A stretch of 64,000 bases of DNA, taken from sequence record OM870969.1; one strand, written 5' to 3'. This document shows, one piece after another, positions 1 through 64,000 of the stretch. How positions within the stretch are numbered: position 1 is the first letter of the stretch; each line of letters begins with the position of its first letter. This stretch comes from Pseudomonas phage vB_Paer_PsCh. The translations under genes were made by a program, and so were the position numbers. The notes under the pieces were generated by a model. It ran no database searches and was not told the origin of the DNA. It saw nothing but the letters and a program-made list of their open reading frames with translations.

Positions 1-1521
1 ATGGAAAACACTAAGGTTCCTGATAAAAAACTCGGACCAATCGCGCTAGCGCTTAAAGAGGCCAGAGAGAATTTCGATCTCAGCCCTCATGTTATTGGTC
101 CAAAATCTTTCAAACAGAAAGAGTTCACAGACAGCGATGCAAAGATCACTGTATTCGGTGGTGCTGCTGGTGCTGGTAAGTCTTATCTCGGTGTAATGGA
201 CTTCATGAAATATATCCATGATCCTAACTTCCGAGGTGTAATGACTCGTCGTACTACTCCTCAGATTAAAGGCCCGGGCGGTCTGCTTGAAAAAGCAACA
301 GACCTATTCAAGCTCGTTGACCCTAAAGTCAAGTGGAAAGACAAAGACGGCAAGTTTGTGTTCTCTTCTGGTGCAGTTATTTTCCTTCGACACTTCGAAC
401 AAGAATCTGACAAAGACTCCTTCCAAGGTTGGGAGGTTAGTAAGTTCCTAGTCGACGAAGGTCAGCAGTTCACAGAAGGCATGGTGACATACCTTATCTC
501 TCGTATGCGTAACCCGAAATGCTCGGTTGTTCCGCACATGAAGATTACATGTAACCCTGATTACAATTCGTTCCTTCGTAAATGGATTGAATGGTGGCTA
601 GACCCTGACACAGGAATCCCGATCCCTGAGCGATCCGGCGTAACTCGCTGGTTTGTACGCAAAGGCGGTAAGATGTTCTGGGGAGACACCAAGGAAGAGT
701 GCATTGCCCTTCATGGTAATCCCAGTCTAGCGCCTGACGATGAAGATCAGGTGAAGCCTATCAGCTTCAAATTCATCGCGGCTAACTGTTTCGATAACCC
801 AATCTTGATGCTCAACGACCCTGAGTATGTAGCTAACCTTGAAGCCCTTCCTAGGGTAGAACGTGAAAAGCTCCTAGACGGTAGCTGGCACGCTAGAGAA
901 GAGGGAGCTGGATACTTCACAAGGGACTGGTGCCAAATCGTTCCCCATCCGCCTCTACGGGTGCTTAAAAGGGTACGTGCATGGGACATCAGCGGTAGCA
1001 TTGAATCTGAAACTAACAGAAACCCCGACTGGACAGCCGGCGTGCTAATGAGCCGTACAAAAGAAGGCTTGTTCACTGTCGAGGATGTTGTCAGAGAGCG
1101 TAGGTTGTTCGGAGGTGTTTTCGACCTCATCCTAGAAACAGCCAAGCAAGACGGTCAAGACGTTGAAATTCAAATCCCATGTGACCCGGGTGCTGCTGGT
1201 AAAGCTTATGCTGCCCAGCTAATTAGAGACCTAGCGGATCATGGATTCCACGCCAGACCGAAGACAACTAACAAATCGAAAGTTACTCGATTCGCCCCGT
1301 TCGTATCTGTAGCTGAAACTAAATCAGTGCAAGTCGTTGCGGGAGATTGGAACGAAGATTACTTCGATGAACTTGAGCGATTCGACGGAAGTAAGGCTAT
1401 CAAAGATGACCAAGTTGACGCTACATCAGATGCATTTAATGCTCTATCCCTTGGCAGCTTGATTATCCCTGATTTCCTACCGCCTGATATGACTCAATCC
1501 AACAAATTCAAACTAAATTAA
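1..1521 (+). CDS. terminase large subunit
   Basis: 506-aa ORF beginning at window base 1. Walker A-like GGAAGAGKS near the N-terminus and acidic nuclease-like C-terminal half. Lies immediately upstream of the portal gene. Confidence 0.8.
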   Translation: MENTKVPDKKLGPIALALKEARENFDLSPHVIGPKSFKQKEFTDSDAKITVFGGAAGAGKSYLGVMDFMKYIHDPNFRGVMTRRTTPQIKGPGGLLEKATDLFKLVDPKVKWKDKDGKFVFSSGAVIFLRHFEQESDKDSFQGWEVSKFLVDEGQQFTEGMVTYLISRMRNPKCSVVPHMKITCNPDYNSFLRKWIEWWLDPDTGIPIPERSGVTRWFVRKGGKMFWGDTKEECIALHGNPSLAPDDEDQVKPISFKFIAANCFDNPILMLNDPEYVANLEALPRVEREKLLDGSWHAREEGAGYFTRDWCQIVPHPPLRVLKRVRAWDISGSIESETNRNPDWTAGVLMSRTKEGLFTVEDVVRERRLFGGVFDLILETAKQDGQDVEIQIPCDPGAAGKAYAAQLIRDLADHGFHARPKTTNKSKVTRFAPFVSVAETKSVQVVAGDWNEDYFDELERFDGSKAIKDDQVDATSDAFNALSLGSLIIPDFLPPDMTQSNKFKLN

Positions 1522-1533
1522 TAGGAGGCGGCG

Positions 1534-2973
1534 ATGGCCGAGACTGAAAAAACAGCACCGGGTATCCCGCGACTTCGCCTAGGCGAGATTGGTAGTACAG
1601 GCCTTAAACAAGTCAATGGTACTATTCTGGAAGAACGCCGACCAGAACTTCGGTTCCCTAGGGCATGCAGAACATTCCAAATGATGGCGGAAGACCCTAC
1701 CATCAAATCAGCACTCGATCTCTTCGAAATGATGATGAGCAGGGTTGACTGGGAAGTTGATCTAGGAGTTGACCCCGACGAGGCTATGAAGGCCCGTGGT
1801 AAATTCCTGAAAGAGTGCATGCATGACATGGAACACAGTTGGTACTCCTTCATCAAAGAGGTCACTAGCTTCTACACCTACGGATTCTCCGTACATGAAA
1901 TGGTGTTTAAGCGACGTGAAGGATACCCTGTATCGAAGTACAATGACAACAAATTCGGTATTAAAAAGTTGCCAATCCGCTCTCAGTCTACTATCACCAA
2001 ATGGTTGTACTCTGAAGACGGTAGAAACTTCCTAGGGTGTGAGCAAAGTCTTGCCAATGTTGTCAATGGCGACCGTTACGTCAACCTAGGTAATAAGGAC
2101 GGAACTGTAGAGATTCCAGCTAAGAAGATGCTTCTTTTCCGGGTCGATGCTAAACGTGACAGTCCTGAAGGTAACAGCCCTCTCCGTGCGTGCTATAACG
2201 CTTGGAGATATCGAGTAGAGATTGAAGAGCAAGAGTCCGTTGGCGTAACACGCGATATGAACGGTATGCCTACGCTCTATCTGCCTCCTCGATATATGTC
2301 CGAAGATGCTACAGAAGCTGAGAGTGCAGTCTACGAATACTACAAGCGAGTAATTCGTAACATTCAAATGAATGAACAATCTGGACTTATCCTTCCTCAA
2401 GCGTTTGACCCAGAAAGCCGACAACCTCTGTTCAAATTCGAACTGACCTCTTCGCAGGGCAGTAAGATGTATGATACAGATGCCATCATCCGTCGCTGGG
2501 ACAACAAAATTCTGCAAGCCTTGTTTGCCGATATGCTGAAGATGGGTCAGGACCAAGTTGGCTCTTACTCTCTAGCTGGTGCCAAGACTAACATCATGGC
2601 TATGGCGATTGAATCGCGGCTCCGCGAAATCAAAGACGTACTAGATAACAAACTCATTCCTACGCTGTTCGCACTGAACGGTGATTATAGTCCAGACTTG
2701 CCGAAGCTGCAATACGGTGAGCTAGATGAAATCGATCTAGAAGAGTTCTCGAAAGGGATTCAGAGAATCGGTTCTGTCGGTGGTCTTGAACGTGACCGAG
2801 AGGTTTACAACAAGATTCGCAAAGCTCTTAAGATTAAGCCTCGACCAGATGACGAGCCTGTTGATGTGGATAATATCATGGGTGGTCAGTCTCAGGCAGG
2901 TAAAGCTGGAGTAGGTAATGGTGCATCAACATCCGCAGCCGGCAGAGACAACGCCGCTGCAAATAACGCATAA
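1534..2973 (+). CDS. portal protein
   Basis: 479-aa ORF with an RBS GGAGG upstream. Canonical position after the large terminase; size and acidic C-terminus are typical of portals. Confidence 0.65.
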   Translation: MAETEKTAPGIPRLRLGEIGSTGLKQVNGTILEERRPELRFPRACRTFQMMAEDPTIKSALDLFEMMMSRVDWEVDLGVDPDEAMKARGKFLKECMHDMEHSWYSFIKEVTSFYTYGFSVHEMVFKRREGYPVSKYNDNKFGIKKLPIRSQSTITKWLYSEDGRNFLGCEQSLANVVNGDRYVNLGNKDGTVEIPAKKMLLFRVDAKRDSPEGNSPLRACYNAWRYRVEIEEQESVGVTRDMNGMPTLYLPPRYMSEDATEAESAVYEYYKRVIRNIQMNEQSGLILPQAFDPESRQPLFKFELTSSQGSKMYDTDAIIRRWDNKILQALFADMLKMGQDQVGSYSLAGAKTNIMAMAIESRLREIKDVLDNKLIPTLFALNGDYSPDLPKLQYGELDEIDLEEFSKGIQRIGSVGGLERDREVYNKIRKALKIKPRPDDEPVDVDNIMGGQSQAGKAGVGNGASTSAAGRDNAAANNA

Positions 2974-2982
2974 GGAGACAGA

Positions 2983-3453
2983 ATGCTGACTCTTGAAAGT
3001 GTTATTGAAGCTCTCAGCAATGCTTTCGGGGCTCCCGCCAAGGCGGAAGAAGCCCCGGCTGTAGAGGTCACAAAGTCCCTAGACAATGAAAAGAGGATGG
3101 CTTTGTTTGTCGTTCTTGAGCCCCAAGAAGGCGACTCCACGACTGACCTACACGCAGACACCTACTCCGAAGAGGAAGTAGAGAAAGCTTGCATCAACTT
3201 CAATACTCATTGCAACGTAGCTAATATCTTCCACAAGATTGAAACACAGGAAGCTGAGATTGTCCAGTCCTTCATCGCTCCATCCGCATTCACAACTGAC
3301 GACGGAAGAGAGATCAAGAAAGGTACATGGCTCCAGTGGTGGCACTTCCCTGAAGGCTCTGAAGTAGCTGATACGCTATGGGAAGGCGTTAAATCTGGTG
3401 AATTCACAGGCGTCTCTATCGGTGCCAGAGCTACAGTCGAGGATATCGAATGA
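2983..3453 (+). CDS. head morphogenesis protein (possible prohead protease or minor capsid protein)
   Basis: 156-aa ORF between portal and scaffold, translationally coupled to the scaffold gene. His-rich segment and a C-terminal GVSIG motif; function not established. Confidence 0.3.
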   Translation: MLTLESVIEALSNAFGAPAKAEEAPAVEVTKSLDNEKRMALFVVLEPQEGDSTTDLHADTYSEEEVEKACINFNTHCNVANIFHKIETQEAEIVQSFIAPSAFTTDDGREIKKGTWLQWWHFPEGSEVADTLWEGVKSGEFTGVSIGARATVEDIE

Positions 3454-4367
3454 CCGTAAAAGCAAAACGTAAACTGACCGATATCAAGTTTGAACACGAA
3501 GGTGCTCACGTCGCTCTGGTCAGTAAGCTTCAAGGTGGTGCAGCCAACGGGCACACTACTCTTATCACAAAAGCTACCAATGGCGTAACTGAAGAGCTTA
3601 TCGATAAAGCTGCTGAAGTTACAGTCACAATGCAGTTCCCTGAGTTCCTTCGTAAGTTCTTCGGGATGTATTATGACGATGCCGAAGTTCTCTCTGTTGC
3701 CATGGGATATGGCAGAACGGAGTATCCAGAACTAGATCACAAAGACTGGATCGACCAGCGGGTCGAGTCTATGTCCATTCTTAAGTCGGTTTATAAATCT
3801 GCTGACCTGAATCAAGCTCTCTCCGAGCTTACCCCTGAGCAGACCCTTTCCCTTAAACAGGATCAGGAACTGCTTGAAAAGGCTCTGGAGGTAGTCTCCG
3901 AGCAATCCAATGAAAATCCATCCAAGGAGATTACCAACATGGAAACTATCCTGAAATCGGCCCACCTAGAAGCTCTAGCTGACGCTGTTGCAGTTGAAAA
4001 AGCTGCTGGTGTCGCTGCTGTTGCAGAAGTTCAGAAGCAACTAGACGCCGCTAATGTAGAGCTTACAGCTCTTCGTGAAATTGTCAAGGCTGCTGAGGCA
4101 GAGAAAACCGCTGCTATCACCAAAGCCCGTAAAGAGCAACTGGCTGAAGTCCTCCCGGCTGACCAAGTAGAAGATACTTTCAAGTCTCTGGAAGTTCTGG
4201 ACGATCAAGCTTTTGCACAAACAGTAGGAACGCTCCGCATTCTTAAAGCTGCTGCTGACCAAAATGACATGCTTGTCGAGAAAGGTGTATCGGGCGCTGG
4301 GGAAGAAGACGACTCTGTTGTCGCCGGTGTTGCCGCTATCCTGAAAGCTCGCCACGGCTCCAAGTAA
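3450..4367 (+). CDS. scaffolding protein
   Basis: 305 aa with an Ala/Glu/Lys/Leu-rich predicted coiled-coil C-terminal two thirds. Sits between portal and capsid genes. Confidence 0.55.
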   Translation: MTVKAKRKLTDIKFEHEGAHVALVSKLQGGAANGHTTLITKATNGVTEELIDKAAEVTVTMQFPEFLRKFFGMYYDDAEVLSVAMGYGRTEYPELDHKDWIDQRVESMSILKSVYKSADLNQALSELTPEQTLSLKQDQELLEKALEVVSEQSNENPSKEITNMETILKSAHLEALADAVAVEKAAGVAAVAEVQKQLDAANVELTALREIVKAAEAEKTAAITKARKEQLAEVLPADQVEDTFKSLEVLDDQAFAQTVGTLRILKAAADQNDMLVEKGVSGAGEEDDSVVAGVAAILKARHGSK

Positions 4368-4394
4368 TATCTAGCCAATCTAGAGGAATTCCAA

Positions 4395-4805
4395 ATGGCT
4401 CAAAACATTATCGCAAAAGATCATCAGCGTCTTAGCAACTGGCTGAAAGAAGAACAAATGGGCCACCGTGGCCTGTTCTACACTCGCGAAACTCTGCCTG
4501 TCGCTGACATTGATGTTAAAACAACTGGTTCTGTCCTAGACAGCACTGGCAAGCTGGTAACTAAGGCTACTATCGCCGACGCTACCTACATCCTAATGAC
4601 CGACCTGCACGACTATGCCAACGCTCAGATGAGCCACGCTGTCGTCCTTGCTCGCGGTTTTGCCAAGATCGGCTCCAAGGCTGTTATCTTCGGTGCTGAC
4701 GTTGACGACGCTGATAAAGCTACCGTCTTTGAAGCTTTCAAAGCCAAGAACATCTTCGCCGTTGACCAGATCGAAGGCGCATTCGAGAACGTTACCTTCG
4801 CGTAA
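4395..4805 (+). CDS. head decoration-like protein (lambda gpD position analog)
   Basis: 136-aa ORF immediately upstream of the gpE-like major capsid gene, the same order as lambda D then E. Strong RBS GAGG. Confidence 0.35.
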   Translation: MAQNIIAKDHQRLSNWLKEEQMGHRGLFYTRETLPVADIDVKTTGSVLDSTGKLVTKATIADATYILMTDLHDYANAQMSHAVVLARGFAKIGSKAVIFGADVDDADKATVFEAFKAKNIFAVDQIEGAFENVTFA

Positions 4806-4849
4806 GCGAGGGTCGTTCCAGTAAATAAATACTAGGAGTAACTTTAAAA

Positions 4850-5884
4850 ATGGCTAACACCCGTTCCTACCTAAACGATGGTCAGTTCTACATTGCCGAC
4901 CAGACTGAAAACCTGCTTATCATCCCGAACACTTGGACCCTCGTCGAGAACATGGGCGTCTTCACAAGTGAAGGTGTGACTCAGAACACTGTCCAGTTCG
5001 AAGAGATCGAAACTCGCTACGGTCTGGTTAAGGATGCCATCCGTGGAACTCGTCACCAAGTTGCTAGCGACCAACGTCGTCAACTGCGTGCCTTCGCGAT
5101 TCCGCACTTCAACCAAGACGACTACATCACTCCAGAAGATATTCAAGGTAAGCGCGCTTTCGGTGCTGACCGCGAAGAAACTCTGAACGAGGTTCGTGCT
5201 CGTAAGCTGGAAACCATCCGTCGCAACTGGGCTAACACCGCTGAAGTTGCTTCCGTTAGCGCTATCGTAACTGGTAAGAGCTACGCCCCAGCCGGAACCA
5301 TCGAGTACGACTGGTACGACCTGATGGGTAAAACTCGTAAGGTTGTCGGCTTCGACCTGACCAACCCTACCGCTGACGTTATGGGCAAGACCGAAGAAAT
5401 CTTCGTCCATATGCAAGACAACAGCCAAGACGGTCTGATCCGTGGTGACTTCGTTGCCCTGTGCTCTCCTGAGTTCTTCACTGCCCTGATTAACCATCCG
5501 AGCATCAAAGAGTTCTACAAAGCTTACCAAGCTAGTCCTCAATACTGGCGTGAACGTCTAACCGCTCGCGGTCTGGACCTTCGCTTCCGTGAGTTCTACT
5601 TCGGAAACATTCACTTCATCGAATACCGTGGCGTTGACCCGTACGGCAACCGTCTGATCCCGGCTGGCGATGCTTACTTCATCCCAACCGACAGCGGTGA
5701 CCTGTTCGCTCGTTACTTCGGCCCGGGCAGCACTTTCGATGACCTAGGAACTCTGGGTAAAGAACTGTACGCTACCGAGCGTATGGCTGAAGACCGTCGT
5801 TCGATCCTGATCGAAACCGAGTCCAACTTCATCCACGTTCTGCGTCGTCCACAGATGATCGTTCGCGGCACTGTGAATGCGTAA
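4850..5884 (+). CDS. major capsid protein (lambda gpE-like fold family)
   Basis: 344 aa; size, position and C-terminal segments resemble the Phage_cap_E family. RBS AGGAG upstream and a strong terminator immediately downstream, typical of a highly expressed capsid gene. Confidence 0.75.
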   Translation: MANTRSYLNDGQFYIADQTENLLIIPNTWTLVENMGVFTSEGVTQNTVQFEEIETRYGLVKDAIRGTRHQVASDQRRQLRAFAIPHFNQDDYITPEDIQGKRAFGADREETLNEVRARKLETIRRNWANTAEVASVSAIVTGKSYAPAGTIEYDWYDLMGKTRKVVGFDLTNPTADVMGKTEEIFVHMQDNSQDGLIRGDFVALCSPEFFTALINHPSIKEFYKAYQASPQYWRERLTARGLDLRFREFYFGNIHFIEYRGVDPYGNRLIPAGDAYFIPTDSGDLFARYFGPGSTFDDLGTLGKELYATERMAEDRRSILIETESNFIHVLRRPQMIVRGTVNA

Positions 5885-5892
5885 AGACTTCA

Positions 5893-5918
5893 GGGAGGCT
5901 TCGGCCTCCCTTTCGTCG
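5893..5918 (+). terminator. rho-independent terminator (GC stem with UUCG tetraloop)
   Basis: GGGAGGC-TTCG-GCCTCCC hairpin followed by TTTCGTCG, directly after the capsid gene. Confidence 0.7.
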
Positions 5919-5932
5919 TAGGAGGTACCAAA

Positions 5933-6409
5933 ATGGCTTACACTGGTGATCCAGCAAACAACCCTATCGACCGTCTACGAGAGATTGTAGGGGACGTGTG
6001 GGAGCCTCCGATGCTTTCCGACGAAACCTATCAATGGGTGTTGGACAAGAACGAAGGCAACGAAAGACGAGCCGCACTTGAACTTATGCGTATGATGCTC
6101 TTCCGCCTGACAAGGGGAATGAGAGAACGCACAGGTGATATCGAAGTATATGGTGCTGAGTATTTCAACAACTACTTGAAAGCTCTTCAGCTCATTCTCA
6201 AAGACCCGAATATTGCAATTTCTTTGGCCGTGCCATATGCTGGCGGTATCTCCAAATCGGATATGCTGGCTAATGACCTAGACCCCGACAACGTAACACG
6301 GGAATTCTACATCGGTTTTGCAAGACGGGAGAAGCTTTACAACCAGTGCAACCCCGGTCCTCAAGACCTTAGCATGGGGTGTGATTATCTTGGCAAGCTT
6401 CAGTTTTAA
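5933..6409 (+). CDS. head completion / head-tail connector protein
   Basis: 158-aa ORF, RBS AGGAGG, first of four small genes between capsid and sheath. Confidence 0.4.
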   Translation: MAYTGDPANNPIDRLREIVGDVWEPPMLSDETYQWVLDKNEGNERRAALELMRMMLFRLTRGMRERTGDIEVYGAEYFNNYLKALQLILKDPNIAISLAVPYAGGISKSDMLANDLDPDNVTREFYIGFARREKLYNQCNPGPQDLSMGCDYLGKLQF

Positions 6410-6860
6410 AACAGATCGCCGTCGCCTCACATCCTTGATTAAGAGGGTGGAGGCTCTAGACGGAACAACGGTAGAAGTTGGTTTCTTCCCCGAGGACCGA
6501 TATGGTTCTGAAAATGGAAACCTACCAGTTGCACAAGTTGCAGCTTACAACGAATTCGGTACTACTCGCAACCCAACCCGGCCATTCATGGCTCCAACCT
6601 TTGAAGAATTCACATCTCAATTCCACTACGCAAGACTAATGAAGTCCACGTTCGAGAACGTCCTACGCGATGGAAGGCAGACGAATACTCTTCTGAAGAA
6701 ATTGGGTAAAATGGTTGCAGAGCAGATGCAAGTTAACATTGACGACTATCCGGGCTCTAACAGTCCGGCATGGGCAGCTTACAAAGGATTTAACGATCCT
6801 TTATTCCATACTGGAAAGATGCTTGAGTCTGTCAAGTTCCAAATCCATCGGAGGCAATAA
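6318..6860 (+). CDS. head-tail joining (neck) protein, start uncertain
   Basis: Open frame with only one ATG (6318), which overlaps the previous gene by 92 nt. The true start may be a downstream non-ATG codon (GTG or TTG near 6380-6440). Confidence 0.35.
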   Translation: MQDGRSFTTSATPVLKTLAWGVIILASFSFKTDRRRLTSLIKRVEALDGTTVEVGFFPEDRYGSENGNLPVAQVAAYNEFGTTRNPTRPFMAPTFEEFTSQFHYARLMKSTFENVLRDGRQTNTLLKKLGKMVAEQMQVNIDDYPGSNSPAWAAYKGFNDPLFHTGKMLESVKFQIHRRQ

Positions 6861-7240
6861 TGCTCTATCCTACCTTCTCCATGACCAACTTTGTCAAGCT
6901 AGATTTGATTAGAAGAGGGCAGCCCGGAGACGACGGTTTTGGAAGACCTACCCCTCCAGTTGAGACAGTAGTAACAATCACAGCTAACGTTCAACCTATC
7001 GAAAAATCGACAGACACTCGTATCCTTCCAGAGGCCGACAGAAGCAAGGCTTGCTTCAAGGTGTACTCCAGAGGCGAAGAGATTCGCCAGTTAAAGGAAG
7101 GCCCGGGAGGGTGGAGTGCCGATAGATTCATGTGGGAAGGGGAGTTGTATGAAGTTATGAAAGTCATCAACTATTCGATGGGAATCCTAAACCATTACAA
7201 AGCAATTTGTATGAGAGTAGAGAGGAATAGCACAGCATGA
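6860..7240 (+). CDS. head-tail joining protein
   Basis: 126-aa ORF with an ATGA-type overlap with its upstream gene; neck module position. Confidence 0.4.
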   Translation: MLYPTFSMTNFVKLDLIRRGQPGDDGFGRPTPPVETVVTITANVQPIEKSTDTRILPEADRSKACFKVYSRGEEIRQLKEGPGGWSADRFMWEGELYEVMKVINYSMGILNHYKAICMRVERNSTA

Positions 7241-7800
7241 TCCACACAGAGCTAGAAAACTCCCTCTATCTTATGGTCAAAGAGTTGTTCCCCGACTGGC
7301 GTGTAATTCAAGCTTACACGAATAATCAGGAACCGCAAACCCCTTATCTGGCTATCGACATTAAGAGGCTGGATGAACTGGGAAGGGAAAATGTCTCCAA
7401 TATGAGCGATCCCATTAGTCCTTCGCATGGAACTATTCAAGTTCAACAGGACTTCGCAGCCAAAGTCGTATTCGAACTGATTGGCAAGTATGGAGAGACA
7501 GCAAGTGTCTCTGACATGGCAATGGCGATTACTCGGGCAATGCGTACTCCAGCAGGACACGCCGCCCAAAGAAAGTTTAATCTATCCCTTTTCAAACTCC
7601 CTAGCACAAGACGAGTTCCTATGCTAAGAGAAACAGATATGTACATGTTCTATCAAGTTACATGTGAATTTGGATTCTCTGTGATAGAAACCACAACTCA
7701 AGAGTTTGCTGCTGGGGCTGATATTCACGGCGTTTATTACGACGCTGGTCGCCCGGGTCACATTATTGAGTCCCACATCGACATAAACTTCGAACACTAA
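7237..7800 (+). CDS. tail completion / neck protein
   Basis: 187-aa ORF overlapping the stop of the upstream gene; immediately precedes the sheath gene. Confidence 0.4.
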   Translation: MIHTELENSLYLMVKELFPDWRVIQAYTNNQEPQTPYLAIDIKRLDELGRENVSNMSDPISPSHGTIQVQQDFAAKVVFELIGKYGETASVSDMAMAITRAMRTPAGHAAQRKFNLSLFKLPSTRRVPMLRETDMYMFYQVTCEFGFSVIETTTQEFAAGADIHGVYYDAGRPGHIIESHIDINFEH

Positions 7801-7812
7801 TAGGAGACAGGA

Positions 7813-9099
7813 ATGACTGTTCTTACTGATGTAATTGACATTCAGATCAGCCGTGAGACTGCTGCTGTCGCACAGACAAACTTCAACGTTCCTCTGTTCA
7901 TCGCTTCTCACACAAACTTCTCGGAACGTGCCAGAGTCTACAACAGCCTGAAAGGTGTCGCTGAAGACTTCGGAGAATCCGATCCGACATATCTTGCTGC
8001 TGTTCGTTACTTCGGTCAAGCACTGAAGCCACGCAGCCTAGTTATCGGTCGTAGACAAGTTCCTTCTGCTACCGTATCTGTCAGTGTTGTTCAGGAAGGC
8101 CAGAGCTACGTTCTGACCGTCAACGGACTACCAGTCAGCTACGTCAGCCAGCAAGACGACACTGCTACTCTGATTGCCACAGGCCTAAAGGCAGCTTATG
8201 ACGTAACTCCGGTAGCCGGCGTAACCGTCACAGACAACGAAGACGGAACTCTAACCGTCGCTTCTAACGAAGACTGGAGCCTGAAAGTTTCTTCTAACCT
8301 GACAATGGCCGCTGCTCCTTCTACTGAAGGCTGGCCGGCAACTATCACTGCTGTTCAGGGAGAAAACGACGAATGGTATGCACTGAGCATTGACAGCCAC
8401 GCTGACGATGATATCATGGCAGTAGCTACTCATATCGAAGGGACCAAGAAAGTGTTTGTCGGGGCTACTGCTCAGGCTAATACCAAAACTTCCGCAGACA
8501 ACGACATTGCTTCGCGTCTAGTCGCTGGTGGGTTCCAACGTACGGCACTGATGTATCATCCAAACGCTGACGCTCAATTCCCTGAGTGTGCTTGGGTAGG
8601 ATACCAACTGCAAGAGCAACCGGGTAGCAACACATGGACCCATAAAGCTCTAGCTGCCGTAGATGCTTACCGTCTAACCCCAACCGAGTCTACCAACCTG
8701 AAGAACAAGAACGTTACCACGTTCGAGCGCGTTGGTGGTGTCAACCGTACATTCGGTGGCGCTATGGCCGGTGGTGAATGGATCGACGTAATGATTTTCG
8801 TGGACTGGCTGGAAGCCCGCATGACCGAGCGTCTGTGGTTCCGTATGGCTAACTCCAAGAAAATCCCTTACGACGCCGTTGGTGCAACAATTCTGGAATC
8901 GGAAATCAGAGCCCAGCTTAACGAAGGAATTCGTGTTGGTGGTCTGGCTGAAGCTCCGGCTCCTAAAGTCTTCGTACCTGATGTTCTATCCATGTCTCCG
9001 AACATGAGAGCACAGCGTATCTTTGAAGGCATTGAATTTGAAGCCCGTCTGGCCGGTGCCATTCACTTCGTACACATTCGTGGAACTGTGACCGTCTAA
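7813..9099 (+). CDS. contractile tail sheath protein
   Basis: 428 aa, RBS AGGAGA. The C-terminal region (KIPYDAVGATILESEIRAQL...ARLAGAIHFVHIRGTV) matches the conserved sheath C-terminal pattern. Followed by tube genes and upstream of a Mu/P2-type baseplate. Confidence 0.65.
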   Translation: MTVLTDVIDIQISRETAAVAQTNFNVPLFIASHTNFSERARVYNSLKGVAEDFGESDPTYLAAVRYFGQALKPRSLVIGRRQVPSATVSVSVVQEGQSYVLTVNGLPVSYVSQQDDTATLIATGLKAAYDVTPVAGVTVTDNEDGTLTVASNEDWSLKVSSNLTMAAAPSTEGWPATITAVQGENDEWYALSIDSHADDDIMAVATHIEGTKKVFVGATAQANTKTSADNDIASRLVAGGFQRTALMYHPNADAQFPECAWVGYQLQEQPGSNTWTHKALAAVDAYRLTPTESTNLKNKNVTTFERVGGVNRTFGGAMAGGEWIDVMIFVDWLEARMTERLWFRMANSKKIPYDAVGATILESEIRAQLNEGIRVGGLAEAPAPKVFVPDVLSMSPNMRAQRIFEGIEFEARLAGAIHFVHIRGTVTV

Positions 9100-9129
9100 G
9101 GACGGTCCTTCCCATAAGGAGACTACTAA

Positions 9130-9654
9130 ATGGCTGTTCAACGTCTAGCTACATTCTCTCCAGCCGATGTTACCATTGTTATCACTCACCCTGCAACTGG
9201 TGAGAGCATGGTTCTCGGCGGATTCAGCGAAGACAGTATCGTTAACATTGAAAGAAACGCTGACACTTACGTGATGTATACCGGAGCCGACAACACATCG
9301 ACTCGCGTCTACAACGCCTCTAAGTCTGCTACCCTCACTGTTAGCCTTCAACAAACTTCGCCTTCGAACGACTTCCTGACTGCTCTTTACAACTACGACG
9401 ACGCCCGTCGTTCGTCTGAGGGATTGTTCACAATCCACGTTAAAGACAACTCTGGTCGTTCCGACTACTTCAGTGATGACGCCTATGTCGGTGTTGTTCC
9501 GGGTTCTAACTTCTCGAACAGCATGCAGACACGCGATTGGGTTATTCATGCACACAACCTGCAAACTCTAATCGGCGGTAACGCCAAGCTGAGCCCGGGT
9601 GATGCGGATACTCTTCGTAACCTAGGTGTCACACTAGATCAGCGCTGGCTGTAA
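9130..9654 (+). CDS. tail tube protein (paralog 1, likely the major tube protein)
   Basis: 174 aa, RBS AAGGAG. Shares SPxDVxIV and SPSNDFLTALYNYD-type blocks with the next two ORFs. A terminator follows it. Confidence 0.6.
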   Translation: MAVQRLATFSPADVTIVITHPATGESMVLGGFSEDSIVNIERNADTYVMYTGADNTSTRVYNASKSATLTVSLQQTSPSNDFLTALYNYDDARRSSEGLFTIHVKDNSGRSDYFSDDAYVGVVPGSNFSNSMQTRDWVIHAHNLQTLIGGNAKLSPGDADTLRNLGVTLDQRWL

Positions 9655-9675
9655 TATAGCGCTTATGCCACATCG

Positions 9676-9714
9676 ACGGGGAGCTGCCTTAACGGGTGGC
9701 TCCCTTTGTTGTTT
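9676..9714 (+). terminator. rho-independent terminator / attenuator after tube paralog 1
   Basis: GGGGAGC...GCTCCC hairpin followed by TTTGTTGTTT. Confidence 0.5.
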
Positions 9715-9728
9715 CTGGAGGATAGAAA

Positions 9729-10229
9729 TTGATTACCACCTACTCGCCGCGTGACGTGGTTGTAACTCTCGCTGGTATCCATTCCGTGACAGGGTACGCA
9801 GAGGGAGAGTTTATCAGAATTGTAAAAGATATTAAGCCTTTCATCAAGCACGGATCGATGGACGGAGAAATCGCCCGGGTCTACAACAAGGACCAAGGCT
9901 GGCGAGTAGAGTTGACAATCATGCAGTCCTCGCCGACTAACGACATTCTCTCCATGCTATACAACGTGGACATTGCAACCCGAATGGGAAAATTCCCACT
10001 GATGATTAAGGACACGAAGGGTTCTACAAGCTTCCTAGCTCTGACAGCATGGGTGGAAGACCTACCTAGGGTATCTTTCTCTGGACAACTGGAGACCCGC
10101 ACTTGGATTCTAGGGTGCTCTGAGGTCGCCATGAACATTGGCGGAAACGTCGATCAAAGTTTGGTCGAGCAAGCTATCCTGCTGGGAAGCTCTCTTCTGC
10201 CAGCCCTTACGCAATTCGGAGGCTTCTAA
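9729..10229 (+). CDS. tail tube-like protein (paralog 2), TTG start
   Basis: 166 aa with a TTG start preceded by GGAGG. Clearly homologous to 9130..9654 (TYSPRDVVV.., MQSSPTNDILSMLYNVD). Confidence 0.5.
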   Translation: MITTYSPRDVVVTLAGIHSVTGYAEGEFIRIVKDIKPFIKHGSMDGEIARVYNKDQGWRVELTIMQSSPTNDILSMLYNVDIATRMGKFPLMIKDTKGSTSFLALTAWVEDLPRVSFSGQLETRTWILGCSEVAMNIGGNVDQSLVEQAILLGSSLLPALTQFGGF

Positions 10230-10708
10230 TGGCTAACACGGTATTGACATATAGCCCATCTGATGTTAAAATTGTCCTTTGTGGGTATGCTCTCACTGGT
10301 GTAGTTTCTTTCGAAATGTCTTGGCTTTCGAGACCCTACACAATGGTTCGAGGAATCAGAGGGCACCACACCCGGGTCTTCAATAGAGACCTTTCTGCGC
10401 AGATTAGAATCGAGGTTCTTCAGACTTCGGTGTCTAATGATGCATTCTTCTCGCTAGTAGAGCAAGACCGAAGAACACAATCCGCCCGAATCACCTTGTC
10501 TGTCAAGGATACCCACGGTAGCACCATGATGAGCACAGACAACGCTTATGTCAATGGCTACCCTAGCATAACATTCACCGATGGAATCGAGAACAGGGTC
10601 TGGACTATTGATGTTCTGGACTGGACCGATGGCACGGTAGGCGGAAACCAGCAAGTCGGCTTCGACGTGTTTGGAACTGTTCAAGGCGCTCTTAGCTACC
10701 TCAGATAA
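10229..10708 (+). CDS. tail tube-like protein (paralog 3)
   Basis: 159 aa, ATGA overlap with paralog 2. Homologous blocks (TYSPSDVKIV, LQTSVSNDAFFSLVEQD). Confidence 0.5.
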   Translation: MANTVLTYSPSDVKIVLCGYALTGVVSFEMSWLSRPYTMVRGIRGHHTRVFNRDLSAQIRIEVLQTSVSNDAFFSLVEQDRRTQSARITLSVKDTHGSTMMSTDNAYVNGYPSITFTDGIENRVWTIDVLDWTDGTVGGNQQVGFDVFGTVQGALSYLR

Positions 10709-10721
10709 ATAAGGAGTATTT

Positions 10722-11093
10722 ATGTTCGGAAACCAACGTACTGTCATCCACAATGGGACAGAATACACTATCAACCTTCTGCCAGCAACTCGCGGTATCA
10801 GCGTACTGAAGCAGCTAACCAGCTTGCTGGGTCCATCCCTTGCCAAGTATCAAGCTGACCACGACTTCTCTGGAGCCATGAAAGAACTGTTCGATAACAT
10901 CGACAAGGTTCCTGTTGAGAATTTGATCCAGAATCTGATGCTGACAGTTTTCAAAGGTTCGATGGCAATCAATTTCGACACCGAATTCGCTGGCAAGTAT
11001 GACCTGCTGTACGCACTCACAAAAGACGTGATCGAGTTCAACTTCGGCTCGGTTTTTTCTCTAATCGGTTTCGCAGAGGCACCGACGGTATAA
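10722..11093 (+). CDS. tail assembly chaperone (gpG-like)
   Basis: 123-aa acidic ORF between tube and tape measure genes, RBS AAGGAG. Confidence 0.55.
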   Translation: MFGNQRTVIHNGTEYTINLLPATRGISVLKQLTSLLGPSLAKYQADHDFSGAMKELFDNIDKVPVENLIQNLMLTVFKGSMAINFDTEFAGKYDLLYALTKDVIEFNFGSVFSLIGFAEAPTV

Positions 11094-11353
11094 AGACCGG
11101 GGATGGGCAGTCCGAGACTTCAGTCACTACTGATCGAGTTCAGAGTGATCGGAGGGTTAGGGAGGCCCACCAGAAGTTCTCGCAGCATTGGGAGATTTAT
11201 GTGGCTATCACTCACCCTCTCAAGCTAACGACGTATGGGGAACTGAGTACAGTCCTCACTACAGAAGATTTGTACAACATCCTTGAGGTTATAGACGTTC
11301 ACGATACTATCACTCAAGTGGCAAAAGAACACGCAGAGGCTGATAAGAAATGA
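10722..11353 (+). CDS. tail assembly chaperone -1 frameshift fusion product (gpGT-like), predicted
   Basis: The -1 frame is open with no stop from about 11042 to a TGA at 11351-11353 that overlaps the tape measure ATG (AATGA). A T6 run, GGTTTTTTC at 11051-11059, lies in the 0 frame near the chaperone's 3' end. The 257-nt stretch otherwise has no annotated ORF. Confidence 0.4.
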
Positions 11354-13716
11354 TTACAGAAAGGATTGCCCAGCTAACTGGGGAACTTAAATTTACAGTC
11401 GATTCCCGGCCTCTCACTGCTTTTGACAAGAAGCTCGCTGGGGTCGAAGCCCGGCTAAGAGAATTCTCCAAGCTGACGAACAAGCGGTTTGGAGTTAAGC
11501 TAACTCTAGATACAAAAACTCTGAGAGAGGAGCTTGCCAAGGCAGCCACTCAAAGGGTAGTCTTGAAGAACATCGCGGTAGATGCTGCCGCTGTTCGTCT
11601 TATCTCTGAGAAGCTTCAAGAAAGACTGAATGCAACGCCGATCAGGTTGAAGTCTGTTAGGCTAGACCTTAGCGGTATCCGAGATCAGAAAAACTTCGTA
11701 AAGACGGCTCTCGGCCAGACCAAGGTCGATCTACCGGTTGAACTGGGCTTGGCTCAGGCTAGCCGTACGCTGTATGAATGGAAGAAGCGCACAGAGAGTC
11801 GTTTTAAAATTCATCTGAATGCAGACATTAGCCGCTCTAAATTGCTCCAGAATGCACGAAACACACTAAGGGATGTGCAGGGTAGGCTAAACGGTCTTGC
11901 TGTCGCTACGCCTCAAATTAGGCTGTCTGTAGACCGTGCCCATCTTCGTAGAGAGATTCAAGATGTTCTTGAGCAAATCAGACGCGAAGTGAGAATCCGC
12001 ATTGACCTAGAGTCTTCCATCCGAGGAGGTGGTGCAGGTGGATCGAGAGGTACTGCCGGCCATATCCGTCAAGGTATGGGAATGGGGATTGGTAGCGAGC
12101 TAGCCGGGTGGGGACGCGGGTTTATTCCCGGCCTTGGTGGTGCGTTCGCTATTATGCAGCTTAACCGTGCTAACCAAGAACTGCAAGGTCAACGTCTGGC
12201 CATGCAAGCTGTCGGTGGTGGAGTACAGGGTGGTCAAGAGCTACAAGCCACCCTCCGCGATATCTCTCAGCGTCTCGGTCTTGACGATAGAGCAATAGGT
12301 AGCTCCTATGTTAAGATGATGGCTGCCGGACAAGCATCCAACTTCGACAAAACACAGGTTGACGGCATCTTCCAATCCATGGCTGAATATGGACGAGTGA
12401 TGGGTCTGGATGGCGAGGCCATGAAAGGCTCCTTCCGTGCCGTAGAACAGATGATGGGTAAAGGACAAATCATGTCCGAAGAATTGAAAGGTCAGTTGGC
12501 CGAACGATTCCCTGCGGCTGTAGCCCTGATGGCTAAGTCTCAGGATATGTCTATCGCTGAGCTAATGAAAACCATGGAGAAAGGGGAGCTTAAGAGTGAT
12601 GCTCTGATCCCATTCGCCAGAACTCTAGCGGAAGAAGCTCGTAAAGGTGGCGCTCTGGACGCGGCTATGCAAGGTACAGCCGCTCAGCAGGGCCGATTCC
12701 AGTTCGGATGGAACCGCACTATCGAGGCCTTCGCGGCTGGAGGATTCGACCGAGGAATGAGCGACTTCTTCAAGATTGCTGCCCAAGGCATGCAAGACGC
12801 CCTACCACTTGTTACCGCTCTAGGTGGTGGATTCGAAGCGCTTATGCGTCCAGTCAACGCTCTCGTCGGAATTGGCGGGGAACTAGGTTCGCAATGGGAG
12901 AAAATTGCCAATCAGTTCAACTTGACTGGAACTGGACTGACGCTGACGACTGCTCAAACTCTAGCACTTCTAACCCCTATGGGCCGACTGGTTTCTGCCA
13001 TTAGCTGGGGTGCGTTGGCACTGGAAGACTTCATTGTCTTCTTGGAAGGCGGTGATTCGGTGTTCGGGGACTTCTTGAACAACAACGTACAAGCTGCCGA
13101 GACATTCGAAAAGCTAGCCAGTGAATCCAGTGAACTGAAGAACAATCTCGACGGTATCTTCTCTGTTGTCCCGGGGCTAGCTGAAGCGCTCAAAGGTCTA
13201 GAGTTCAATGAAATGCTGGTCAGCACGATGAGAGAACTTGCTGCCATCATGGAGTTCTTCAACAGTGTTGTAGAGAGATTCGCAATAGCCGGCAAGTACA
13301 GGGACGCTAAGATTGCTGAAGCCGGAGGAGACAGAAGTACTATAATGTCGAACATCGACACGATGTACGCTATGTTCAATCCGGAAGATGCAAAAGACAA
13401 GGCCACCTTCATCGGTGACAGGCTAGTAGCTCAGAACATTGACGCGATCCAGACAGAGACTCATACCCGTGCAACCCAGTCCTTGACTCCAGACCAGTTT
13501 GGGTATATGATGCAACGTGGTCAAGTTAGAAACGAAATGGAGGGTGCCCTCAAGAAGAGTGCCATTGACATTAGTTTCAACCTCAATGTTTCTGGTATCG
13601 ATGCTCAGGGTAACGTCATGACAACTGAAGCGCAAGAGCGAGTACGAGAGATCGTTAGTAACGTTCTTGAGGAAGAAATCTCCAGAGCTTCGGCAAGTTA
13701 TAAGGAATCCCAATGA
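11350..13716 (+). CDS. tail tape measure protein
   Basis: 788 aa with a long predicted coiled-coil/helical N-half and Gly/Ala-rich segments. Canonical position after the chaperone. Confidence 0.8.
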   Translation: MITERIAQLTGELKFTVDSRPLTAFDKKLAGVEARLREFSKLTNKRFGVKLTLDTKTLREELAKAATQRVVLKNIAVDAAAVRLISEKLQERLNATPIRLKSVRLDLSGIRDQKNFVKTALGQTKVDLPVELGLAQASRTLYEWKKRTESRFKIHLNADISRSKLLQNARNTLRDVQGRLNGLAVATPQIRLSVDRAHLRREIQDVLEQIRREVRIRIDLESSIRGGGAGGSRGTAGHIRQGMGMGIGSELAGWGRGFIPGLGGAFAIMQLNRANQELQGQRLAMQAVGGGVQGGQELQATLRDISQRLGLDDRAIGSSYVKMMAAGQASNFDKTQVDGIFQSMAEYGRVMGLDGEAMKGSFRAVEQMMGKGQIMSEELKGQLAERFPAAVALMAKSQDMSIAELMKTMEKGELKSDALIPFARTLAEEARKGGALDAAMQGTAAQQGRFQFGWNRTIEAFAAGGFDRGMSDFFKIAAQGMQDALPLVTALGGGFEALMRPVNALVGIGGELGSQWEKIANQFNLTGTGLTLTTAQTLALLTPMGRLVSAISWGALALEDFIVFLEGGDSVFGDFLNNNVQAAETFEKLASESSELKNNLDGIFSVVPGLAEALKGLEFNEMLVSTMRELAAIMEFFNSVVERFAIAGKYRDAKIAEAGGDRSTIMSNIDTMYAMFNPEDAKDKATFIGDRLVAQNIDAIQTETHTRATQSLTPDQFGYMMQRGQVRNEMEGALKKSAIDISFNLNVSGIDAQGNVMTTEAQERVREIVSNVLEEEISRASASYKESQ

Positions 13717-14474
13717 CAATTGCTATCAAAAGAGAGAACGGAGACCTAATCTGGTTCGACGCTGTTACAGAGTTCGGAAGACAGTACCGTGGCTCTGTGA
13801 GTTCCAACCCAATCGAAACGGGAGGAAAAATCACAGACCACATTACTACAGAAAACCCAGTCTTCACTCTTACAGCCGTCGTATCAGACGCAGACTTCAA
13901 CTTGAACAGGCCCGTTATCAACGACAACGAGGCCCAGACATACAAGATCAACAACAAAGAGTTCGTGAATACGCAGCCGGTAACCATCCCGGCTGTTATC
14001 TCAACCTCTAGACTAGACCCTAGCAGAATCTTTCCAGAAGTTATCACTCAGTTTATTCCTCCTGAGATTCCTTCTGCAACTGTCCTCCCTCAAAAGGGTG
14101 ATAAAGTCGCTTATGATATTGAGCGCCAACTGATCGACATGCAGCGTAATGCTGAGGTCTTCAGTTTGCTGGACTTCCGAGACGGTATCATCTGGGATCA
14201 AATCGAAAGATGCATCTTCACCGACTTGTCTTTCACTGAAAACGCCGAGACAGGTAGCAGCCTTCAACCCCGTATGACAATCGAGGCTGTGACATTCACA
14301 GACACTCGTTATATCGAGGTTAGGGTTAACAAGGGTAGAAAGACCGCTAAGAAAGAAAAGAGAGACACCAAAGAAGGTGATACCGGGGCTAGCAATGCAA
14401 CCGGGCAAGACTCTCCTACATTCAAGCGTAGTCAAATGAAAGAGGCTCAGATTAGAACTCAGGTTGCGAGGTAG
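13713..14474 (+). CDS. tail/baseplate-associated protein
   Basis: 253-aa ORF overlapping the tape measure stop; first gene of the baseplate module. Function unassigned. Confidence 0.35.
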   Translation: MTIAIKRENGDLIWFDAVTEFGRQYRGSVSSNPIETGGKITDHITTENPVFTLTAVVSDADFNLNRPVINDNEAQTYKINNKEFVNTQPVTIPAVISTSRLDPSRIFPEVITQFIPPEIPSATVLPQKGDKVAYDIERQLIDMQRNAEVFSLLDFRDGIIWDQIERCIFTDLSFTENAETGSSLQPRMTIEAVTFTDTRYIEVRVNKGRKTAKKEKRDTKEGDTGASNATGQDSPTFKRSQMKEAQIRTQVAR

Positions 14475-14479
14475 ACTAA

Positions 14480-14836
14480 ATGAGCACGACTTATATCGAC
14501 ACACTTCCTCTTTACCAAGATCGGAAGTACAGATACGCAGTAGCTATCGAGGGAATCTCAAGAGTCCTTCAATTCTACTGGAATAGCCGCTCTCGGCAGT
14601 GGCACATGGATATATTCGACGAGGAACTCAACCCTATCCTGACAGGACTGGCGGTTGTTCCTCAGTATCCGATTATGGCAGATTACGCCATGCAACATAT
14701 AGGTTTCAATGGCTACTTCCTGCTGATGCCTGTCAACCTAGAACAGGTGCAGTATAAGCACGATGCAAGTGACATTGTACCACAGTTTTTCGAACTGCTA
14801 TACGTAAACGTTGACTTGGAGGATGACGTAGAGTGA
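14480..14836 (+). CDS. baseplate module protein
   Basis: 118-aa ORF translationally coupled to the hub gene. Confidence 0.35.
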   Translation: MSTTYIDTLPLYQDRKYRYAVAIEGISRVLQFYWNSRSRQWHMDIFDEELNPILTGLAVVPQYPIMADYAMQHIGFNGYFLLMPVNLEQVQYKHDASDIVPQFFELLYVNVDLEDDVE

Positions 14837-15750
14837 AACAATATGACAGAGTGTATAAACTAACGCTCGGTAATACTGAGTCCGGGCAAGGTGTAGAGAT
14901 TACAAACCTCCACCCTGACGGAAGTTTGAACAGAGAGGGACTTCAGTTCCGGTTCGATATCTCTAAAAGTTCAGATAACAAGAAGAGCGGAAACTCGGCT
15001 ACTGTTGAGATATACAATCTGTCGATTGCAACTCTAAACCTTCTTGAAACCGAATACCTTACTTGCAGACTAGAAGTGGGGTATAAAGAAGCTGGAACTT
15101 CCGTTGTTCTAGATGGTAATGTTGTCGAAACATCCACAAGAAAGAGTGGAAACGACTACGTGACTCAGCTTATTCTTGGTGAGGGTTACACTGCTCTAAC
15201 TGAGACTAAGCTGAAGGGCACAGTATCTCCGGGCAAAACTGTAAAGGATGTTATCGAAGAGATTCGTCTTCAAATGCCGGGAGTGGACAGAGGAGCTTAT
15301 ACAGGCCTCAATTGCAATAACCCGATCATGTACGGCTATCAACTCCGTGGTCTGGCCAAAGACGCTCTAAACAGCGTGTGTGAAGCCAACAATATTGAAT
15401 GGAACATCAGTGGAAACGTTCTAAACGTCACAGACGTTAACGGACCAACAACGAAGAGTGTTCAAATGGCTCCTCTCGTAAACAGAGAGACCGGCCTGAT
15501 TGATATTCCATTCTACGCCAGTGCCAGCGGAACAGCACAGAAGAAAGACCAGCGGAGACGGCGAGGCGTTCAATTCAAATGCCTTCTCAATCCTGAGCTA
15601 ACTCCCGGGGTTCTTGTCCGGGTAGAATCGGACAGACTGTCGGGCACTTTTAGAATCAACAACGTCCGAATCTCGGGCGGATACAGAGACAACGAATGGT
15701 ACACTGAATGCTGGTGTTCCGATCTTAACCAAGAGGATATTGACCAATGA
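14833..15750 (+). CDS. baseplate hub protein (Mu gp44 / P2 gpD-like)
   Basis: 305 aa. The N-terminal pattern VYKLTLGN..GVEITNL..LQFRFDISKS..NSATVEIYNLS is typical of the hub/late-control-D family. Precedes the gpV-like spike. Confidence 0.5.
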   Translation: MKQYDRVYKLTLGNTESGQGVEITNLHPDGSLNREGLQFRFDISKSSDNKKSGNSATVEIYNLSIATLNLLETEYLTCRLEVGYKEAGTSVVLDGNVVETSTRKSGNDYVTQLILGEGYTALTETKLKGTVSPGKTVKDVIEEIRLQMPGVDRGAYTGLNCNNPIMYGYQLRGLAKDALNSVCEANNIEWNISGNVLNVTDVNGPTTKSVQMAPLVNRETGLIDIPFYASASGTAQKKDQRRRRGVQFKCLLNPELTPGVLVRVESDRLSGTFRINNVRISGGYRDNEWYTECWCSDLNQEDIDQ

Positions 15751-16487
15751 GGAGAACAGGCCTACAAGAGCTTCTGAACCTGCACTCGTCCACGGAAGGC
15801 TCGAAGCAGTACACTGCCATACCTTGTGTGGTATTGCGCGTTCTGGACGATTTTAGACGCCTCTCTGTCGATGTTAGACCAGTGGTCAACGACCTATACA
15901 AAGACGGCACATCGGAAGAGCAACCAGAGATTCTATCTGTCCCTGTCATTATGCCGGGAACAGCTAACACACTTATTAGTTTCCCATTGAATGTCGGGGA
16001 CACGGTGTTGTGTGTATTCTCTCAAAGAACTATGGACGTGTTTAAAGGCTCTGCCACTGGGCAGCCTCACACTCCAAACGATCTTCGTAAGTTCAACATG
16101 GCGGATGCCATTGCCATTCCCGGGCTGTTCACATTCCCTAGATCGATGAACGACCCTGCAAGACACAGTTGGCCGCACGATACCAAAGACCTCACTATTG
16201 CCCACAACCTGATGACTGGACAAGAGGCCGAGGTTAGGATCAAAGCCAATGGAGATATTCTAATCAACAGCCGTAAGACTATAAGCATTAATGCTCAAAA
16301 TGTCAACGTAAAGTGCGCTTCCCTCACTGTTGATGCAGCCCATACAACATGGAACGGGAACATTGCACATACAGGTAACTACGTGCAGACTGGTGGAACC
16401 TCTACATTCAACGGTATTCCATTCCACACTCACAAACACGGCGGTGTTATGCCGGGCGGTGGTGTTACTGCTGTCCCACAAGCTTAA
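15747..16487 (+). CDS. baseplate central spike (gpV / Mu gp45-like)
   Basis: 246 aa. OB-fold-like N-terminal region (VVLRVLDDFRRLSVDVRPVVND..) and C-terminal Gly-rich tip (HTGNYVQTGGTSTFNGIPFHTHKHGG), typical of Phage_base_V. Confidence 0.6.
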   Translation: MRRTGLQELLNLHSSTEGSKQYTAIPCVVLRVLDDFRRLSVDVRPVVNDLYKDGTSEEQPEILSVPVIMPGTANTLISFPLNVGDTVLCVFSQRTMDVFKGSATGQPHTPNDLRKFNMADAIAIPGLFTFPRSMNDPARHSWPHDTKDLTIAHNLMTGQEAEVRIKANGDILINSRKTISINAQNVNVKCASLTVDAAHTTWNGNIAHTGNYVQTGGTSTFNGIPFHTHKHGGVMPGGGVTAVPQA

Positions 16488-16497
16488 AGGAGATCAT

Positions 16498-16869
16498 ATG
16501 GACTTGTTTGTCAACCCCGACACACATGACTTGGTTTTTATAAATGGTGAAGCTCCAGTCACTCAACGAATGGTTGATATTGTTGCTCAGCGACTAAAGA
16601 TCAAACTGTACACATTCCTAGGTGAGTGGTTCTTGGATGATAGGATCGGCATCCCCTACTTCGAGAGGATTCTTGGTAAGTCTAGGAGCCTTCCCGCTGT
16701 TGACGCGATATTCCAATCTGAGATTATGAGAGACCCCGGCGTCCTTGAGATTACATCTTGGCAGTCGGGGATCGACCCTCACACACGTGAATACTCCATG
16801 GAGTTCACAGTCAGAACCACAGACAATACAGAATCCCTTCCCATCACTTTCAGAATGATAGGAGTTTAA
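16498..16869 (+). CDS. baseplate wedge protein (gp25 / gpW-like)
   Basis: 123 aa from the ATG at 16498 (RBS AAGGAGA); the upstream in-frame extension in the ORF track is unlikely. GPW_gp25-like: MDLFVNPDTHDLVFINGEAPV..YTFLGEWFLD..GIPYFE. Confidence 0.65.
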   Translation: MDLFVNPDTHDLVFINGEAPVTQRMVDIVAQRLKIKLYTFLGEWFLDDRIGIPYFERILGKSRSLPAVDAIFQSEIMRDPGVLEITSWQSGIDPHTREYSMEFTVRTTDNTESLPITFRMIGV

Positions 16870-16870
16870 T

Positions 16871-18334
16871 ATGGCTGGAATTACAGCAGAAGGTCTAACG
16901 ATTAAAGACTTGGACCAAATCCTGACAGACTACAGAAACGTAGCCTCTCAGGTCTTCGCCGACCTAGTTTCAACTGGAGACGAAGTTGACACGTCTGGTA
17001 ACTCTGCTCTAGGCCGTCTGATCGGCGTAGTTGCTCCATCGGACGAAGCTATCTGGGAAGTTATCCAGATGGTGTATAACTCCTTCAACCCGGCAGCCGC
17101 AACTGGCGTGGCTCTGGACAACCTAGTGTCCTTCTCGGCAATTAGCCGGCATGCTGCCCGTCCGACCCGGGCTCAGGTTGTTCTAGAGGGCAACATCGAC
17201 ACCGTTATTAACTCGCCTCCCGCTAAGATGATTTCCAGCAGTACAGGCCGAGTGTTCCACCTACTACAAGGCGTGATCCTCACTCCTAAAGCTTGCTCTG
17301 GTGTTGGAATCTTCCCTCAGACAGTAGGCAACGACCTGACGTACGAGCTTAAGATGTACGTTGATGACATTAACACAACGTCTATCAAGTACACAAGTCC
17401 TGCCACTGGCACAGTAACATCCGAGTCCATCCTAGCAGGACTGGCCGCCGACGTAGCTACAAATCACGGAAATACCTTGACAAGCTACGAACAGAATGGT
17501 ATACTTTTCATAGTACCTATTGACCCATTTAACACCAAGACTTTCGAAGAAGCCTCCAACCTGAGTATTCAGAAGGTTAGAAAGCTTGGTATCGCTGTTG
17601 ACGACGTTATTGGCCCTGTGCCTCAGCAAGCTCTAGCTATCGATACGATCTCCATTCCTATTGCCGGATGGGACAGCGTTATCAACCCTGTTCCAGCTAT
17701 CACTGGCCGTCTGCGTGAGACCGACGATGAGCTTCGCGAGAGATTCCGAAACTCTAAATTCGTACAAGCCACCAACATTCTGGAGTCCCTAATCGACGGG
17801 CTGATGAACGTAGAAGGAGTCGAGGATGTTAGGATTATCGAAAACGATACAGACAACCCAGACCCAGTTCATGGAGTCCCGGGTCACTCGTTCCTTCCAA
17901 TCGTTCTTGGCGGTATTCCTACAGAGGTTGCACAGTCCATCTGGCTGAACAAGCCATTCGGGATTGGTTCTGTCGGAGATACAGAGGTTCAGGTAGTAGA
18001 CAGTCTAGGCTACACTCACAGAGTCAACTACCAGCGACCTGTCGAGGTTCCAATCGAGATCAAGATCAGTGTAACAAACACAGGATCGATGCCAGAGAAC
18101 ATTGAAGATATCCTACGGCCAAGGATTGTAGCGTACGGGACCGAGAATTACAAGATCGGAGACGACGTAATTTATTCTCGATTCTATGCTCCAATCATGG
18201 AAATCCCGGGCTTCCAAGTTAACAGCCTGACGATTGCCAAGAAAGGACAGACTCAAGGCATGGCGAACATCGAGATCGGGTTCAAAGAAGTGGCTACATT
18301 CGCCGCAGCAGATATCACCGTAACTACGGTGTAA
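16871..18334 (+). CDS. baseplate wedge protein (gpJ / Mu gp47-like)
   Basis: 487-aa ORF directly after the gp25-like gene; Baseplate_J-like size and position. Confidence 0.65.
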   Translation: MAGITAEGLTIKDLDQILTDYRNVASQVFADLVSTGDEVDTSGNSALGRLIGVVAPSDEAIWEVIQMVYNSFNPAAATGVALDNLVSFSAISRHAARPTRAQVVLEGNIDTVINSPPAKMISSSTGRVFHLLQGVILTPKACSGVGIFPQTVGNDLTYELKMYVDDINTTSIKYTSPATGTVTSESILAGLAADVATNHGNTLTSYEQNGILFIVPIDPFNTKTFEEASNLSIQKVRKLGIAVDDVIGPVPQQALAIDTISIPIAGWDSVINPVPAITGRLRETDDELRERFRNSKFVQATNILESLIDGLMNVEGVEDVRIIENDTDNPDPVHGVPGHSFLPIVLGGIPTEVAQSIWLNKPFGIGSVGDTEVQVVDSLGYTHRVNYQRPVEVPIEIKISVTNTGSMPENIEDILRPRIVAYGTENYKIGDDVIYSRFYAPIMEIPGFQVNSLTIAKKGQTQGMANIEIGFKEVATFAAADITVTTV

Positions 18335-18352
18335 TAATAGAAGGAGAATTCC

Positions 18353-19084
18353 ATGGCTGTCAACCAATTTGACAGAGAAGACTATCTGGAGGTGGCCCGG
18401 GAACGGGTCACTGAACAGTTTAAAGAGAAGCCAATCTTTGATCGCTTCCTGCAAGTGCTGTTGTCTGGTAAGTTTGATATCCAGAATGCACTGGAAGACC
18501 TCCAGACTCTCCGGTCTCTGGACACAGCCACCGGGAAGCAACTGGACATTATCGGAGACATTGTAGGGCGACCACGTGGTCTAGTGTACCAAGATATTTT
18601 CAACTATTTTGGATTCGCTGGAACAGAGCGTGCAGGTTCTTTCGGAAGCCTGTCTGACCCTACGGTCGGTGCTCCATGGTACTCGGTCGGTGCTCCAACT
18701 GGTAACGCCAGAGAGCCGAGCGACGAAGAGTATCGGATGATCCTGAAAGCAAAGATCATCAAGAACAGAACAAACTCAACCCCAGAGCAAGTTATCGAAG
18801 CTTATAAATTTGTATTCGGGGTTCCTGAAGTATTCCTAGAGGAGTACGCTCCCGCTGCTGTCCGTATCGGCATCGGTAAGATTCTAACGAACGTAGAGCG
18901 TAGTCTTCTATTCGACCTAGGTGGTGCAGGTGCATTGCTTCCTAAGACTATCGGGGTTAACTACACATACACTGAGTTCCAAGCTGGCCGGGTATTTGCT
19001 ACAGAAGGCTTCCCCGGAGGACAAGGCGTTGGAGACCTAAACGATCCCACTGTTGGTGGAATTCTGACCAACCTAGTGACATAA
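18353..19084 (+). CDS. baseplate/tail protein (P2 gpI / Mu gp48-like)
   Basis: 243-aa ORF, RBS GAAGGAG, following the J-like gene. Confidence 0.5.
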   Translation: MAVNQFDREDYLEVARERVTEQFKEKPIFDRFLQVLLSGKFDIQNALEDLQTLRSLDTATGKQLDIIGDIVGRPRGLVYQDIFNYFGFAGTERAGSFGSLSDPTVGAPWYSVGAPTGNAREPSDEEYRMILKAKIIKNRTNSTPEQVIEAYKFVFGVPEVFLEEYAPAAVRIGIGKILTNVERSLLFDLGGAGALLPKTIGVNYTYTEFQAGRVFATEGFPGGQGVGDLNDPTVGGILTNLVT

Positions 19085-19094
19085 GGAGTTATAA

Positions 19095-21110
19095 ATGGCT
19101 GATTACAGTCAACTACCTATTGAAAATATTTGGTCCACAGGCGGGGATATGGTAGCCCCGACCCCTGCGCAGCAGCAAGGCGGATGGGGTATTCAGTCGG
19201 TTCCTCGCCAATGGTGGAACTGGAAATGGAACCTTCACGATACCAACCTAGCGTATCTGCTACAGAAGGGCATTCCAGAGTGGACCAGCACTCAAGAGTA
19301 TATTGCAAACAAATCGTTCTGCACAAGAGGCGGGTTCGTCTATAAGGCTGTTCGTACCCATACAGGTAGCGACCCGGCCACCGCTAACCCCAACTGGGCC
19401 CGAGCTTTCGCAGACTTTACCACATCTAGCTCTGCACTTGGAAGCCTGACACCAAGAGACGGTGGAATCCCGTTCTTCATTAGTGCCACAGGAGCTAGCG
19501 TGTTTGACTCTACGGCTTATGGTCGTGGAATGTTGAATGTAGCTAACGCCGCAGCAGCCAGAAACTATATTTCGGCTCAAGAAAGTTCTGTTGTACTGTC
19601 TAACCTGTCCACTGTGACTAGGGCTGCCAACACAGTTCCGTACTTCAATACGGATACCTCCATGGCTACCTTCAACATCACAGCGTTCGGAAGAGGACTT
19701 GTCAACGCGGCTAATGCTGAAAACGCAAGAGGTTTCCTAGGCCTAGCTAACTCTGCTATCATCACAGCCGATCCAGCTAACAGAGCCCACACTCTGGTCT
19801 ATAGAGATGCTGCTGGCAACTTCAACGCTGGCGTAATCACTGCTACCCTGTCTGGAAACGCAACTACAGCTAACAAGCTTAGAACCCCAGTTACAATCAA
19901 CGGTGTGGCGTTTGACGGAAGCCAAAACATTGTTCTTCCGGGCCTAGATACAAGTTATGCGGGAACGGTTGCACGTCTTCACATCAACGGAGCGAACCTT
20001 TCGAGTGCAGATAAGACTACTCAGCTAGCACTGAGGAACAAATCTGACAACGACTGGATTAGCCTTGCTGTAGTGGATGACAACATTCTCCAGTTTGTAT
20101 TCAGAAGCGCTACAAACCCAGTTGTCCAGATTGGCAACGAAGTTATCCTTCACACAGGAAACCAGTTCTCTCTGGGCCCGACTCTTACAGACGCTAGGTC
20201 TCGTCTGGGTCTCGACAGACTCACTCAAGGTAGCTCTGATACTCAAGTCTTCCCCAGCACCTTGAACAATGGCCCCTACTTGACCGTACAACCTACGGCT
20301 ATCGGAGGATTCAACGGTAGCACTAACGGATGGCTGTTCCGATTCGACGCTAATGGTAACATGACTCATGGTACAGTTCCTGCCGCTAGAATCACTGGTC
20401 TGTCCAACTCGGCTCAGATTCCAGCCACAACTACGGCGCAGGCTAACTCTCTTGTTCAGAGAGACGCAGACGGAGGATTCAGCGCTATTGCGATTAATGC
20501 GTATGGCACTATCGTCGGGTACGGCTCTAACATCTTCAGTAGAGCATCGGGCACTGGCAACGCCCACATCGGGTTCCAGAGAGCGAACGGAACAGAACTC
20601 GGTCTTATCTGGGGGGCCCAGTCTAACAACTCGATGAACTTCCGGGTAGCTGGTGGCTCCACCGCAGTGTCGATTACCGGTCTGGACATGACTGTTACTG
20701 GAAGAGTCAATGCTACCACACTAAACGCCTCTGGAAACGTGAATGCGACAGGTAACGTCAACGCCGGGAGTGCTACACTCAATACAGCAGGGAACATCAC
20801 AGGGGCCGCCTACGGAGCGTATGGTTCTCTTACCAACTGGGTAGATTCTGTATATGCGAAGAAGGGAGAGATTCCTAACGATATCGCTAGAGCAGGCGCA
20901 GCTTGGGACGCAGTTGGACAGTACATCCTAGCTGGCGATCAATCTGGAGGGTCTGGTGGACCGGGGACAACTAGAGCTGGAAGCCAGTTGAAGCCTTATT
21001 CGACTATTAGCTACACAGCAGGGGCACTACCAGCAGCAGGCACTTACAGATGTATGGGAGCGTTTGCAGGTGGTGGTAACCAGATTACCCTGTGGCAGAG
21101 AATTTCTTAA
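19095..21110 (+). CDS. tail fiber protein 1
   Basis: 671 aa. N-terminal about 100 aa are conserved with ORF 21536..23035 (GIPEW..TQEY..YKAVRTH). The Ser/Thr/Gly/Asn/Ala-rich C-terminal region is typical of fiber shafts. Confidence 0.65.
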   Translation: MADYSQLPIENIWSTGGDMVAPTPAQQQGGWGIQSVPRQWWNWKWNLHDTNLAYLLQKGIPEWTSTQEYIANKSFCTRGGFVYKAVRTHTGSDPATANPNWARAFADFTTSSSALGSLTPRDGGIPFFISATGASVFDSTAYGRGMLNVANAAAARNYISAQESSVVLSNLSTVTRAANTVPYFNTDTSMATFNITAFGRGLVNAANAENARGFLGLANSAIITADPANRAHTLVYRDAAGNFNAGVITATLSGNATTANKLRTPVTINGVAFDGSQNIVLPGLDTSYAGTVARLHINGANLSSADKTTQLALRNKSDNDWISLAVVDDNILQFVFRSATNPVVQIGNEVILHTGNQFSLGPTLTDARSRLGLDRLTQGSSDTQVFPSTLNNGPYLTVQPTAIGGFNGSTNGWLFRFDANGNMTHGTVPAARITGLSNSAQIPATTTAQANSLVQRDADGGFSAIAINAYGTIVGYGSNIFSRASGTGNAHIGFQRANGTELGLIWGAQSNNSMNFRVAGGSTAVSITGLDMTVTGRVNATTLNASGNVNATGNVNAGSATLNTAGNITGAAYGAYGSLTNWVDSVYAKKGEIPNDIARAGAAWDAVGQYILAGDQSGGSGGPGTTRAGSQLKPYSTISYTAGALPAAGTYRCMGAFAGGGNQITLWQRIS

Positions 21111-21111
21111 T

Positions 21112-21135
21112 AGAGGGCTTCGGCCCTCCTTTTAG
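21112..21135 (+). terminator. rho-independent terminator (UUCG tetraloop)
   Basis: AGGGC-TTCG-GCCCT hairpin followed by CCTTTTAG. Confidence 0.55.
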
Positions 21136-21146
21136 AGGAGATTATA

Positions 21147-21524
21147 GTGGAATTCAGAAATGTTGTAAAATACAAAATGGGGTTCGAATGCGAGGTAAAT
21201 CATCCTCAGTGGGGATGGATTCCGTTCTACGCTTGCGATTACGACGATAGAGCCAAACTGGTATATGACGCCATCTCCCGTGCTGTCGATAACGGAGAAA
21301 TCCCCGAACCAAAGGACGTTACAGATAGAGACCTCGTTGTAGATGCACGTCTGTGGAGAGATAATGAGCTAACCCGGGCTGATCGTCAAGTAGAAATTGC
21401 TATCGACGATGAAGACGAAGTAAAAGAGAAGGCTTGGCGTAAGTACCGCTCTGCACTACGTAAGTGGCCTGAGCATAAAAACTTCCCAGCCGAGAAGAGT
21501 AAACCAAAAGCTCCGAAGGAGTGA
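21147..21524 (+). CDS. tail fiber assembly chaperone (Tfa / Caudo_TAP-like), GTG start
   Basis: 125 aa with a GTG start and RBS AGAGGAG. C-terminal AWRKYRSALRKWPE resembles the conserved Tfa C-terminus (AWKKYRVLLNRVD..WP). Confidence 0.5.
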   Translation: MEFRNVVKYKMGFECEVNHPQWGWIPFYACDYDDRAKLVYDAISRAVDNGEIPEPKDVTDRDLVVDARLWRDNELTRADRQVEIAIDDEDEVKEKAWRKYRSALRKWPEHKNFPAEKSKPKAPKE

Positions 21525-21535
21525 GGTAAGATAAT

Positions 21536-23035
21536 ATGCCAAACATTATGAAGCCTACGGGAATCAACGCTATCTGGTCTGAAAACGGCCAGAAGGTTGA
21601 CCCGGGTGCTGTAAAAGTTGGGCTTGGATGGGTGACAGAACTACCTCCCTACCAAACTGCCAACTTCATTGAATACAAGCAAGACTTGTTCAACGCGCAC
21701 GTTAACCAGCACGGTATTCCCGAATGGGATAGCGTCACAGAGTATCAGGGTAACCTGAGCTACACTCAAGGCGCTAACGGGATCATTTATAAGTGCCTTA
21801 GAACCCATTCCGACAAGATTCCAACCGACCCTCTCAACATCACAGCAGGATACTGGCGGGTGGCGTTCGAGGATGCAGGGGAGGCGGCCAAGGTTCAAGC
21901 TAACCTTGATCGGCACGTGACAAATTACAACACCCTCTCTGGGATTGGTAACGTAGTTATTGCAAGACAGAACCTGAATGTGTATAGTAAGGCCGAAGGC
22001 GATGCACGTTATGCCATGCGGCACGGCAACGGGTCTAACGTCTTCAGCGTCGCTCCCGCAACACAGCCAACTCACGCGATCCCGCTGAGCCAGCTATCGA
22101 CTCTCGTTCCTCCTGCGACCGAGACTGTAGCCGGGGTTATGGCAGTTGCTACGACTATCGAGACAGAAGCTGGAGCCAATGATACCAAGGCTGTGAGTCC
22201 GCTCAAGGCCGCACAGGTGTATCTGAAGAAGAAAGACAACCTTTCCGGTCTGTCTAACGTCACTGCCGCAAGAGCTAATCTAGGACTGTCGGATACAGCG
22301 ACTATGCCTTCTTCTACATTCCTGAAGGCAGGTAGCAATCTGGCAGATGTGCCTAACAAGGCGCTGGCAAGATCGAATCTTGGAATTACAAGTAGTGCTA
22401 CCCAGCCGGAAACCTATTTCTTGAGGAGCGCTCAGAACCTAGCAGATGTACCTAACAAGGCACAAGCTAGAGTCAACCTAGGCCTCACTGGGATGGCTAC
22501 AACAGACCCTGCGGCGGTTATGATGAAGGCAGACAACCTTGCTGGATTGGCTAACACTGCTACCGCTCGGTCCAACCTAGGGCTAGGCACAGCTTCTACT
22601 AGAAATACAGGAGACTTCCTGTCGTCTGGGGCTAACCTGTCCGACCTCACGAACGTCCAAGCAGCTAGAAACAACCTAGGGTTGAAGGGAGCGGCTACGC
22701 TCGATGTATGGGGTCTTCCTGCGAATACAACTGCTATGGACTTCCAGTCCAGTCAGTCGGATATTTCCAGAGGATGGGCTCGACTACCAAACGGCCTTCT
22801 GCTACAATGGGGAACTGGTCCCGGTCTGTCTGATGACACAAGGACGAATATTCAACTCCCTGTTCCTGCCCGCATCTTGAACGTTCAAGTGACCGTAATG
22901 GGGACGTTTAACAACTCCATCGGCCCGGGCGCTTTCATGACGGATATGTGGAGCAACACCGGGTTTAGAGTTAGCTGCAACTGGGGCAACTGGTCTTACC
23001 CGTTCAACTGGTTTGCTATCACTTCCACCCTGTAA
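21536..23035 (+). CDS. tail fiber protein 2
   Basis: 499 aa. N-terminus homologous to fiber 1. Central region contains about 6 tandem repeats of the motif NL(A/S)DVPNKAxARxNLGL. Confidence 0.6.
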   Translation: MPNIMKPTGINAIWSENGQKVDPGAVKVGLGWVTELPPYQTANFIEYKQDLFNAHVNQHGIPEWDSVTEYQGNLSYTQGANGIIYKCLRTHSDKIPTDPLNITAGYWRVAFEDAGEAAKVQANLDRHVTNYNTLSGIGNVVIARQNLNVYSKAEGDARYAMRHGNGSNVFSVAPATQPTHAIPLSQLSTLVPPATETVAGVMAVATTIETEAGANDTKAVSPLKAAQVYLKKKDNLSGLSNVTAARANLGLSDTATMPSSTFLKAGSNLADVPNKALARSNLGITSSATQPETYFLRSAQNLADVPNKAQARVNLGLTGMATTDPAAVMMKADNLAGLANTATARSNLGLGTASTRNTGDFLSSGANLSDLTNVQAARNNLGLKGAATLDVWGLPANTTAMDFQSSQSDISRGWARLPNGLLLQWGTGPGLSDDTRTNIQLPVPARILNVQVTVMGTFNNSIGPGAFMTDMWSNTGFRVSCNWGNWSYPFNWFAITSTL

Positions 23036-23051
23036 TTCAGGAGTATCAAAA

Positions 23052-23612
23052 ATGGCTCTAACTGAGCAAGACTTCCAATCGGCTGCCGATGATCTCGGAG
23101 TCGATGTTGCCAGTGTAAAGGCCGTCACTAAAGTAGAGAGTCGTGGGAGCGGCTTTCTACTTTCTGGCGTCCCTAAGATTCTATTCGAAAGGCACTGGAT
23201 GTTCAAGCTTCTCAAAAGGAAGCTAGGTCGTGACCCTGAAATAAACGACGTTTGCAACCCTAAAGCTGGAGGATACCTCGGCGGACAAGCGGAGCACGAA
23301 CGTCTAGATAAAGCAGTCAAGATGGATAGAGACTGCGCACTTCAAAGTGCCTCTTGGGGCCTATTCCAGATTATGGGATTCCATTGGGAGGCACTAGGTT
23401 ATGCGAGTGTTCAGGCATTTGTCAATGCCCAGTACGCTAGCGAGGGATCGCAACTAAACACTTTTGTGCGCTTCATCAAGACCAATCCTGCAATCCACAA
23501 AGCTCTGAAATCCAAGAACTGGGCGGAATTTGCCCGGAGGTATAACGGGCCTGATTACAAGAAAAATAATTACGATGTTAAGCTAGCAGAAGCCTACAAA
23601 TCCTTCAAGTAA
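23052..23612 (+). CDS. endolysin, N-acetylmuramidase (DUF3380/PF11860-like)
   Basis: 186 aa from the ATG at 23052 (RBS AGGAG). Motifs VESRGSGF, ILFERHWMF, SWGLFQIMGFHW and YNGPDY are typical of this muramidase family. Confidence 0.7.
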   Translation: MALTEQDFQSAADDLGVDVASVKAVTKVESRGSGFLLSGVPKILFERHWMFKLLKRKLGRDPEINDVCNPKAGGYLGGQAEHERLDKAVKMDRDCALQSASWGLFQIMGFHWEALGYASVQAFVNAQYASEGSQLNTFVRFIKTNPAIHKALKSKNWAEFARRYNGPDYKKNNYDVKLAEAYKSFK

Positions 23613-23629
23613 ATCTAGGAAGGTTCCTA

Positions 23630-23869
23630 ATGAAGAAGCTATTGAAAAGCTGGAAGTTCTGGGCTGCTGTAGGCTCTGCAACTTTTATGGCTCTGGAGGC
23701 CATGGTTCATCTTTGGGAGCCTATCCTTCCTCCCGGCGTATTCGCCGCAGTGGCCACACTGGTAGCTGTCGGTGTAAGAATTTCGGCAGTGTTTGTAACT
23801 GCTGGTAAAGTGGAGGAAGCGATTTCGGAAACCATAGAAGATGGCTCAATAGAAAATGATACTAACTAA
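23630..23869 (+). CDS. holin
   Basis: 79 aa with two predicted transmembrane helices and a charged C-terminus, directly after the endolysin. RBS AGGTTCC is weak. Confidence 0.55.
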   Translation: MKKLLKSWKFWAAVGSATFMALEAMVHLWEPILPPGVFAAVATLVAVGVRISAVFVTAGKVEEAISETIEDGSIENDTN

Positions 23870-24299
23870 ACTCAAAAACTACGCCCTCGTAGTAGCTGCC
23901 GCAATGGCAGCAGGGTTTGGATATCTGTCGTTCTCTTTGTACGGCGACTTAGCTGTTGCGAAGAATGATATCCAATCTCTTCAAGCTGCGTCTCGACAGA
24001 TGGAAGAGCAGTTCCAGAAAGAGCGAGCAGGGTGTGAGATCACCACTGGGAGACTAGAGGCGCATATAGCCCAAATGAAGAACCGACAGGAGCTTCTGCA
24101 AGGCCACCTGTGTGAGCTTGAGTCTCTACCTAACCCAACCCCAAGGGAGACCCAAGAAAATGCCACAGAGACGATCTCTGAGCCTTCTACTGGGGATAGT
24201 CTGGACCCTGCTCTTACAAGCTTGCTCGACAGGGCCTTCTGTTCCGCAGTACCAAACGATCCTTATTGTGCCCCCGGCAAGCCTGACCGAGGAGGTTAA
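23856..24299 (+). CDS. i-spanin (Rz-like)
   Basis: 147 aa with an N-terminal TM helix and a coiled-coil periplasmic domain. Its 3' end overlaps an embedded +1-frame lipoprotein ORF. Confidence 0.5.
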   Translation: MILTKLKNYALVVAAAMAAGFGYLSFSLYGDLAVAKNDIQSLQAASRQMEEQFQKERAGCEITTGRLEAHIAQMKNRQELLQGHLCELESLPNPTPRETQENATETISEPSTGDSLDPALTSLLDRAFCSAVPNDPYCAPGKPDRGG

Positions 24300-24441
24300 G
24301 GTATACCGAGTGGAGCAAGATACAGTCAAGGGGCTCGCTAGAGCTTACATTCTAAATACTAACAGTGCTGCCATGTGCAATAGTCAACTACAGACAATAA
24401 AGCTATGGGCAGAAGAGCAGAGGGCTCTATATGGAAAGTAA
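24160..24441 (+). CDS. o-spanin (Rz1-like lipoprotein), overlapped architecture
   Basis: From ATG 24160 in the +1 frame of the i-spanin 3' end: MPQRRSLSLLLGIVWTLLLQAC|S. Signal peptide and lipobox-like LQAC, with a Pro-rich mature part; extends past the i-spanin stop. Confidence 0.4.
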   Translation: MPQRRSLSLLLGIVWTLLLQACSTGPSVPQYQTILIVPPASLTEEVKVYRVEQDTVKGLARAYILNTNSAAMCNSQLQTIKLWAEEQRALYGK

Positions 24442-24736
24442 AGACGGCAAAGAAGGCCTAATCAAGGTAGCTACACAGGGAGTTATCTCTCTGCTAATTG
24501 CTATCCTAATGGCTTGGTCTGGATTCCTAAGTTCCAGTCTTTCTAAGCAGGAAGAACGTATCTTTGCGATGCAAAGAGATATGGTATCCGAGGCAAAACT
24601 TAACGCACTAGAGTCGAGATTCAATAGCCGACTTGAAAGTGAAATTAGTAACGTAAGAAGAGAACAACAAGAAACCAACCGGTATTTGATTTTGATTATG
24701 AATGCCGTCAAGGGTCGGGATACAGAAACTCAATAA
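24431..24736 (+). CDS. single-pass membrane protein with coiled coil
   Basis: 101 aa with a TM helix (ISLLIAILMAWSGFL) followed by a charged coiled-coil region. Confidence 0.4.
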   Translation: MESKDGKEGLIKVATQGVISLLIAILMAWSGFLSSSLSKQEERIFAMQRDMVSEAKLNALESRFNSRLESEISNVRREQQETNRYLILIMNAVKGRDTETQ

Positions 24737-24771
24737 CTATAACCCGTTAACCCACACTGGGAGACAATATA

Positions 24772-25086
24772 ATGACAAGGAAACAAGACTGGCCGCTAGT
24801 TTCAGCAGTCGGGGCTTTGTTTATCTCCCTCCTTGTCTGTATGGCTATTCTGGCTTTCACAGCGATGACTCCCGAGGCTCGGTTTGACTCTGTACGCCAG
24901 ACCTACGAGATTCGAATTAGCGAATCTGAGCGGCGGTATGAACTCAAACTGAACAGACTACAGGATCAGATAAACTCGGCCTCGTACACACAGGATCGGC
25001 AATCCCGTTTGCAATATGAAGAACTCGACTCGCTTAAAAGGAAGATTAGCGAACTTGAGCGGAGAATAAAAGAAAAACAAGAATAA
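24772..25086 (+). CDS. single-pass membrane protein with coiled coil (paralog-like to 24431..24736)
   Basis: 104 aa with a TM helix (LVSAVGALFISLLVCMAILAF) and an Arg/Glu/Gln-rich coiled coil. Last gene before the bidirectional terminator. Confidence 0.4.
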   Translation: MTRKQDWPLVSAVGALFISLLVCMAILAFTAMTPEARFDSVRQTYEIRISESERRYELKLNRLQDQINSASYTQDRQSRLQYEELDSLKRKISELERRIKEKQE

Positions 25087-25089
25087 TTA

Positions 25090-25127
25090 AGCCCCGGAAG
25101 CGAAAGCTTGCCGGGGCTCTTTGTTAT
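25090..25127. terminator. bidirectional rho-independent terminator between convergent operons
   Basis: AGCCCCGG-AAGCGAAAGCTT-GCCGGGGCT hairpin followed by CTTTGTT on the plus strand. Convergent genes end on both sides. Confidence 0.65.
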
Positions 25128-25133
25128 GGGTTT

Positions 25134-25442
25134 TCAGCGGACAACTTGATAAACTTCGCCGAACAACTCCTCAAGTTTCTGCATAACTTTTTTAGCCATC
25201 TTCTTGCGGAGTTTATTAGACTCTGCGGAGGAATGGAGTAGCTTAATGTCTATGGCGTCGCCCCAGTCTATATTCCCGTCCCCGAACAAAACTTTAACAT
25301 TCAGACACGTCACGCCCGAGTCAATATCGACAACTACGCCGGGCATCCGAGCGTTGGTCTTTTCGAATGTCGCTCTCGGAGGGTCTATGTCCAGATTACC
25401 AACCACGACAACCTGCCCTTTCTTAACGTCAGATAGTTCCAT
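25134..25442 (-). CDS. hypothetical protein
   Basis: 102-aa ORF, last gene of the leftward island. Confidence 0.45.
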   Translation of the reverse strand: MELSDVKKGQVVVVGNLDIDPPRATFEKTNARMPGVVVDIDSGVTCLNVKVLFGDGNIDWGDAIDIKLLHSSAESNKLRKKMAKKVMQKLEELFGEVYQVVR

Positions 25443-25452
25443 TAAAACCTCC

Positions 25453-25773
25453 TTAATCTAACCTCATTAGTGTGTTGAACTGATGCCTCAGAGACTTAAA
25501 AGCCTGCGGTCCGTCGTCTTCCGCTCCTTCATGAATGTGGTGAGCGATAAGGTGTATCAGTCCTCTGTCTCCCAGCAAAATAGAGCTAGGAATCTCTTTT
25601 ATCCAAGCTACAAAACAGCAGAAGTGCAATACCTCTGGCATAGAAGCCTTGAAGCTGGAATCGTCCAGCTTCGACAGGCGGTTATACGTGGCTTTGAGAT
25701 CGGGATAACTCAACTCATACGTTGCATAGTCGTCGATGTGCTCATCACCACTCACCATATATTGCAAGCTCAT
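25453..25773 (-). CDS. hypothetical protein
   Basis: 106 aa from the internal ATG (MSLQYMVSGDEH..) with RBS AAGGTG, placed just after the MazG stop. The longer ORF-track version (to 25827) would overlap the MazG gene. Confidence 0.4.
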   Translation of the reverse strand: MSLQYMVSGDEHIDDYATYELSYPDLKATYNRLSKLDDSSFKASMPEVLHFCCFVAWIKEIPSSILLGDRGLIHLIAHHIHEGAEDDGPQAFKSLRHQFNTLMRLD

Positions 25774-25774
25774 T

Positions 25775-26584
25775 CTACACCTTCTTGCCGCCTTCTGCAA
25801 GGCGAGCTTCCCGCTTGTGGTCTGCACGGGTCATGTTGTACTCGATCTTCTCGATCATAGCCCCTGCAACATCCAGACCCCGTACATTCGCATAGTCCAT
25901 GATGCGAATGATAGCGTCGGCCAGTTCCACCTCTTCCATCTTCCGCTCTGGCAAGTGATCGTCCATCAAATCCTTACGGACGCCTTCAGCAGCTTCCGCA
26001 ATTTCAGTGGTAACGAGCATCAGCATATGCAGAGCATCACGTTTAATCGGCTCGCCTGTGACCAGATCGGTGTTCCACTTGCGGTTAACAACCTCAAGAC
26101 CAGTCATCATTTTGTTAAAACCGCTAACAAACTCGAAGACGGACTCTCGTTCGAATAGTTCACCGAACGTCGGCTCTTGATCTTCAACAATTGCAGTACT
26201 GAAAGGCCACTCCATCCAAGCATCGTAGCACTTTTTGATAAGCTCTTGTTCATCAATGTACGAGAAGACACCCTGTTCCTCAAGCTGACTAATAGCTTCA
26301 GCCCCCTCGACCCAGACGCACGTACCAATAAGCCTTGGATCGATTCTCAGAGAAGTCTTGTAGACTTCTTTCCACGACCTCCATCCTACCCTACCATTGC
26401 CAAAATACACAAGGAGTGGCACATAGCCTTCTCGCTTTTCCTGCTCTGGCGTTTCTATAACTACAACAAACGCCGGAACTTTCTCCCCATCTGGACGTTC
26501 AGTTAGTACGAAGTCTCCCAAGTTGATATTCTCCCGACTAGCTGGGCGAAGAGATTCCTCGATATGGTCTTTAACTTTGCTCAT
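25775..26584 (-). CDS. mazG: MazG-like nucleoside triphosphate pyrophosphohydrolase (with N-terminal extra domain)
   Basis: Start taken at the internal ATG (MSKVKDH..) preceded by GAGGAGGAAG. C-terminal half has MazG helices (ALHMLMLVTTEIAEAAEGVRKD ... EEVELADAIIRIMDYA). Confidence 0.6.
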   Translation of the reverse strand: MSKVKDHIEESLRPASRENINLGDFVLTERPDGEKVPAFVVVIETPEQEKREGYVPLLVYFGNGRVGWRSWKEVYKTSLRIDPRLIGTCVWVEGAEAISQLEEQGVFSYIDEQELIKKCYDAWMEWPFSTAIVEDQEPTFGELFERESVFEFVSGFNKMMTGLEVVNRKWNTDLVTGEPIKRDALHMLMLVTTEIAEAAEGVRKDLMDDHLPERKMEEVELADAIIRIMDYANVRGLDVAGAMIEKIEYNMTRADHKREARLAEGGKKV

Positions 26585-26747
26585 TAACTTCTTCCTCCTC
26601 ACAGAACATTTCAAAATAACAATCACAGCATACCAGCATGCCGGCATCGCTTATAATTTCTTCGACCGGGAGAATGCTTCCACAGCATTCACACCCAGCC
26701 CGTTCAACACCGTCTACACAGACCCAAGAGTTCATCTTAACCCTCCT

Positions 26748-27884
26748 TCACTCCTCCTTCAGAAGATACTCGTTGCTAATAGCCTTGAAACTAAAGTCTC
26801 GGCTCATGCTTTTGAATACCAAACCTTCCCGGTACTTACCGTTCAACGCAGACTCGCCGCTAGCCATTTTAATCACAGACTCCATTTCAGCAGGGACTCC
26901 CACATTCCACAGGTAGACAGGGACGTGTTTAATTTTCACTCCTCCCTTGCTATTTAGAGTATTCAAAGTTGCAAGTCGCTCTTCTGGAAGATAATAACGA
27001 CTCTCCGAAATGTTGTAGATATCGTACACAAAGTATTCCGGTTTGTCAACTCCCTCGAAGTTGCCTTGGATATTCGGTGCAACCAGTTCACCTTGAAGGG
27101 CGATATTCAGACCAAACTCCCGGAGACGCTTACCAAGATCAAGCTCTTCAGCCATAGCAGTGAAGTGATTGGAGTCCTTCTTAATCACACGCTTCCAGCC
27201 GTGACCCTTGAAAAAGTTCTTGACCGCAGTGAAGAAGCCGATCTTCTCGTCCTCAAGACGGAAACCTACGTTACGAGAGGCTACACCGGTATCGCCGTCT
27301 TTATGCCAGATGGTGAGAGACGATCCGTCCAGTTTGAAGGTCACTTCGAACTTCTCACCTTTCGTGTAGGCATTCTCGTAGGCCATTTTGATATTCTGTA
27401 CGCGGGCCTGATCCGTTTTCGGGATGAAGTTGGGGAACCCTAGCTTGGAAGTGCCAGTTCGGTCGCCCTTGTTGCCGCCATTGATAGCTGCCTGCTCGGA
27501 CGGCTTTACATACTTCAGGATGCCCATCCGGTCGGTAACGTCTTCGTCTACTTTCGGTTCTGGACTACCGGCTGCATGAACAGGCACGATCAATCCTTGG
27601 CTAAGCTCTTTACGAAGCTTCATGGTCTTGATTCGAGAATACTCTTTTCCACCTTGTTCGACCATATTACGGCCACGCAGGAATTCAAAAATAGGGTTGT
27701 CTACAGGGACCATGGAGTCCACTTCAATGTAGATTGCCAGATCACCGGCCTGATACTCCCCTCGTTTGATTACGCACTGCCAACCACCAACAAGCGCCAG
27801 ATCGAGGCTGTCAGCGTTAGGATGGGTCTTCACATCATCGATACGAACTACTCGGGCAAGTACGCGGTCTTGGGAATTACTCAT
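26748..27884 (-). CDS. ATP-dependent RNA ligase, DraRnl/Rnl5-like (N-terminal OB fold plus nucleotidyltransferase)
   Basis: 378 aa. Adenylyltransferase motif I KLDGSS (VTFKLDGSSLTIWHKD) and a motif V-like EGLVFK. OB-like N-terminus (VVRIDDVKTHPNADSLDLALVGGWQCVIKRGEY), i.e. the DRB0094-type domain order. Confidence 0.5.
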   Translation of the reverse strand: MSNSQDRVLARVVRIDDVKTHPNADSLDLALVGGWQCVIKRGEYQAGDLAIYIEVDSMVPVDNPIFEFLRGRNMVEQGGKEYSRIKTMKLRKELSQGLIVPVHAAGSPEPKVDEDVTDRMGILKYVKPSEQAAINGGNKGDRTGTSKLGFPNFIPKTDQARVQNIKMAYENAYTKGEKFEVTFKLDGSSLTIWHKDGDTGVASRNVGFRLEDEKIGFFTAVKNFFKGHGWKRVIKKDSNHFTAMAEELDLGKRLREFGLNIALQGELVAPNIQGNFEGVDKPEYFVYDIYNISESRYYLPEERLATLNTLNSKGGVKIKHVPVYLWNVGVPAEMESVIKMASGESALNGKYREGLVFKSMSRDFSFKAISNEYLLKEE

Positions 27885-27915
27885 ATGTTATCCTCCTTGT
27901 TTGAAAATTGGTATA

Positions 27916-28149
27916 TTACTTGTTAAACCAGCCGAGGTCAATAGCTCGCTCTAAGGCCAGTAGCAGATTTTCAGCATCTAGAAGGTCACGGATCGCGATC
28001 CAACTGCCGCTGTCTCCCGGTAGACCATCTGTGATATATACAGGTATGTCGCTGTACTCGCTCTTTTTAAGCCCGCAGGCACAGGCTACATTGTCTCCGA
28101 AGACAATCTCGCTGACTTCCCTTGCCTCGTCTCGAATATCAATCTTCAT
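27916..28149 (-). CDS. hypothetical protein
   Basis: 77 aa from the internal ATG (MKIDIRDEAREV..) with RBS AGGAGA. First gene downstream of the leftward promoter. Confidence 0.4.
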   Translation of the reverse strand: MKIDIRDEAREVSEIVFGDNVACACGLKKSEYSDIPVYITDGLPGDSGSWIAIRDLLDAENLLLALERAIDLGWFNK

Positions 28150-28183
28150 TATGTTTTTCTCCTGTTGTGTTGAAAGTCGTTGT

Positions 28184-28212
28184 ATTCTGCATGGATTCAT
28201 CTGCTGTGTCAA
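28184..28212 (-). promoter_or_regulatory. sigma70-like promoter (leftward) for the MazG/RNA-ligase island
   Basis: Minus strand: TTGACA, 17-nt spacer, CAGAAT; located just upstream of the 28149 start. Confidence 0.45.
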
Positions 28213-28528
28213 TAGCCTTGACAAGAAAATAATCCGTGGTAAAGTGTGAGGCCTGCTGGAGAGAAATGTCCACGTCACTCACCGGCCAGCAGTATAGCGT
28301 ATGAAGAGGAAAGCTGCAAGCGCATCCTGAGTCGAATCTGAGAACAGGGCAGCGACGACCCGAAAGGGGAAAGCTCAGAGCCTATAAGGAGCCCATGCTC
28401 CCCGCTCACCGACTCATCTGCATAATGAGAGCGAGAGGCAGACCAGAGGCATGTCTTAGGCGGAAAATCCGTATGGCAAGCCTAGGGACAGGTCTGCCTC
28501 CACTACCGATCTATCTGCATACAAGAGC

Positions 28529-28557
28529 TTGACAGTATCCTGTAAACCGTTTAGAGT
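28529..28557 (+). promoter_or_regulatory. sigma70-like early promoter
   Basis: TTGACA (28529-34), 17-nt spacer, TAGAGT (28552-57). Sits 30 nt upstream of the first rightward early gene. Confidence 0.5.
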
Positions 28558-28588
28558 AATCTCAAATCAACCGCAGAGGAGTGTATAA

Positions 28589-28786
28589 ATGAAGCATGTT
28601 ATTCACCGTGAAGACCTTATCGACCTACTACGTGATCGTATGAAGCTTGAAGCTCTAGAAGCTGGCGGGGTGGACAACTGGGACTGGTATGAGGCCTCGC
28701 TAATCGACTGCGGATACTTCGATGACGATGGCCGGGAGCTAGAGGTCGAAGCTCTTGCAGATTGCTTCCCAACCGTAGGTGCGTGA
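28589..28786 (+). CDS. highly acidic small early protein
   Basis: 65 aa with about 17 Asp/Glu against 6 basic residues. RBS GAGGAG. First gene of the rightward early operon. Confidence 0.5.
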   Translation: MKHVIHREDLIDLLRDRMKLEALEAGGVDNWDWYEASLIDCGYFDDDGRELEVEALADCFPTVGA

Positions 28787-29274
28787 CCGTGGAGGAGTCG
28801 AAAGCTACCTTCAAAGACCCTTACCCTAGGTTCTTCGACGCTTCTCGTAGGTATGGCGAAACCAACGACTGCATGGTGGTGAGCTTTGCAGTCGTATGGA
28901 ACACCACCTATGAAAAGGCACACCAGCACCTGAAAGTGAAGTGCAAGCGCGGTTACCGGCAAGGGGCTACTCAGAAGCGCTTCAGCTACGCAGACACTTG
29001 GTGCCCTAAGACCCGGATGCTCTACCGGGAGGATGCTAAGGATAAGACTCTTAGGCAGTTTGCTGAGGAAAACCCTGAAGGTCGGTTCTGGATCGCGGTA
29101 AAGGGGCATGCTGTTGCAATCGTCGACGGAGTGTTGTACGATCACACTAATGACAAGAGACGTACCATCTGGCACTGCTGGCAAGTGTGGCCGGGGGAGG
29201 CACCTGAGAAAATCGAGAGGAAGCCTGATCCAATCTCACCTCCTGTGAGAAAGGCCCCGGACTGGTATGTCTAA
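28762..29274 (+). CDS. hypothetical protein with Cys...His pair (possible papain-like hydrolase)
   Basis: 170-aa ORF; start uncertain (ATG 28762 overlaps the upstream gene; alternative GTG 28786). Contains NDCMVVSFAVVW and GHAVAIVDGVLYDH. Confidence 0.4.
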   Translation: MLPNRRCVTVEESKATFKDPYPRFFDASRRYGETNDCMVVSFAVVWNTTYEKAHQHLKVKCKRGYRQGATQKRFSYADTWCPKTRMLYREDAKDKTLRQFAEENPEGRFWIAVKGHAVAIVDGVLYDHTNDKRRTIWHCWQVWPGEAPEKIERKPDPISPPVRKAPDWYV

Positions 29275-29307
29275 ACACAAACATCTGAAGTACAAAGAGG
29301 AGGATTT

Positions 29308-29562
29308 ATGGAAATTATTTCGAGAGGGACGCTCCCTCAAGAGGCTTTGTTTACTGCTAAGTGTCACCATTGCCTAAGCATTCTCCGAGCTAAGAGATCG
29401 GAACTTGAGTATGTTTCGTTCTCATTCTGTCGGCCCGGGGAGACTGGGTATTATTTCGCAGAGTGCCCTGTCTGTCACGAAGAGGTGTCTGCTTGGGTTG
29501 CGGCTCCTGTCATTCCTGTGGCACCGGCCACCACGGAGTATATCACAAAGGAGCGTAAATAA
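29308..29562 (+). CDS. zinc-ribbon protein
   Basis: 84 aa, RBS GAGGAGGA. CHHC..(35)..CPVCHE cysteine pairs. Confidence 0.5.
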   Translation: MEIISRGTLPQEALFTAKCHHCLSILRAKRSELEYVSFSFCRPGETGYYFAECPVCHEEVSAWVAAPVIPVAPATTEYITKERK

Positions 29563-29563
29563 T

Positions 29564-29953
29564 ATGGACCAGTTAGCAGGATTCATGGGCGAACCTTTCG
29601 TAATTGCGTTCGACTACGACGAGACGATCAGTCTATACCCTTTGGCCTTCCAAGTCGTCATGGATACCTTCAGGGGCTTTGGAGGCGCTTTCAATGTGAT
29701 CGTAGTCACTGCACGCCACCCTGACAACAGCGGAGAGTTAGAGTGGCTACGGGACTACGGGTTCCCGATCTATTTCACGGCACAGAAGGCAAAGCGACCA
29801 TTCATGGAAAATCTTGGAATAAAAGTCTCTGTATGGGTTGACGACAACCCGTTCAGCGTGGATAATGACCTTCCTCCGTGGACAGTAGAGCAATACGATG
29901 CCTACATGGAGGCAAAGAAGCAACGAGCTATCAACAGAGGGAGTAAAGCATGA
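29564..29953 (+). CDS. HAD-superfamily phosphatase (minimal DxDxT type)
   Basis: 129 aa from ATG 29564. Motif I FDYDET (DxDxT), motif II VVTAR, motif IV VWVDDNP. Confidence 0.5.
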   Translation: MDQLAGFMGEPFVIAFDYDETISLYPLAFQVVMDTFRGFGGAFNVIVVTARHPDNSGELEWLRDYGFPIYFTAQKAKRPFMENLGIKVSVWVDDNPFSVDNDLPPWTVEQYDAYMEAKKQRAINRGSKA

Positions 29954-30615
29954 GCGAGATTATGAAGGTTGAAGTGGGAGATCGGGTGGTCCTTAAGGCC
30001 TATTGCGATACATACACTGGATGTGCAAAGCGATGGGCGAAGGCGCATGGTCGTTTGGATGAACTGCTAGCTACGGGGTTTGTAGAAGACAGTTGGGTCC
30101 ACACCGACGAACTGGCCGGAGGCTTGAAAGGCACCGTTGTGATGACTGAACTGGGACTGAAGGAAGAGTGCTGTGCAGTACGTCTAGACGCCTACACTGA
30201 CCACAGGGCTGTTGTAGTTGTTGACGCTTCTGATCTTTACATCGCATGTAAGGCAGAAAAAGCTCCCGTAAGCACCCTAGACGAGGCCTTCGGTTGTGAC
30301 CACGACTACCTTATGGACTCTCCGGCTAACGCTCAGCGACTGAATGAGTCTGTCGAGCAGCTACGGACTGGTCAAGTCGTAGAAGTGGACGTGCCTATGA
30401 GTGTAAAGCAAGACGAAACTCCACCTGTCGTAGTGCATGTAGTAGAGAAGATTTACGATAGGAAAGGTAACGTACACCTCATTCTACAGTATGAGGTAGC
30501 AGGGGCGCTAATCAGGACGGTGGTTGAACAGGGAGAACTCATTTACTTCTTGGATGAAATGCAAGGTATGTACTTGACCAAGATTCAATTGGAGGTGAAC
30601 AATGGAGTTGTATGA
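29950..30615 (+). CDS. hypothetical protein
   Basis: 221-aa ORF with an ATGA overlap with the upstream gene. Confidence 0.5.
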   Translation: MSEIMKVEVGDRVVLKAYCDTYTGCAKRWAKAHGRLDELLATGFVEDSWVHTDELAGGLKGTVVMTELGLKEECCAVRLDAYTDHRAVVVVDASDLYIACKAEKAPVSTLDEAFGCDHDYLMDSPANAQRLNESVEQLRTGQVVEVDVPMSVKQDETPPVVVHVVEKIYDRKGNVHLILQYEVAGALIRTVVEQGELIYFLDEMQGMYLTKIQLEVNNGVV

Positions 30616-30766
30616 CCAGTGGCGTAAGTATATGAGCGTCGTAATCTTAGAAGAAGAAGATAATGAGCGTCAGTGCATGCGGCTTATTGAGGCAGTTGGC
30701 GAACTCGATCCCTATATCCAAGATTTCCTAGATTCTTTCTCTATTAAAACTGAAGGAGGTGTGTAA
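30602..30766 (+). CDS. small hypothetical protein
   Basis: 54-aa ORF with strong RBS GGAGGTGAACA. Overlaps the previous gene's end; not in the ORF track because it is under 60 aa. Confidence 0.3.
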   Translation: MELYDQWRKYMSVVILEEEDNERQCMRLIEAVGELDPYIQDFLDSFSIKTEGGV

Positions 30767-30768
30767 GC

Positions 30769-31071
30769 ATGAGTCAGAGTAAGCGCGATGAGATTGTAGT
30801 TGAAGCACGTGGGCTAGAGAGCTACTTCATTTCCCACTGGAACGGCTGGGATGTGCTGGACACTGCTTGTCTCGGATTTTATATCAAACCTGAGTATGTT
30901 CTTGACCCGGATATTCGAGAGCTTGAGCCTAGCTTCTTGGAGCTTGATTTCGAGCGTTGCCGTTTCCGATTCTGGGGAAATGAAGACGAAGGCGTGGACG
31001 GCAAACTCATGGAGGGCAAGTTGCAGATTATGACCAACTCCTTCGAGTACGTCTTCTTCAAGGAGGTTTGA
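30769..31071 (+). CDS. hypothetical protein
   Basis: 100-aa ORF, RBS GAAGGAGGTG. Confidence 0.45.
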   Translation: MSQSKRDEIVVEARGLESYFISHWNGWDVLDTACLGFYIKPEYVLDPDIRELEPSFLELDFERCRFRFWGNEDEGVDGKLMEGKLQIMTNSFEYVFFKEV

Positions 31072-31494
31072 GTGGCTAGACAGACTTACGAGTCTGCATC
31101 AGATAGGGCGGTCGAGGAAGCCGTCCGTTCTGAGCTTGAAGGGCGGTGGAAGTGTTCTCTTCATAAGCTACCTAGAGCCCACTATATGGATTGGGCAGCC
31201 TGCCGGAATGGAAAGGTTGTTAGCTTTGTGGAGCTTAAGGCTCGGAATAATGAAATGCAGAAATATCCCGACTTCTTTGTGTCCCAGATGAAGTGGCTCC
31301 ATGGGATCGAAATGCAAAGGGTGTTTGACATTCCCGCATTCCTTGTGGTAAAGTGGACGGACTATACAGGATATGTCAAAATGACAGCCAATGGCGTCAA
31401 CTACATGAGCATGGGTGGCAGGATTGACCGTGGAGACTGGCAAGACCAAGAAGTTATGGTCCATATCCCGCTGAAAGACTTCACACGTTTATAG
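31072..31494 (+). CDS. putative PD-(D/E)xK-type nuclease (GTG start)
   Basis: 140 aa with a GTG start and RBS AAGGAGG. D..(15)..VELK arrangement and a YPDFFV segment reminiscent of T7 endonuclease I-like resolvases. Weak assignment. Confidence 0.3.
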   Translation: MARQTYESASDRAVEEAVRSELEGRWKCSLHKLPRAHYMDWAACRNGKVVSFVELKARNNEMQKYPDFFVSQMKWLHGIEMQRVFDIPAFLVVKWTDYTGYVKMTANGVNYMSMGGRIDRGDWQDQEVMVHIPLKDFTRL

Positions 31495-31501
31495 GAGGAC
31501 A

Positions 31502-31621
31502 AATGAAACGACTCTGCTACCGTTGTCTGCATCTTGGAGAGCCTGTCATGCTCCGTCATAAGACGGGCATCTGGTATAAGGGTTGTAGTAAATGCGGATC
31601 AGGAGTATTCTATGGCTAAGA
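31502..31621 (+). CDS. small zinc-ribbon peptide
   Basis: 39 aa, RBS TAGGAGGA. CYRC..(17)..CSKC. Confidence 0.3.
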
Positions 31622-31740
31622 AGAATCCTGTGTTCAAGTTTCTGAATACAGTAAACAAGCCCTCAGTAGAGAGGGATAAAACCAAATACAGGCGGAAGCC
31701 TAAGCACAAGAAGAAGGAGCGATTAAATGAAGAAGGGTGA
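31614..31740 (+). CDS. small basic protein
   Basis: 42 aa from the ATG overlapping the previous stop (ATGGCTAA). Lys/Arg-rich C-terminus. Confidence 0.3.
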
Positions 31741-31918
31741 TAAAGTGAGGATCAATGACGACGCTGATACCATCTTCCGGGGCCGTGTTGCCACTATCAT
31801 CGCAGTAGACGAAGAGGGTTGCGTTATTGATGTGGGCAGCTACGAAGACGAAAGCGGAGAGCTTATCGAGTACCTTCACCTGTTCTTCGAGCGCTCTGAG
31901 TTGTCCAAGCAGGCGTAG
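31727..31918 (+). CDS. hypothetical protein
   Basis: 63-aa ORF with an ATGA overlap. Confidence 0.4.
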   Translation: MKKGDKVRINDDADTIFRGRVATIIAVDEEGCVIDVGSYEDESGELIEYLHLFFERSELSKQA

Positions 31919-31927
31919 GAGGGTATA

Positions 31928-32173
31928 ATGAACGGACCCGAGTGCAGATGGTGCGGAGAGAAAACTGAAGCTGAGTTTGTAGACGTTGGGCTTGGATGGA
32001 TGCAGCAAGTCACTGGAGGCATGTGTCACCAGTGTGGAGGGTATGAGAACGGTCACTACCAGAACGACGGAAGGCTCTCCGAGGTCGAGTTTGCCACCTA
32101 CTGGAGTGGTCCGTTCGAAGATTATGCGGATTTCTCGCCATTCAATCATATGAGAGAAGGCGACTCGCCATGA
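31928..32173 (+). CDS. zinc-finger protein
   Basis: 81 aa, RBS AGGAGGG. CRWCGEK..(23)..CHQCGG. Confidence 0.4.
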   Translation: MNGPECRWCGEKTEAEFVDVGLGWMQQVTGGMCHQCGGYENGHYQNDGRLSEVEFATYWSGPFEDYADFSPFNHMREGDSP

Positions 32174-32355
32174 AGGCTACACTGAGAAACCACAATCTGC
32201 TATACATCTACTTCCACACGTTCTCGGAAATGAATGAGTGGTTGACAGAGAACGCTGTAGATCAATGGACAGTCACGACTCTGGGCTCCGGCTATCAGGT
32301 GGCTGTTCCTATGGACCGTGCAATGCGGGACCAATACGTCTCGGAGAGGGGTTGA
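32170..32355 (+). CDS. hypothetical protein
   Basis: 61-aa ORF with an ATGA overlap. Confidence 0.4.
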   Translation: MKATLRNHNLLYIYFHTFSEMNEWLTENAVDQWTVTTLGSGYQVAVPMDRAMRDQYVSERG

Positions 32356-32380
32356 CACGAACACAAGGTGATGCTAAACT
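32352..32380 (+). promoter_or_regulatory. sigma70-like promoter upstream of primase-helicase
   Basis: TTGACA (32352-57), 17-nt spacer, TAAACT. Confidence 0.45.
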
Positions 32381-32408
32381 CCGTGGTTGTCTGAAGTAAG
32401 GAGGTTTT

Positions 32409-34271
32409 ATGTCCAAAATGACCGTGGCCCAAATTGCGGCTATGCACGGTATCGATTTGTATTCTGACCACAAGACCGCTTGTCCCCAATGCCGGAAGAA
32501 AGGCGCGGACAACAGCGGAGACAACCTGAAGGTTTATGGGACGGATCGTAATACCGGGGAACACAAAGGTGCCTATTGTTGGGCGTGTGGGTACACCTTG
32601 CTCTCTGAAGAGCAGGAAAGAGACGCCCGGGGAGAAGACGAAGAGGAGTGGAATTTCGTGGGAACTGAATTTAACGCAGAGATCAACGCTCAAATTAAAG
32701 AGCAGTGCTCGTATGATCCGCGTGGTTATCGTGGCCTGTCCAAGGAAACTTGCCAGTATTTCGGAGTGCTACATGGTTTCGACCCGGAGACTGGCGAGAT
32801 TGCAACTCAGCTATATCCTACTACTACTAATTACGAACTCACTGGTTACAAACAGCGGATCATGCCGAAGAACTTCTCTGAGCCTATCGGAGAGACAGGT
32901 AAGGATTGCGAGCTTTTTGGTCAGTTCCGGTTCAAGAATAGCAACAGCAAGAAGGTGCTTATTGTAGGCGGTGAGGTTGACCAGCTATCAGCATTCCAGA
33001 TGCTCAAGGAGTATGACGACCGGCGAGCAGGCGGTAAGAGTGATTATGAACCGACTCCAGTGGTCAGCCCTACTATCGGTGAGAGTGGGGCATGGAAGCA
33101 GCTACAGGCTCAGTATGAGTGGCTAGACCGGTTCGAGCAAATCATTCTCTGTTTCGACAGCGATGACGCAGGACGAGAGGCAGCAGACAAGGCCGCCGAT
33201 AAGCTTCCGAAGGGCAAGGTGTTCATGATGGAAATGAACCGTAAAGACCCTAACGAGTATTTGAAAGCTGGGCGTCAATCGGAGTTTGTCAGTGCATTCT
33301 ATCGAGCCCGTACATGGACCCCTAGCGGTATTGTAGGGTCTGATGCACTCGACGCTCGAATGTATGAAGCTGTTCAGGTTGAGAAGATTCCTCTGCCACC
33401 GTTCGCTAAGAAGCTCCAGAAGGCTATGGCGGGAGGCATCCCTTTGGGCCGGATTGTGAATATCGGCGCTGCATCGGGAATGGGTAAATCTACTGTAGTG
33501 GACGAGTTCACTCTGTTCTGGATTTATAACTCGCCTCATATGCCGGGTACTGTGACTCTGGAATCGGACTGCGGGGAATACGCAATCAAGCTGCTGAGCC
33601 GGAAGGTAGGTGAGAAGGCAGATTTGTACGAGACTGTTGAAGAGAAAGTGGCGTTCCTTGATCGGCATCGTGATGCTCGCTACGACTTGTGGCACAAAGA
33701 AGATGGGAGTCCTCGCTTCTATCTGATCGATGACCGAGACGGAAGCCTAGCAGCCCTCAAGGCTCAAATCGAGCAACTGATTATTCAGTTTGAGTGCCGT
33801 GTTATTATTCTGGACCCGCTTCAGGATATTCTGGACGGATTGAGCAACGAAGAGCAGTCGGTATTCATGCGCTGGCAAAAGGGTATGACCAAGAGCCACC
33901 GAGTGACGTTCATCAACATCAACCACGTCCGTAAGAGTGGTGGTGGTCAGAAGGCTAACTCGGCAGGTGCTGAACTGTACGAAGAAGATTTCCAAGGGTC
34001 TTCGTCCATCTTCAAATCTGGTGCAGCTAACATCCTGATGTGGCGGAACAAGGACGCGGAGAACGAGTTCGAAAAGAACCTGATTAACGTGAAGCTCTCT
34101 AAGTGCCGATGGACTGGCCGCACTGGAATGATGGGCAATTGGTACTACGACGTTGAGACTCATACGATCTGGGACTTGGACGACTATCTGGACCGATATC
34201 CTGACAAGCGCCGTGAGTATGAGGCTTGGATGGCTCAGAAGGAAGAGGAAGGCCGAGACACGGAATACTAA
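32409..34271 (+). CDS. DNA primase-helicase (T7 gp4-like)
   Basis: 620 aa. N-terminal Cys4 zinc ribbon (CPQCRKKG..CWACGY) and TOPRIM-like acidic region. Walker A GAASGMGKST in the DnaB-family C-terminal helicase domain. Confidence 0.85.
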   Translation: MSKMTVAQIAAMHGIDLYSDHKTACPQCRKKGADNSGDNLKVYGTDRNTGEHKGAYCWACGYTLLSEEQERDARGEDEEEWNFVGTEFNAEINAQIKEQCSYDPRGYRGLSKETCQYFGVLHGFDPETGEIATQLYPTTTNYELTGYKQRIMPKNFSEPIGETGKDCELFGQFRFKNSNSKKVLIVGGEVDQLSAFQMLKEYDDRRAGGKSDYEPTPVVSPTIGESGAWKQLQAQYEWLDRFEQIILCFDSDDAGREAADKAADKLPKGKVFMMEMNRKDPNEYLKAGRQSEFVSAFYRARTWTPSGIVGSDALDARMYEAVQVEKIPLPPFAKKLQKAMAGGIPLGRIVNIGAASGMGKSTVVDEFTLFWIYNSPHMPGTVTLESDCGEYAIKLLSRKVGEKADLYETVEEKVAFLDRHRDARYDLWHKEDGSPRFYLIDDRDGSLAALKAQIEQLIIQFECRVIILDPLQDILDGLSNEEQSVFMRWQKGMTKSHRVTFININHVRKSGGGQKANSAGAELYEEDFQGSSSIFKSGAANILMWRNKDAENEFEKNLINVKLSKCRWTGRTGMMGNWYYDVETHTIWDLDDYLDRYPDKRREYEAWMAQKEEEGRDTEY

Positions 34272-34273
34272 GG

Positions 34274-34302
34274 TTGACAGAGGGGTGATGCTTATGTATC
34301 AT
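34274..34302 (+). promoter_or_regulatory. sigma70-like promoter upstream of DNA polymerase
   Basis: TTGACA (34274-79), 17-nt spacer, TATCAT. Confidence 0.5.
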
Positions 34303-34331
34303 CCCTTTCGTCGTTTACAGGAGGAAAGGAA

Positions 34332-37046
34332 ATGCAACAACGGTTTGAAACAATCGAGCAATACCTCGAATGGATGGGAAATAACAATTTCACTAATATG
34401 ACTTGGGATATCGAGTCTACGGGCCTGCTGGACGAATCGTCCATCGATTACACTGCAAGCCCCTACAAGATCAAGCCCAGCTACAGTCATCACTGTATCG
34501 TAGTAGAAGAGCACGGCGGTAACATTCTGGCGTTCTACGATGGCCCCACTTACATCTTCGACGGTCGAGAGTACACTGAGAAGCTGCCGAAAGCATCTTC
34601 CATGCTACACACTGAAGAAGTTGTGACTCTCAAGGACTACACTCCGGTAGAGTATATTCACCTGCCGCTGAAAGAGTTCAAGAACTATGTGCTCAAGCGC
34701 AAGATCAAGCGCGTAGTGGCTCACAACATGATTAACTTCGACCTTATGTCGATGAAGCTTGTGGAAGATATGGACTTTACTATCGGCGTCGAGCACAGGG
34801 ATGGCGGTCTGACTACGTGGTCTGCTGACACTTGGATGGGCAAGCAAGTGGTATTCGACGATACCCTCGTTATCTCCAAGACTTGTAACCCTGACCTGTT
34901 CGGCGGTCACAGTCTGGATAAGCTGTCTCGTCGTGCAGGTGGTGACACCAAGATTGACTTCCGTAAGCATTTGGCACCGGATGTTCGATTCCTCGACTTC
35001 GCAGCCGATATGCTCTACTACTGTATCTATGACGTAAAGGCGAACACCGCTGTATGGCATTGGTTGCAGGACCACGAAGATTACCAACTGTCCGACCGTG
35101 ACAACTACATCAAGAATTGGCTGTCCCCGATTCAGTTGGAGAAGAAGGTTGCAGAGATCATCACCTATCAGGAGCACCGAGGGTTTGTTCTGAATGTTGA
35201 TCTCTGTGAAAAAGCTGTGAAAGACTTGGACGCCAAGATGGAAGAGCGTCGGGCCCGGGTGGAACCTGTGCTTCCTCCTCGACCGGCAACCAAGAAATTC
35301 ATGGCAGACTACACTCCACCTGTTCGACAGTTCAAGAAGAACGGGGAGATCACCACTTACCTACAGAAGTTCATTGAAAAGATCGGCGCTCAATTGAAAG
35401 AGGGCGACGACAGAACCATGATCTTTGAGGGTAAGGAGTACAAGCTGCCTCTCCCGGCAGACGTACCGCTGAAGACGGAAATGCCTGCTAAGATCGGGGA
35501 CACAACTCACATCAAGCAATGGCTTATGGGTGAGTTTGGTTGGATTCCATCAGAGTGGAAAGAGACTGATCTGACTGTGGATCAGAAGAAGATCAAGCTT
35601 CCGATGGAAAACATCGTTGCTAAGATCGATCGCTGGCTGGATGTAACGTATAGCACAGCGTACAAGGAAGAGCGGCTGGACGGGTTCGGGGATTACATGA
35701 AGATCACCCCTCGTAGCACCCGCGCGTATGTACGTCAGAGGTTGATTGATCGTGCAAGCAAGGGGGGCTGTAAGGTTCTCACTAACCCTAGCTTCACAAA
35801 GGGCCAAGAGAAAGAAATGTGTCCAGACCTCGAACGCATTGCAGAACAGTTTCCGTTCGCGAAGGATGTGATTGAGTACCTGACCTTTAAGCACCGGCGA
35901 AGCGCAATCCTCGGTGGCGGCATGGACTGGGACGAAATGGAGGATGGAGAGGAGCCGGAAAAAGGTTACCTTGCAAGCATTCGTCAGGACGGCAGGATTC
36001 CCACGCCTGCTGACACTTGCGGGGCTGCTACTAGCCGGATGAAGCACCGGAAGGTTGCTAACGTTCCTCGGATCACCTCGTTGTACGGGGCTGAGCTTCG
36101 AGAGTTGTTTGGGGTTGGAGATGGGTTCTTCCAAATTGGATACGACTTCGATTCCTTGGAAGCACGTAAAGAGTCGGCCTACTGCGATCAGTACGATCCG
36201 ACAAAGGAATACTGTAAGTCACTCATGATGGAGAAGCCATTCGACGTTCACACGATGATGGCTAAGCGTATTTCCGAGATTATCGGTCGTCAATTTAACC
36301 GGTCTCCTGCGAAAAACGTAAAATACGGGTGTACGTACGGTGCTCAAGCTGGTAAAGTGGCAAAAACCATTGGTGCCGATTTGCAAACGGGTCAACTGGT
36401 ATTCGATGCGTTCTGGGATGCAGCATTCCCATTGAAAGCACTGAAGGATGACCTAACCAAGCAGTGGGAGGCCAACGGTAAGAAGTATATTGTTGGAGTG
36501 GACGGTCGCCGAGTTCCTACTCGTTCGGCTCACGCTATCCTGAACAGCTTGTTCCAGAGTGGCGGTGTTATCTGTGCTAAACGTGCTATGGTGATTCATG
36601 ACCAACTGCTGGAGAAAGAAGGTCTGAAGGTTGACTTTTTCAAAGAAGACTGGAAGAACAAGCCGGAATTCTGCCAACAAATGATCGCGTACCACGACGA
36701 AGCGCAGTTGGAAGTAACCGCCAAGTCGGTGAGCTTCAAGATGTTCCCTTGGTCCCTAGTAGGCGGCAAGCCGGAAGGGGAGAAGGAGCGAGAGGCAGCC
36801 GAGAAGGAGTTGAAAGCTCTAGCTCAGGCTTACAAGGACGAACAATTGGCTAGCACTGGCAAGGTGTGGAGTGATATCGCACACTACAGCAAAGGTGAAG
36901 GCGGGGTGTTTGTAGCTTACTGCCGCGCTGGAGAACTTGCCACGAAGGCCGTGAGAGCTGCGGGAGAGTTCTACTCTACTCCTCTGGTGCCTATCGAGCT
37001 GACCGCTGGCTACATCGTTGGTCGATCTTGGAAGGATTGCCACTAA
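34332..37046 (+). CDS. DNA polymerase, family A, with 3'-5' exonuclease domain
   Basis: 904 aa. Exo I WDIESTGL. Pol motif A GYDFDSLEAR, motif B SPAKNVKYGCTYGAQAGK, motif C YHDEAQLEV. Confidence 0.9.
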   Translation: MQQRFETIEQYLEWMGNNNFTNMTWDIESTGLLDESSIDYTASPYKIKPSYSHHCIVVEEHGGNILAFYDGPTYIFDGREYTEKLPKASSMLHTEEVVTLKDYTPVEYIHLPLKEFKNYVLKRKIKRVVAHNMINFDLMSMKLVEDMDFTIGVEHRDGGLTTWSADTWMGKQVVFDDTLVISKTCNPDLFGGHSLDKLSRRAGGDTKIDFRKHLAPDVRFLDFAADMLYYCIYDVKANTAVWHWLQDHEDYQLSDRDNYIKNWLSPIQLEKKVAEIITYQEHRGFVLNVDLCEKAVKDLDAKMEERRARVEPVLPPRPATKKFMADYTPPVRQFKKNGEITTYLQKFIEKIGAQLKEGDDRTMIFEGKEYKLPLPADVPLKTEMPAKIGDTTHIKQWLMGEFGWIPSEWKETDLTVDQKKIKLPMENIVAKIDRWLDVTYSTAYKEERLDGFGDYMKITPRSTRAYVRQRLIDRASKGGCKVLTNPSFTKGQEKEMCPDLERIAEQFPFAKDVIEYLTFKHRRSAILGGGMDWDEMEDGEEPEKGYLASIRQDGRIPTPADTCGAATSRMKHRKVANVPRITSLYGAELRELFGVGDGFFQIGYDFDSLEARKESAYCDQYDPTKEYCKSLMMEKPFDVHTMMAKRISEIIGRQFNRSPAKNVKYGCTYGAQAGKVAKTIGADLQTGQLVFDAFWDAAFPLKALKDDLTKQWEANGKKYIVGVDGRRVPTRSAHAILNSLFQSGGVICAKRAMVIHDQLLEKEGLKVDFFKEDWKNKPEFCQQMIAYHDEAQLEVTAKSVSFKMFPWSLVGGKPEGEKEREAAEKELKALAQAYKDEQLASTGKVWSDIAHYSKGEGGVFVAYCRAGELATKAVRAAGEFYSTPLVPIELTAGYIVGRSWKDCH

Positions 37047-37073
37047 AACTGGCATTAAGCGAGGAAAGGGGCT

Positions 37074-37101
37074 TGACAGGCCCCTCCGCCTCCTATACAA
37101 T
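37074..37101 (+). promoter_or_regulatory. sigma70-like promoter with -35 in a hairpin loop
   Basis: AGGGGC-TTGACA-GGCCCCT, 16-nt spacer, TACAAT. Confidence 0.45.
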
Positions 37102-37135
37102 GGCCACATATTCACAACATACAAGGAGAAACACA

Positions 37136-37531
37136 ATGACTCTGGCTTTCATTATCTATCTGGTAATGACCGTATTCCCAGCCTTGTCATCGGCTGGTAG
37201 CTTTGCCCTGATCGTCACCATCATCGCATGGGTTGCAGGAGGGTTCGTTTACTTGGCATCCATTGGTGGCCGAGAGAATTCGGCAGTTAAAGCCACACTC
37301 AAAAATCACCTACGGCCCTTGACGTTCAAGCTGTTTCTGCCTATCATTGTAATCGGCCATCTGGTCCCCTCGTCTGAAACGGCATGGTGGATGGTTGGCG
37401 GGTATGCTGCACAGAGCCTTTATCAGGCAGACGCTACTCAGCAGGTTCTCAGCGAATCTACTGAACTGCTCGAAGCTCTGGTTAAGCGTGCTAAGAAAGA
37501 AACTCTAAAGGCTGTCGAAGGCAGCGAGTAA
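37136..37531 (+). CDS. membrane protein
   Basis: 131 aa from ATG 37136 (RBS AAGGAGA). At least 3 predicted TM helices. Confidence 0.5.
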   Translation: MTLAFIIYLVMTVFPALSSAGSFALIVTIIAWVAGGFVYLASIGGRENSAVKATLKNHLRPLTFKLFLPIIVIGHLVPSSETAWWMVGGYAAQSLYQADATQQVLSESTELLEALVKRAKKETLKAVEGSE

Positions 37532-37551
37532 TCTAGAATAGGAGGTATGGT

Positions 37552-37719
37552 ATGAACACGGCTCGACTCTACGTCTACGGCAAATCGTCCATGGTAGGAA
37601 TCACTGTTGACAACAAGGCTAACCGAGAGTACTATACCTCTAAAGGCTTCGAGGTATCGGAGACACCGTTAGCACACAAGAGTGTTGCTAACAAATACAA
37701 ACAGAAAGGAGGTAAATAA
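37552..37719 (+). CDS. small hypothetical protein
   Basis: 55-aa ORF, RBS AGGAGGT. Under 60 aa, so absent from the ORF track. Confidence 0.35.
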   Translation: MNTARLYVYGKSSMVGITVDNKANREYYTSKGFEVSETPLAHKSVANKYKQKGGK

Positions 37720-37720
37720 T

Positions 37721-38431
37721 ATGTCTGGTATTATCCCCGGGACTATCGTCAAACTCACTCAAGTGGGATGTGACGTCACCTATGGCTGGCCAAATGAAGC
37801 CCGCTATGTAGGCGCATACGCAGTAGCAGTAGATGGACGTGATATCGGTCTCCCGGAAGGGGAAATCCGGTTCTGCTCCCTTCATTGGTCCATTGAGCGA
37901 GATGTTAATGATGGACTCGGAGACTACCAAATGCTGTTAGCGGATGCAGGCCGCTACGAGATTGTAGCAATCCCGGGTAAGAAGTACTACGTTAAGAACG
38001 TTGCCAAGCACAGCGCACAGATCGGCCATTACTTGGTTCCTTCGGAGCCAGCCTTGTACGTAGGTTTCGAGCCGTGCTGGCTGAAGAGCATGCACGAAGG
38101 AGAGAGCCCATTCTGCATGCTCTTTAAAGGACGAGTTAACATCGGCGGTGATATTTCTGACGATCCGAAGCTCCAGACTCTCTACCCTGAATTGGTACTT
38201 GAGGAGTTCAAAGAAGAGGCAGAGGAGGCTATTGAAGCTCCGGTCAACGAAGAGAAGAAAGAAAAGGTTGCAAAGCACGCTGTAATGGGTTATGCTGTTC
38301 TCGATGAAGACGGAAGCTCTTTTAAATTCTGCCTCACTCGCGAAGAGGCACGATCCACCAAGCGCTGGTGGGGCGGCAAGGCCGAGGGAATCTCGATTGT
38401 GAAACTGATTAAAGGAGAGGAGGTGCGCTAA
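37721..38431 (+). CDS. hypothetical protein
   Basis: 236 aa from ATG 37721 (RBS AAGGAGGT). Acidic Glu-rich C-terminal region. Confidence 0.5.
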   Translation: MSGIIPGTIVKLTQVGCDVTYGWPNEARYVGAYAVAVDGRDIGLPEGEIRFCSLHWSIERDVNDGLGDYQMLLADAGRYEIVAIPGKKYYVKNVAKHSAQIGHYLVPSEPALYVGFEPCWLKSMHEGESPFCMLFKGRVNIGGDISDDPKLQTLYPELVLEEFKEEAEEAIEAPVNEEKKEKVAKHAVMGYAVLDEDGSSFKFCLTREEARSTKRWWGGKAEGISIVKLIKGEEVR

Positions 38432-38533
38432 TTGCGCTAATCCTCTTGCAGAATCCGGGAATGTCCGGTATGATCGTCGGTCAAGTGGCTGACACACTCG
38501 CCCAGTCTAGGGTACTTAAATAGGAGAAATAAA

Positions 38534-39538
38534 ATGGCTTTTAAACTGAACGTAACTACCAACACTCAATCCGGCAACGGCGGCATCCGCAAGGAAGTCG
38601 ATTGGGATGCTCTGAACAACCACGTCGTGGAAGCTGCTGGCACTGCCGCTAAAGCACGTTCGATCCCGGGTTATATCTCCGGCATCATCGACCTCGGCGA
38701 GCAAGAGCAGAACGATGCAGAGGTTGTGTTCACTGGCACTGCCGAAGATGAAATCCAAATCATCAAGGAATATCCGAACACTTACTTCAAGGATGGACTG
38801 GACAAGCAGACTCGCAAGCCTGTACGTCTGAAGTGCTGGCCGCAGCGCGATATGCAACAAATCGCGATCACTGTGGACTTCCCTCAGATCGAGGTAGACA
38901 AGAGCCTGTACCTGACCGGTAACAGCAACAAGTCTCCGCTTCGTGTCCTGTACAACGGCGACTTTACTCTGCCGGGTCAGAAGACTAAGATTGTTGGCCG
39001 TCCGTTCACCATCAAGGAAGTGAAGCACCCGAACGGCAAATGGGCATTCGCTAAGAACTCCATGCTGCACAAACTGGCTGTAGCTACTGGCGTCATCAAC
39101 GAAGACGAACTCTTCACCAAGGACCGCGTAGGCGAGCTTCTGGGTAAAGTGGCTCAGTTCCAAGTTCGAGTGTGGATGAAGCCGGGCAAAAACGACATGA
39201 AATTCCTCACCGAGGATATCAGTCTGGTCGGTATGGTGCCTGAAGGTGTTCCGGTTCCTGAACTGGATGAGAAGTACATCTACGGCGTGAACCTGTATGG
39301 TGAGAACGACGAAGAGGCAGTTAAGCAACTGCGTGCCAACGTCATTAACACCATCAAGCGAGCCAAGAACTACGAAGGTTCGGATATCAAGGCGATGATC
39401 GAAGCTGTTGAAGCTGCACGCGGCGGTAACCGCTCCAGCGGTGACAGCGAGGAACAAGCTGAAGCTAAAGAGCAGACTAAAGCTGCTCCTAAAGTTGAGC
39501 CGGTTCAGACCAACGTCGATGACGACATTCCGTTCTAA
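38534..39538 (+). CDS. ssb: single-stranded DNA-binding protein (phage-type, with host-SSB-like C-terminal tail)
   Basis: 334 aa, RBS AGGAGA, within the replication module. Acidic C-terminal region ending in DDDIPF, identical to the E. coli SSB C-terminal tip. Strong terminator downstream. Confidence 0.5.
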   Translation: MAFKLNVTTNTQSGNGGIRKEVDWDALNNHVVEAAGTAAKARSIPGYISGIIDLGEQEQNDAEVVFTGTAEDEIQIIKEYPNTYFKDGLDKQTRKPVRLKCWPQRDMQQIAITVDFPQIEVDKSLYLTGNSNKSPLRVLYNGDFTLPGQKTKIVGRPFTIKEVKHPNGKWAFAKNSMLHKLAVATGVINEDELFTKDRVGELLGKVAQFQVRVWMKPGKNDMKFLTEDISLVGMVPEGVPVPELDEKYIYGVNLYGENDEEAVKQLRANVINTIKRAKNYEGSDIKAMIEAVEAARGGNRSSGDSEEQAEAKEQTKAAPKVEPVQTNVDDDIPF

Positions 39539-39562
39539 GGTTACGCGGAAGTAGAGGCAATA

Positions 39563-39590
39563 GAGGGGCTTCGGCCCCCCCTTTCAAATT
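39563..39590 (+). terminator. rho-independent terminator (UUCG tetraloop)
   Basis: GGGGC-TTCG-GCCCC hairpin followed by CCCTTTCAAATTTC. Confidence 0.55.
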
Positions 39591-39606
39591 TCAAAGGAGG
39601 TAACAC

Positions 39607-39840
39607 ATGCAAATCAATCTCGGTCCTATTTTTCTTCTGGCTGCCATCATTCTGTGCGTACTGAAGTCTGCCGGCGTACTCGCTATCTCTTGGACTCTGG
39701 CGCTCATGCCCATCTGGATTCCTTTCGTAATCATGCTGGTTGTTCTTGTAGGTTTTGGCGTGGTAGCTGGTGTGCTTTATGCCATTGGGAGCCGCAGTAA
39801 GGTTAAGTACAGTTTTAAAAACAACCTCCGAAAGAAGTGA
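39607..39840 (+). CDS. small membrane protein
   Basis: 77 aa with two predicted TM helices, RBS AAGGAGG. Confidence 0.5.
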   Translation: MQINLGPIFLLAAIILCVLKSAGVLAISWTLALMPIWIPFVIMLVVLVGFGVVAGVLYAIGSRSKVKYSFKNNLRKK

Positions 39841-39849
39841 GAACCGATT

Positions 39850-40071
39850 ATGAGCACCCTAGTTATTGTTCGAGTACCTGCGTACATTCTAAAAGGCCCT
39901 ACAGTAAACAACTCCTTCTGCGGGGAGGTCTGGGAACGAGAGCTTTTCAGAGACTTGAAGAGTGCTGCGGGGAGTATCCTCAAAGGAGAGCCGGCTTATG
40001 TTACTCTTCCTAACAATGTAAACCCTGACACTCGACAGACAGAGTGGGACATTCAGGTTGTACAGTTCTAA
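39850..40071 (+). CDS. hypothetical protein
   Basis: 73-aa ORF followed by a terminator. Confidence 0.45.
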   Translation: MSTLVIVRVPAYILKGPTVNNSFCGEVWERELFRDLKSAAGSILKGEPAYVTLPNNVNPDTRQTEWDIQVVQF

Positions 40072-40074
40072 CCC

Positions 40075-40100
40075 AAGGGGAGCTTCGGCTCCCTTTTTCA
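40075..40100 (+). terminator. rho-independent terminator (UUCG tetraloop)
   Basis: GGGGAGC-TTCG-GCTCCC hairpin followed by TTTTTCA. Confidence 0.7.
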
Positions 40101-40112
40101 TTGGAGATAAAA

Positions 40113-41165
40113 ATGAGTGAAAAGGAAGAGGATATTGTCCTCATTGACGGCGACCTGATCGCCTTTAAGTGTGCAAGTGTCAACGAGACTCGCTCAATCA
40201 TCGTTAAAAACAAATTGACCGGAGAAGAAGAGACTTGGAAGAATCGGACGACTTGGCGAGAGAATAACAAGGACAGCGAAGGGTTCAACGAAGACAACTT
40301 CGAAATAGAAGACCATCAAGACCCCAAGCACGTATCCTATGGTATCTCTGTTGTTAAGACCATGATCGACCGAATTTGCCGACAAGCCGGGTGCAAGCAG
40401 TTCAAGATTCTCCTATCTGGTCCCGACAACTTCAGGGACTCTATCCCTCTGCCACAAGAGTACGAGTTGACCAAAGGGAAGAAGACATTCACACGCGGTG
40501 GTCGATACAAAGGTAAGAGAACTGGACAAATCAAACCTCTACAGCTAGGTCAGCTACGGCAGTACATGATCGAAGCCTATGACACCATCATTCACCCCGG
40601 TGAAGCGGATGATCTCATGGCGGAAATGATGTACAAAAATGGAGTGAGTTATTCCCGGGGAGAAACCAAGCAGCGTGTTATCGGAGCTACCATCGATAAA
40701 GACGCAGACGGCACTCTAGGATGGCTTTGCAACTATGAGAGGGAGCCTGTTCAGGTCAAGTTCATTTCGGGCCTAGGATCGCTCTATAGGGACTCTAAGG
40801 GCAAGGTGAGAGGCGAGGGACGTAAGTTCTTCTACTTCCAGTTGCTATTCGGAGACCCTGTTGACTGCTACCGACCAGCGGACCTGTGCATCGGAAAGGA
40901 CTTCGGAGAAGTGGCTGCTTACAACATTATCAACCCTTGTGCGTCTGACAAAGAGTGCTGGCAAGCCATCTACGACACCTACAAATCTTGGTATCCTGAA
41001 CCTGTCACCTATACAGCTTGGGATGGCACCGAGCACACGAAAGACGCCGTAGAGATCATGCAAATGTACTGCGACTGCGCCCACATGCAACGCTGGGCGG
41101 GAGACAGAGTTGACTGTAGAGCCGTTCTGGCTAAAATGGGCGTAGAGCTAGGAGGTGTTGAATGA
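40113..41165 (+). CDS. 5'-3' exonuclease (T7 gp6 / FEN-like)
   Basis: 350 aa from ATG 40113 (RBS GGAGATAAAA). N-terminal VLIDGDLIAFKCA and later GEADDLMAE, IGATIDKDADG segments parallel the T7 gene 6 exonuclease acidic motifs. Confidence 0.65.
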   Translation: MSEKEEDIVLIDGDLIAFKCASVNETRSIIVKNKLTGEEETWKNRTTWRENNKDSEGFNEDNFEIEDHQDPKHVSYGISVVKTMIDRICRQAGCKQFKILLSGPDNFRDSIPLPQEYELTKGKKTFTRGGRYKGKRTGQIKPLQLGQLRQYMIEAYDTIIHPGEADDLMAEMMYKNGVSYSRGETKQRVIGATIDKDADGTLGWLCNYEREPVQVKFISGLGSLYRDSKGKVRGEGRKFFYFQLLFGDPVDCYRPADLCIGKDFGEVAAYNIINPCASDKECWQAIYDTYKSWYPEPVTYTAWDGTEHTKDAVEIMQMYCDCAHMQRWAGDRVDCRAVLAKMGVELGGVE

Positions 41166-41725
41166 GTGTAAGGCCGCGTCCTTGGGAGGACTTCCCGGGC
41201 ATCTGGAAAACTGAGGCGGCGTTCTTGAGTTGGGTCAGAGGCGGCATTCGCCGCTATCTCTGGTCCAAGAACCCCGTCAAACTGGAGTTCGCAAAGTCTA
41301 GAAGGGTCAAAATAGTCAACACCAATGAAAAGAGCAAGCTCCGCAATCCCACTGTATGGGGCTATGTATGCGAGCAGTGTGGCAAGGAGACCCCTCAAGC
41401 TGACGTCGAGATTGACCACAAGACTGGAGAATTCTCACTGAAACGTGTGGAGGACATCCAAACCTTCGTAGAGGGCGTGGTGTTCGTGAGAATGGAGGAC
41501 TTAGCTGTACTGTGCAAACCGTGCCATGAGATCAAGACCTATGCAGAGCGTTATGGGCTGACCCTAGAGGAAGCAGATATCGTAAAGCAGGCTATTGTAA
41601 TCCAGAAGCAAAAGGGATATGATAAGGTCTTCTTGCAGGAAGTGGGAATCAAACCCGCATCCAACGCAGAGCTTAGAAAAGAGCAGATCATTGGATACCT
41701 TAGGTCTAAGAAGGAGGGTGGATGA
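41162..41725 (+). CDS. HNH endonuclease domain protein
   Basis: 187 aa. CEQCGK..EIDHKTG..N..CKPCHEIKT is an HNH-type C-x2-C...H...C-x2-C-H arrangement. Confidence 0.45.
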   Translation: MSVRPRPWEDFPGIWKTEAAFLSWVRGGIRRYLWSKNPVKLEFAKSRRVKIVNTNEKSKLRNPTVWGYVCEQCGKETPQADVEIDHKTGEFSLKRVEDIQTFVEGVVFVRMEDLAVLCKPCHEIKTYAERYGLTLEEADIVKQAIVIQKQKGYDKVFLQEVGIKPASNAELRKEQIIGYLRSKKEGG

Positions 41726-42120
41726 ACGAGGATCGGGTTTACATTGTAGTAAGAGACGAGGCACCAGAATACATGGTGCCTACTCTGGTTGCACATAGCA
41801 TCCTAGGGGCAGACATGGCAATGGTTCTCCTCGGACAGGACCGGGCCGTTCCATCGACGGACCTTCCGTCCCGTCCGTATATGCATGCAGCGGCAAAAAC
41901 CGCCATTAAGTGGGTGGAGTGGAAACAGTGGAGCTTCCGTAAGATCGTTGTACGAGTTTCTGACAAAGAGTACAATAAGATCAAGCAAATCCCTTTCGTA
42001 TATGAGGGGTATGAGAGAACCATCTGCAACGGAGAGGGCTCTTGTCTAGTGGTGCCTCCTCTTAGCAAGGAGGAAACCCCGAATGTTCTTAAATTTGCAA
42101 AACTGTGGAGGCCTATGTGA
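41722..42120 (+). CDS. hypothetical protein
   Basis: 132-aa ORF with an ATGA overlap. Confidence 0.45.
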   Translation: MNEDRVYIVVRDEAPEYMVPTLVAHSILGADMAMVLLGQDRAVPSTDLPSRPYMHAAAKTAIKWVEWKQWSFRKIVVRVSDKEYNKIKQIPFVYEGYERTICNGEGSCLVVPPLSKEETPNVLKFAKLWRPM

Positions 42121-42347
42121 GAGAGAAGCTTATTAAAATCATGCGAAAGCTGCCGATCAGAGTACGAGCATCTATTGTTCTGATTTGGATATCCGTGTTC
42201 TTCTGGCTCCCGGCTGTAGCGGCATTAATTGCCGGAGTTATAGACTTCTTCTATACCGCAAAGGATCAGTTGGAAGAGGGATACTCGGTACTCATTTCCG
42301 CTGCTAAAGGAGCCGTTAAATGTCTTCGTACAGGAGAGGAGCTATGA
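42105..42347 (+). CDS. small membrane protein
   Basis: 80 aa with one clear TM helix (ASIVLIWISVFFWLPAVAALIAGVI). Confidence 0.4.
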   Translation: MEAYVREKLIKIMRKLPIRVRASIVLIWISVFFWLPAVAALIAGVIDFFYTAKDQLEEGYSVLISAAKGAVKCLRTGEEL

Positions 42348-42781
42348 CGAGTCTTGCTACTTATGTTATCCGCCATAAGAAAACTAAGGAGATTTGGACT
42401 ACTCCTAAAGGGAAGCGGCAATGGGCAACAAAAGGGGCTGCGGCTCTAGCTTGGAGAAACGCCTATGAGGGAACTACACTGGGCGTATGGGCTGCTAAAA
42501 GGGACATGGAGCGATGGTCCGACTTGAACATTCCTATGATAGTGGAGAATGGGTGCTACCGTTTGGCTAGCCGAGAGGCCGCAGCTTTCAAGAGTCAATC
42601 TGCTTTCGAGATTATCGATATAGCTGAATCTCTGAAGAATGAGAATCAATTGGTACTCGACTTGCTGAAAGACGTTATCGGATTTGAAGTGCCAGACTCC
42701 GTTGGAGACGGATACGTTCGTCTAACTATTAAAACATCCACATATGATGATATCATCAAACTACTGAAGGAGACGAAATGA
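42344..42781 (+). CDS. hypothetical protein
   Basis: 145 aa from ATG 42344 (RBS GGAGAGGAG). Confidence 0.45.
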   Translation: MTSLATYVIRHKKTKEIWTTPKGKRQWATKGAAALAWRNAYEGTTLGVWAAKRDMERWSDLNIPMIVENGCYRLASREAAAFKSQSAFEIIDIAESLKNENQLVLDLLKDVIGFEVPDSVGDGYVRLTIKTSTYDDIIKLLKETK

Positions 42782-42783
42782 GC

Positions 42784-42948
42784 ATGATGGACCCTAAAGC
42801 ATACTTCATCAAACAAGACCTAGAGGAAGCCACAAAGCTCCTCGAAAGGGCCTACAATCTACTCGACAACGTTCATTGCTATGACACGGCTGTGTACGAG
42901 GACATTGCAGCGTTCCTTTACGGTCGAGACTGCGAGGAGGCAGAGTAA
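42784..42948 (+). CDS. small hypothetical protein
   Basis: 54 aa, ATGA-coupled to the upstream gene. Under 60 aa, so not in the ORF track. Confidence 0.3.
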   Translation: MMDPKAYFIKQDLEEATKLLERAYNLLDNVHCYDTAVYEDIAAFLYGRDCEEAE

Positions 42949-42949
42949 G

Positions 42950-43132
42950 GTGCAGAAAGACATTAGGAAAACTACATCGGAGCTTCGAGATTTGTGTGAA
43001 GCTGTCTCTATGCTAGACGAGGCCTTGGTTATGATGCAGAAAAACGGGCTTTATGATACAGACTTGTACAAGCGCATAGACGCATTTTTGTACTACCAGC
43101 CGGGAGAAGGTGAATGGGAGGTTCTTGAATGA
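42950..43132 (+). CDS. small hypothetical protein (GTG start)
   Basis: 60 aa from GTG 42950 preceded by GAGGAGGCAGAG. The ORF-track version from 42881 would overlap the previous small gene. Confidence 0.35.
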   Translation: MQKDIRKTTSELRDLCEAVSMLDEALVMMQKNGLYDTDLYKRIDAFLYYQPGEGEWEVLE

Positions 43133-43908
43133 GTAGCAAGAAACACTTTGTAATTTCTGACACTCAGTGCAAACCGGGTATCAGCTTGGACTACATGGAA
43201 GCCATCGGTAAATATATCGTAGCCAAACGTCCAGATGTTGTGATCCACATTGGAGATCACTTTGACCTAGCCAGCCTGTCGTCCTACGATAAGGGTAAAC
43301 GCTCCTCTGAGGGCCGTAGGTACTCTGAAGACGTGCAAGTCGGACGTGAGGGTCTGGACCGACTGTTCAAGCCTCTGTGGGAGCTACAGGAACGTCAACG
43401 GGCTAATCGGAAGAAAGTGTACCAACCTCGGTTGATCTTTACACTGGGTAACCACGAAGAGCGAGCAGACCGGGCTGCTAATGACAACCCTGAGTTGTAT
43501 GGCACCGTAGGCAGCGATGAGCTTGGTATTCAGGACTACGGTTTTGAGGTTGTCCCGTTCCTCAAGCCTATCGAGGTAGACGGAATCTACTACGTCCACT
43601 ACCTTCAAAACCACTTCACTGGTAAGCCTCTGGGTGGTACAGCGAACAACATGCTCAAGGCTGCTGGTCATTCGTTTGTCATGGGCCACCGTCAGCTTCT
43701 GGACTGGGCGATCCATCCTACAATCGACGGAAAACAAAGACTTGGCATTGTGACTGGAGCGTGCTATCCTCACGATGAAGCCTACAAAGGCTATCAGGGC
43801 AACAACCACTTCCGTGGCTGTGTTATGATTCACGAAGTGAAGGATGGTTTTGGTCTACCTATGCCAGTAAGTCTGGACTTCATGATGGAGAAAGGAGGTT
43901 TCAAATGA
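43129..43908 (+). CDS. calcineurin-like metallophosphatase (Ser/Thr phosphatase family)
   Basis: 259 aa. Motifs IHIGDHFD, LGNHE and GH, characteristic of the MPP/PPP phosphoesterase superfamily. Confidence 0.65.
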   Translation: MSSKKHFVISDTQCKPGISLDYMEAIGKYIVAKRPDVVIHIGDHFDLASLSSYDKGKRSSEGRRYSEDVQVGREGLDRLFKPLWELQERQRANRKKVYQPRLIFTLGNHEERADRAANDNPELYGTVGSDELGIQDYGFEVVPFLKPIEVDGIYYVHYLQNHFTGKPLGGTANNMLKAAGHSFVMGHRQLLDWAIHPTIDGKQRLGIVTGACYPHDEAYKGYQGNNHFRGCVMIHEVKDGFGLPMPVSLDFMMEKGGFK

Positions 43909-44087
43909 CGGTTTATAAATTCTGGTGCGAATGGGATATCGGTATTAATGAATGCCTGTGGCGAGACTACTACCAGATGGAAGAGGATGTAGCTAAAGCC
44001 TTGTCAGACTGCGGGATTGAGGATACTATTGAGGAACTAGAGGGTGCAGGCCTGCTTGGCTTCGACTCTGTTAAAGTGATTGGTTAA
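43905..44087 (+). CDS. hypothetical protein
   Basis: 60-aa ORF with an ATGA overlap. Confidence 0.4.
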   Translation: MTVYKFWCEWDIGINECLWRDYYQMEEDVAKALSDCGIEDTIEELEGAGLLGFDSVKVIG

Positions 44088-44098
44088 TAGGAGGGCAT

Positions 44099-44308
44099 AT
44101 GGCTGAGTTTTTCCTTGGGGCGGCCCTTGCAGGCTTGTTCTTTATGTTTAGTATCACTGCGAGCTTTACCGCCGAAGATATTGAGAAAGTGACTTCAACA
44201 TGCGAGAATAACGAAGGCGTCAAGTATTTCGGAGTTGACTTCTTCGGAGACGGTGCTGTACACTGCAACAGCGGCGCTATTTTCAAAATCGACCGCAAAT
44301 CTAAATAA
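44099..44308 (+). CDS. small membrane protein
   Basis: 69 aa with an N-terminal TM helix, RBS AGGAGGG. Confidence 0.45.
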   Translation: MAEFFLGAALAGLFFMFSITASFTAEDIEKVTSTCENNEGVKYFGVDFFGDGAVHCNSGAIFKIDRKSK

Positions 44309-44326
44309 TCGAAAAGGAGATATAAA

Positions 44327-44662
44327 ATGACTGATTTCAACATCACCCCTGAGCAAATGGAAGAAGCAATGGCAGGTATGAACCCGGAGCAGCGGGCTCT
44401 GGTAGAGAAAGCTCTGACCGACCGTAAATCTCTGGAAGACTCCATCGTAACCGAAGATGGCGAACTGGACTACGGCATGCTTGCACAGCATATCCGCACC
44501 AGCTTGGGTGATCTCCCGATTGTAATGGGTGGTCCTGATTTCCTGAAGCTGATGATTCTGGTTGCGGCTATGCCTCAGACCAAGGACGATCTCCTGACTC
44601 TGCACATGAACCTGTCCTTCATTCTGGACTGCATTCGTGAATCGATTAGCGACGAGGAGTAA
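44327..44662 (+). CDS. hypothetical protein
   Basis: 111 aa, RBS AAGGAGA. Confidence 0.45.
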   Translation: MTDFNITPEQMEEAMAGMNPEQRALVEKALTDRKSLEDSIVTEDGELDYGMLAQHIRTSLGDLPIVMGGPDFLKLMILVAAMPQTKDDLLTLHMNLSFILDCIRESISDEE

Positions 44663-44665
44663 CAA

Positions 44666-44881
44666 GTGGAAGAGATTGTAAAAGACGAGGCTGCCCTCTC
44701 TGGAGACGATCTCATGGTTGACTCGGCAGGGCTTGATGCCCTGCTGGCGTTCCTAGAGAGTCAGTTTAAAGGTCCGAAGGGTGTACTGAAGGGATATGTC
44801 ACTATGAGAGTGATGTGCGCTAAGATCGAGAGTCTTGACGGGTTTCAAGAGTTGAAAGATATGGAGGTGAACTTTGAGTAA
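44666..44881 (+). CDS. hypothetical protein (GTG start)
   Basis: 71 aa from GTG 44666 after GAGGAG. Confidence 0.4.
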   Translation: MEEIVKDEAALSGDDLMVDSAGLDALLAFLESQFKGPKGVLKGYVTMRVMCAKIESLDGFQELKDMEVNFE

Positions 44882-45824
44882 CGATATCATCGACGTTCAT
44901 GCTGGGCAACCGATTTCTCTGGTGCAACGGTCAAAGAATCCTATCAATATTCAATATTGGGACGCCGATACCATCCCTTACGGCACAGTCTTGGTTGTTA
45001 CCGAGGAAAGGGGTGATATACGAAAGGGAGAATTGGTCGTAAGGCTGGCTAGTAGTGCAGATGATGAGCACTCTGTTAGGGTATGTAGATTCTCTGATTT
45101 CTTCCTCCTAATTGAGAGGGGTTATGACGCAGCCAGTCTCGGCGACGTTAAACAAGCGTATGATGTTCTGTTCGAAGATAACCCAGTGACTACCTTTGTT
45201 AACTGGGATCGGGCTCAGCCTTTGACAAACAGTGAGCGCTACTACGGAGACTTTCTGATTGGCGGCGACCCTAAAGGGATGCCACTATTCAACATGGCTG
45301 TTCTTAAAAATGTTCTGTCGCCTTACACTGCCGACGATGAGGAACTTTCAGCTATGACCGGGAATCCCGAGACAGTAGAGCACAAAGAAGTTGACGAACT
45401 AAGTGAGAGGGACGAGGCTTTAGCCGAGGTCGACAGACTCAATGAAGAGCTTGTTGCACTGGGTAAGAAGGTTGTGTTCGCCAACCTAGAGGACTACCTA
45501 GGCAAAGAAAACTATGCCACATTGGAAGCTATGGCTAACCACAAGGACGCTGTAGGCAGCGGAGGCTCCTCCAGTTACTACACTGTCAAGGTGAATAACC
45601 CCACTACGAAGGCTAACATGCCGTATTTTGCAGAGTGCAACGATATCATCGAAGCGCTGGATATGCGATTCGGTCAAGGCAACATGTTCAAAGCGTTGTG
45701 GCGGGCTGCGGCAGCACAGAACCTAGGCAAGCTGAAGGCCGGTAACGATGTTATCCGGGACTACGAGAAAGTCATCTTCTTCGCTCAGTTGGAGATCGAT
45801 AAGATTCTCAGAGAAAGGGGTTGA
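44874..45824 (+). CDS. hypothetical protein
   Basis: 316-aa ORF with an acidic middle region. Confidence 0.5.
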   Translation: MSNDIIDVHAGQPISLVQRSKNPINIQYWDADTIPYGTVLVVTEERGDIRKGELVVRLASSADDEHSVRVCRFSDFFLLIERGYDAASLGDVKQAYDVLFEDNPVTTFVNWDRAQPLTNSERYYGDFLIGGDPKGMPLFNMAVLKNVLSPYTADDEELSAMTGNPETVEHKEVDELSERDEALAEVDRLNEELVALGKKVVFANLEDYLGKENYATLEAMANHKDAVGSGGSSSYYTVKVNNPTTKANMPYFAECNDIIEALDMRFGQGNMFKALWRAAAAQNLGKLKAGNDVIRDYEKVIFFAQLEIDKILRERG

Positions 45825-45849
45825 CATTCTCCCCGAGGCTTGCGATAAT
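45821..45849 (+). promoter_or_regulatory. sigma70-like promoter with -35 inside a GGGG/CCCC hairpin
   Basis: AGGGG-TTGACA-TTCTCCCC, 17-nt spacer, GATAAT. Confidence 0.45.
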
Positions 45850-45883
45850 AGGCTCCAAGTTGAAACGAAGGAGGTATGTAGAT

Positions 45884-45976
45884 ATGATCCAGAAAGTAAA
45901 ACAGAAGCTTATGATGGTGCATCCTATCCTCGCTAGCGAGATCGTCTGGTGCCTCACCTTCGCAATGCTTCAATAA
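45884..45976 (+). CDS. small hydrophobic peptide (30 aa)
   Basis: ATG with strong RBS GAAGGAGGT. Encodes MIQKVKQKLMMVHPILASEIVWCLTFAMLQ. Lies between promoter 45821-45849 and terminator 45980-46005. Confidence 0.35.
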   Translation: MIQKVKQKLMMVHPILASEIVWCLTFAMLQ

Positions 45977-45979
45977 GAT

Positions 45980-46005
45980 AAGGGAGCTTCGGCTCCCTTT
46001 ATTGT
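45980..46005 (+). terminator. rho-independent terminator (UUCG tetraloop)
   Basis: GGGAGC-TTCG-GCTCCC hairpin followed by TTTATTGT. Confidence 0.65.
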
Positions 46006-46030
46006 ATCAAAGATTTAATAAGGAGAGTTT

Positions 46031-46978
46031 ATGCAAATTTCTGCAAAAGTGATTCAACACAGTTCCCGGATCGGCCTAGGTACGAAGAATCACAGATTCA
46101 TCACTACATTCGAACTGGAGTATCCTCGGTTTATTCACAGTGAACTTATGACTCACCGACTTTTTAGTCGAAATGCTGCAAGTAGTCGTGCCATTCCCGT
46201 TGCCCATATGATCCGACAGGTGGAAGAGAATCCTGCGATGCCTGTTCACTGGGGAATGAATCAACCGGGTATGCAAGCTGAGTTCGAACTGAGTGAGTGT
46301 TTGCAGCGTAGCTCTCAGTACCTGTGGAAGAAGGCTGCAAAGAGTGCGGCTCGGATCGCTAGCGCACTAAATAAAATGGGACTCCACAAGCAGGTGGTTA
46401 ACCGTCTCCTTGAGCCATTCCAGATGATGAAGACCGTTGTTACAGCCACGGAACTAGATAACTTCTTCTACCTGCGTTGCCATAAAGACGCACAACCGGA
46501 GATCAAGGTTCTCGCTGAGAAAATGTATGAGGCTCTTATTAAAGCGGGCCCGGCAGAGGCTCTATATGACGGAGAGTGGCATGTTCCTTATGTGACTCGG
46601 TTCCGCATAGGGGATGGTAAGCTGCGTTACGCAGATTGTAACGGGCAAGAACTGAGCGTAGAGGATGCTATTAAGGTATCTGCTAGCTGCTGTGCTCAGG
46701 TTAGCTATAGGAAGAACGACGAGACTCTGGAGAAAGCTCTTGTAATCTACAACCGATTGGTAGATACTAAGCCCGTTCACGCTAGCCCGTTCGAACACCA
46801 AGCAACACCGATGCTCCGCATCTCGGACAATCAAACTGGATGGGAAGACGGTGTGACGCACTTGGACCAATATGGTGACCTCTGGTCTGGTAACTTCCGA
46901 GGTTTCATCCAACATCGTCAACTAATTAAAGGGCACGTATGTAATGAGTACTACGGCCAAGAAGAGGAAGGAGTTTAA
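46031..46978 (+). CDS. thyX: FAD-dependent thymidylate synthase ThyX-like (variant signature)
   Basis: 315 aa, RBS AAGGAGAG. ThyX signature region ELMTHRLFSRNAASSRA, i.e. RHRx7S with Thr replacing the first Arg. Confidence 0.6.
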   Translation: MQISAKVIQHSSRIGLGTKNHRFITTFELEYPRFIHSELMTHRLFSRNAASSRAIPVAHMIRQVEENPAMPVHWGMNQPGMQAEFELSECLQRSSQYLWKKAAKSAARIASALNKMGLHKQVVNRLLEPFQMMKTVVTATELDNFFYLRCHKDAQPEIKVLAEKMYEALIKAGPAEALYDGEWHVPYVTRFRIGDGKLRYADCNGQELSVEDAIKVSASCCAQVSYRKNDETLEKALVIYNRLVDTKPVHASPFEHQATPMLRISDNQTGWEDGVTHLDQYGDLWSGNFRGFIQHRQLIKGHVCNEYYGQEEEGV

Positions 46979-46980
46979 AA

Positions 46981-47325
46981 ATGGCAGAATATAACCTGAG
47001 TCTGGAAGACCTCATGCTGGTCGATGGCTTCAAAGAGGCGTTCCAGAGTAATAATGAAAAAGTAGTGCGGGAGCATCTGTGGACTAACGGCATGGATGTT
47101 AAAAACTACTCGTATGAAATGGTTTTCTGTCAGCATCGCACCCTGATTGGCCGAGTCGTAGAGGGTCTACGGTTCTCTGGCTTTGAGCGTACCGACAAGG
47201 AGTGGTTGAGCCTCGGCTGTGCCTCGCTGGAAGCTCATATCGCAGCGTGTGATGATAGCAATCTACGGTTCACTCTTCGTAAGATGCGACCAGAGGGATC
47301 GACAGAGGCAACGTTCCACAATTAA
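46981..47325 (+). CDS. hypothetical protein
   Basis: 114-aa ORF. Confidence 0.45.
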   Translation: MAEYNLSLEDLMLVDGFKEAFQSNNEKVVREHLWTNGMDVKNYSYEMVFCQHRTLIGRVVEGLRFSGFERTDKEWLSLGCASLEAHIAACDDSNLRFTLRKMRPEGSTEATFHN

Positions 47326-47341
47326 TGCAGTAGGAGTATAT

Positions 47342-48388
47342 ATGGAAGTTACAAAGGCTCTCGTAGATGAGGCCGATATTTTCAATAAGATCACACAAAT
47401 CAGGACTCCAACGGAGTCCTATGCCCGGAAATATCCGGTCATTGTCGAACTAGCAAACCAGCAACTAGAAGAGAAGTTGTGGTTCTCTAGCGAAATGAAG
47501 GTAGAGCTGGATAAGTTGAACCTGAAGTTTAAGTTGGAACCTCATCAGCTTCACGCTGTAAAGACTGTCCTTCAACTGTTCCTCAAATACGAACTGATCG
47601 TAGGTGAGGAGTTTTGGATGGGTAAAGTAGTCCGAACGTTCCCTCGCCCAGAGGTTAAACTAGCGGCTTCGATCCTGTGCATGATGGAATTGGCAGTCCA
47701 CGCTGAATTCTACAACCAGATCAACGTAGTGCTGGGGATGGATACAGATGCGGACTATGTAGCTTACAAGGACGACCCCGAGCTTATGGGTCGGATGGAC
47801 TGGCTTGAGTCTGTTCTAGGCGATGAAGACGATGTTCTTTCGGTAATTATCTTCAGCCTAACAGAGACTGCCCTTCTGTTCAGTTCCTTCGCTATCCTGA
47901 AGAGCTTCCAGTGCAATGGGTACAACGATATCCCTGTAATCGCACGCGGAGCTAACCAGAGCGCTGTGGACGAGGACTTGCACGGTGTAGTTTCGGCTGA
48001 GATCATCAACCAATACTACGCTGAGATTGGGCGGCCACTATCTGAAGACACCCGTCGTGTCGAGAAGATTCGACAGGCAATTGACCATGTGTATGCCCAC
48101 GAATGCCGTATCGTAGACATGGCCATCCCGGGCGGAGAGCTTAATGGAGAGTCTGCGGAGAACTACAAAGCGTTTGTTCGTTATCGTCTGAACGTCTGGT
48201 GCCGTCGTCTTGGTCTAGAAGATCACTTCGAGAACGATGACACTCCGATCAAAGATTGGTTCGAAATGAACACGTACGCTTACAAAATGATTGACTTCTT
48301 TACTCCGGGAATGGGCATGGAGTACGAACTGGGGTGGGATGAAGAGGAACTAGCAAAGGCTTGGGAAGAGGAGCTGAAATATGAGTAA
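47342..48388 (+). CDS. nrdB: ribonucleotide reductase small (beta) subunit
   Basis: 348 aa from ATG 47342 (RBS AGGAGTATAT). Di-iron ligand motifs ELAVHAEFY and DEDLHGV; LFSSFAILKSF segment. Confidence 0.75.
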   Translation: MEVTKALVDEADIFNKITQIRTPTESYARKYPVIVELANQQLEEKLWFSSEMKVELDKLNLKFKLEPHQLHAVKTVLQLFLKYELIVGEEFWMGKVVRTFPRPEVKLAASILCMMELAVHAEFYNQINVVLGMDTDADYVAYKDDPELMGRMDWLESVLGDEDDVLSVIIFSLTETALLFSSFAILKSFQCNGYNDIPVIARGANQSAVDEDLHGVVSAEIINQYYAEIGRPLSEDTRRVEKIRQAIDHVYAHECRIVDMAIPGGELNGESAENYKAFVRYRLNVWCRRLGLEDHFENDDTPIKDWFEMNTYAYKMIDFFTPGMGMEYELGWDEEELAKAWEEELKYE

Positions 48389-50126
48389 GAGAGACACATT
48401 CAACTATTCCGAAGCTAGGAAAAACAGTCAAGCAGCAGGAGAGACTCCTCTGTGGTATACGACGGCTGGCTACCAGTTGTTCATGAAGAAATATTCAAAT
48501 GAGGGAGAGTCTGTTCGCTCTCGTTTTGAGACTGTAGCCAGAGCTATGGCTCAGCACGCCCCTATGGTGTATCCTGAGTGGTGGGAGGAGGACGAATACA
48601 CTAGAGGCAAGGACTGGGAACAGGTATTCTTCGACGTTATGTGGGACGGTTTTGTAAGCCCATCCACTCCGCTTCTGTCGAACGGTGGGCTCCGCAAGAA
48701 GGGCACTACGGTATCCTGTGCAGGCGGGTTGATGGACAACAACCTCTATGACCGTTACAATGTAATGACGGAGATTGCAGTGCTAACGAAGCATAGTCAC
48801 GGCACAAGCTTCAGCCTGACCAACTGGCCATCCGAAGGCGATGCCATTCGTGGCGGAGAGTCACAGGGTGTTATGCCTGTCATTCGTGACGTTATCAACG
48901 TCATGGAAGAGGTCGCACAGGGTTCTCGTCGTGGTAGCTGTGCCTACAGCATTAACCCCCGCCACGGGGACTTCTGGAACGTTATCGATCACCTGTACAA
49001 GCGTACAGAATCGAACAACGTCGGATGGTTGCTGGACGACAATTGGTGCAAGGCTATGGCCGAGAAAGACCCTGAAACGCTGAAACGATGGAAGCGGATG
49101 ATGTTCGTTAAGCTGGCAAGAGGCAAGGGCTACTTCACGTTCATTGACAAGATGAACCGGCACCTCGCAGAGCCGTTCAAGCGAGCAGGTCTGAAGGTAG
49201 AGGCATCTAATCTTTGCCAAGAAACTGTGCTTCCAGCTAATGACTTCTACACATTCAGTTGCGTTATCCTGAACTACAACCTCGAACTTTACCGTTCTTG
49301 GCCTAAGCACCTTGTGTTCATTGGGCAGGTTATGTCTGATTGCAACATCAGTGAATACCTAGCAACCATGGATGAGGTCAGCGTTCAGGACCGCCGAGCA
49401 CTGGAGAAGATTTACCGATTCACCAAGGACTTCAGGGCGCTTGGTAGCGGTGTTCTAGGGTTCCACACCCTGCTACAGCGGGAGCGATTCCCGGTCGGCA
49501 GTATGGATGCTATGTTCCTGAACAACGCCATCTTCAAGGGTATGAAGGAGCAAGCGGAGGCTTGCAATAGTTGGCTAGCCGAGGTTCTAGGAGAGCCAAC
49601 CGGGTGCCGTGGACTAGGGAAGCGTAACGCCACTACGATGATGATGCCGCCAACTAAATCGACGGCTGAACTCATGGCGGGGGCCTCTGAGGGTATCGGG
49701 CTGGACGTGGCTATGTGCTTCACAAAGCAGAGCGCTGGAGGTGAATTCTTCCGTGTCAACAAGGTGCTTCTGGAGATCATCCAAGAGCGCGGACTGGATT
49801 GGGAAGAGTGCGCTAGACAGATCAACGAACGTAAGGGGAGTGTTCAGCACGTAGACTGGTTGACTGACCACGAAAAGGCTGTGTTCCGTACTGCCTTTGA
49901 GGTGAGAATGGAAGACTACCTGCGTCTGTGCTCTCAGCGGCAGAAGTACATCGACCAAGGTCAGAGCATCAACCTGTACTTCACGTCGAACGACTCGCCG
50001 GCTTACATTTCGTACATCCATCGTCTCGCCATGGAAGACCCGAACATCCTATCTCTGTACTACATCTACAGTATGAGAGGAGCGGGAGATATCTCCAGAA
50101 CAGAAGAATGTGAAATGTGCATGTAA
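48381..50126 (+). CDS. nrdA: ribonucleotide reductase large (alpha) subunit
   Basis: 581 aa. Active-site loop ASNLCQETVLP (N-x-C-x-E) and C-terminal Cys pair CEMCM. Translationally coupled to the beta subunit. Confidence 0.7.
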   Translation: MSKRDTFNYSEARKNSQAAGETPLWYTTAGYQLFMKKYSNEGESVRSRFETVARAMAQHAPMVYPEWWEEDEYTRGKDWEQVFFDVMWDGFVSPSTPLLSNGGLRKKGTTVSCAGGLMDNNLYDRYNVMTEIAVLTKHSHGTSFSLTNWPSEGDAIRGGESQGVMPVIRDVINVMEEVAQGSRRGSCAYSINPRHGDFWNVIDHLYKRTESNNVGWLLDDNWCKAMAEKDPETLKRWKRMMFVKLARGKGYFTFIDKMNRHLAEPFKRAGLKVEASNLCQETVLPANDFYTFSCVILNYNLELYRSWPKHLVFIGQVMSDCNISEYLATMDEVSVQDRRALEKIYRFTKDFRALGSGVLGFHTLLQRERFPVGSMDAMFLNNAIFKGMKEQAEACNSWLAEVLGEPTGCRGLGKRNATTMMMPPTKSTAELMAGASEGIGLDVAMCFTKQSAGGEFFRVNKVLLEIIQERGLDWEECARQINERKGSVQHVDWLTDHEKAVFRTAFEVRMEDYLRLCSQRQKYIDQGQSINLYFTSNDSPAYISYIHRLAMEDPNILSLYYIYSMRGAGDISRTEECEMCM

Positions 50127-50143
50127 AATCATTGGCCCGGGGC

Positions 50144-50172
50144 TTGACAGCTTCCGGGCCTTTGTGTATTCT
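50144..50172 (+). promoter_or_regulatory. sigma70-like promoter with -35 in a hairpin loop
   Basis: GCCCGG-GGCTTGACAGCTT-CCGGGC, 17-nt spacer, TATTCT. Confidence 0.45.
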
Positions 50173-50200
50173 GAGCACATCAAAACAAGGAGGGACTAAA

Positions 50201-50347
50201 ATGAACAAATTCTCTGAAGTGTACTACACTTGGAGCGCAGCGTGCTCTCGTACAAATATCTTGATAGATATGGGATGGACTGCTACAATCCGTCGAGACT
50301 TCACTGGCGGGATCAACCCTGTATGGGTTGTGGAGTTCACGCGATGA
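50201..50347 (+). CDS. small hypothetical protein
   Basis: 48 aa from ATG 50201 with RBS AAGGAGGG. Confidence 0.35.
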   Translation: MNKFSEVYYTWSAACSRTNILIDMGWTATIRRDFTGGINPVWVVEFTR

Positions 50348-50571
50348 ACAGCAAACTCCGCAAAGAGTTCGATAAATGGTGGGGACAGGACGAGCAAGAA
50401 GAACTTCGTAAATCCTGTGCCAAAGGATGGGCGGAATATATCTGGATGGCTAGTCGAAGAAAAGTGAGTGTTGAGCTTCCCGCGCCAGAAGGCGGATTTA
50501 TCGACATCCAAAAGTACACAATCAATCGCTGCAAAGAAGCTATCCGCGAAACAGGACTGGAGGTGTTTTAA
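50344..50571 (+). CDS. hypothetical protein
   Basis: 75 aa from ATG 50344 with an ATGA overlap. Confidence 0.4.
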   Translation: MNSKLRKEFDKWWGQDEQEELRKSCAKGWAEYIWMASRRKVSVELPAPEGGFIDIQKYTINRCKEAIRETGLEVF

Positions 50572-50804
50572 TGAAAGAATATTTTAAAAAGCGACTAATG
50601 CAGACCAGTGAACCGTTCGATTCAGCGACGCAAGCTATGGACGTAGCGATTGCGTGGGGAGGGGCTAAGTACTGCGAATTCACTTGCGTAACTGCGGATA
50701 ATCGCGTCATCAGCATCTGGGAGTACAATGACGTAGAGCCTGATAAACCGGTATTCAATGGACAGCAACGAATCTTAGTTCCAACTTTTGAGGAGGTAGT
50801 ATAA
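50571..50804 (+). CDS. hypothetical protein
   Basis: 77 aa, RBS GGAGGTG. Confidence 0.45.
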   Translation: MKEYFKKRLMQTSEPFDSATQAMDVAIAWGGAKYCEFTCVTADNRVISIWEYNDVEPDKPVFNGQQRILVPTFEEVV

Positions 50805-51040
50805 TGGAACAAACTATTGATAAATCTCGGTATATTGTGCTTGATAACGAAGGCCGGCACGTTCTGACCTTGTGCGAGGTGGCCGTCTATAACCTACTTA
50901 AAGGCATTCAGTGGACAAAGGACAAGGATGGTCAAATCCATGTAAATGGTGTCACAGGCGTTGAACTCGGAGTTCGTCAAGGGATTATCGCTGAAGTATT
51001 CCTGTATCCGGGCTACATCATCCTAGAAGAGGTAGACTAA
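50804..51040 (+). CDS. hypothetical protein
   Basis: 78 aa, RBS GAGGAGGT. Confidence 0.45.
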   Translation: MEQTIDKSRYIVLDNEGRHVLTLCEVAVYNLLKGIQWTKDKDGQIHVNGVTGVELGVRQGIIAEVFLYPGYIILEEVD

Positions 51041-51354
51041 TGGATATGTTCGATAAATACATGCAAGTTATGTATGACCGGGACGCTTTCTCAAGGCGAG
51101 TCGGTGAGTTAGAAAAAGAGGTAGCCGAACTCAAGGCTAAGGTGGCTATCGCCAAGTGTGATATGCGTGTCGTGAAAACCCTACTGGAAGATATCCAATG
51201 GGTGTATCAAGACGAAGCTGTCTATACTCTACCGGGCTACGTTTGCCCTTGTTGCGGGGAATCTGCAAACTATGGGCATTTCCAAGGCAGCTTCGATAAG
51301 AGCCCCTGCCTACTAGCTTGTGTACTGAGCCGGAGTGAAGCATATGAAGCCTAA
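51040..51354 (+). CDS. hypothetical protein (coiled coil plus CxxC pair)
   Basis: 104 aa, RBS GAAGAGGT. CPCCGESANYGH motif. Confidence 0.45.
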   Translation: MDMFDKYMQVMYDRDAFSRRVGELEKEVAELKAKVAIAKCDMRVVKTLLEDIQWVYQDEAVYTLPGYVCPCCGESANYGHFQGSFDKSPCLLACVLSRSEAYEA

Positions 51355-51529
51355 TGTTGTAGACTCGCTAGGCATTAACATGTGCTACGCCTGCGGAGGT
51401 AAACTGTACGTCCGAGGAGTATGCACTATCTACTGCCCTGATTGCGAGAAGGCAACGAAAGATAAACCGTTCGTCAGGATGCAGCTTCTACAGGATATCG
51501 AAGACAGCAAGAGGGTTGACAACGAATAG
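51335..51529 (+). CDS. zinc-ribbon protein
   Basis: 64 aa. CYACGG..(11)..CPDCEK. Confidence 0.4.
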   Translation: MKHMKPNVVDSLGINMCYACGGKLYVRGVCTIYCPDCEKATKDKPFVRMQLLQDIEDSKRVDNE

Positions 51530-51569
51530 AAGTGCTAGTAAGATGGCCACATCAGACAGAGGAGGAGCC

Positions 51570-51818
51570 ATGGCTACAACAGAGAAGATCATCGAGTATG
51601 TCTCGGCCTGTATCGAACGCTTGCAAGAGGACGTAACTGGGTACTCGGAGAACTTCCGTGACAGGGCGTTATCTAATCGCACAGGGTATATTCACGGGCT
51701 TATCACTATGGCTGAAATGAATGAGCAGGTGAGTATCGAGGACTGTGACAAGCTCCGTGCAAAGCTTCGTGAAGCTGCTGAGGCTGTGTTGAACGTACTG
51801 GATTCCAAAATTAAATAG
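51570..51818 (+). CDS. hypothetical protein
   Basis: 82 aa from ATG 51570 after GAGGAGGAG. The ORF-track start at 51516 is a TTG inside a promoter-like TTGACA-17-TAAGAT sequence. Confidence 0.4.
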   Translation: MATTEKIIEYVSACIERLQEDVTGYSENFRDRALSNRTGYIHGLITMAEMNEQVSIEDCDKLRAKLREAAEAVLNVLDSKIK

Positions 51819-51829
51819 GAGGTGTTCTG

Positions 51830-52315
51830 ATGAATATGAAAGAGATTGTGCAGGCTTTGATTGTCGTTGTCACTCTGACTCTCGCAGCAGTAGGTTTTGT
51901 AGTCGGGATTACTAAATTGGCCAACAAGAGCGTGCCTGCCGAGGATATCGTCGTATCTACTGAAGACGGCACTATCAATCTCGGTCGCTCCGTGAAGAGC
52001 GAGAAGTTGCTGTATAGCATGTGTATCAAGGTAGAAGACCGCAAACCTGCTTGCGAGTTCACCACCAAGGATCGTGTCCTCAGCGAAGTGAAACAGGTTA
52101 TGCGACCGGGCGAGGCTACTGCCCGAGATATTAAGATTGCAGTAAACGCGGCTGTGACGTATACTGGTGAGAACGGGCAGGAAGCAACTTCTCTGATTAC
52201 CCCGAAAGGTAAGTATCTCCCGGCTGGCACCCCGTCTGAAGTACATATTCAGGCTATTGCGAATCTGTTCGACAGCGTGTACAATGACTACAAACAAAAC
52301 TTCAGCAAGATGTGA
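51830..52315 (+). CDS. membrane protein
   Basis: 161 aa, RBS TAGGAGGTG. N-terminal TM helix (IVQALIVVVTLTLAAVGFVVGI). Confidence 0.5.
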   Translation: MNMKEIVQALIVVVTLTLAAVGFVVGITKLANKSVPAEDIVVSTEDGTINLGRSVKSEKLLYSMCIKVEDRKPACEFTTKDRVLSEVKQVMRPGEATARDIKIAVNAAVTYTGENGQEATSLITPKGKYLPAGTPSEVHIQAIANLFDSVYNDYKQNFSKM

Positions 52316-52324
52316 GGAGGACTC

Positions 52325-52519
52325 ATGAAAGCACAGCCTAAAGAAGTAGAAACCCTGTCCCTCGACAAGCGCCCCAAGGCAGGTGATGTTGTTCGACTGC
52401 GGTCTGACGGTAAAACCTACGAGGTAAATGCTGTATATCCCACGGCAGTAGGCTGGGAAGCGATTCTCCGCAACATGTACGACAAGACTAAGACCGTCAC
52501 TGTCGGCATGGAGTGGTGA
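52325..52519 (+). CDS. hypothetical protein
   Basis: 64 aa, RBS GAGGAGGA. Confidence 0.45.
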   Translation: MKAQPKEVETLSLDKRPKAGDVVRLRSDGKTYEVNAVYPTAVGWEAILRNMYDKTKTVTVGMEW

Positions 52520-52520
52520 A

Positions 52521-52760
52521 ATGGCAAGAACCGGCAAGTGCGTAAACTTCCTACCTGTCACGCCGGACGGGCGAGTAATCGTCCGATTCGGCAAGAAAAG
52601 GCTAGGCTGGCTTGGTAAACAGGGTAAGAAGTGGCACTACTACCCTTATGGATGCGAAGGCAAGATTAAATCAGAGGGGTTTAAAACACTCGCTGAAATC
52701 AAGGCTTGGATTCGAGACCCCGATGCTGTCTGGCCCGGTCCAAAGCCTGAGATTGACTAA
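52521..52760 (+). CDS. hypothetical protein
   Basis: 79 aa coupled to the upstream gene; basic. Confidence 0.45.
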   Translation: MARTGKCVNFLPVTPDGRVIVRFGKKRLGWLGKQGKKWHYYPYGCEGKIKSEGFKTLAEIKAWIRDPDAVWPGPKPEID

Positions 52761-52822
52761 TTAGCCGACGAATGCTACAATGGTATGTAGGAAATTCCCT
52801 ACTCAATATAAGGAAACTAGCA

Positions 52823-53023
52823 ATGACTAGCCGCTGGAAAGAGGCCGTGTATCGTAAGTACTCGGTGCGTCGTCTGCGGCAGGAACTCGAAGAGTTCAAA
52901 GAAGCTAGACGCTTTGCACCAAACCAACGCATCCGTGCATGGTTTGATGCTCATATCGAATTTCTAGAACGCCACTTGGCTATTCGAGAGTCCGGCCAAG
53001 CCTACCCAGACGACCTTTGGTAA
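52823..53023 (+). CDS. hypothetical protein
   Basis: 66 aa from ATG 52823 (RBS AAGGAAAC). Confidence 0.4.
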   Translation: MTSRWKEAVYRKYSVRRLRQELEEFKEARRFAPNQRIRAWFDAHIEFLERHLAIRESGQAYPDDLW

Positions 53024-53087
53024 TTAGGTAATTAGGTGTGTTGTAGGTAGAGATTCAAATCATGGTTAGTGGCAAGGACGCCACACT

Positions 53088-53118
53088 TCAGCCCGCCCAC
53101 AAGGCGGGCTTCTTTTTG
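53088..53118 (+). terminator. rho-independent terminator
   Basis: AGCCCGCC-CACAA-GGCGGGCT hairpin followed by TCTTTTTG. Confidence 0.7.
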
Positions 53119-53132
53119 CCTGAAATTTGCGG

Positions 53133-53161
53133 TTGACAAGGTTGGCCGGAATATGTAAACT
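53133..53161 (+). promoter_or_regulatory. sigma70-like promoter
   Basis: TTGACA (53133-38), 17-nt spacer, TAAACT. Confidence 0.45.
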
Positions 53162-53190
53162 TACGGCATCCAACAGAGGAGGGAAGAAAA

Positions 53191-54177
53191 ATGCAATTCA
53201 ATATATCGAAGCAACTATGGGTAGCTAAAAGCGAGCGGAAGGGCGACTATAAAGGGACGCTTTTGGCATACATGTCTCAAGTGGACTTCAATAAAGATGG
53301 TAGCTTGGCTGCCAGCTTCAAGAAAAAGCAGCAGACTGGTATGAGCTGGGCAGGTAAGAATGCCGAGACTTGCTTCATAGACAACATCCCTGTCTCGGGG
53401 CATTTCATCGGGGACAGTGTTGAACGCTGGGTCACTGAGAACAAATATTTCCGTGTGACGGACCCTAGGGGCTTTGTTCTAGAGGTTCCTACCGGGAATA
53501 TCTCGACCTTGCTCTACAACTGCACAGTAATCAAGGGAGTTATTCAAGAGCCTTGCGTGTGGGTTCGGATGGGCTCTCAGCACGTTCTACTGCCGGAAGG
53601 CTCCTCTCTCTACAAAGAAGCTGTAAGCTTCGTGGAGCGAAAAGAGTCGGCCAAAACTGTTAAAGATATGGTTGCAGGGGATCGATGCACTCTTCTTAGC
53701 TACGGGACAGAGGAGAAACTAGAGGCTATCTACCTCGGACAGGTGAAGATCACTTGGCACCTCCTAGCTAAAAAGGGCCGGTACTCTAGCCGAGGGTGGG
53801 GTGGAGGTCGGTGGGGTTACCACCATCTAGAGAGGGAACTAGATAGAAAAGAATTCACTGAGAAAGATTCGAAGTGGGTTAGTGTGTTCGCTAAGCCGGT
53901 AGGAAAGCGGTGGAGTATCCATTTTATCCTGTCTCCAAAGGCAACCGACATTCAATCTGGAAATGTACCGGATGAACTTCAAAACCTCGACCTAGTGAAT
54001 GGTGTAAAATGGGAGTACAACGAGAAAGACGACCGCCCATCTTCCTATTACTCTGTACCGGATAGGGTAGTCAAGTGCATCAGTGTAGACGACCCTTCAT
54101 GGGACGATCTGCACAGCTACAAGGAGGTGAGGTGGACCCGGGAATGGACCGTGGTTGGTGCGGAGTGGAGAAAATAA
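53191..54177 (+). CDS. hypothetical protein (stand-alone transcription unit)
   Basis: 328 aa, RBS GGAGGGAAG. Flanked by its own promoter and terminators; Trp/Gly-rich segment RGWGGGRWGYHH. Confidence 0.55.
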   Translation: MQFNISKQLWVAKSERKGDYKGTLLAYMSQVDFNKDGSLAASFKKKQQTGMSWAGKNAETCFIDNIPVSGHFIGDSVERWVTENKYFRVTDPRGFVLEVPTGNISTLLYNCTVIKGVIQEPCVWVRMGSQHVLLPEGSSLYKEAVSFVERKESAKTVKDMVAGDRCTLLSYGTEEKLEAIYLGQVKITWHLLAKKGRYSSRGWGGGRWGYHHLERELDRKEFTEKDSKWVSVFAKPVGKRWSIHFILSPKATDIQSGNVPDELQNLDLVNGVKWEYNEKDDRPSSYYSVPDRVVKCISVDDPSWDDLHSYKEVRWTREWTVVGAEWRK

Positions 54178-54197
54178 AACCCCTATTATTTTTAGAA

Positions 54198-54225
54198 TTG
54201 CCCGGCTCTTGCCGGGCTTTTTATG
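54198..54225 (+). terminator. rho-independent terminator
   Basis: GCCCGGC-TCTT-GCCGGGC hairpin followed by TTTTTAT. A second small GCCCGGGGC palindrome follows. Confidence 0.7.
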
Positions 54226-54400
54226 CCCGGGGCTTATTTTCAAATTATTTTTAGATTTCTGGGAGTTTCGGCCAATATGGGCAATATGAAATTTCTCAGG
54301 AAAAGGCTCAGAATGCTCGTATAAGAGCCGTTCGAGTGTAGGTATGGTGAGCTACTACTTAGCCGTAGAAGGACAGTGTAACGCTTAATAGGAGGGTTAG

Positions 54401-54550
54401 AATGAAGATTGACAACGGTGGCGAATATGCGTATTGGCTGGCGGATATCAAAGAGTTTGTTTCTCAGATGGATGCCACAGAGATCGAGAAGAGGGCTTGT
54501 ATAGCATACTTAATTAGCTGGTATCAGCGAAGAGTACTGCACAGAATTAA
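54401..54550 (+). CDS. small hypothetical protein (49 aa)
   Basis: ATG 54401 with strong RBS TAGGAGGGT. Sits within the non-coding hub; under 60 aa, so not in the ORF track. Confidence 0.3.
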
Positions 54551-54578
54551 ACGGGAGGAATACGAGGCGATCTAAGCT

Positions 54579-54735
54579 AGGGACCGGATGGATTTTTAGG
54601 GACTGGATAGATTTTCACAGACTGCAAAATTGAGAACTGGGCAGATTTTTAGGAACTGGACAGTTTTTCACAGAAGGGGATTTTTCTACAGAGGAATTTC
54701 CCCTGAAATTTAGCCGGATTTCTCAGAAGGGCGGA
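54579..54735. repeat. iteron-like direct repeat cluster
   Basis: Two about 36-bp units, GGATGGATTTTTAGGGACTGGATAGATTTTCACAGA (54586-54621) and GGGCAGATTTTTAGGAACTGGACAGTTTTTCACAGA (54638-54674), plus further degenerate ATTTTTmrG copies. Confidence 0.6.
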
Positions 54736-54737
54736 TC

Positions 54738-54785
54738 GTTAGCAGGCTATCTAATTGGTTAGCAAGCTACCTTTAATCGTTAGCA
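54738..54785. repeat. three phased GTTAGCA direct repeats
   Basis: GTTAGCA at 54738, 54758 and 54779, a 20-21 bp periodicity. Confidence 0.5.
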
Positions 54786-54931
54786 CACTAACTAAAAATT
54801 CCTAGGACGGACCTCAGTTGGCACGAACGTTGCAAGCCCGCACCAGTTTCCCGGGCAGGCGTAGGCCTCGACTATCCGTCGTGAAGGCGATATGTAGTTG
54901 GGGACTCGCACCCCGCGTTTAAGATGCGCCC

Positions 54932-54959
54932 ATTCTACTATGACAGTTCACTTTGTCAA
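54932..54959 (-). promoter_or_regulatory. consensus sigma70-like promoter directed leftward into the repeat hub
   Basis: Minus strand: TTGACA (complement of 54954-59), 16-nt spacer, TAGAAT (complement of 54932-37). Confidence 0.45.
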
Positions 54960-55139
54960 CATTCTTTTTATGGCACAGGTTTTGCAATTGCAATTAGAGT
55001 GCCAACATAAATTTCAGGCTCCTCCGGTGTTTATCTCCGGTGCTCGGCTTCCAGCCTGCGTTGCCCGCATGCCTATGATTATACACAAGCCAGAAAAGAA
55101 GACAAGCAAAAATATAGAGAAAAATCTACATAAAGCCGG

Positions 55140-55169
55140 TTGACACGTTCTTTTTATATAGGCACAATG
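55140..55169 (+). promoter_or_regulatory. possible sigma70-like promoter
   Basis: TTGACA (55140-45) with a weak -10 (CACAAT at 18-nt spacing). Confidence 0.3.
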
Positions 55170-55203
55170 AGCCCACATTCAACGGAACGGCAGGTAAACA
55201 GCC

Positions 55204-55677
55204 ATGCTACATAGTGAAGCCCGGGAGATCGCACTACAGGAAATGGACAAGTGGAGCCTCCTTGAGCAAGGTTGGAAATTCTCGTTCAACCTGCGGTTGA
55301 AGAGGGCTCTAGGGCGGTGCAATTACGCTAAGAGGCTCATAGAACTCAGCTACGATTACGTAGCTAATAACGGGCTTCCCGCAGTACTGGACACCATCCG
55401 CCACGAAATAGCACATGCTAAGGCAGGTCCGCACCATGGGCATGATTCTGTATGGAAAGAGTGGTGCGGATTGATTGGCGCTAAACCTAATCAGTACGCC
55501 AGTACAAAGGACAAAGTAGTCGACTTTCCTTGGCGGCTGGCGATCCGGCACGAAGATGGCACATTAGAGCCGCTGAATCATTTCGGTTTCAGGCGGACCA
55601 ACATGGCGAGAAAACAGGTACGCGGGCGTCCTGAGACGCTGGGCCGTCTAGTTTGGGTGAAGAACGAAAATAATTGA
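55204..55677 (+). CDS. SprT-like zinc metalloprotease domain protein
   Basis: 157 aa. HExxH motif IRHEIAHA within a SprT-like arrangement (GRC..IELS..HEIAH..). Confidence 0.5.
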   Translation: MLHSEAREIALQEMDKWSLLEQGWKFSFNLRLKRALGRCNYAKRLIELSYDYVANNGLPAVLDTIRHEIAHAKAGPHHGHDSVWKEWCGLIGAKPNQYASTKDKVVDFPWRLAIRHEDGTLEPLNHFGFRRTNMARKQVRGRPETLGRLVWVKNENN

Positions 55678-55686
55678 GAAAAAGAT

Positions 55687-55714
55687 GTTGACAGCTTAGG
55701 CCATTCCTGTAGAA
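55687..55714 (+). promoter_or_regulatory. repeated early promoter element copy 1 (TTGACA-16-TAGAAT with GGCCATTC/GAATGGCC palindrome)
   Basis: TTGACAGCTTAGGCCATTCCTGTAGAATGGCCCTCAAGC. Confidence 0.6.
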
Positions 55715-55766
55715 TGGCCCTCAAGCAAAGGGAAACACCCTGAGCAGTCACAAAGGATACATAGAT

Positions 55767-56033
55767 ATGAAAGCGCTTTGTAATCATCGGGCACTCTATG
55801 CGGCTTACAACCGCAGCGAGATTGATCGAGTTGCATTAGACCTGAACCGTTATTTTCCTATCGAGAAAGATGACGAATGGGAAGACGGACCATACATGTA
55901 TCGTCGCCGCACCTATCTGGTGAAGCATTCGAAGGGCACAGCCCGGTGGCACAGTCTTTACTGTAATGGGACTGTCCAAGGCGTAGGCGTCGTCTTCGAC
56001 GTAAAGTCGGGCGAACCTTTCCGCACAGCATAA
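55767..56033 (+). CDS. hypothetical protein
   Basis: 88 aa, RBS AAAGGA. Confidence 0.45.
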   Translation: MKALCNHRALYAAYNRSEIDRVALDLNRYFPIEKDDEWEDGPYMYRRRTYLVKHSKGTARWHSLYCNGTVQGVGVVFDVKSGEPFRTA

Positions 56034-56047
56034 AGGAGATTCAGAAA

Positions 56048-56191
56048 ATGCAAGCTTGGGATGTGTATCAGAACGGCCAATTGATCGATACTGTTTTCTT
56101 CGATATCATGTGTGATGCCGAAGAGGTGCGGAAATCGCTGGTCAACCATGACGGGTATCCGTCTGATATCACTGTGGAGGAGGCCGAGTAA
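56048..56191 (+). CDS. small hypothetical protein
   Basis: 47 aa with strong RBS AAGGAGA. Under 60 aa, so not in the ORF track. Confidence 0.3.
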   Translation: MQAWDVYQNGQLIDTVFFDIMCDAEEVRKSLVNHDGYPSDITVEEAE

Positions 56192-56478
56192 TGGATAACC
56201 TGTCCGTTAAAATCGTTCTGTCGGAACTCAGCTACAAAGCCTTGATTCAAGCCTTCGCCTTGCTTGGCCGAACGCTCGACCTAGACGAGGGGTTGGACGA
56301 TATACTTAATCTTATTGCGGATGAGATCGCTTTCCGCGACGGCCTGCCGCCTTTCGCAGACGACTGCGATAAAACAGAATGGATGCTCCGTCGATGGGAA
56401 TCGCTCCCGGTGGTATCGTACAATATCGGGCAGGACGGACCGATTGTCGCTCGGTCTATCGAAGTAAAAACGGCATGA
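56191..56478 (+). CDS. hypothetical protein
   Basis: 95-aa acidic ORF with a TAATG overlap with the upstream gene. Confidence 0.45.
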   Translation: MDNLSVKIVLSELSYKALIQAFALLGRTLDLDEGLDDILNLIADEIAFRDGLPPFADDCDKTEWMLRRWESLPVVSYNIGQDGPIVARSIEVKTA

Positions 56479-56489
56479 GGGGAGAACTG

Positions 56490-56723
56490 ATGACCGTCAG
56501 AGTAGGAGATATCGTGGCTATCCGGGGCGACATTCGGAAAAAGCTCGACGGAACGTGCCAATACACGCCCGAACAATTGGTAGGTGGTAAGTTCCTCAAG
56601 CATGCCGGCACGGGAGAAATATGGACTGGCCGAGTGAGTAAGATACAAGGTGATATGGCCAAGGTGGGAGGGGCTTGGCGCGGGATCGAATTCTATGTGC
56701 TGGTTGACGAAATAAACGCTTGA
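56490..56723 (+). CDS. hypothetical protein
   Basis: 77 aa from ATG 56490 (RBS GAGGGGAGA). Confidence 0.4.
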   Translation: MTVRVGDIVAIRGDIRKKLDGTCQYTPEQLVGGKFLKHAGTGEIWTGRVSKIQGDMAKVGGAWRGIEFYVLVDEINA

Positions 56724-56747
56724 CAACCTGACCCACTAGCTGCAAAA
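56719..56747 (+). promoter_or_regulatory. sigma70-like promoter
   Basis: TTGACA (56719-24), 17-nt spacer, CAAAAT. Confidence 0.4.
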
Positions 56748-56793
56748 TAGCACTCACAGACAACGAAGACGCCGATAGGCGAGGAGAAAGCAG

Positions 56794-56921
56794 ATGCAAA
56801 TGTTTTTCAAAACCCGCACCCAAGCCCGTGCAATGGCCACCAACGGTCGCAAAGTGGTAGACAACGGGGCTCAAGCTGAAAAGCGCTGGGCTGTCAAGCT
56901 GAACAAAAAGGAGGCGAAATA
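56794..56921 (+). CDS. small basic protein
   Basis: 42 aa, RBS GAGGAGAAAG. Under 60 aa. Confidence 0.3.
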
Positions 56922-57230
56922 ATGGCTAAGTCTGTCAGTGTAGATCGCAAGCGTTCCATCCTCGACGAGGCGAAAGACGGTAGCTTTTTCAGTGTGGAAT
57001 TCGTCAAGGCAGACGGCACCGTTCGAAAGATGACGTGCAAGCGCCAGATTAAATCGGCGTATGCTAACGGACAGTATGCCACTCGCAAACCGACCAGCGC
57101 TGGCAAGCCGCACCTGTATACCGCTGCTGAGGTGCTGAACATGGAAGAGGGTAAATCCGCTTTCCGTACGATCAATCTCGAAACCCTTATCCGTGCGAAG
57201 GTGAACGGAATCGAGTATAAATTCGATTAA
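56922..57230 (+). CDS. hypothetical protein
   Basis: 102 aa with a TAATG overlap and RBS AAGGAGG. Confidence 0.45.
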   Translation: MAKSVSVDRKRSILDEAKDGSFFSVEFVKADGTVRKMTCKRQIKSAYANGQYATRKPTSAGKPHLYTAAEVLNMEEGKSAFRTINLETLIRAKVNGIEYKFD

Positions 57231-57234
57231 AAGC

Positions 57235-57262
57235 TTGACAGCCTAGGCCATTCCTGTAGAAT
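57235..57262 (+). promoter_or_regulatory. repeated early promoter element copy 2
   Basis: TTGACAGCCTAGGCCATTCCTGTAGAATGGCCCTCAAGC. Confidence 0.6.
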
Positions 57263-57299
57263 GGCCCTCAAGCGAGACAACAACCTAAGAGGCTATACA

Positions 57300-57512
57300 G
57301 TGAAACAAGGTACTGATTTGATCGCTAAAGCAAATTTCACCGCCCGACTCCCGGGAGCTAAGCGGGGGATTTCGGTCAAGCCGGGAGATAAATTCTGGGT
57401 AACTACTCCGTCCTACAGTAACACCGATTTCGTAGGCGTAGCGAGGAAAGGCAAAACAACCTCCTACCTTTTCACTGCTAAGGATGTACAAACTCTTTTC
57501 GAAGCAGTATAA
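57300..57512 (+). CDS. hypothetical protein (GTG start)
   Basis: 70 aa from GTG 57300 with RBS AAGAGG 7 nt upstream. The ORF-track ATG at 57261 lies inside the promoter -10/palindrome and is unlikely. Confidence 0.4.
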   Translation: MKQGTDLIAKANFTARLPGAKRGISVKPGDKFWVTTPSYSNTDFVGVARKGKTTSYLFTAKDVQTLFEAV

Positions 57513-57559
57513 CCTTCAGACCCACTCAACCAACGCTTGACAATACAGGAGATTTAAAA

Positions 57560-57706
57560 TGGCACGTTCTATCAAGGCTTCCGACTTCGATTCCGCTTAC
57601 CAGTTCGAGGCCGCCAAACGTTCCGAACGTAAAGAGTCCCGCAAATCGCGTGACAATCGCAAAGCGAGCCGAGGCCGAGCTTTCGACTTCAGTAGCGATA
57701 TGTAAG
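57560..57706 (+). CDS. small basic protein
   Basis: 48 aa, RBS CAGGAGA. Lys/Arg/Ser-rich; under 60 aa. Confidence 0.3.
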
Positions 57707-57941
57707 GTTTGTGCCCTGCCGGCAGGCTTAAATGCCGGCAATCCTAAGCCCATTCGTCGAGTGGTTTTAGGATTCTCAACCCCAGCGGAGATACCAAAAA
57801 TGGTTCGTCAATGCGTACCGTGTCCCGATGCTCGCCATGCTTTTTGCCTTGCATGGTTGTTCGCCATGCCGGAGTTCGCCGGTCTGCCTGCTCAAAAGGA
57901 CATAAAACTCTTTAAGACTTCGGGACAGTGGGCGGTATGTT

Positions 57942-58325
57942 ATGGCTAGACGGCAGCGGCTCCCGTCGTGGGTTCAAGACCAGACCGAGGATGAAACGCC
58001 GCTGAGGGATAGGATAGACCCCTACCTTAGCAAGCTTGGCGAAGTCGATAAGCTAGAGGGACAATTGCGACGGGTCAGGGATGCAACGGACCCGGACGAA
58101 TACAACGAAATGGCTAAGGTACTAAAAGCCCGACGCCGGAAGATAATGAAGCAACGTGCCCGGGCCTACGGTCTGCCAGAGGATGAGCCTACCAATGTCC
58201 AAGGGTACAGCGTACCGGAAGAGGTTCACCGTAGAGCCATCCTGTTAAGCAGTGTAAAACCTTGGATGTTCTGGACCATCCTGTCTTTCTCGATTTTTGT
58301 GTGGTTTGTTTTGAAAAACAGTTGA
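57942..58325 (+). CDS. membrane-anchored protein
   Basis: 127 aa. Basic N-terminal part and a C-terminal TM helix (WMFWTILSFSIFVWFVL). Confidence 0.45.
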   Translation: MARRQRLPSWVQDQTEDETPLRDRIDPYLSKLGEVDKLEGQLRRVRDATDPDEYNEMAKVLKARRRKIMKQRARAYGLPEDEPTNVQGYSVPEEVHRRAILLSSVKPWMFWTILSFSIFVWFVLKNS

Positions 58326-58349
58326 CAAGGTTCCCGCCTCCTGTAGAAT
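58322..58349 (+). promoter_or_regulatory. early promoter (degenerate copy of the repeated element)
   Basis: TTGACAAGGTTCCCGCCTCCTGTAGAATGG. Confidence 0.5.
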
Positions 58350-58400
58350 GGTCAGCAAGAAAGGCGGACAGGCCGCCTAGCTAGACAAAGGACAACCGTC

Positions 58401-59072
58401 ATGAACTTCACTCTCAATCTCGTTTCCAAAAACAGCAAAACTGGTCCCATGCCTGTCAGCACGTCTCATAACGGCACCTGCCCGGATGCCTGCCCTCTCA
58501 AGGCTAAAGGCTGCTATGCCGCTTATGGGCCTACTGCTATTCACTGGAAAAAGCTAAGCAAGGGTGAACGTGGCGTAGAGTGGAAAGAGTTCCTTAAGCA
58601 AGTGCGGTCTATCTCCCGTGGGGATTTGTGGCGTCATAATCAAGCTGGCGATCTCGTGGGTCAGGATGACGTTATCGATGGGATCGCCCTGATGGAACTG
58701 GTGAAAGCTAACAAAGGGCGTCGAGGCTTCACCTATACGCACTACCCGATGAACAATTTCATGAACCGCCAGCACGTATTGTCGGCCAATCGTAGCGGCT
58801 TCACTATCAACCTGTCGGGCAACAATGTAGCGCACGCCGATGAACTGGCCGACCTGAACATCGCCCCTGTAGTGACTATTCTCCCGATGGACGCGGAGAA
58901 TGTAAGCTTTACGCCGAAAGGACGTAAAGTGGTAGCTTGTCCGGCTGAGAAAAGCGACAAGGTGAATTGTAAGTCGTGCGGCTTGTGCCAAGTGGCCGAC
59001 CGGGAGTATATTATCGGCTTCCGTGCCCACGGCACAGCAAAGAAAACTGTCGATCTCATTGCTAAGGGTTAA
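58401..59072 (+). CDS. Cys-rich protein, possibly phage Gp37/Gp68 (DUF5131)-like
   Basis: 223 aa. N-terminal GTCPDACPLKAKGCYAAYGP and C-terminal CKSCGLC cysteine clusters. Confidence 0.4.
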   Translation: MNFTLNLVSKNSKTGPMPVSTSHNGTCPDACPLKAKGCYAAYGPTAIHWKKLSKGERGVEWKEFLKQVRSISRGDLWRHNQAGDLVGQDDVIDGIALMELVKANKGRRGFTYTHYPMNNFMNRQHVLSANRSGFTINLSGNNVAHADELADLNIAPVVTILPMDAENVSFTPKGRKVVACPAEKSDKVNCKSCGLCQVADREYIIGFRAHGTAKKTVDLIAKG

Positions 59073-59076
59073 CACA

Positions 59077-59415
59077 ATGGACGAATCTGTTTACGCACCA
59101 TTCAATCAGTGTAAGATGATGGGCCTAGAACGAACCGTGCGGAGCCTAGCGGCTCCAAACGGATGCAAGGTAGTCTTGTATCAGGATCACAAGAACAAGC
59201 ACAGAATTGTCGTATATGACGCTCTAGGGCAGGGTATGTCCGGGGTCATGGTGCAAGCAGATGGGGAGATTCATTACAAGGAAACTCGCAAGGCTAGCCA
59301 AGGGCAAAACCTGACAAGGCAACTACAAGCCCAACTGACCGCATGGGGAGTGAAGTGGTTTCCCTCTCAGTATCAGACAACGGCAGGTGCGGCTTGCTAC
59401 AAAGGAGACCGGTAA
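59077..59415 (+). CDS. hypothetical protein
   Basis: 112 aa from ATG 59077. Confidence 0.4.
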   Translation: MDESVYAPFNQCKMMGLERTVRSLAAPNGCKVVLYQDHKNKHRIVVYDALGQGMSGVMVQADGEIHYKETRKASQGQNLTRQLQAQLTAWGVKWFPSQYQTTAGAACYKGDR

Positions 59416-59783
59416 TGCGACAGCTTAATAAATCCCAGCTAAAGGCCTTGGGGCCTAAGATCGATCTAGCTCTAGAGTTAGCCGCGACTGGTCGAGGTGA
59501 ACTAATGAATGGCTACGGCTCTACCTGCTACATTTCAAACAAGGCTGGCCATAATATCCTTCGAGTGAGCTACCATAACTCCCGATTCGTTGTGTACGGT
59601 AACGAGAGCGTCCGGGTTACCGGGACCGCCTTGCAGGCTTGGATGGAGTGGAAAGGCATTAATCTGGCAGCCATCGCGTCTGTTAGTGAGTATGGGTATC
59701 ATCCTAACCTGAGCATCGGTCACAATGACGCTCTTAAGACTCTCAAGGCTATTGAGAGCTACCAACGGGAGCCCGTCCAGTGA
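59415..59783 (+). CDS. hypothetical protein
   Basis: 122 aa from ATG 59415 (RBS AAAGGAGA). Confidence 0.45.
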   Translation: MRQLNKSQLKALGPKIDLALELAATGRGELMNGYGSTCYISNKAGHNILRVSYHNSRFVVYGNESVRVTGTALQAWMEWKGINLAAIASVSEYGYHPNLSIGHNDALKTLKAIESYQREPVQ

Positions 59784-60052
59784 CGGCCTCCTACTCCGTA
59801 GACAAGCGGGGACAGCGCTGGGCTGTTATCCGAACGGAACTCAGCTTTCGAGGTGAAAGAGTCACCGTGATGGGGTTTTGTGTAGACCGGGCCCATGCTC
59901 TGAAAACGGTAGCCAAATTCAAAGCTTGGCAAGCGCAAGGCTGGCCCTACACTCTGAAAGACGACAGAAAAATAAAGCTTGACAGCTTAGGCCATTCCTG
60001 TAGAATGGCCCTCAAGCAAGACAAACCAGCCATCAGGAGGCTAGAAAAATGA
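59780..60052 (+). CDS. hypothetical protein (3' end carries an embedded promoter copy)
   Basis: 90-aa ORF with an ATGA overlap. Codons for LDSLGHSCRMALKQ coincide with promoter element copy 3. Confidence 0.4.
   Translation: MTASYSVDKRGQRWAVIRTELSFRGERVTVMGFCVDRAHALKTVAKFKAWQAQGWPYTLKDDRKIKLDSLGHSCRMALKQDKPAIRRLEK
59979..60006 (+). promoter_or_regulatory. repeated early promoter element copy 3
   Basis: TTGACAGCTTAGGCCATTCCTGTAGAATGGCCCTCAAGCAAGACAAACC. Confidence 0.55.
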
Positions 60053-60243
60053 AAGCTGTAGCTCAGTTCAAAAGTGAAGATTACGCAAGCGGTGATAGCC
60101 GCACTGCCACCGTTTACGAAGACGTTTATGGCTGCTACATCGTGAGCGTTTTCGGAACTAGCTTGAGCGAACCCATTGCCTTCCATTGGGGCCCGTTCGA
60201 GGATAAAGAATCCGCAATCGATGGCGCTAAGTCTGCTATCTAA
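60049..60243 (+). CDS. hypothetical protein
   Basis: 64 aa, RBS AGGAGG. Confidence 0.45.
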   Translation: MKAVAQFKSEDYASGDSRTATVYEDVYGCYIVSVFGTSLSEPIAFHWGPFEDKESAIDGAKSAI

Positions 60244-60260
60244 TCAAAAGGGACTACAGA

Positions 60261-60575
60261 ATGAAAATCTCCGCTATCCTGAAAAACAACCTGAAGTTTT
60301 ACAAGAACAATTCGTTCATGTGCGGTCTGGTGACCGACTACGGCGGTATTTCGTGCTGCGAGTCAATGAAAGCCAAGGAGTTTATTCAGGGTTTGTTAGG
60401 GCGCTATGCCACCTTGCACGCTAAGCTTATGAAAGAGGTGCCGGGTTACGAAAGAGCCGTATATGATGATGAGCTAGAGAGTGAATACTCCTTCTTTGTA
60501 TCGGATAGGGCCTATCAGATGCGTTGCTTGTGGTGGGAAACCGTCATTGCACAGCTAGAGGAACAAGGGAAATGA
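60261..60575 (+). CDS. hypothetical protein
   Basis: 104-aa ORF. Confidence 0.45.
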
Positions 60576-60796
60576 CTCAAGCTAACTGGAGCAAAGGCGT
60601 CCGGGTTGTCGGCGGAAAGCGGGACGGTGAGATTACCCTGTTCACAAGCGCTCACTTCAGCGAGGCGCTGGGAATGTCAGGCGGCGACCCTGAACTGGTG
60701 GAAGCTCTGCCCATGCCTGCGGCGCTTCGTTTGCTGGTCAAATGGAACAAACTATGCCGACAAATGAAGCTTGACTACCGCTACGAACTGCTGTAG
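60572..60796 (+). CDS. hypothetical protein
   Basis: 74 aa from ATG 60572 with an ATGA overlap. Confidence 0.4.
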
Positions 60797-60828
60797 GCTA
60801 CAGTCTCAATCAGAACAGGAATGAACCA

Positions 60829-61095
60829 ATGTCGATTCTAGCTCTAACCCTAACCCTTTGCTCTGCTGTCCAGTGTGACGACTACATTATCGATCACGCG
60901 CTCCCGGGACAAGCCGCAGAGTGCAATGCTCGGCTAGTGGAAGAGGCCGATGAGTTCGGTGATGCTTGGGTGGCGACTAATGCCGATACCCGCCTGACCC
61001 GATACCTTAGCCGATTCAATATTCAGGTTGACCCGCGCTTTGTTTTCGATTACGATTTCACCTGTCAACTGATCGCAGAGGATGAACTGCCATGA
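60829..61095 (+). CDS. hypothetical protein
   Basis: 88-aa ORF. Confidence 0.4.
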   Translation: MSILALTLTLCSAVQCDDYIIDHALPGQAAECNARLVEEADEFGDAWVATNADTRLTRYLSRFNIQVDPRFVFDYDFTCQLIAEDELP

Positions 61096-61484
61096 TCGCT
61101 CCACATATCACCAATAAACAATCGCAGCAACGCGCCGCCATCATCATTCGCCGAGTGAAATACTACGAAAGCCGCTGGCTGCGCACGGTGACTTTCTTCG
61201 TAGGAGAGTGCAGCGAGAATATAACCGAACGTTTCGCCTATCTGCGGCACGCCGAGGAGCAAATGACCAAGCTGAAGGCTGAGTTTGCAGCCTTCCCGGT
61301 AGAGCATCGGTTGAAGGCTCTCGGTTGGATCAACTGGAATACCTACAATGATGGCCTACTAGAGGAGTGGATTCACCCGGACAGTGACCGAGCCATCATG
61401 CTAGAGTATGACAGCACAACTTGGCGGCCAGAGGCTTGCTGGGAAACCAAGGTTGACTCACTCTCGAAACTAGCAATGCTGTAA
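61092..61484 (+). CDS. hypothetical protein
   Basis: 130-aa ORF with an ATGA overlap. Confidence 0.45.
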   Translation: MIAPHITNKQSQQRAAIIIRRVKYYESRWLRTVTFFVGECSENITERFAYLRHAEEQMTKLKAEFAAFPVEHRLKALGWINWNTYNDGLLEEWIHPDSDRAIMLEYDSTTWRPEACWETKVDSLSKLAML

Positions 61485-61487
61485 AAT

Positions 61488-61545
61488 AATGCCCGTCAGG
61501 CTGAAATAATGCTTGACGGGCGTTTTTGTACCTGTAGAATAGGCC
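61488..61545 (+). promoter_or_regulatory. composite terminator-promoter element
   Basis: Hairpin GCCCGTCAG-GCTGAAATAATGC-TTGACGGGC followed by GTTTTTGT. The descending arm contains the -35 TTGACG of a 16-nt-spaced TAGAAT promoter. Confidence 0.5.
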
Positions 61546-61598
61546 TCAAGAAAGGAAAACAGCCGAAAGGCTCAATCTGAAACCCGGAGATCGATAAA

Positions 61599-62183
61599 AT
61601 GCTGCTAGTTCATGGGACCACTGCAAAAGGCCTGAAAGCTATCATGAACCGTCAAGGCAAGGAAGGATTGGCCGCACCTTGGGACGTTTCGGATCATGAT
61701 GGAATGTCATACTTTTACAACGTGAACAAGGCTATGGAATGGCACGATGAAGAAGAGTATGCTAAAGCGGAATGCATTATCCGTTGCCTAGAACAGGCTC
61801 AATTACAGCAAGCTATGATGGCCGAAGGCGGTAAAATCTACGCTCTGGTTGTCGATATCCCCGAAGAGTTTCAGGACCGCGTAGAAGATGATTATTCGTG
61901 CCCTAACGCCAGTAATGAAGCTAGCTGTTTTCCAGAGGATAACTTTGATCCATCATGGATTGTAGAAGTGTATGAGGCAGAGGTGAGTGTATGGGCCATC
62001 CCTTTCATCGTAGCTGGAATCTCAGGTAATTCTATGTTCCAATCCCACCAACTACCTGACAAACTGGTGGCGATAGCGGAGTCGGTGGCACGGTCCAGTG
62101 ACATAGACACATACGAAGCTTTCGAGATAGACCATTCACAGGTGGAGCTGTCAATTCTCGAACATTTCAAAGATAACGCTTGA
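61599..62183 (+). CDS. hypothetical protein
   Basis: 194-aa acidic ORF, RBS GGAGA. Confidence 0.5.
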   Translation: MLLVHGTTAKGLKAIMNRQGKEGLAAPWDVSDHDGMSYFYNVNKAMEWHDEEEYAKAECIIRCLEQAQLQQAMMAEGGKIYALVVDIPEEFQDRVEDDYSCPNASNEASCFPEDNFDPSWIVEVYEAEVSVWAIPFIVAGISGNSMFQSHQLPDKLVAIAESVARSSDIDTYEAFEIDHSQVELSILEHFKDNA

Positions 62184-62207
62184 CAGTCTAGCCACCTAGC
62201 GTAGAAT
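62180..62207 (+). promoter_or_regulatory. early promoter (degenerate copy)
   Basis: TTGACAGTCTAGCCACCTAGCGTAGAATGCCTAGCC. Confidence 0.5.
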
Positions 62208-62254
62208 GCCTAGCCAAGGGGTGCATAAGCGCCCCACTCAAAAGGATACAGAAA

Positions 62255-62500
62255 ATGGCCATCGTTGATCGAACCGCAGGTAATGAAAGCCCGAATCACT
62301 GCTACATCGTCACTGGTAGCATTGGACCAGAGTTTGAGCCGACTCTGTTCACTACCCATGCGCTGGCAAAGAAGTATGCTGAGCAGATAGTGAAATACGG
62401 CAAGGCAAATGATGTTTTCCCGCCTTTTACGCCTGTTATCGAGACTCGCCACAAGGCGGATATGCATCGGTTCACCATTCACAACAAAATCCCCGAATAG
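62255..62500 (+). CDS. hypothetical protein
   Basis: 81-aa ORF. Confidence 0.45.
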   Translation: MAIVDRTAGNESPNHCYIVTGSIGPEFEPTLFTTHALAKKYAEQIVKYGKANDVFPPFTPVIETRHKADMHRFTIHNKIPE

Positions 62501-62511
62501 GAGACGTATCT

Positions 62512-62841
62512 ATGAAACTTTCTGAAATTTTCCAAAAAGGCCTGAACTATGCAATTGAGTACGGAATGCCGTGGTATATGTGCATCCGTCTCCGGGAGAT
62601 TCATTTGTTCCCCTCGCCCGTTGAAATGGCAGTTAACTCGGTCATGATGTCTGCCGGTATCTCATCAACCCCAGAGGGATGCGAATTCGCCGGCGTTGAT
62701 GACTATTTCGAGGAAAGCGGCCTAGCAGCCGCATACAAAATGAACAATCAGGAAATGTCCGAATACGGGCGCTCATCCTACGCAATGTGGGTGCAATTTT
62801 GGTTCTTCGTAATCTTTGACTTAGCCCGAAAAGGGCAGTAG
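62512..62841 (+). CDS. hypothetical protein
   Basis: 109 aa, RBS AGGAGA. Confidence 0.45.
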   Translation: MKLSEIFQKGLNYAIEYGMPWYMCIRLREIHLFPSPVEMAVNSVMMSAGISSTPEGCEFAGVDDYFEESGLAAAYKMNNQEMSEYGRSSYAMWVQFWFFVIFDLARKGQ

Positions 62842-62876
62842 AATAGCCGGCAGATAATGTGATCTAAGGGACGATC

Positions 62877-63338
62877 ATGAAAGACAAGACTGTAGTTTAT
62901 CGAATCGAGTGCAAGAACGGCGAGGGCCCTTATGTTAACGGGTGCATGACGAATTCGTCTTCCACTCCAGAGCGGCCTGTCCCTGAGCATGACGGGATAC
63001 CAGATGTTCGCTATTTTGAGTTCTTCGCCTTCACGTCCCCTAGGCAGCTAGACGATTGGTTTGGCGATGAATACGATGTGCTGTCCTTCTATTCTACCGC
63101 ACGGATCAGAGTCTATGAGGTAGACAAGCAACATGTAAGAGTCGGCATCCGGCAATGTGTATTCCGCAAGGCGGAAGCTGATTGCGTCCAAGAGGTGAGC
63201 ATAGACCAATGGGTTAGCATGGTACGCGCCGGACTATTGTCCGCCTCGGTCACACAAACTGTAGCTCCACGTCCTACCGAGCAATTGTCCCTAGACCTAG
63301 GGATGACTCGGCCTGCGAAGCTTCGAAAGAAATTTTGA
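62877..63338 (+). CDS. hypothetical protein
   Basis: 153-aa ORF. Confidence 0.45.
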   Translation: MKDKTVVYRIECKNGEGPYVNGCMTNSSSTPERPVPEHDGIPDVRYFEFFAFTSPRQLDDWFGDEYDVLSFYSTARIRVYEVDKQHVRVGIRQCVFRKAEADCVQEVSIDQWVSMVRAGLLSASVTQTVAPRPTEQLSLDLGMTRPAKLRKKF

Positions 63339-63357
63339 AAATGTTCGGTCTGTAGGG

Positions 63358-63385
63358 TTGACAGCTTGGGCCATTCGCGTAGAAT
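63358..63385 (+). promoter_or_regulatory. repeated early promoter element copy 4
   Basis: TTGACAGCTTGGGCCATTCGCGTAGAATGGCCCTCAAGCAAGACAAACC. Confidence 0.55.
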
Positions 63386-63441
63386 GGCCCTCAAGCAAGA
63401 CAAACCGCCGGCAGGCAAAACCACAAACCCGGAGACTCACC

Positions 63442-63969
63442 ATGAACAAGCCAATGAACACTTTCGCATACGCCCACTACGTCGCCCGCATGGACAAGGC
63501 CTCTGGCACTAGCCTGCCCTACGCCACCCTGTTCCGCATCGCCCTGCGTAACGCCTACCGCAAGCCGGGTGTCCGCCAGTACGATTGTGCAGCACTCGTC
63601 GAGGATATCAAAGCGCGTGAACTGGTCCAAAAGCGCATTCGGGCTGAAAAAGCAGTAGTGATGGCGGCAGTAATGCGTGCAATCCGTACCGGCTTCACCG
63701 TGAGCGTGAAGGATGGCAGCGACGGTGAATGGGTAGTGAAGAAGTCTACCGATATCAAGGAAATCTCTGACAGCCTACAATCGACCGATGAGGATATCAT
63801 CCGCTTCCGCAAGGGTGACGGCCCGGACAACATCGTCGGCTCTATGTGGGCAATCTACGGTAACAGCGCTGGCGAAGTGATCGCCGACTGGACCGAAAAC
63901 GCCACCATGGCCATGATTATGGCTCCCGCAGAACGCAAGATGGAAAAATACGCTGAATTAGGTATCTAA
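63442..63969 (+). CDS. hypothetical protein
   Basis: 175 aa from ATG 63442 (RBS GGAGA). Followed by a GGGGCCC..GGGCCCC hairpin containing another TTGACG at the window end. Confidence 0.45.
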   Translation: MNKPMNTFAYAHYVARMDKASGTSLPYATLFRIALRNAYRKPGVRQYDCAALVEDIKARELVQKRIRAEKAVVMAAVMRAIRTGFTVSVKDGSDGEWVVKKSTDIKEISDSLQSTDEDIIRFRKGDGPDNIVGSMWAIYGNSAGEVIADWTENATMAMIMAPAERKMEKYAELGI

Positions 63970-64000
63970 TGCTTGACGGGGCCCGAAAAGGGCCCCATAA

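Follow-up and report, generated by a model that had tools for sequence, protein, structure and literature searches.

In phage T7, the primary replication origin is a pair of tandem promoters with an AT-rich stretch after it. For the phages PaP1 and K8, the published origin proposals were derived from GC skew alone and point to the genome ends (PMC3652863, PMC4773840). Pseudomonas phage YuA uses sigma-54 promoters (PMC10914365), and the sigma-54 holoenzyme binds promoters stably in an inactive state without initiating (PMC4591121). In phage PAK_P4 (NC_022986), the minus-strand putative antisense or small RNA PAK_P4as16 has been annotated from RNA-seq (Blasdel et al., 2017; PMC5563952), and it is catalogued without an assigned function (PMC12197685).

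The window, that is, the whole 64-kb stretch of DNA analyzed, comes from a Pakpunavirus, a PAK_P1-like myovirus of Pseudomonas aeruginosa. Its approximately 1-kb gene-free stretch at 54–55 kb is a real non-coding hub, located in the early region of the genome and shared by a clade of Pseudomonas phages. The hub is present in 126 Pakpunavirus-type records, and its core was found again in at least six phage lineages with five Pseudomonas species as hosts. Nankokuvirus, Plaisancevirus-type, Otagovirus-like, and other phages carry this core, as do metagenomes; the hub phages that do not infect P. aeruginosa have P. putida, P. syringae, P. protegens, and P. plecoglossicida as hosts. Each genome contains one conserved copy, and the conserved block does not occur a second time in the window. 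The genes to the left and right of the hub are ORFans without Pfam domains and are unrelated between lineages, for which reason a neighboring gene was rejected as the source of a repeat-binding protein. Within Pakpunavirus, the hub is more conserved than the adjoining genes: among 16 Pakpunavirus-type hubs, the majority fraction is about 0.98 in the non-coding segment 54590–54930 compared to 0.68–0.88 in the flanking coding DNA. Amid an early region that is hypervariable, no other non-coding DNA is as conserved as the hub. The Pakpunaviruses are, with their relatives, among the leading phages for therapy. Because it outlasts the full turnover of neighboring genes in phages of five Pseudomonas species, the hub is very likely essential, either in cis or via an RNA. 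The promoter P1 and the as16 RNA were already known from the RNA-seq annotation of PAK_P4; new here are the cross-lineage hub, the sigma-54 boxes, the promoter P2 with its covarying block, and the palindromic nature of the GTTAGCA units.

That the block was copied from a promoter or an upstream activating sequence of the host was rejected: a scan of 185,579 genomes with the block pattern gave only chance matches, none of them in Pseudomonas, and an early 15-mer scan of viral contigs gave mostly chance matches as well. No plasmid match to the hub was found. An Rfam cmscan of the region 53500–56000 (E ≤ 10) produced just two sub-threshold terminator-like matches at 54170–54224 and none to RsmY, RsmZ, CsrB, tRNA, 6S, or another Rfam family. 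The idea of a tRNA had arisen because the start of the RNA resembles the 5′ half of a tRNA and because a pattern scan matched a tRNA gene in the unrelated contig L127. A tRNA or tRNA remnant was rejected, since ARAGORN and the Rfam tRNA model gave no hits and neither a T-arm nor a 3′ acceptor strand is present. SYP_28 was recognized as a homing-endonuclease fragment.

At the left side, the intrinsic terminator of the upstream early operon (54200–54224, plus strand) was identified in a terminator scan and is annotated in PAK_P4 and EPA1. Its stem (54200–54217) is followed by TTTTTAT, which confirms the terminator placed at 54198–54225 by the initial annotation. To its right lies an AT-rich non-coding segment (54230–54310, no strand assigned) that is almost invariant and includes a CAATATG direct repeat. 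In the alignment of 16 Pakpunavirus-type hubs, it reaches a majority fraction of 0.95–0.98 versus 0.68–0.88 in the flanking coding DNA, and it is in part kept in phage EM. The next element is an ORF of 57 amino acids (54402–54575, plus strand; PAK_P2 gp091/phrog_8175), which is annotated in relatives and had been described as a 49-amino-acid ORF at 54401–54550. A Shine–Dalgarno sequence, AGGAGGG (54390–54396), is located 5 nt upstream. Of 15 Pakpunavirus copies of the ORF, 14 are intact; PAK_P4 has an in-frame stop, and the slot holds unrelated ORFs in EM, PAK_P3, ventosus, NoPa, and Bitten. Judged from these sequences, its product is probably a real, fast-evolving small protein that is not conserved outside the genus. 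A further ORF of 81 amino acids, already suspected to be spurious, at first seemed to be conserved in amino acids between the window and phiPMW. A protein-coding block was rejected here, because a 2-nt indel in L111 lies amid conserved DNA and the frame is shifted or stopped in three Pakpunavirus copies.

The leftward early sigma-70 promoter P1 (54932–54970, minus strand) was recovered in a promoter scan and corresponds to PAK_P4 promoter_03. It comprises the −35 box TTGACA (54959–54954), the −10 box TAGAAT (54937–54932), and an A-rich UP-like tract (54960–54970), and its start is predicted at about 54924–54925. The minus-strand TTGACA-16-TAGAAT reported earlier at 54959–54932 therefore holds, with 11 of 12 consensus matches, conservation in relatives, and an annotated counterpart in PAK_P4. 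With varying spacer, P1 is kept in EM, phiPMW, SYP, L111, L142, L148, NoPa, Bitten, and ventosus; the homologous hub of PAK_P3 lacks it. The context of its −10 box is the same as in the early promoter family of the phage. PAK_P4as16, a 201-nt feature whose annotated ends are round numbers, maps to approximately 54797–54997 of the window and carries exactly P1. Mapped from this feature, a leftward as16-type ncRNA of about 135 nt (54790–54925, minus strand) is predicted to start at P1. It contains a 5′ hairpin GGGG/CCCC (54900–54914), a second hairpin GCCCG/CGGGC (54836–54856), and a 3′ U-run at 54794–54798 (plus-strand coordinates); the terminator scan revealed no canonical terminator for it. 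The as16 region is about 98% invariant among the 16 Pakpunavirus-type hubs. In EM, a compensatory GGAG/CUCC change was found, and a loop is altered with its stem kept. The fold of the single sequence is not unusually stable (z −0.14), and an as16 structure common to several genera was rejected because the alignment was unreliable and the covariation term unfavorable.

The presence of PAK_P4as16 and its promoter at the same locus and on the same strand supports the leftward structured ncRNA that the initial annotation had offered as an alternative. Its proposal of an antisense RNA to the small ORF does not fit, since the plus strand has no annotated counterpart and the 57-amino-acid ORF lies beyond the annotated 3′ end of as16. 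Transcription from the promoter into the repeats was borne out in so far as the arrays lie in the direction of both P1 and P2 and the as16 transcript is seen in PAK_P4, but the annotated 3′ end of as16 (approximately 54797) stops short of them.

The promoter scan also gave P2, a further leftward promoter of the sigma-70 type (TTGTCT-16-TATAAT and an upstream TG; 55078–55105, minus strand), with a predicted start at approximately 55071. A −10-like hexamer is located 7–9 nt upstream of a conserved GCGGG in 11 lineages. ONT-cappable-seq detected no transcription start site (TSS) at the P2 position in PAK_P3. The as16 annotation of PAK_P4 reaches to about 54997, which is upstream of the P1 start and short of 55071. 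From the predicted +1 of P2 extends a conserved block of 73 nt (54999–55071, minus strand). Its covariance model, R1, matches 31 hub loci with E-values from 1e-11 to 1e-24 and defines a new, searchable candidate phage RNA family. The block is non-coding, because it tolerates a 2-nt indel. It folds into a stem-loop (55067–55038) with the lower stem CGGGC/GC-CCG, the upper stem GGCU/AGCC, and an apical GGA, followed by the invariant GGAGAYAAACA. In the alignment, which was fitted to model R1, 93% of the cells are paired, compensatory changes occur in five of nine pairs, the covariation score was reached by 0 of 500 shuffles, and slid controls gave 19–41%. Read by eye, there are at least seven distinct upper-stem sequences, and two U·G cells favor the minus strand. 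Folds of single sequences from the hub have ordinary stability (z −1.5 to 0). The initial annotation had missed P2, the sigma-54 boxes, and the cross-genus conserved block just to the right of P1.

The apical loop carries GGA in every lineage on a covarying stem, and each 73-nt block contains two to five GGA and almost no UCC. Such features would be expected of a protein-binding decoy, in which the P2 RNA sequesters an RsmA/RsmN-like protein via hairpin-loop GGA and GGAG motifs or acts as a nut/put-like polymerase modifier. We consider this very improbable: the number of GGA does not exceed that predicted from the G/A-rich composition (P 0.12–0.79), which led to the rejection of an RsmA sponge, no match to RsmY, RsmZ, CsrB, or another family was obtained in Rfam, the hairpin-loop GGA of as16 is lost in EM, and an antitermination element would have no leftward gene to serve. 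At the right edge, the promoter scan identified a rightward sigma-70 promoter (TTGACA-17-CACAAT; 55140–55168, plus strand; PAK_P4 promoter_04) for the SprT-like gene (55204–55677). In other genera, its slot is taken by a sigma-54 box, termed box D (TTGACACGTTCTTT here versus TTGGCACGTTCTTTGCT in phiPMW).

Exact sigma-54 boxes (TGGCAC-N5-TTGCW) occur three times in the 64 kb, all within the hub (+54819, +54971, −55004); when one mismatch was allowed, six matches were obtained in the window versus 2.0 expected. Box A (TGGCACGAACGTTGCA; 54819–54834, plus strand) is an exact −24/−12 consensus inside the as16 region and is retained by EM and by every Pakpunavirus copy. A box is found at the equivalent place in ventosus, NoPa, and Bitten on the opposite strand. 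The other two form the palindrome TGGCAC-N5-TTGCAA|TTGCAA-N5-GTGCCA (54971–55004, both strands), in which box B (plus strand, 54971–54986) and box C (minus strand, 55004–54989) overlap face to face, so that they could not be occupied simultaneously. Box C is present in every hub but L157, whereas PAK_P3, L141, and L142 have lost box B. Across 20 hubs from at least six lineages, the −24/−12 hexamers are invariant, the N5 spacers vary, and the offsets from the 73-nt block are fixed. The distance from the −35 box of P1 to box B is 9–11 nt, or 20–21 nt in EM and ventosus, which carry a 10-nt insertion. An RNA hairpin or terminator at the palindrome was rejected, because one variant yields a wobble pair on the plus strand alone and another on the minus strand alone; neither strand has a U-tract there. 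The change of strand of the third box between lineages fits binding better than directional promoter use.

Published ONT-cappable-seq data for PAK_P3 list, for either strand, not a single TSS from 48439 to 51049, which means that the sigma-54 boxes and P2 have no detectable start there in LB-grown cells, the pipeline being one that misses RNAs shorter than about 80 nt. In the same published data for this relative, no TSS was located approximately 12 nt past the GC dinucleotide of the boxes. A search for an enhancer-binding protein or a matching upstream activating sequence identified none. The candidate arrays, consisting of three palindromes and four iterons, lie 50–265 bp upstream of box A. 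PAK_P3 gp127, annotated as a ClpV-like AAA+ protein and the one protein tested as a phage-encoded enhancer-binding protein, was rejected for having no Pfam match. In enterobacteria, the rtc operon depends on sigma-54. During infection with PAK_P3, rtc expression in the host rises 80-fold (PMC4933390), yet the hub boxes of PAK_P3 have no TSS, which speaks against an RtcR-responsive promoter.

Boxes without starts could also act at the DNA level, as high-affinity parking sites for the sigma-54 holoenzyme rather than as promoters. Such a trap or insulator might be a roadblock that separates two early operons and delimits the leftward RNAs, or a sink that titrates scarce sigma-54 during genome copying. 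It would account for the two to four consensus boxes per hub in most lineages, for their interchangeable orientation, and for the missing sigma-54-type TSS in PAK_P3, and it agrees with the stable, non-initiating binding of the holoenzyme (PMC4591121). The longest rightward read-through reads in PAK_P3 stop inside the hub (50787, 50872, and 50897, single observations). However, the annotated as16 runs past box A, which makes an efficient block there unlikely, and the 80-fold rtc induction does not suit a sigma-54 sink. Altogether, we regard this explanation as improbable. We know of no precedent for a sigma-54 trap or insulator.

The repeats between the small ORF and as16 fall into two families. 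Four direct iterons of 19 nt with the core ACTGGAYAGWTTTTYA occupy 54581–54672 on the plus strand, with starts at about 54581–54583, 54600–54602, 54634–54636, and 54653–54655. They carry zero to two mismatches, and every other site in the 64 kb has at least three. The two direct repeats of about 36 bp recognized earlier, which could be verified as 54591–54621 versus 54644–54674 with 90% identity over 31 nt, break down into these iterons. Degenerate ATTTTT(C/A) copies continue to about 54730. The iteron family is common to EM, PAK_P3, L142, L148, ventosus, NoPa, and Bitten. The second family corresponds to the three GTTAGCA units noted before, which are indeed found at 54738, 54758, and 54779 with a spacing of 20 and 21 bp. 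They are part of 14-bp palindromes, GTTAGC-NN-GCTAAC (54738–54751, 54758–54771, 54779–54792, no strand assigned), which are candidate operators with centers 20 and 21 bp apart. Each has one mismatch, and the rest of the window offers only sites with two or more. Two of the three units in the EM hub are perfect palindromes, and the family also occurs in L142, ventosus, NoPa, and Bitten; in Plaisancevirus-type hubs, CATTCTCA-type repeats take its place.

The explanation we favor, tentatively and with somewhat less than even confidence, is that the hub is a self-contained early ncRNA and promoter control locus coupled to the host sigma-54. Of its components, the elements in the sequence with their conservation, the covariation in the RNA, and an as16 transcript in a relative, PAK_P4, are established by observation. 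According to this model, two tandem leftward promoters for the host sigma-70 would fire into the hub, P2 at approximately 55071 and P1 at approximately 54925. The first 73 nt of the P2 RNA would fold into the conserved stem-loop with its GGA apex, and P1, an early-class promoter with an UP-like tract, would make the as16 RNA. Interleaved with P2 and P1 are three putative −24/−12 consensus boxes for the host sigma-54 RNA polymerase: boxes B and C, face to face between P2 and P1 with their center about 62 bp upstream of the predicted P1 start, and box A within the as16 gene, facing the opposite way. The sigma-54 holoenzyme may be parked on the boxes as a poised closed complex, which would modulate the sigma-70-dependent transcription of the ncRNAs. 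With an enhancer-binding activator, boxes B and A could fire transcripts antisense to the 5′ domains of the P2 RNA and of as16, respectively, and in other genera a transcript from box D would run into the rightward early operon if the activator is present. One or more regulators might bind to the array of three GTTAGC-NN-GCTAAC palindromes and to that of four iterons. In this model, it is by inference that sigma-54 occupies the boxes, that P2 is active, that the transcripts act as sense and antisense, and that regulators bind the repeats.

A wider claim, which we consider doubtful, would be that a clade of virulent Pseudomonas phages carries a module engaging the host sigma-54, made up of a palindromic RpoN box pair with satellite boxes, two early ncRNAs, and regulator arrays. 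Such a module would sense or exploit the state of sigma-54 and its enhancer-binding proteins, for example, nutrient or RNA-damage signalling, and thereby change early transcription or license transcription-primed replication. If the boxes are functional, these phages would be among very few lytic phages that engage the enhancer-dependent sigma factor of the host, and the first to do so with a face-to-face box pair. The receptor of these phages is LPS and not pili or flagella (PMC4773840, PMC5992289); rpoN mutants should therefore remain adsorbable.

A transcription-primed replication origin, which could coexist with the control locus, is possible but rather unlikely. P2 and P1 would drive host RNA polymerase leftward into the gene-free region, the G-rich 5′ RNA would form an R-loop or a primer to be extended by a T7-type replisome, and iterons and palindromes would organize or unwind the DNA. 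The tandem leftward promoters without a leftward gene are in keeping with this, as are the single, strongly conserved non-coding copy per genome despite the turnover of flanking genes and the unique direct iterons shared across lineages. In addition, the phage has a T7-like primase-helicase and PolA and no recognizable initiator, and G accounts for 32–41% of the first 75 nt of the predicted P2 RNA. The AT-rich DNA invoked by the initial annotation exists, with 35–45% GC per 60-nt window compared to about 49% in the genome, but the enrichment is modest (35–38% GC in the lowest windows, with a minimum of approximately 35%), and the cumulative GC skew, which it had suggested as a check, does not turn at 54–55 kb. 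No DnaA-box cluster was found in the hub, where one DnaA-box-like site with one mismatch corresponds to the chance level; no initiator gene adjoins it, the neighbors being ORFans without Pfam domains, and similarity to plasmid replicons is missing. The PAK_P3 hub is without P1 and had no leftward TSS by ONT-cappable-seq. Moreover, an origin leaves the conserved sigma-54 boxes unexplained and gives no reason for a primer to depend on a stem-loop that covaries around a constant GGA apex.

Compared with the T7 primary origin (phi1.1A/B) and the lambda ori, the hub likewise has tandem promoters directed into a gene-free region and 19-nt direct repeats, and the phage shares a T7-type primase-helicase and PolA with T7. 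However, its promoters are of the host sigma-70 type and not for a phage RNA polymerase, and the hub is only weakly AT-rich and has no adjacent initiator gene. With the lambda nut boxB, the HK022 put, and the GGA hairpins of RsmY/RsmZ, it has in common a short covarying stem with a purine-rich loop near the 5′ end of an early transcript; it differs from them in lacking an Rfam match, a downstream leftward gene, and GGA enrichment. The pairing of a structured 5′ RNA with a potential antisense RNA, box B with the P2 RNA and box A with as16, is reminiscent of ColE1 RNA II/RNA I, but the putative antisense promoters of the hub would be of the sigma-54 type, and the ColE1-like logic is absent in PAK_P3 and reversed in ventosus-type hubs. 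RpoN promoters (glnAp2, Pu, and P015 of YuA) share with the hub the exact −24/−12 sequence TGGCAC(G)-N4/5-TTGCW at fixed spacing, with boxes conserved and spacers free to vary. In addition, the dyad arrays of the hub, about two helical turns apart and 60–100 bp upstream of box A, resemble enhancer sites. Unlike in these promoters, boxes of the hub overlap face to face, one flips strand between lineages, and in PAK_P3 the boxes gave no detectable TSS. The record of PAK_P4as16, which is antisense to no annotated gene, makes no mention of P2 and its conserved 5′ block, of the sigma-54 boxes, or of the repeat arrays; it describes an RNA whose locus, strand, and promoter are the same as those of the hub RNA in the window.

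The region was assigned by blastn to Pakpunavirus, the PAK_P1-like myoviruses of Pseudomonas aeruginosa; matches were obtained to 126 phage records, most of them spanning the full query at 87–98% identity. Genes encoding a T7-type primase-helicase (32409–34271), a PolA-type DNA polymerase (34332–37046), an exonuclease, thymidylate synthase and ribonucleotide reductase are located upstream of the hub, the gene-free stretch at approximately 54.2–55.2 kb. This position to the right of the replication genes corresponds to the ORFan-rich early region described for PAK_P4 (PMC5563952). Among 16 Pakpunavirus-type sequences, the non-coding part from 54590 to 54930 was the best conserved of the locus (majority fraction approximately 0.98), 54230–54310 was similar, and a 57-aa ORF within the hub and the flanking genes reached 0.68–0.88. 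By blastn, phiPMW (P. putida) and vB_PpS_SYP (P. plecoglossicida) also matched over 115–145 nt (54954–55098), in DNA that carries no annotation there. Further hubs were uncovered by pattern scans, by an nhmmer profile and by additional blastn searches, namely in PAK_P3 and KPP10-type Nankokuviruses, ventosus (P. syringae), NoPa/KoPa (P. putida), Bitten (P. protegens), two IMG/VR phages and several soil-metagenome contigs. No copy of the conserved block (54999–55071, minus strand, 73 nt) was found in Pseudomonas chromosomes or plasmids. All lineages share the order of elements: in the left half the terminator of the upstream operon, three to four direct iterons, two to three dyad repeats and a variable GC-rich segment; in the right half the leftward promoter P1 (absent from Nankokuvirus hubs), a TGGCA-type palindrome, the conserved block, a second leftward promoter (P2) and a rightward early promoter. 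Judging from these comparisons, the hub is under strong selection and older than the genus.

The flanking genes differ between lineages and are unrelated: a Zn-ribbon protein, membrane proteins or other ORFans on the left, and DUF7449, a SprT-like gene or others on the right. Since the non-coding island stays fixed while its neighbors turn over, it is more than a control region serving a single adjacent gene. The SprT-like gene (55204–55677) is an accessory insert beside the hub; in EPA1 an 89-aa gene starting from the same ATG replaces it (locus L005, 2519–2788), and in NoPa a SprT-like gene adjoins the hub again (L202, 983–1468). DUF7449, encoded at 55767–56033 in the window, directly follows the hub in PAK_P3 and SYP. 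Immediately to the left of the SYP hub, a gene annotated as DNA-binding domain protein (L131, 578–1147) aligns with HNH homing-endonuclease families (phrog_953) over their C-terminal part only, suggestive of a mobile element having inserted next to the hub. Elsewhere in SYP-like genomes the module occurs a second time in degenerate form (L164, 10094–10152), and phiPMW also has a second blastn place. The L164 copy comprises a TGGTAT-N5-TTGCT box, a truncated block and a P1-like promoter (TTGACC-16-TAGAAT), which drives a small leftward membrane-protein gene. In several recent GenBank records, hypothetical proteins of 28–67 aa on both strands fill the hub (JG003, L001 3654–4041; Adele, L134 730–1258; Bitten, L203 524–1014). 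They run across the structured block, P1 and P2 as well as the sigma-54 boxes, and almost certainly reflect gene-caller artefacts. Another long gene-free stretch, in PAK_P3 (L133, 18820–19740), carries many ATTGTGTAAC repeats and is distinct from the hub; it lies where gp113 was taken out of the annotation as the predicted genome terminus.

The left border is formed by a terminator with a stem at 54200–54217 followed by TTTTTAT, as the initial annotation had proposed. The two long direct repeats were recovered as well (54591–54621 and 54644–54674, 90% identity over 31 nt) and resolve into four 19-nt iterons with the core ACTGGAYAGWTTTTYA, starting at 54583, 54602, 54636 and 54655. These carry zero to two mismatches, and all other sites in the 64 kb have at least three. 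The three GTTAGCA units are present at 54738, 54758 and 54779; each is a 14-bp palindrome, GTTAGC-NN-GCTAAC, with one mismatch, unique in the window, and in the divergent phage EM the palindrome is perfect in two of the three units. The small plus-strand ORF exists, but encodes 57 aa (54402–54575) rather than 49. It is preceded by AGGAGGG five bases upstream and has been annotated in PAK_P2 and JG003; although highly variable, the frame is intact in 14 of the 15 Pakpunavirus copies. The PAK_P4 equivalent (L003) contains an in-frame stop (…EKRAW*AYL…) and is therefore unannotated in that record; in the other copies the C-terminal 19 residues are invariant and the N-terminal half varies strongly. 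An 81-aa ORF, already suspected to be spurious, indeed is: two relatives carry a frameshift in it and a third a stop. The supposed AT-richness is only modest (minima of 35–38% GC vs. approximately 49%). Just past the terminator, the AT-rich stretch 54230–54310 is nearly invariant; it includes a direct repeat of GCAATATG, 10 bp apart, and shows no obvious promoter for the 57-aa ORF. Two copies of ATTATTTTTAGA(A/T)TT (54185 and 54244) flank the terminator.

The minus-strand promoter P1 (TTGACA-16-TAGAAT, 54959–54932), noted before from the sequence, was the top-scoring site of a 5-kb scan. Its −10 context, GTAGAATGG, is that of the repeated early sigma-70 promoters of the phage, and an A-rich tract occupies the expected UP-element position. 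The PAK_P4 GenBank record contains RNA-seq-based features which, upon alignment, correspond to window positions of approximately 54797–54997 (minus-strand ncRNA PAK_P4as16), 54931–54958 (promoter_03, identical with P1) and 55139–55160 (the rightward promoter_04). Because these features map onto the hub, P1 is a recognized promoter and the anticipated leftward transcript exists in a close relative. For PAK_P4, 17 antisense RNAs are reported, most of them within structural genes and stronger at early times of infection (PMC5563952); the function of as16 is listed as undetermined in a 2025 review (PMC12197685). From P1, as16 is predicted to span approximately 54925 to a U-run at about 54794. In EM, the 5′ hairpin of as16 shows one compensatory change (GGGG/CCCC to GGAG/CUCC), and a separate hairpin has an altered loop with its GCCCG/CGGGC stem kept. 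The stability of the as16 fold is not unusual, the terminator scan detected no canonical terminator, and the equivalent segment of ventosus-type phages gave no convincing alignment.

The promoter scan also identified P2 (TTGTCT-16-TATAAT, 55105–55078, minus strand). In 11 lineages a −10-like hexamer (TATAAT, TACAAT, TAGAAT, CATACT, TATTCT, CATTCT or CATTAT) is located 7–9 nt upstream of the invariant GCGGG opening the conserved block, so the block starts at the predicted +1. A covariance model of the minus-strand 73-mer (55071 to 54999) matched 31 hub loci with E-values of 1e-11 to 1e-24, and a degenerate second copy in one contig. Of the cells in the proposed stem-loop, 93% are paired, and five of nine pairs show changes on both sides; none of 500 shuffles reached its covariation score (alignment fitted to the model), and with slid partner columns pairing falls to 19–41% and covariation is gone. 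The upper stem can also be read off the sequences directly, its variants being GGCU/AGCC, GGUC/GACC, GGCG/CGCC, GGCC/GGCC, GCGC/GCGC, GUAC/GUAC and GAC/GUC. Two genuine U·G cells (EPA1 type, NoPa) become C·A mismatches if read on the plus strand, and no cell of the stem-loop favors that strand. A 2-nt indel indicates that the block is not coding. It matched neither Rfam families nor tRNA; although the P2 RNA begins with GCGGGCA..GAGCACCGGAG, which bears a superficial resemblance to a tRNA 5′ half, neither ARAGORN nor Rfam detected a tRNA in the window. A tRNA gene in an unrelated high-GC IMG/VR contig (L127, approximately 9840–9920) is likewise hit by the pattern CTCCGGTGCT-N-CTGCGTTGCC. The apical loops measure 3–9 nt and contain GGA in every case. 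A protein-sponge RNA is nevertheless highly improbable, as GGA is no more frequent than composition predicts.

The sigma-54 −24/−12 consensus is TGGCAC(G)-N4-TTGCW. The palindrome at 54971–55004 (TGGCAC-N5-TTGCAA|TTGCAA-N5-GTGCCA) consists of two exact matches, box B (54971–54986, plus strand) and box C (55004–54989, minus strand); a third, box A, is located at 54819–54834 (plus strand), and the 64 kb contain no other. Relative to the conserved block, 20 hubs hold B at −57 (plus) and C at −39/−40 (minus). The third box is A at −209 (plus) in Pakpunavirus, a box D at +97 to +110 (plus) in phiPMW, SYP, PAK_P3 and locus L148, and, in ventosus, NoPa and Bitten, a box that takes the position of A but on the minus strand. 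Box C is kept in all hubs but L157; box B is lost in PAK_P3, L141 and L142. Throughout the 20 hubs the hexamers are invariant except for C/T at position 6, whereas the 5-nt spacers vary freely, even within the genus (B: AGGTT, AGTCT, AAGGA, GGGCT; C: TCTAA, GCTAA, GTTAA, GTAAA). Fixed hexamers with free spacers are the signature of a bipartite protein-binding site under selection, which the boxes are thus predicted to form. An RNA hairpin was rejected for the palindrome: one variant forms a wobble pair on the plus strand alone and another on the minus strand alone, and a U-tract is missing on both sides. Phage YuA, which uses sigma-54 promoters, provides a phage precedent (PMC10914365); no literature linking the present phages with rpoN, or describing the hub itself, was found. 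In the window, the slot of box D is the sigma-70 promoter of the SprT-like gene (TTGACACGTTCTTT vs. TTGGCACGTTCTTTGCT in phiPMW). This promoter (55140–55168, TTGACACGTTCTTTTTAT...CACAAT) aligns with the consensus sigma-54 box TTGGCACGTTCTTTGCTACGCGT of other genera (phiPMW, L004 3171–3186; SYP, L131 approximately 1685; PAK_P3, L133 6947–6962), as if a G-to-A change had turned a sigma-54 box into a sigma-70 −35 element in the course of evolution.

Between 48439 and 51049, the ONT-cappable-seq table of PAK_P3 contains no TSS on the plus or minus strand, its sole entry there being the sigma-70 promoter P035 at 51049; predicted starts are at approximately 50786 (minus) and 50972 (plus) for the boxes and 50880 (minus) for P2. 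The rtc operon is sigma-54-dependent in enterobacteria. Neither the boxes nor P2 fired detectably in PAK_P3 in LB, even though the host rtc operon is induced 80-fold in that infection (PMC4933390), and this lack of starts is the chief weakness of interpreting them as promoters. An enhancer-dependent promoter stays silent unless its signal is present, and ONT-cappable-seq loses reads under approximately 80 nt according to its authors (PMC10914365). A sigma-54 trap or insulator acting purely at the DNA level would fit both the lack of TSSs and the interchangeable box orientation; it is without precedent, conflicts with as16 extending past box A, and appears improbable. About 62 bp separate the palindrome centre (54987.5) from the P1 start downstream of it. 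Between the P1 −35 element and box B there are 9–11 nt in nine lineages and 20–21 nt in EM and ventosus, owing to a 10-nt insertion; helical phase is thus preserved, which suggests that a palindrome-bound factor interacts with the polymerase at P1. Firing from boxes B and A would yield RNAs antisense to the first 75–80 nt or so of the P2 RNA and of as16, respectively; this antisense logic fails in PAK_P3 and ventosus-type hubs.

Two tandem promoters aimed into DNA that lacks genes and bears iterons, an arrangement like that of the T7 primary origin, also raise the possibility of a transcription-activated replication origin. The T7-like replisome with no recognizable initiator, the G-rich 5′ RNA and the single-copy element independent of its neighbors are in line with an origin. 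However, AT-richness is weak, DnaA boxes are absent, P1 is lost in Nankokuvirus, and the sigma-54 boxes and the stem-loop would be left unexplained. Nor did the GC skew of the window reveal an inflection at the hub. The sole skew turning point in the window is at 25000–28000, where values turn sharply negative (−0.13 to −0.26) and then switch to positive up to the window end; it coincides with a short minus-strand ORF block (25775–26647, 26748–27884). An origin is rather unlikely, and could hold alongside the explanation we tentatively favor, an early non-coding RNA and promoter control locus coupled to host sigma-54. The latter accounts for the transcript, the two conserved promoters, the RNA covariation, the box cluster and the phase-locked spacing.

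The repeats, P1 and as16 are real, P1 and as16 having been annotated before. New with respect to the literature searched are the cross-genus conservation of the hub, the sigma-54 box cluster with its face-to-face pair, P2 with the covarying 5′ RNA, and the palindromic nature of the GTTAGCA units. Among known kinds of elements, the hub compares with a phage small-RNA locus, a sigma-54 promoter region and, possibly, a transcription-activated origin.

Follow-up and report, generated by a model that had tools for sequence, protein, structure and literature searches.

Repeated early promoters with an embedded inverted repeat in a Pakpunavirus genome: a possible parallel to promoter/stem-loop cassettes

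Repeated promoters that carry a stem-loop were described in the T4-like phages RB49/phi1, PST and nt-1 and were named PeSLs, for "promoter-early stem-loop" (Arbiol et al. 2010, PMC2839356; Comeau et al. 2014, PMC4122927). These intergenic modules combine an A/T-rich upstream tract, an early promoter of consensus sigma70 type and a polyG/polyC stem-loop, which lies mostly between -35 and -10 or overlaps -10 and tolerates G-T pairs. They cluster in a hyperplastic genome region that holds orphan genes, they flank indels between close relatives, and their copies recombine. The morons of lambdoid phages, which consist of a promoter, a gene and a terminator, are likewise small, autonomously transcribed units (Arbiol et al. 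2010, PMC2839356). In Pseudomonas phages, a repeat of about 42 bp was published earlier as a 41-nt promoter repeat, with 5-6 copies within the variable early region of about 11 kb of PAK_P1-like phages (Henry et al. 2015, PLoS One 10:e0117163; PMC4309531). Its motif was TTGACA-N-TAgAAT, 32/41 nt were strictly conserved, and it was confined to two clades, one of PAK_P1-like phages and one of KPP10-like phages. The text of that paper makes no mention of an inverted repeat, hairpin or operator; it places the repeats in the variable region and otherwise does not tie them to cassette junctions. The early region of PAK_P4 was delimited by RNA-seq. The promoters of PAK_P3 were mapped by ONT-cappable-seq, a cap-enriched long-read RNA sequencing method that maps transcript ends, and 78.7% of them were sigma70-like. 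Tested examples needed no phage factors for activity in either E. coli or P. aeruginosa. Our literature search found no paper in which the PeSL concept was applied to these Pseudomonas phages.

The window analyzed here, a stretch of 64,000 nucleotides from Pseudomonas phage vB_Paer_PsCh, belongs to Pakpunavirus, with genome matches to Zigelbrucke (98.9% identity) and JG004 (93.5%). The 39-mer TTGACAGCTTAGGCCATTCCTGTAGAATGGCCCTCAAGC was found on the + strand at 55688 and 59979 (0 mismatches), 57235 (1) and 63358 (3), and no such sites were expected in shuffled sequence. This confirmed the four near-identical sigma70-type promoter copies given in a preliminary description; they measure 39-42 nt, and the start of the first was corrected from 55687 to 55688. 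The preliminary description was unaware that the repeat had been published. Element and phage group are both those of Henry et al. 2015, although that paper gives the spacer as N17 and the count here was 16 nt. A sequence search located the element in 157 phage records at 730 places, every one in a Pseudomonas phage. The repeat itself is already known, and the elements of the window are the published repeated host-type early promoters of Pakpunavirus (PAK_P1-like) and Nankokuvirus (KPP10-like). Recombination among the copies had not been weighed in the preliminary description as a source of their near-identity.

The first copy, S1, begins 10 nt past the stop of a SprT-like gene (55204..55677) and contains -35 TTGACA, a 16-nt spacer, -10 TAGAAT, the discriminator GGCCC and the start region TCAAGCAA. 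A small hairpin lies in its leader at 55729-55741. S2 begins 4 nt past the stop of ORF 56922..57230. The copies match the consensus at 11/12 positions, which supported the assignment as sigma70-type early promoters. They are predicted to be strong host sigma70 promoters, with experimental proof only for promoters of the relative PAK_P3. The leader was said to be conserved in three copies. It was exactly CAAGCAAGACAAACC in 59979 and 63358, but the leader of 57235, CAAGCGAGACAACAACC, differed at two positions, and 55688 had CAAGCAAAGGGAAACACCC in its place. Leader conservation is genuine and extends to promoters without the palindrome. TTGAC-N17-TAGAAT, with a 16-nt spacer, was also present without the palindrome at 58322, 61513 and 62180. 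These sites had been listed as degenerate relatives keeping TTGACA, but the -35 at 61513 is TTGACG, and it lies within the 3' arm of a terminator-like hairpin. An eighth consensus promoter was located on the minus strand at 54959..54932.

Table 1. Promoters and associated inverted repeats in the early region of the window.
Feature	Coordinates	Strand	Description
Copy S1	55688..55729	+	palindrome-class promoter
S1 inverted repeat	55699..55719		GGCCATTC-CTGTA-GAATGGCC
Promoter-like site	56720..56748	+	TTGACA-17-CAAAAT; without palindrome
Copy S2	57235..57276	+	palindrome-class promoter
S2 inverted repeat	57246..57266		
Consensus promoter without palindrome	58322..58349	+	leader hairpin 58362-58378
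Copy S3	59979..60020	+	palindrome-class promoter; leader extends to ATG at 60049
S3 inverted repeat	59990..60010		
Terminator-like hairpin and promoter	61488..61540	+	hairpin plus T-run 61488-61529; promoter 61513-61540
Consensus promoter without palindrome	62180..62207	+	leader hairpin 62218-62235
Promoter TTGACT-17-TAGAAT	62816..62844	+	weak 4-bp spacer stem GCCC-GAAAA-GGGC
Copy S4	63358..63399	+	palindrome-class promoter; GCTTG variant giving a 9-bp stem
S4 inverted repeat	63369..63389		loop GCGTA
Promoter TTGACG ... CATAAT	63973..64000	+	cut by window end

The perfect 8-bp inverted repeat GGCCATTC-N5-GAATGGCC was present in exactly these four copies, and in all four the right arm overlapped the -10, as had been reported. 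It spans the spacer, the -10 and the discriminator. In S1, the left arm lies within the spacer at -22..-15, and the right arm consists of the last four -10 bases and GGCC of the discriminator at -9..-2. In S3, GCTTGA (59977-59982) also pairs with TCAAGC (60012-60017), and the whole core promoter forms a two-helix hairpin of -18.2 kcal/mol (z = -2.9). The embedded stem was significant in the palindrome-class core promoters, with z = -2.9 to -3.7. When 45-nt segments of the window were drawn at random, only 0.54% held a perfect 8-bp inverted repeat with a loop of 3-8 nt. At 8-9 bp the stem is short, and CUCAAGCAAG rather than a U-run comes after it, so it is not a canonical intrinsic terminator. 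A terminator scan did not flag it.

Conservation was examined in 78 copies from 19 genomes, representing 33 distinct 42-mers. The arms stayed conserved in the related phages. Only 1/12 arm positions was polymorphic, compared with 6/9 positions outside the arms and hexamers (Fisher p = 0.016; Mann-Whitney p = 4e-4). The loop was the most polymorphic part of the element, with seven different kinds, and the polymorphic positions bracketed both arms exactly (11 | 12-19 | 20-21 | 25-32 | 33). In this sequence comparison, the near-invariance of the arms, set against free variation in the loop and the flanking bases, indicates that the palindrome is under selection. This supported the earlier claim of conservation beyond the needs of RNA polymerase recognition. 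The element was 94-96% identical between two phage genera, and coding DNA of the region reached at best 73-85%. Invariant blocks were also found outside the palindrome, namely G at -13 and TCAAGCAA at the start site. The sole recurrent arm change was A->G, after which the + strand can still form a G-U pair. None of the 78 copies showed a compensatory double change in the arms.

Other promoters of the region also carried stems. The spacer of the 63973 promoter is filled by a 7-bp G/C stem, GGGGCCC-GAAAA-GGGCCCC, which was kept in all Pakpunaviruses examined, was significant (z = -3.3), and in MAG1 contained a C->T change that kept a U-G pair. PAK_P3 promoter_11 contained a 12-bp inverted repeat in its core promoter (z = -5.7). 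Significant embedded stems were thus found in three unrelated promoter classes. The 4-bp stem of the 62816 promoter was not significant by itself. About 13/17 other promoter classes of the region had no unusual core-promoter fold, so the embedded stem is a tendency and not a rule.

Genome comparison showed that the copies act as recombination joints. PS24 had one chimeric copy where PAK_P3 has two, 2.47 kb apart, and the PS24/PAK_P3 alignments overlapped exactly on the 42-nt repeat, with the crossover within it. The window lacks a gene and a tandem copy, S5, that were found in phiMK, B8, PAK_P2 and Pa-U, with the junction in the shared leader. The S4 leader (63392-63441) fuses the leaders of two tandem copies, which those four phages still carry separately. 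An insertion of 267 bp, specific to the window and phiMK, lies directly after the S2 leader from 57280 (ORF end 57512). Phage SPA01 has a 1-kb deletion with a promoter at either end: its left junction is just upstream of S1, and its right junction is the 56720..56748 site. In phiMK, B8 and PAK_P2, homology breaks exactly after TAGAAT of the 61513 promoter. A cassette of the S4 promoter and a gp100-like gene is common to phiMK and PAK_P3, and the upstream DNA is unrelated. Gene conversion between copies was visible in MAG1 and B8; in MAG1, the otherwise unique haplotype GCCCG..G..GA was present in two paralogous copies. Of 42 clustered homology breakpoints, 10 lay in promoter modules covering 7.3% of the region (p = 7e-4), but against intergenic DNA generally promoter modules were not enriched (6/11 vs 46% expected).

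We lean, with some reservation, towards the reading that these elements are composite promoter/stem-loop cassettes of the PeSL type. Each copy would act as a strong host sigma70 promoter, firing upon DNA entry into the cell and transcribing a single small cassette of early genes that lack an assigned function; the parts of the copy are the A/T-rich upstream tract, the -35 TTGACA and the -10 TAGAAT with a 16-nt spacer between them, the G/C-rich discriminator and the invariant TCAAGCAA. The copies, as near-identical direct repeats of 42 to about 70 nt, undergo homologous recombination, shown by the genome comparison, that deletes, inserts or swaps the intervening cassettes and converts copy to copy, so that early genes are shuffled and the copies are kept alike. 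The 8-9-bp inverted repeat may be a selected stem-loop, most likely acting single-stranded. By analogy and from the substitution patterns, it would probably form an RNA hairpin where transcripts that read through from the upstream cassette have their 3' end, acting there either as an attenuator or as protection of that end. The elements share with PeSLs the modular composition, the position of the stem, the tolerance of G-T pairs, the hyperplastic setting and the association with indels and recombination. They differ in lineage and host (Pakpunavirus on Pseudomonas), in a stem that contains A/T and is only 8-9 bp, and in that only some promoter modules carry an embedded stem. The T4-like PeSLs have mini-circles and tested terminator activity. 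Like morons, the cassettes of the window come and go between relatives, but they recombine at the repeated promoter itself.

The preliminary description had interpreted the palindrome as an operator. A dimeric repressor, phage-encoded for early shut-off or host-encoded, would bind the 21-bp palindrome in double-stranded DNA, occlude the -10 and switch off 4-7 palindrome-class promoters together. The promoters and the excess conservation stood, but no support was found for the dimeric protein, and we regard this explanation as rather unlikely and less favoured than the PeSL-like cassette. Palindromic operators that overlap the -10 are familiar from lac O1 (21 bp), LexA boxes and lambdoid OR/OL. 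The palindrome resembles them in being a dyad of some 21 bp placed over the core promoter, perfect over -22..-2, with a free centre. The invariant arms, with variation at two central loop bases and at arm-flanking bases, form a two-half-site pattern. The arm sequence, and not merely its pairing, is conserved across the two genera without compensatory change, so a sequence-specific reader is possible. In addition, early genes of PAK_P3 and PAK_P4 are temporally down-regulated. In the same genus, a small host XRE-family protein, SrpA, binds a palindromic regulatory site, TATC-N-GATA, in phage K5 (You et al. 2018, Nat Commun; PMC5945682), but that site differs in sequence, is found not at early promoters but some 190 bp upstream of a single gene, and is an activator site. 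Unlike the classical operators, the palindrome has no identified cognate protein. A Pfam scan of 65 proteins (25 early and 40 other small or medium ones) detected no helix-turn-helix or other recognised DNA-binding domain, and in the published annotation of the Pakpunavirus Adele integrases and C repressors are absent and no transcriptional regulator is named. Bacterial genomes contained at least 120 palindrome sites vs about 139 expected by chance, and P. aeruginosa was absent among the 80 titles of matches listed. The site is missing from the consensus early promoters at 58322, 61513 and 62180, so the shut-off would be only partial. The two unrelated promoters with unrelated stems in the same position cannot be explained by one sequence-specific repressor, and several would be needed. 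Furthermore, the recurrent arm variant GGCCGTTC breaks the dyad yet keeps the RNA wobble pair.

Incidental symmetry was judged distinctly unlikely. In this explanation, strong optimised promoters were homogenised by gene conversion, and the spacer arm and the arm of -10 and G/C-rich discriminator were each kept for promoter kinetics, as in stringently controlled rRNA-type promoters with such a discriminator and a 16-nt spacer; the complementarity would be functionless. The conversion seen in MAG1 and B8, the invariant blocks off the palindrome, the lack of compensatory change and the G-rich discriminator of palindrome-free promoters agree with it. The rarity of such repeats in random 45-mers, the exact bracketing of both arms and the independent stems in two further promoter classes argue against it. 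In sigma70 promoters, the sequence of the spacer usually matters only weakly, yet a run of 8 spacer bases was invariant in two genera. It is very unlikely that the palindrome is instead a DNA-level hot spot, a hairpin, cruciform or recognition site where cutting or pausing during replication would actively drive cassette exchange. Cassette junctions within or beside the repeats and the highly polymorphic loop would fit this, but the crossovers occurred in the leader/TCAAGCAAG part (PS24, window) or at -35/-10, with no particular focus on the loop. For cruciform extrusion, 8-bp arms are short, and ordinary homologous recombination between 42-70-nt repeats suffices.

The earlier report that ORF 59780..60052 reads through the 59979 copy was also correct. 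The readthrough was caused by one extra A in an A-run, which was also present in Zigelbrucke and JG004. The same ORF is closed in PAK_P2, PAK_P1 and phiMK by a TAA immediately before the -35, and in B8 by the TGA within TTGA. Judged from these relatives, the S3 element is therefore ancestrally intergenic, and the readthrough is confined to this lineage.

The 39-mer given in the preliminary description was recovered at four sites on the + strand, at 55688, 57235, 59979 and 63358 (copies S1, S2, S3 and S4), with 0, 1, 0 and 3 mismatches, respectively, where none was expected by chance. Each of the four copies contained the perfect inverted repeat GGCCATTC-N5-GAATGGCC that had been described, and promoters with this repeat inside the core promoter are called the palindrome class here. 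The left arm lay in the spacer (-22 to -15). The right arm consisted of the final 4 bases of the -10 hexamer TAGAAT and the discriminator GGCC (-9 to -2). The spacer of this class was 16 nt long, and the copies matched 11 of 12 positions of the sigma70 consensus. Of random 45-nt segments taken from the window, only 0.54% contained a perfect 8-bp repeat of this kind. The folding energy of the inverted repeat was -15.2 to -19.1 kcal/mol as RNA (z = -4 to -5) and -8.6 kcal/mol as DNA (z = -3.7). The upstream tract carried A or T at its positions -8 to -3 in approximately 80-100% of 57 copies, with the minimum at position -5, where 11 of the 57 had G. The upstream genes' stop codons were located 4-20 nt before the -35. 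Consensus promoters without the palindrome were located at 58322, 61513 and 62180 on the + strand and at 54959..54932 on the minus strand.

In alignments, the region shared 98.9% identity with Pseudomonas phage Zigelbrucke and 88-95% with further Pakpunaviruses, including PAK_P1, JG004 and phiMK, and coverage among relatives was 67-97%. The repeat itself is already published for these phages. Henry et al. 2015 (PMC4309531) counted 5-6 copies in each PAK_P1-like genome and 2 in each KPP10-like one, in a variable 11-kb region and with strict conservation at 32 of 41 nt. It was reported to include a sigma70 promoter, and the conservation around the hexamers was termed "unusual"; that paper makes no mention of an inverted repeat, hairpin, stem or operator. 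Our copies agreed with this repeat of about 41 nt (TTGACA-N16/17-TAgAAT, with conserved bases at both hexamers). They were clustered in the variable early region, with 4 copies in 55.7-63.4 kb of the window and 5-7 in complete relatives. In addition, the element was confined to two genera. All matching phage records (157/157) were Pseudomonas phages of Pakpunavirus or Nankokuvirus, and the metagenome and viral-contig matches with a free spacer were other promoter families. The promoter function predicted for the copies from their relatives is well grounded, because RNA-seq assigned the homologous genome part of PAK_P4 to the early region, and in the Nankokuvirus PAK_P3 (KC862299.1), the promoters mapped by ONT-cappable-seq (cap-enriched long-read RNA sequencing) were mostly sigma70-like (Putzeys et al. 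2024, PMC10914365). The PAK_P3 promoters that were assayed were active without phage factors (PMC10914365). The palindrome is a real, selected detail of this repeat and is apparently unreported.

Selection on the arms was analyzed using 78 palindrome-class copies drawn from 19 genomes across the two genera, which represented 33 distinct 42-mers. No variation was seen in either hexamer, in G at -13 or in the start region TCAAGCAA. Frequent polymorphisms immediately preceded the left arm (positions 9 and 11), fell in the loop (20 and 21), directly followed the right arm (33) and also occurred from position 42 on. Outside the hexamers, only 1 of 12 arm positions was polymorphic, compared to 6 of 9 other positions (Fisher p = 0.016, Mann-Whitney p = 4e-4). 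The loop showed seven variants. Only three arm variants were found, GGCCGTTC in 6 copies and GGCCATTG and TAATGGCC in 1 copy each, and GGCCGTTC retained a G-U/G-T pair on the + strand. Between the window and PAK_P3, the element had 94-96% identity, whereas coding DNA of the region reached 73-85% where it was best conserved and was mostly unalignable. Since the arms were near-invariant, the loop was variable and the element was more conserved than coding DNA, selection acts on more than RNA polymerase recognition, as the preliminary description had proposed. The search in related phages that it had set as a test gave the same result, with the arms conserved along with the -35 and -10 in both genera.

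TCAAGC, an invariant motif at the start, has as its reverse complement GCTTGA, which is formed by the -35 and its 5' GC (59977-59982 with 60012-60017 in the window). Pairing between the -35 side and the start side was observed in several promoters, with 12 bp in PAK_P3 promoter_11 (9333-9378 of the PAK_P3 record, L002) and 11 bp (TTGACCATTCT/AGAATGGTCAA) in an unrelated viral contig of 104 kb (L005 7456). An outer helix GCTT/AAGC around the stem, proposed by folding, was rejected because T9->C was frequent and uncompensated. Covariation of positions 11 and 33 was also rejected, as all four combinations occurred (A/C, G/C, A/A and G/A). An Rfam search of 53.5-64 kb gave no match, and no tRNA genes were found in the window.

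Comparison of relatives showed that the copies coincided with the ends of gained or lost segments. The Nankokuvirus PS24 had a single copy. This phage matched PAK_P3 at 98.2% identity on the upstream side, as far as the copy at 7986 of L002, and at 98.7% identity on the downstream side, from the copy at 10502. The two alignments overlapped by exactly the 42-nt repeat; therefore, the 2.47-kb block carrying gp100-gp105 was lost or gained via a crossover inside the repeat. In phiMK, B8, PAK_P2 and Pa-U, S4 and a tandem copy, S5, were separated by a 171-aa gene. The window had one copy in place of S4 and S5, and its leader was fused from both leaders. A 1-kb stretch was absent from SPA01, beginning just 5' of the S1 -35 and ending at the -35 of the 56720 promoter. 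The TAGAAT of the 61513 promoter marked the exact end of homology with phiMK, B8 and PAK_P2. Only the window and phiMK carried a 267-bp ORF inserted directly behind the S2 leader. The S4 promoter and a gp100-like gene formed a unit common to phiMK and PAK_P3, with unrelated DNA upstream; the gene was approximately 80-88% identical, and the promoter and leader were 93-95% identical. This gene was lost from the window. The idea that S4 stood before unrelated genes in the two genera was rejected, since the gene behind the PAK_P3 S4 is conserved in phiMK. In MAG1, the haplotype GCCCG..G..GA was present in two different slots and nowhere else, and B8 carried one variant in three slots. These haplotypes indicate conversion between copies. 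Of 42 clustered homology breakpoints, 10 lay in promoter modules that spanned 7.3% of the region (p = 7e-4). However, there was no enrichment in promoter modules compared to intergenic DNA in general, and the argument for recombination thus rests on the individual junctions. The enrichment for palindrome-class copies alone varied with the module width drawn.

The best-supported reading, drawn by analogy, is that the copies would be a promoter/stem-loop cassette resembling the "promoter-early stem-loop" (PeSL) of T4-like phages, and would also serve as recombination joints for early gene cassettes. The PeSLs of the T4-like phages RB49 and phi1 mediate modular shuffling and are found in hyperplastic regions populated by orphan genes (PMC2839356, PMC4122927). 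Our copies were similar in having a consensus sigma70 early promoter, with activity inferred from relatives, an A/T-rich tract 5' of the -35 with upstream stop codons close to it, and a stable stem-loop in the promoter with arms under selection. The early region was likewise rich in genes with few Pfam matches: 20 of 25 early ORFs had none, and three further ORFs had only domains of unknown function or, at 56922, a weak match (Table). The copies also flanked indels or replacements and recombined, as in PS24, SPA01, MAG1 and the window compared to phiMK, B8 and PAK_P2.

Matched early genes, promoters with stems and leader sites (positions in the window unless a record is named; L002 is PAK_P3 and other L-numbers are compared records)
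Feature	Position	Match or sequence	Remark
SprT-like	55204-55677	Pfam E = 2.5e-12	
DUF7449	55767-56033	Pfam E = 2.4e-55	
WYL_2	56922-57230	Pfam E = 0.006	weak, below threshold
DUF7227	58401-59072	Pfam E = 1.9e-107	
63973 promoter	63973	spacer stem GGGGCCC-GAAAA-GGGCCCC	significant; kept in all Pakpunaviruses examined
PAK_P3 promoter_11		12-bp repeat TTGACGGGGGTC...GACCCCCGTCAA	significant stem
Leader	60013-60030, 63392-63409	CAAGCAAG(A/G)CAA(A/C)	
Leader, other listed sites	L002 1016, 5618, 9333; L029, L003, L019, L032, L033	CAAGCAAG(A/G)CAA(A/C)	

One PeSL stem has been shown to terminate transcription in T4-like phages (PMC2839356, PMC4122927). In our region, all genes were co-oriented and the upstream stops lay just before the -35; therefore, read-through transcripts would carry the hairpin right behind the upstream gene. 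By analogy, the stem-loop might act as an attenuator or as the 3' end of read-through transcripts from the upstream cassette. However, the stem was short and had no U-run. It was followed by CTCAAGCAAG and was not flagged by the terminator scan, and an intrinsic (Rho-independent) terminator was rejected. The hairpin at 61488-61529 was likewise missing from the scan list, yet it was followed by a T-run. A significant embedded stem was found in 3 of approximately 17 promoter classes, which rejected the idea that every promoter module has one, and whole 95-nt modules folded no better than background. The 63973 class and PAK_P3 promoter_11 were unrelated classes with stems at the same place as the palindrome. 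Variants of the 63973 stem included a loop change in Zigelbrucke and a C->T in MAG1 that retained a U-G pair.

The preliminary description had read the 21-bp palindrome as an operator for a dimeric DNA-binding protein. The arm variation aside, nothing supported this reading, and we consider it unlikely. The arm variation would fit an operator equally well, as two invariant half-sites with a free centre, and the dyad-symmetric site does overlap the core promoter. However, a Pfam search of 65 phage proteins, covering 25 early ORFs and another 40 of small or medium size, detected no DNA-binding domain, whether helix-turn-helix or of another kind, although a novel fold would escape this search. 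The matches were to SprT-like, DUF7449, DUF7227, weak WYL_2, PDDEXK, RNA ligase, metallophosphatase and similar domains. One published Pakpunavirus annotation (phage Adele) names no regulator, and SrpA, the host regulator known for this genus, binds a different palindrome. In 185,579 species genomes, GGCCATTC-N5-GAATGGCC gave at least 120 scattered matches, close to the chance expectation of approximately 139, with 107 different loops and, among the matches listed, no P. aeruginosa. In addition, a single repressor would not explain the embedded stems of other promoters. It is improbable, in our judgment, that an unrecognised small protein silences the strongest early promoters jointly in both genera through this site, with the repeats doubling as shuffling joints. 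The reader of such an operator would be a phage early or middle protein of novel fold or a P. aeruginosa-specific factor, and the probability of this reading as a whole is low.

The PeSL-like reading bears on phages of practical interest, as Pakpunaviruses and Nankokuviruses are leading phage-therapy candidates against P. aeruginosa. Within these genomes, the early region varies most, and it carries the genes for host takeover. Should the modules be joints for the gain, loss and exchange of cassettes, also between genera, this would explain the diversified repertoire of takeover and anti-defence genes and would extend the PeSL mechanism beyond T4-like phages. For phage engineering, the modules would be ready-made insertion points and strong portable promoters.

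The leader was also found on promoters without the palindrome (Table), and it was common to unrelated metagenomic phage contigs with quite different spacers (TCAAGCAAGGCAACAAACCAACCGGAGAGAC). Conservation of the start region and leader was independent of the palindrome. The leader may contribute to promoter escape, may be an unstructured C/A-rich translation leader, or may have another role. G/C-rich hairpins were observed at approximately +8 to +30 of several early leaders (58362-58378, 62218-62235 and 55729-55741), and these may be 5' stabilising stem-loops. At 61488-61540, a terminator-like hairpin with a T-run contained the -35 TTGACG of the 61513 promoter in its 3' arm, which is a predicted tight overlap of terminator and promoter. 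With a 16-nt spacer, a G/C-rich discriminator and an A-rich tract upstream, the copies at 55688-63399 resemble promoters of the rRNA P1 type, which are under stringent control. An alarmone hydrolase and a MazG-like enzyme have been reported as Pakpunavirus gene products (published Pakpunavirus annotation, phage Adele). A link of (p)ppGpp to early promoter activity is conceivable. An unrelated promoter in bog and soil metagenome contigs (L030 9978, L034 161 and L035 7418), which came up solely because TAGAAT and TCAAGCAAG were fixed in the search pattern, had the palindrome ATTCTAC-ATC-GTAGAAT over its -10 and a second palindrome, TTCTACAGTGTAGAA, just 3' of the start. It looks like a classic two-operator arrangement.

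The copies also affected gene annotation. Each had an ATG within TAGAATGG and a TTG at the -35; therefore, ORF callers and the phiMK GenBank record start genes inside the promoter, as at 57261 and 63358. For ORF 57261..57512, translation probably begins instead at an in-frame GTG (57300) that is preceded by AAGAGG. ORF 59780-60052 ran through S3 via one extra A (AAAAA instead of AAAA), common to Zigelbrucke and JG004, and in PAK_P2, PAK_P1 and phiMK the same ORF had a TAA stop before the S3 -35. Its 24-aa tail is a lineage-specific frameshift extension. Such internal ATGs and read-through ORFs lead to false gene starts and extensions.

A 630-bp geneless gap (54576-55203) was observed just 5' of S1. 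It contained the minus-strand consensus promoter at 54959..54932, which was kept in phiMK and Ab02, and three tandem repeats of 20-21 nt (ATCGTTAGCAGGCTATCTAA) at 54735-54795. Three to four iteron-like repeats of the GGAACTGGACAGTTTTT type were located at 54572-54674. The gap could be a replication origin or a source of antisense or small RNA.
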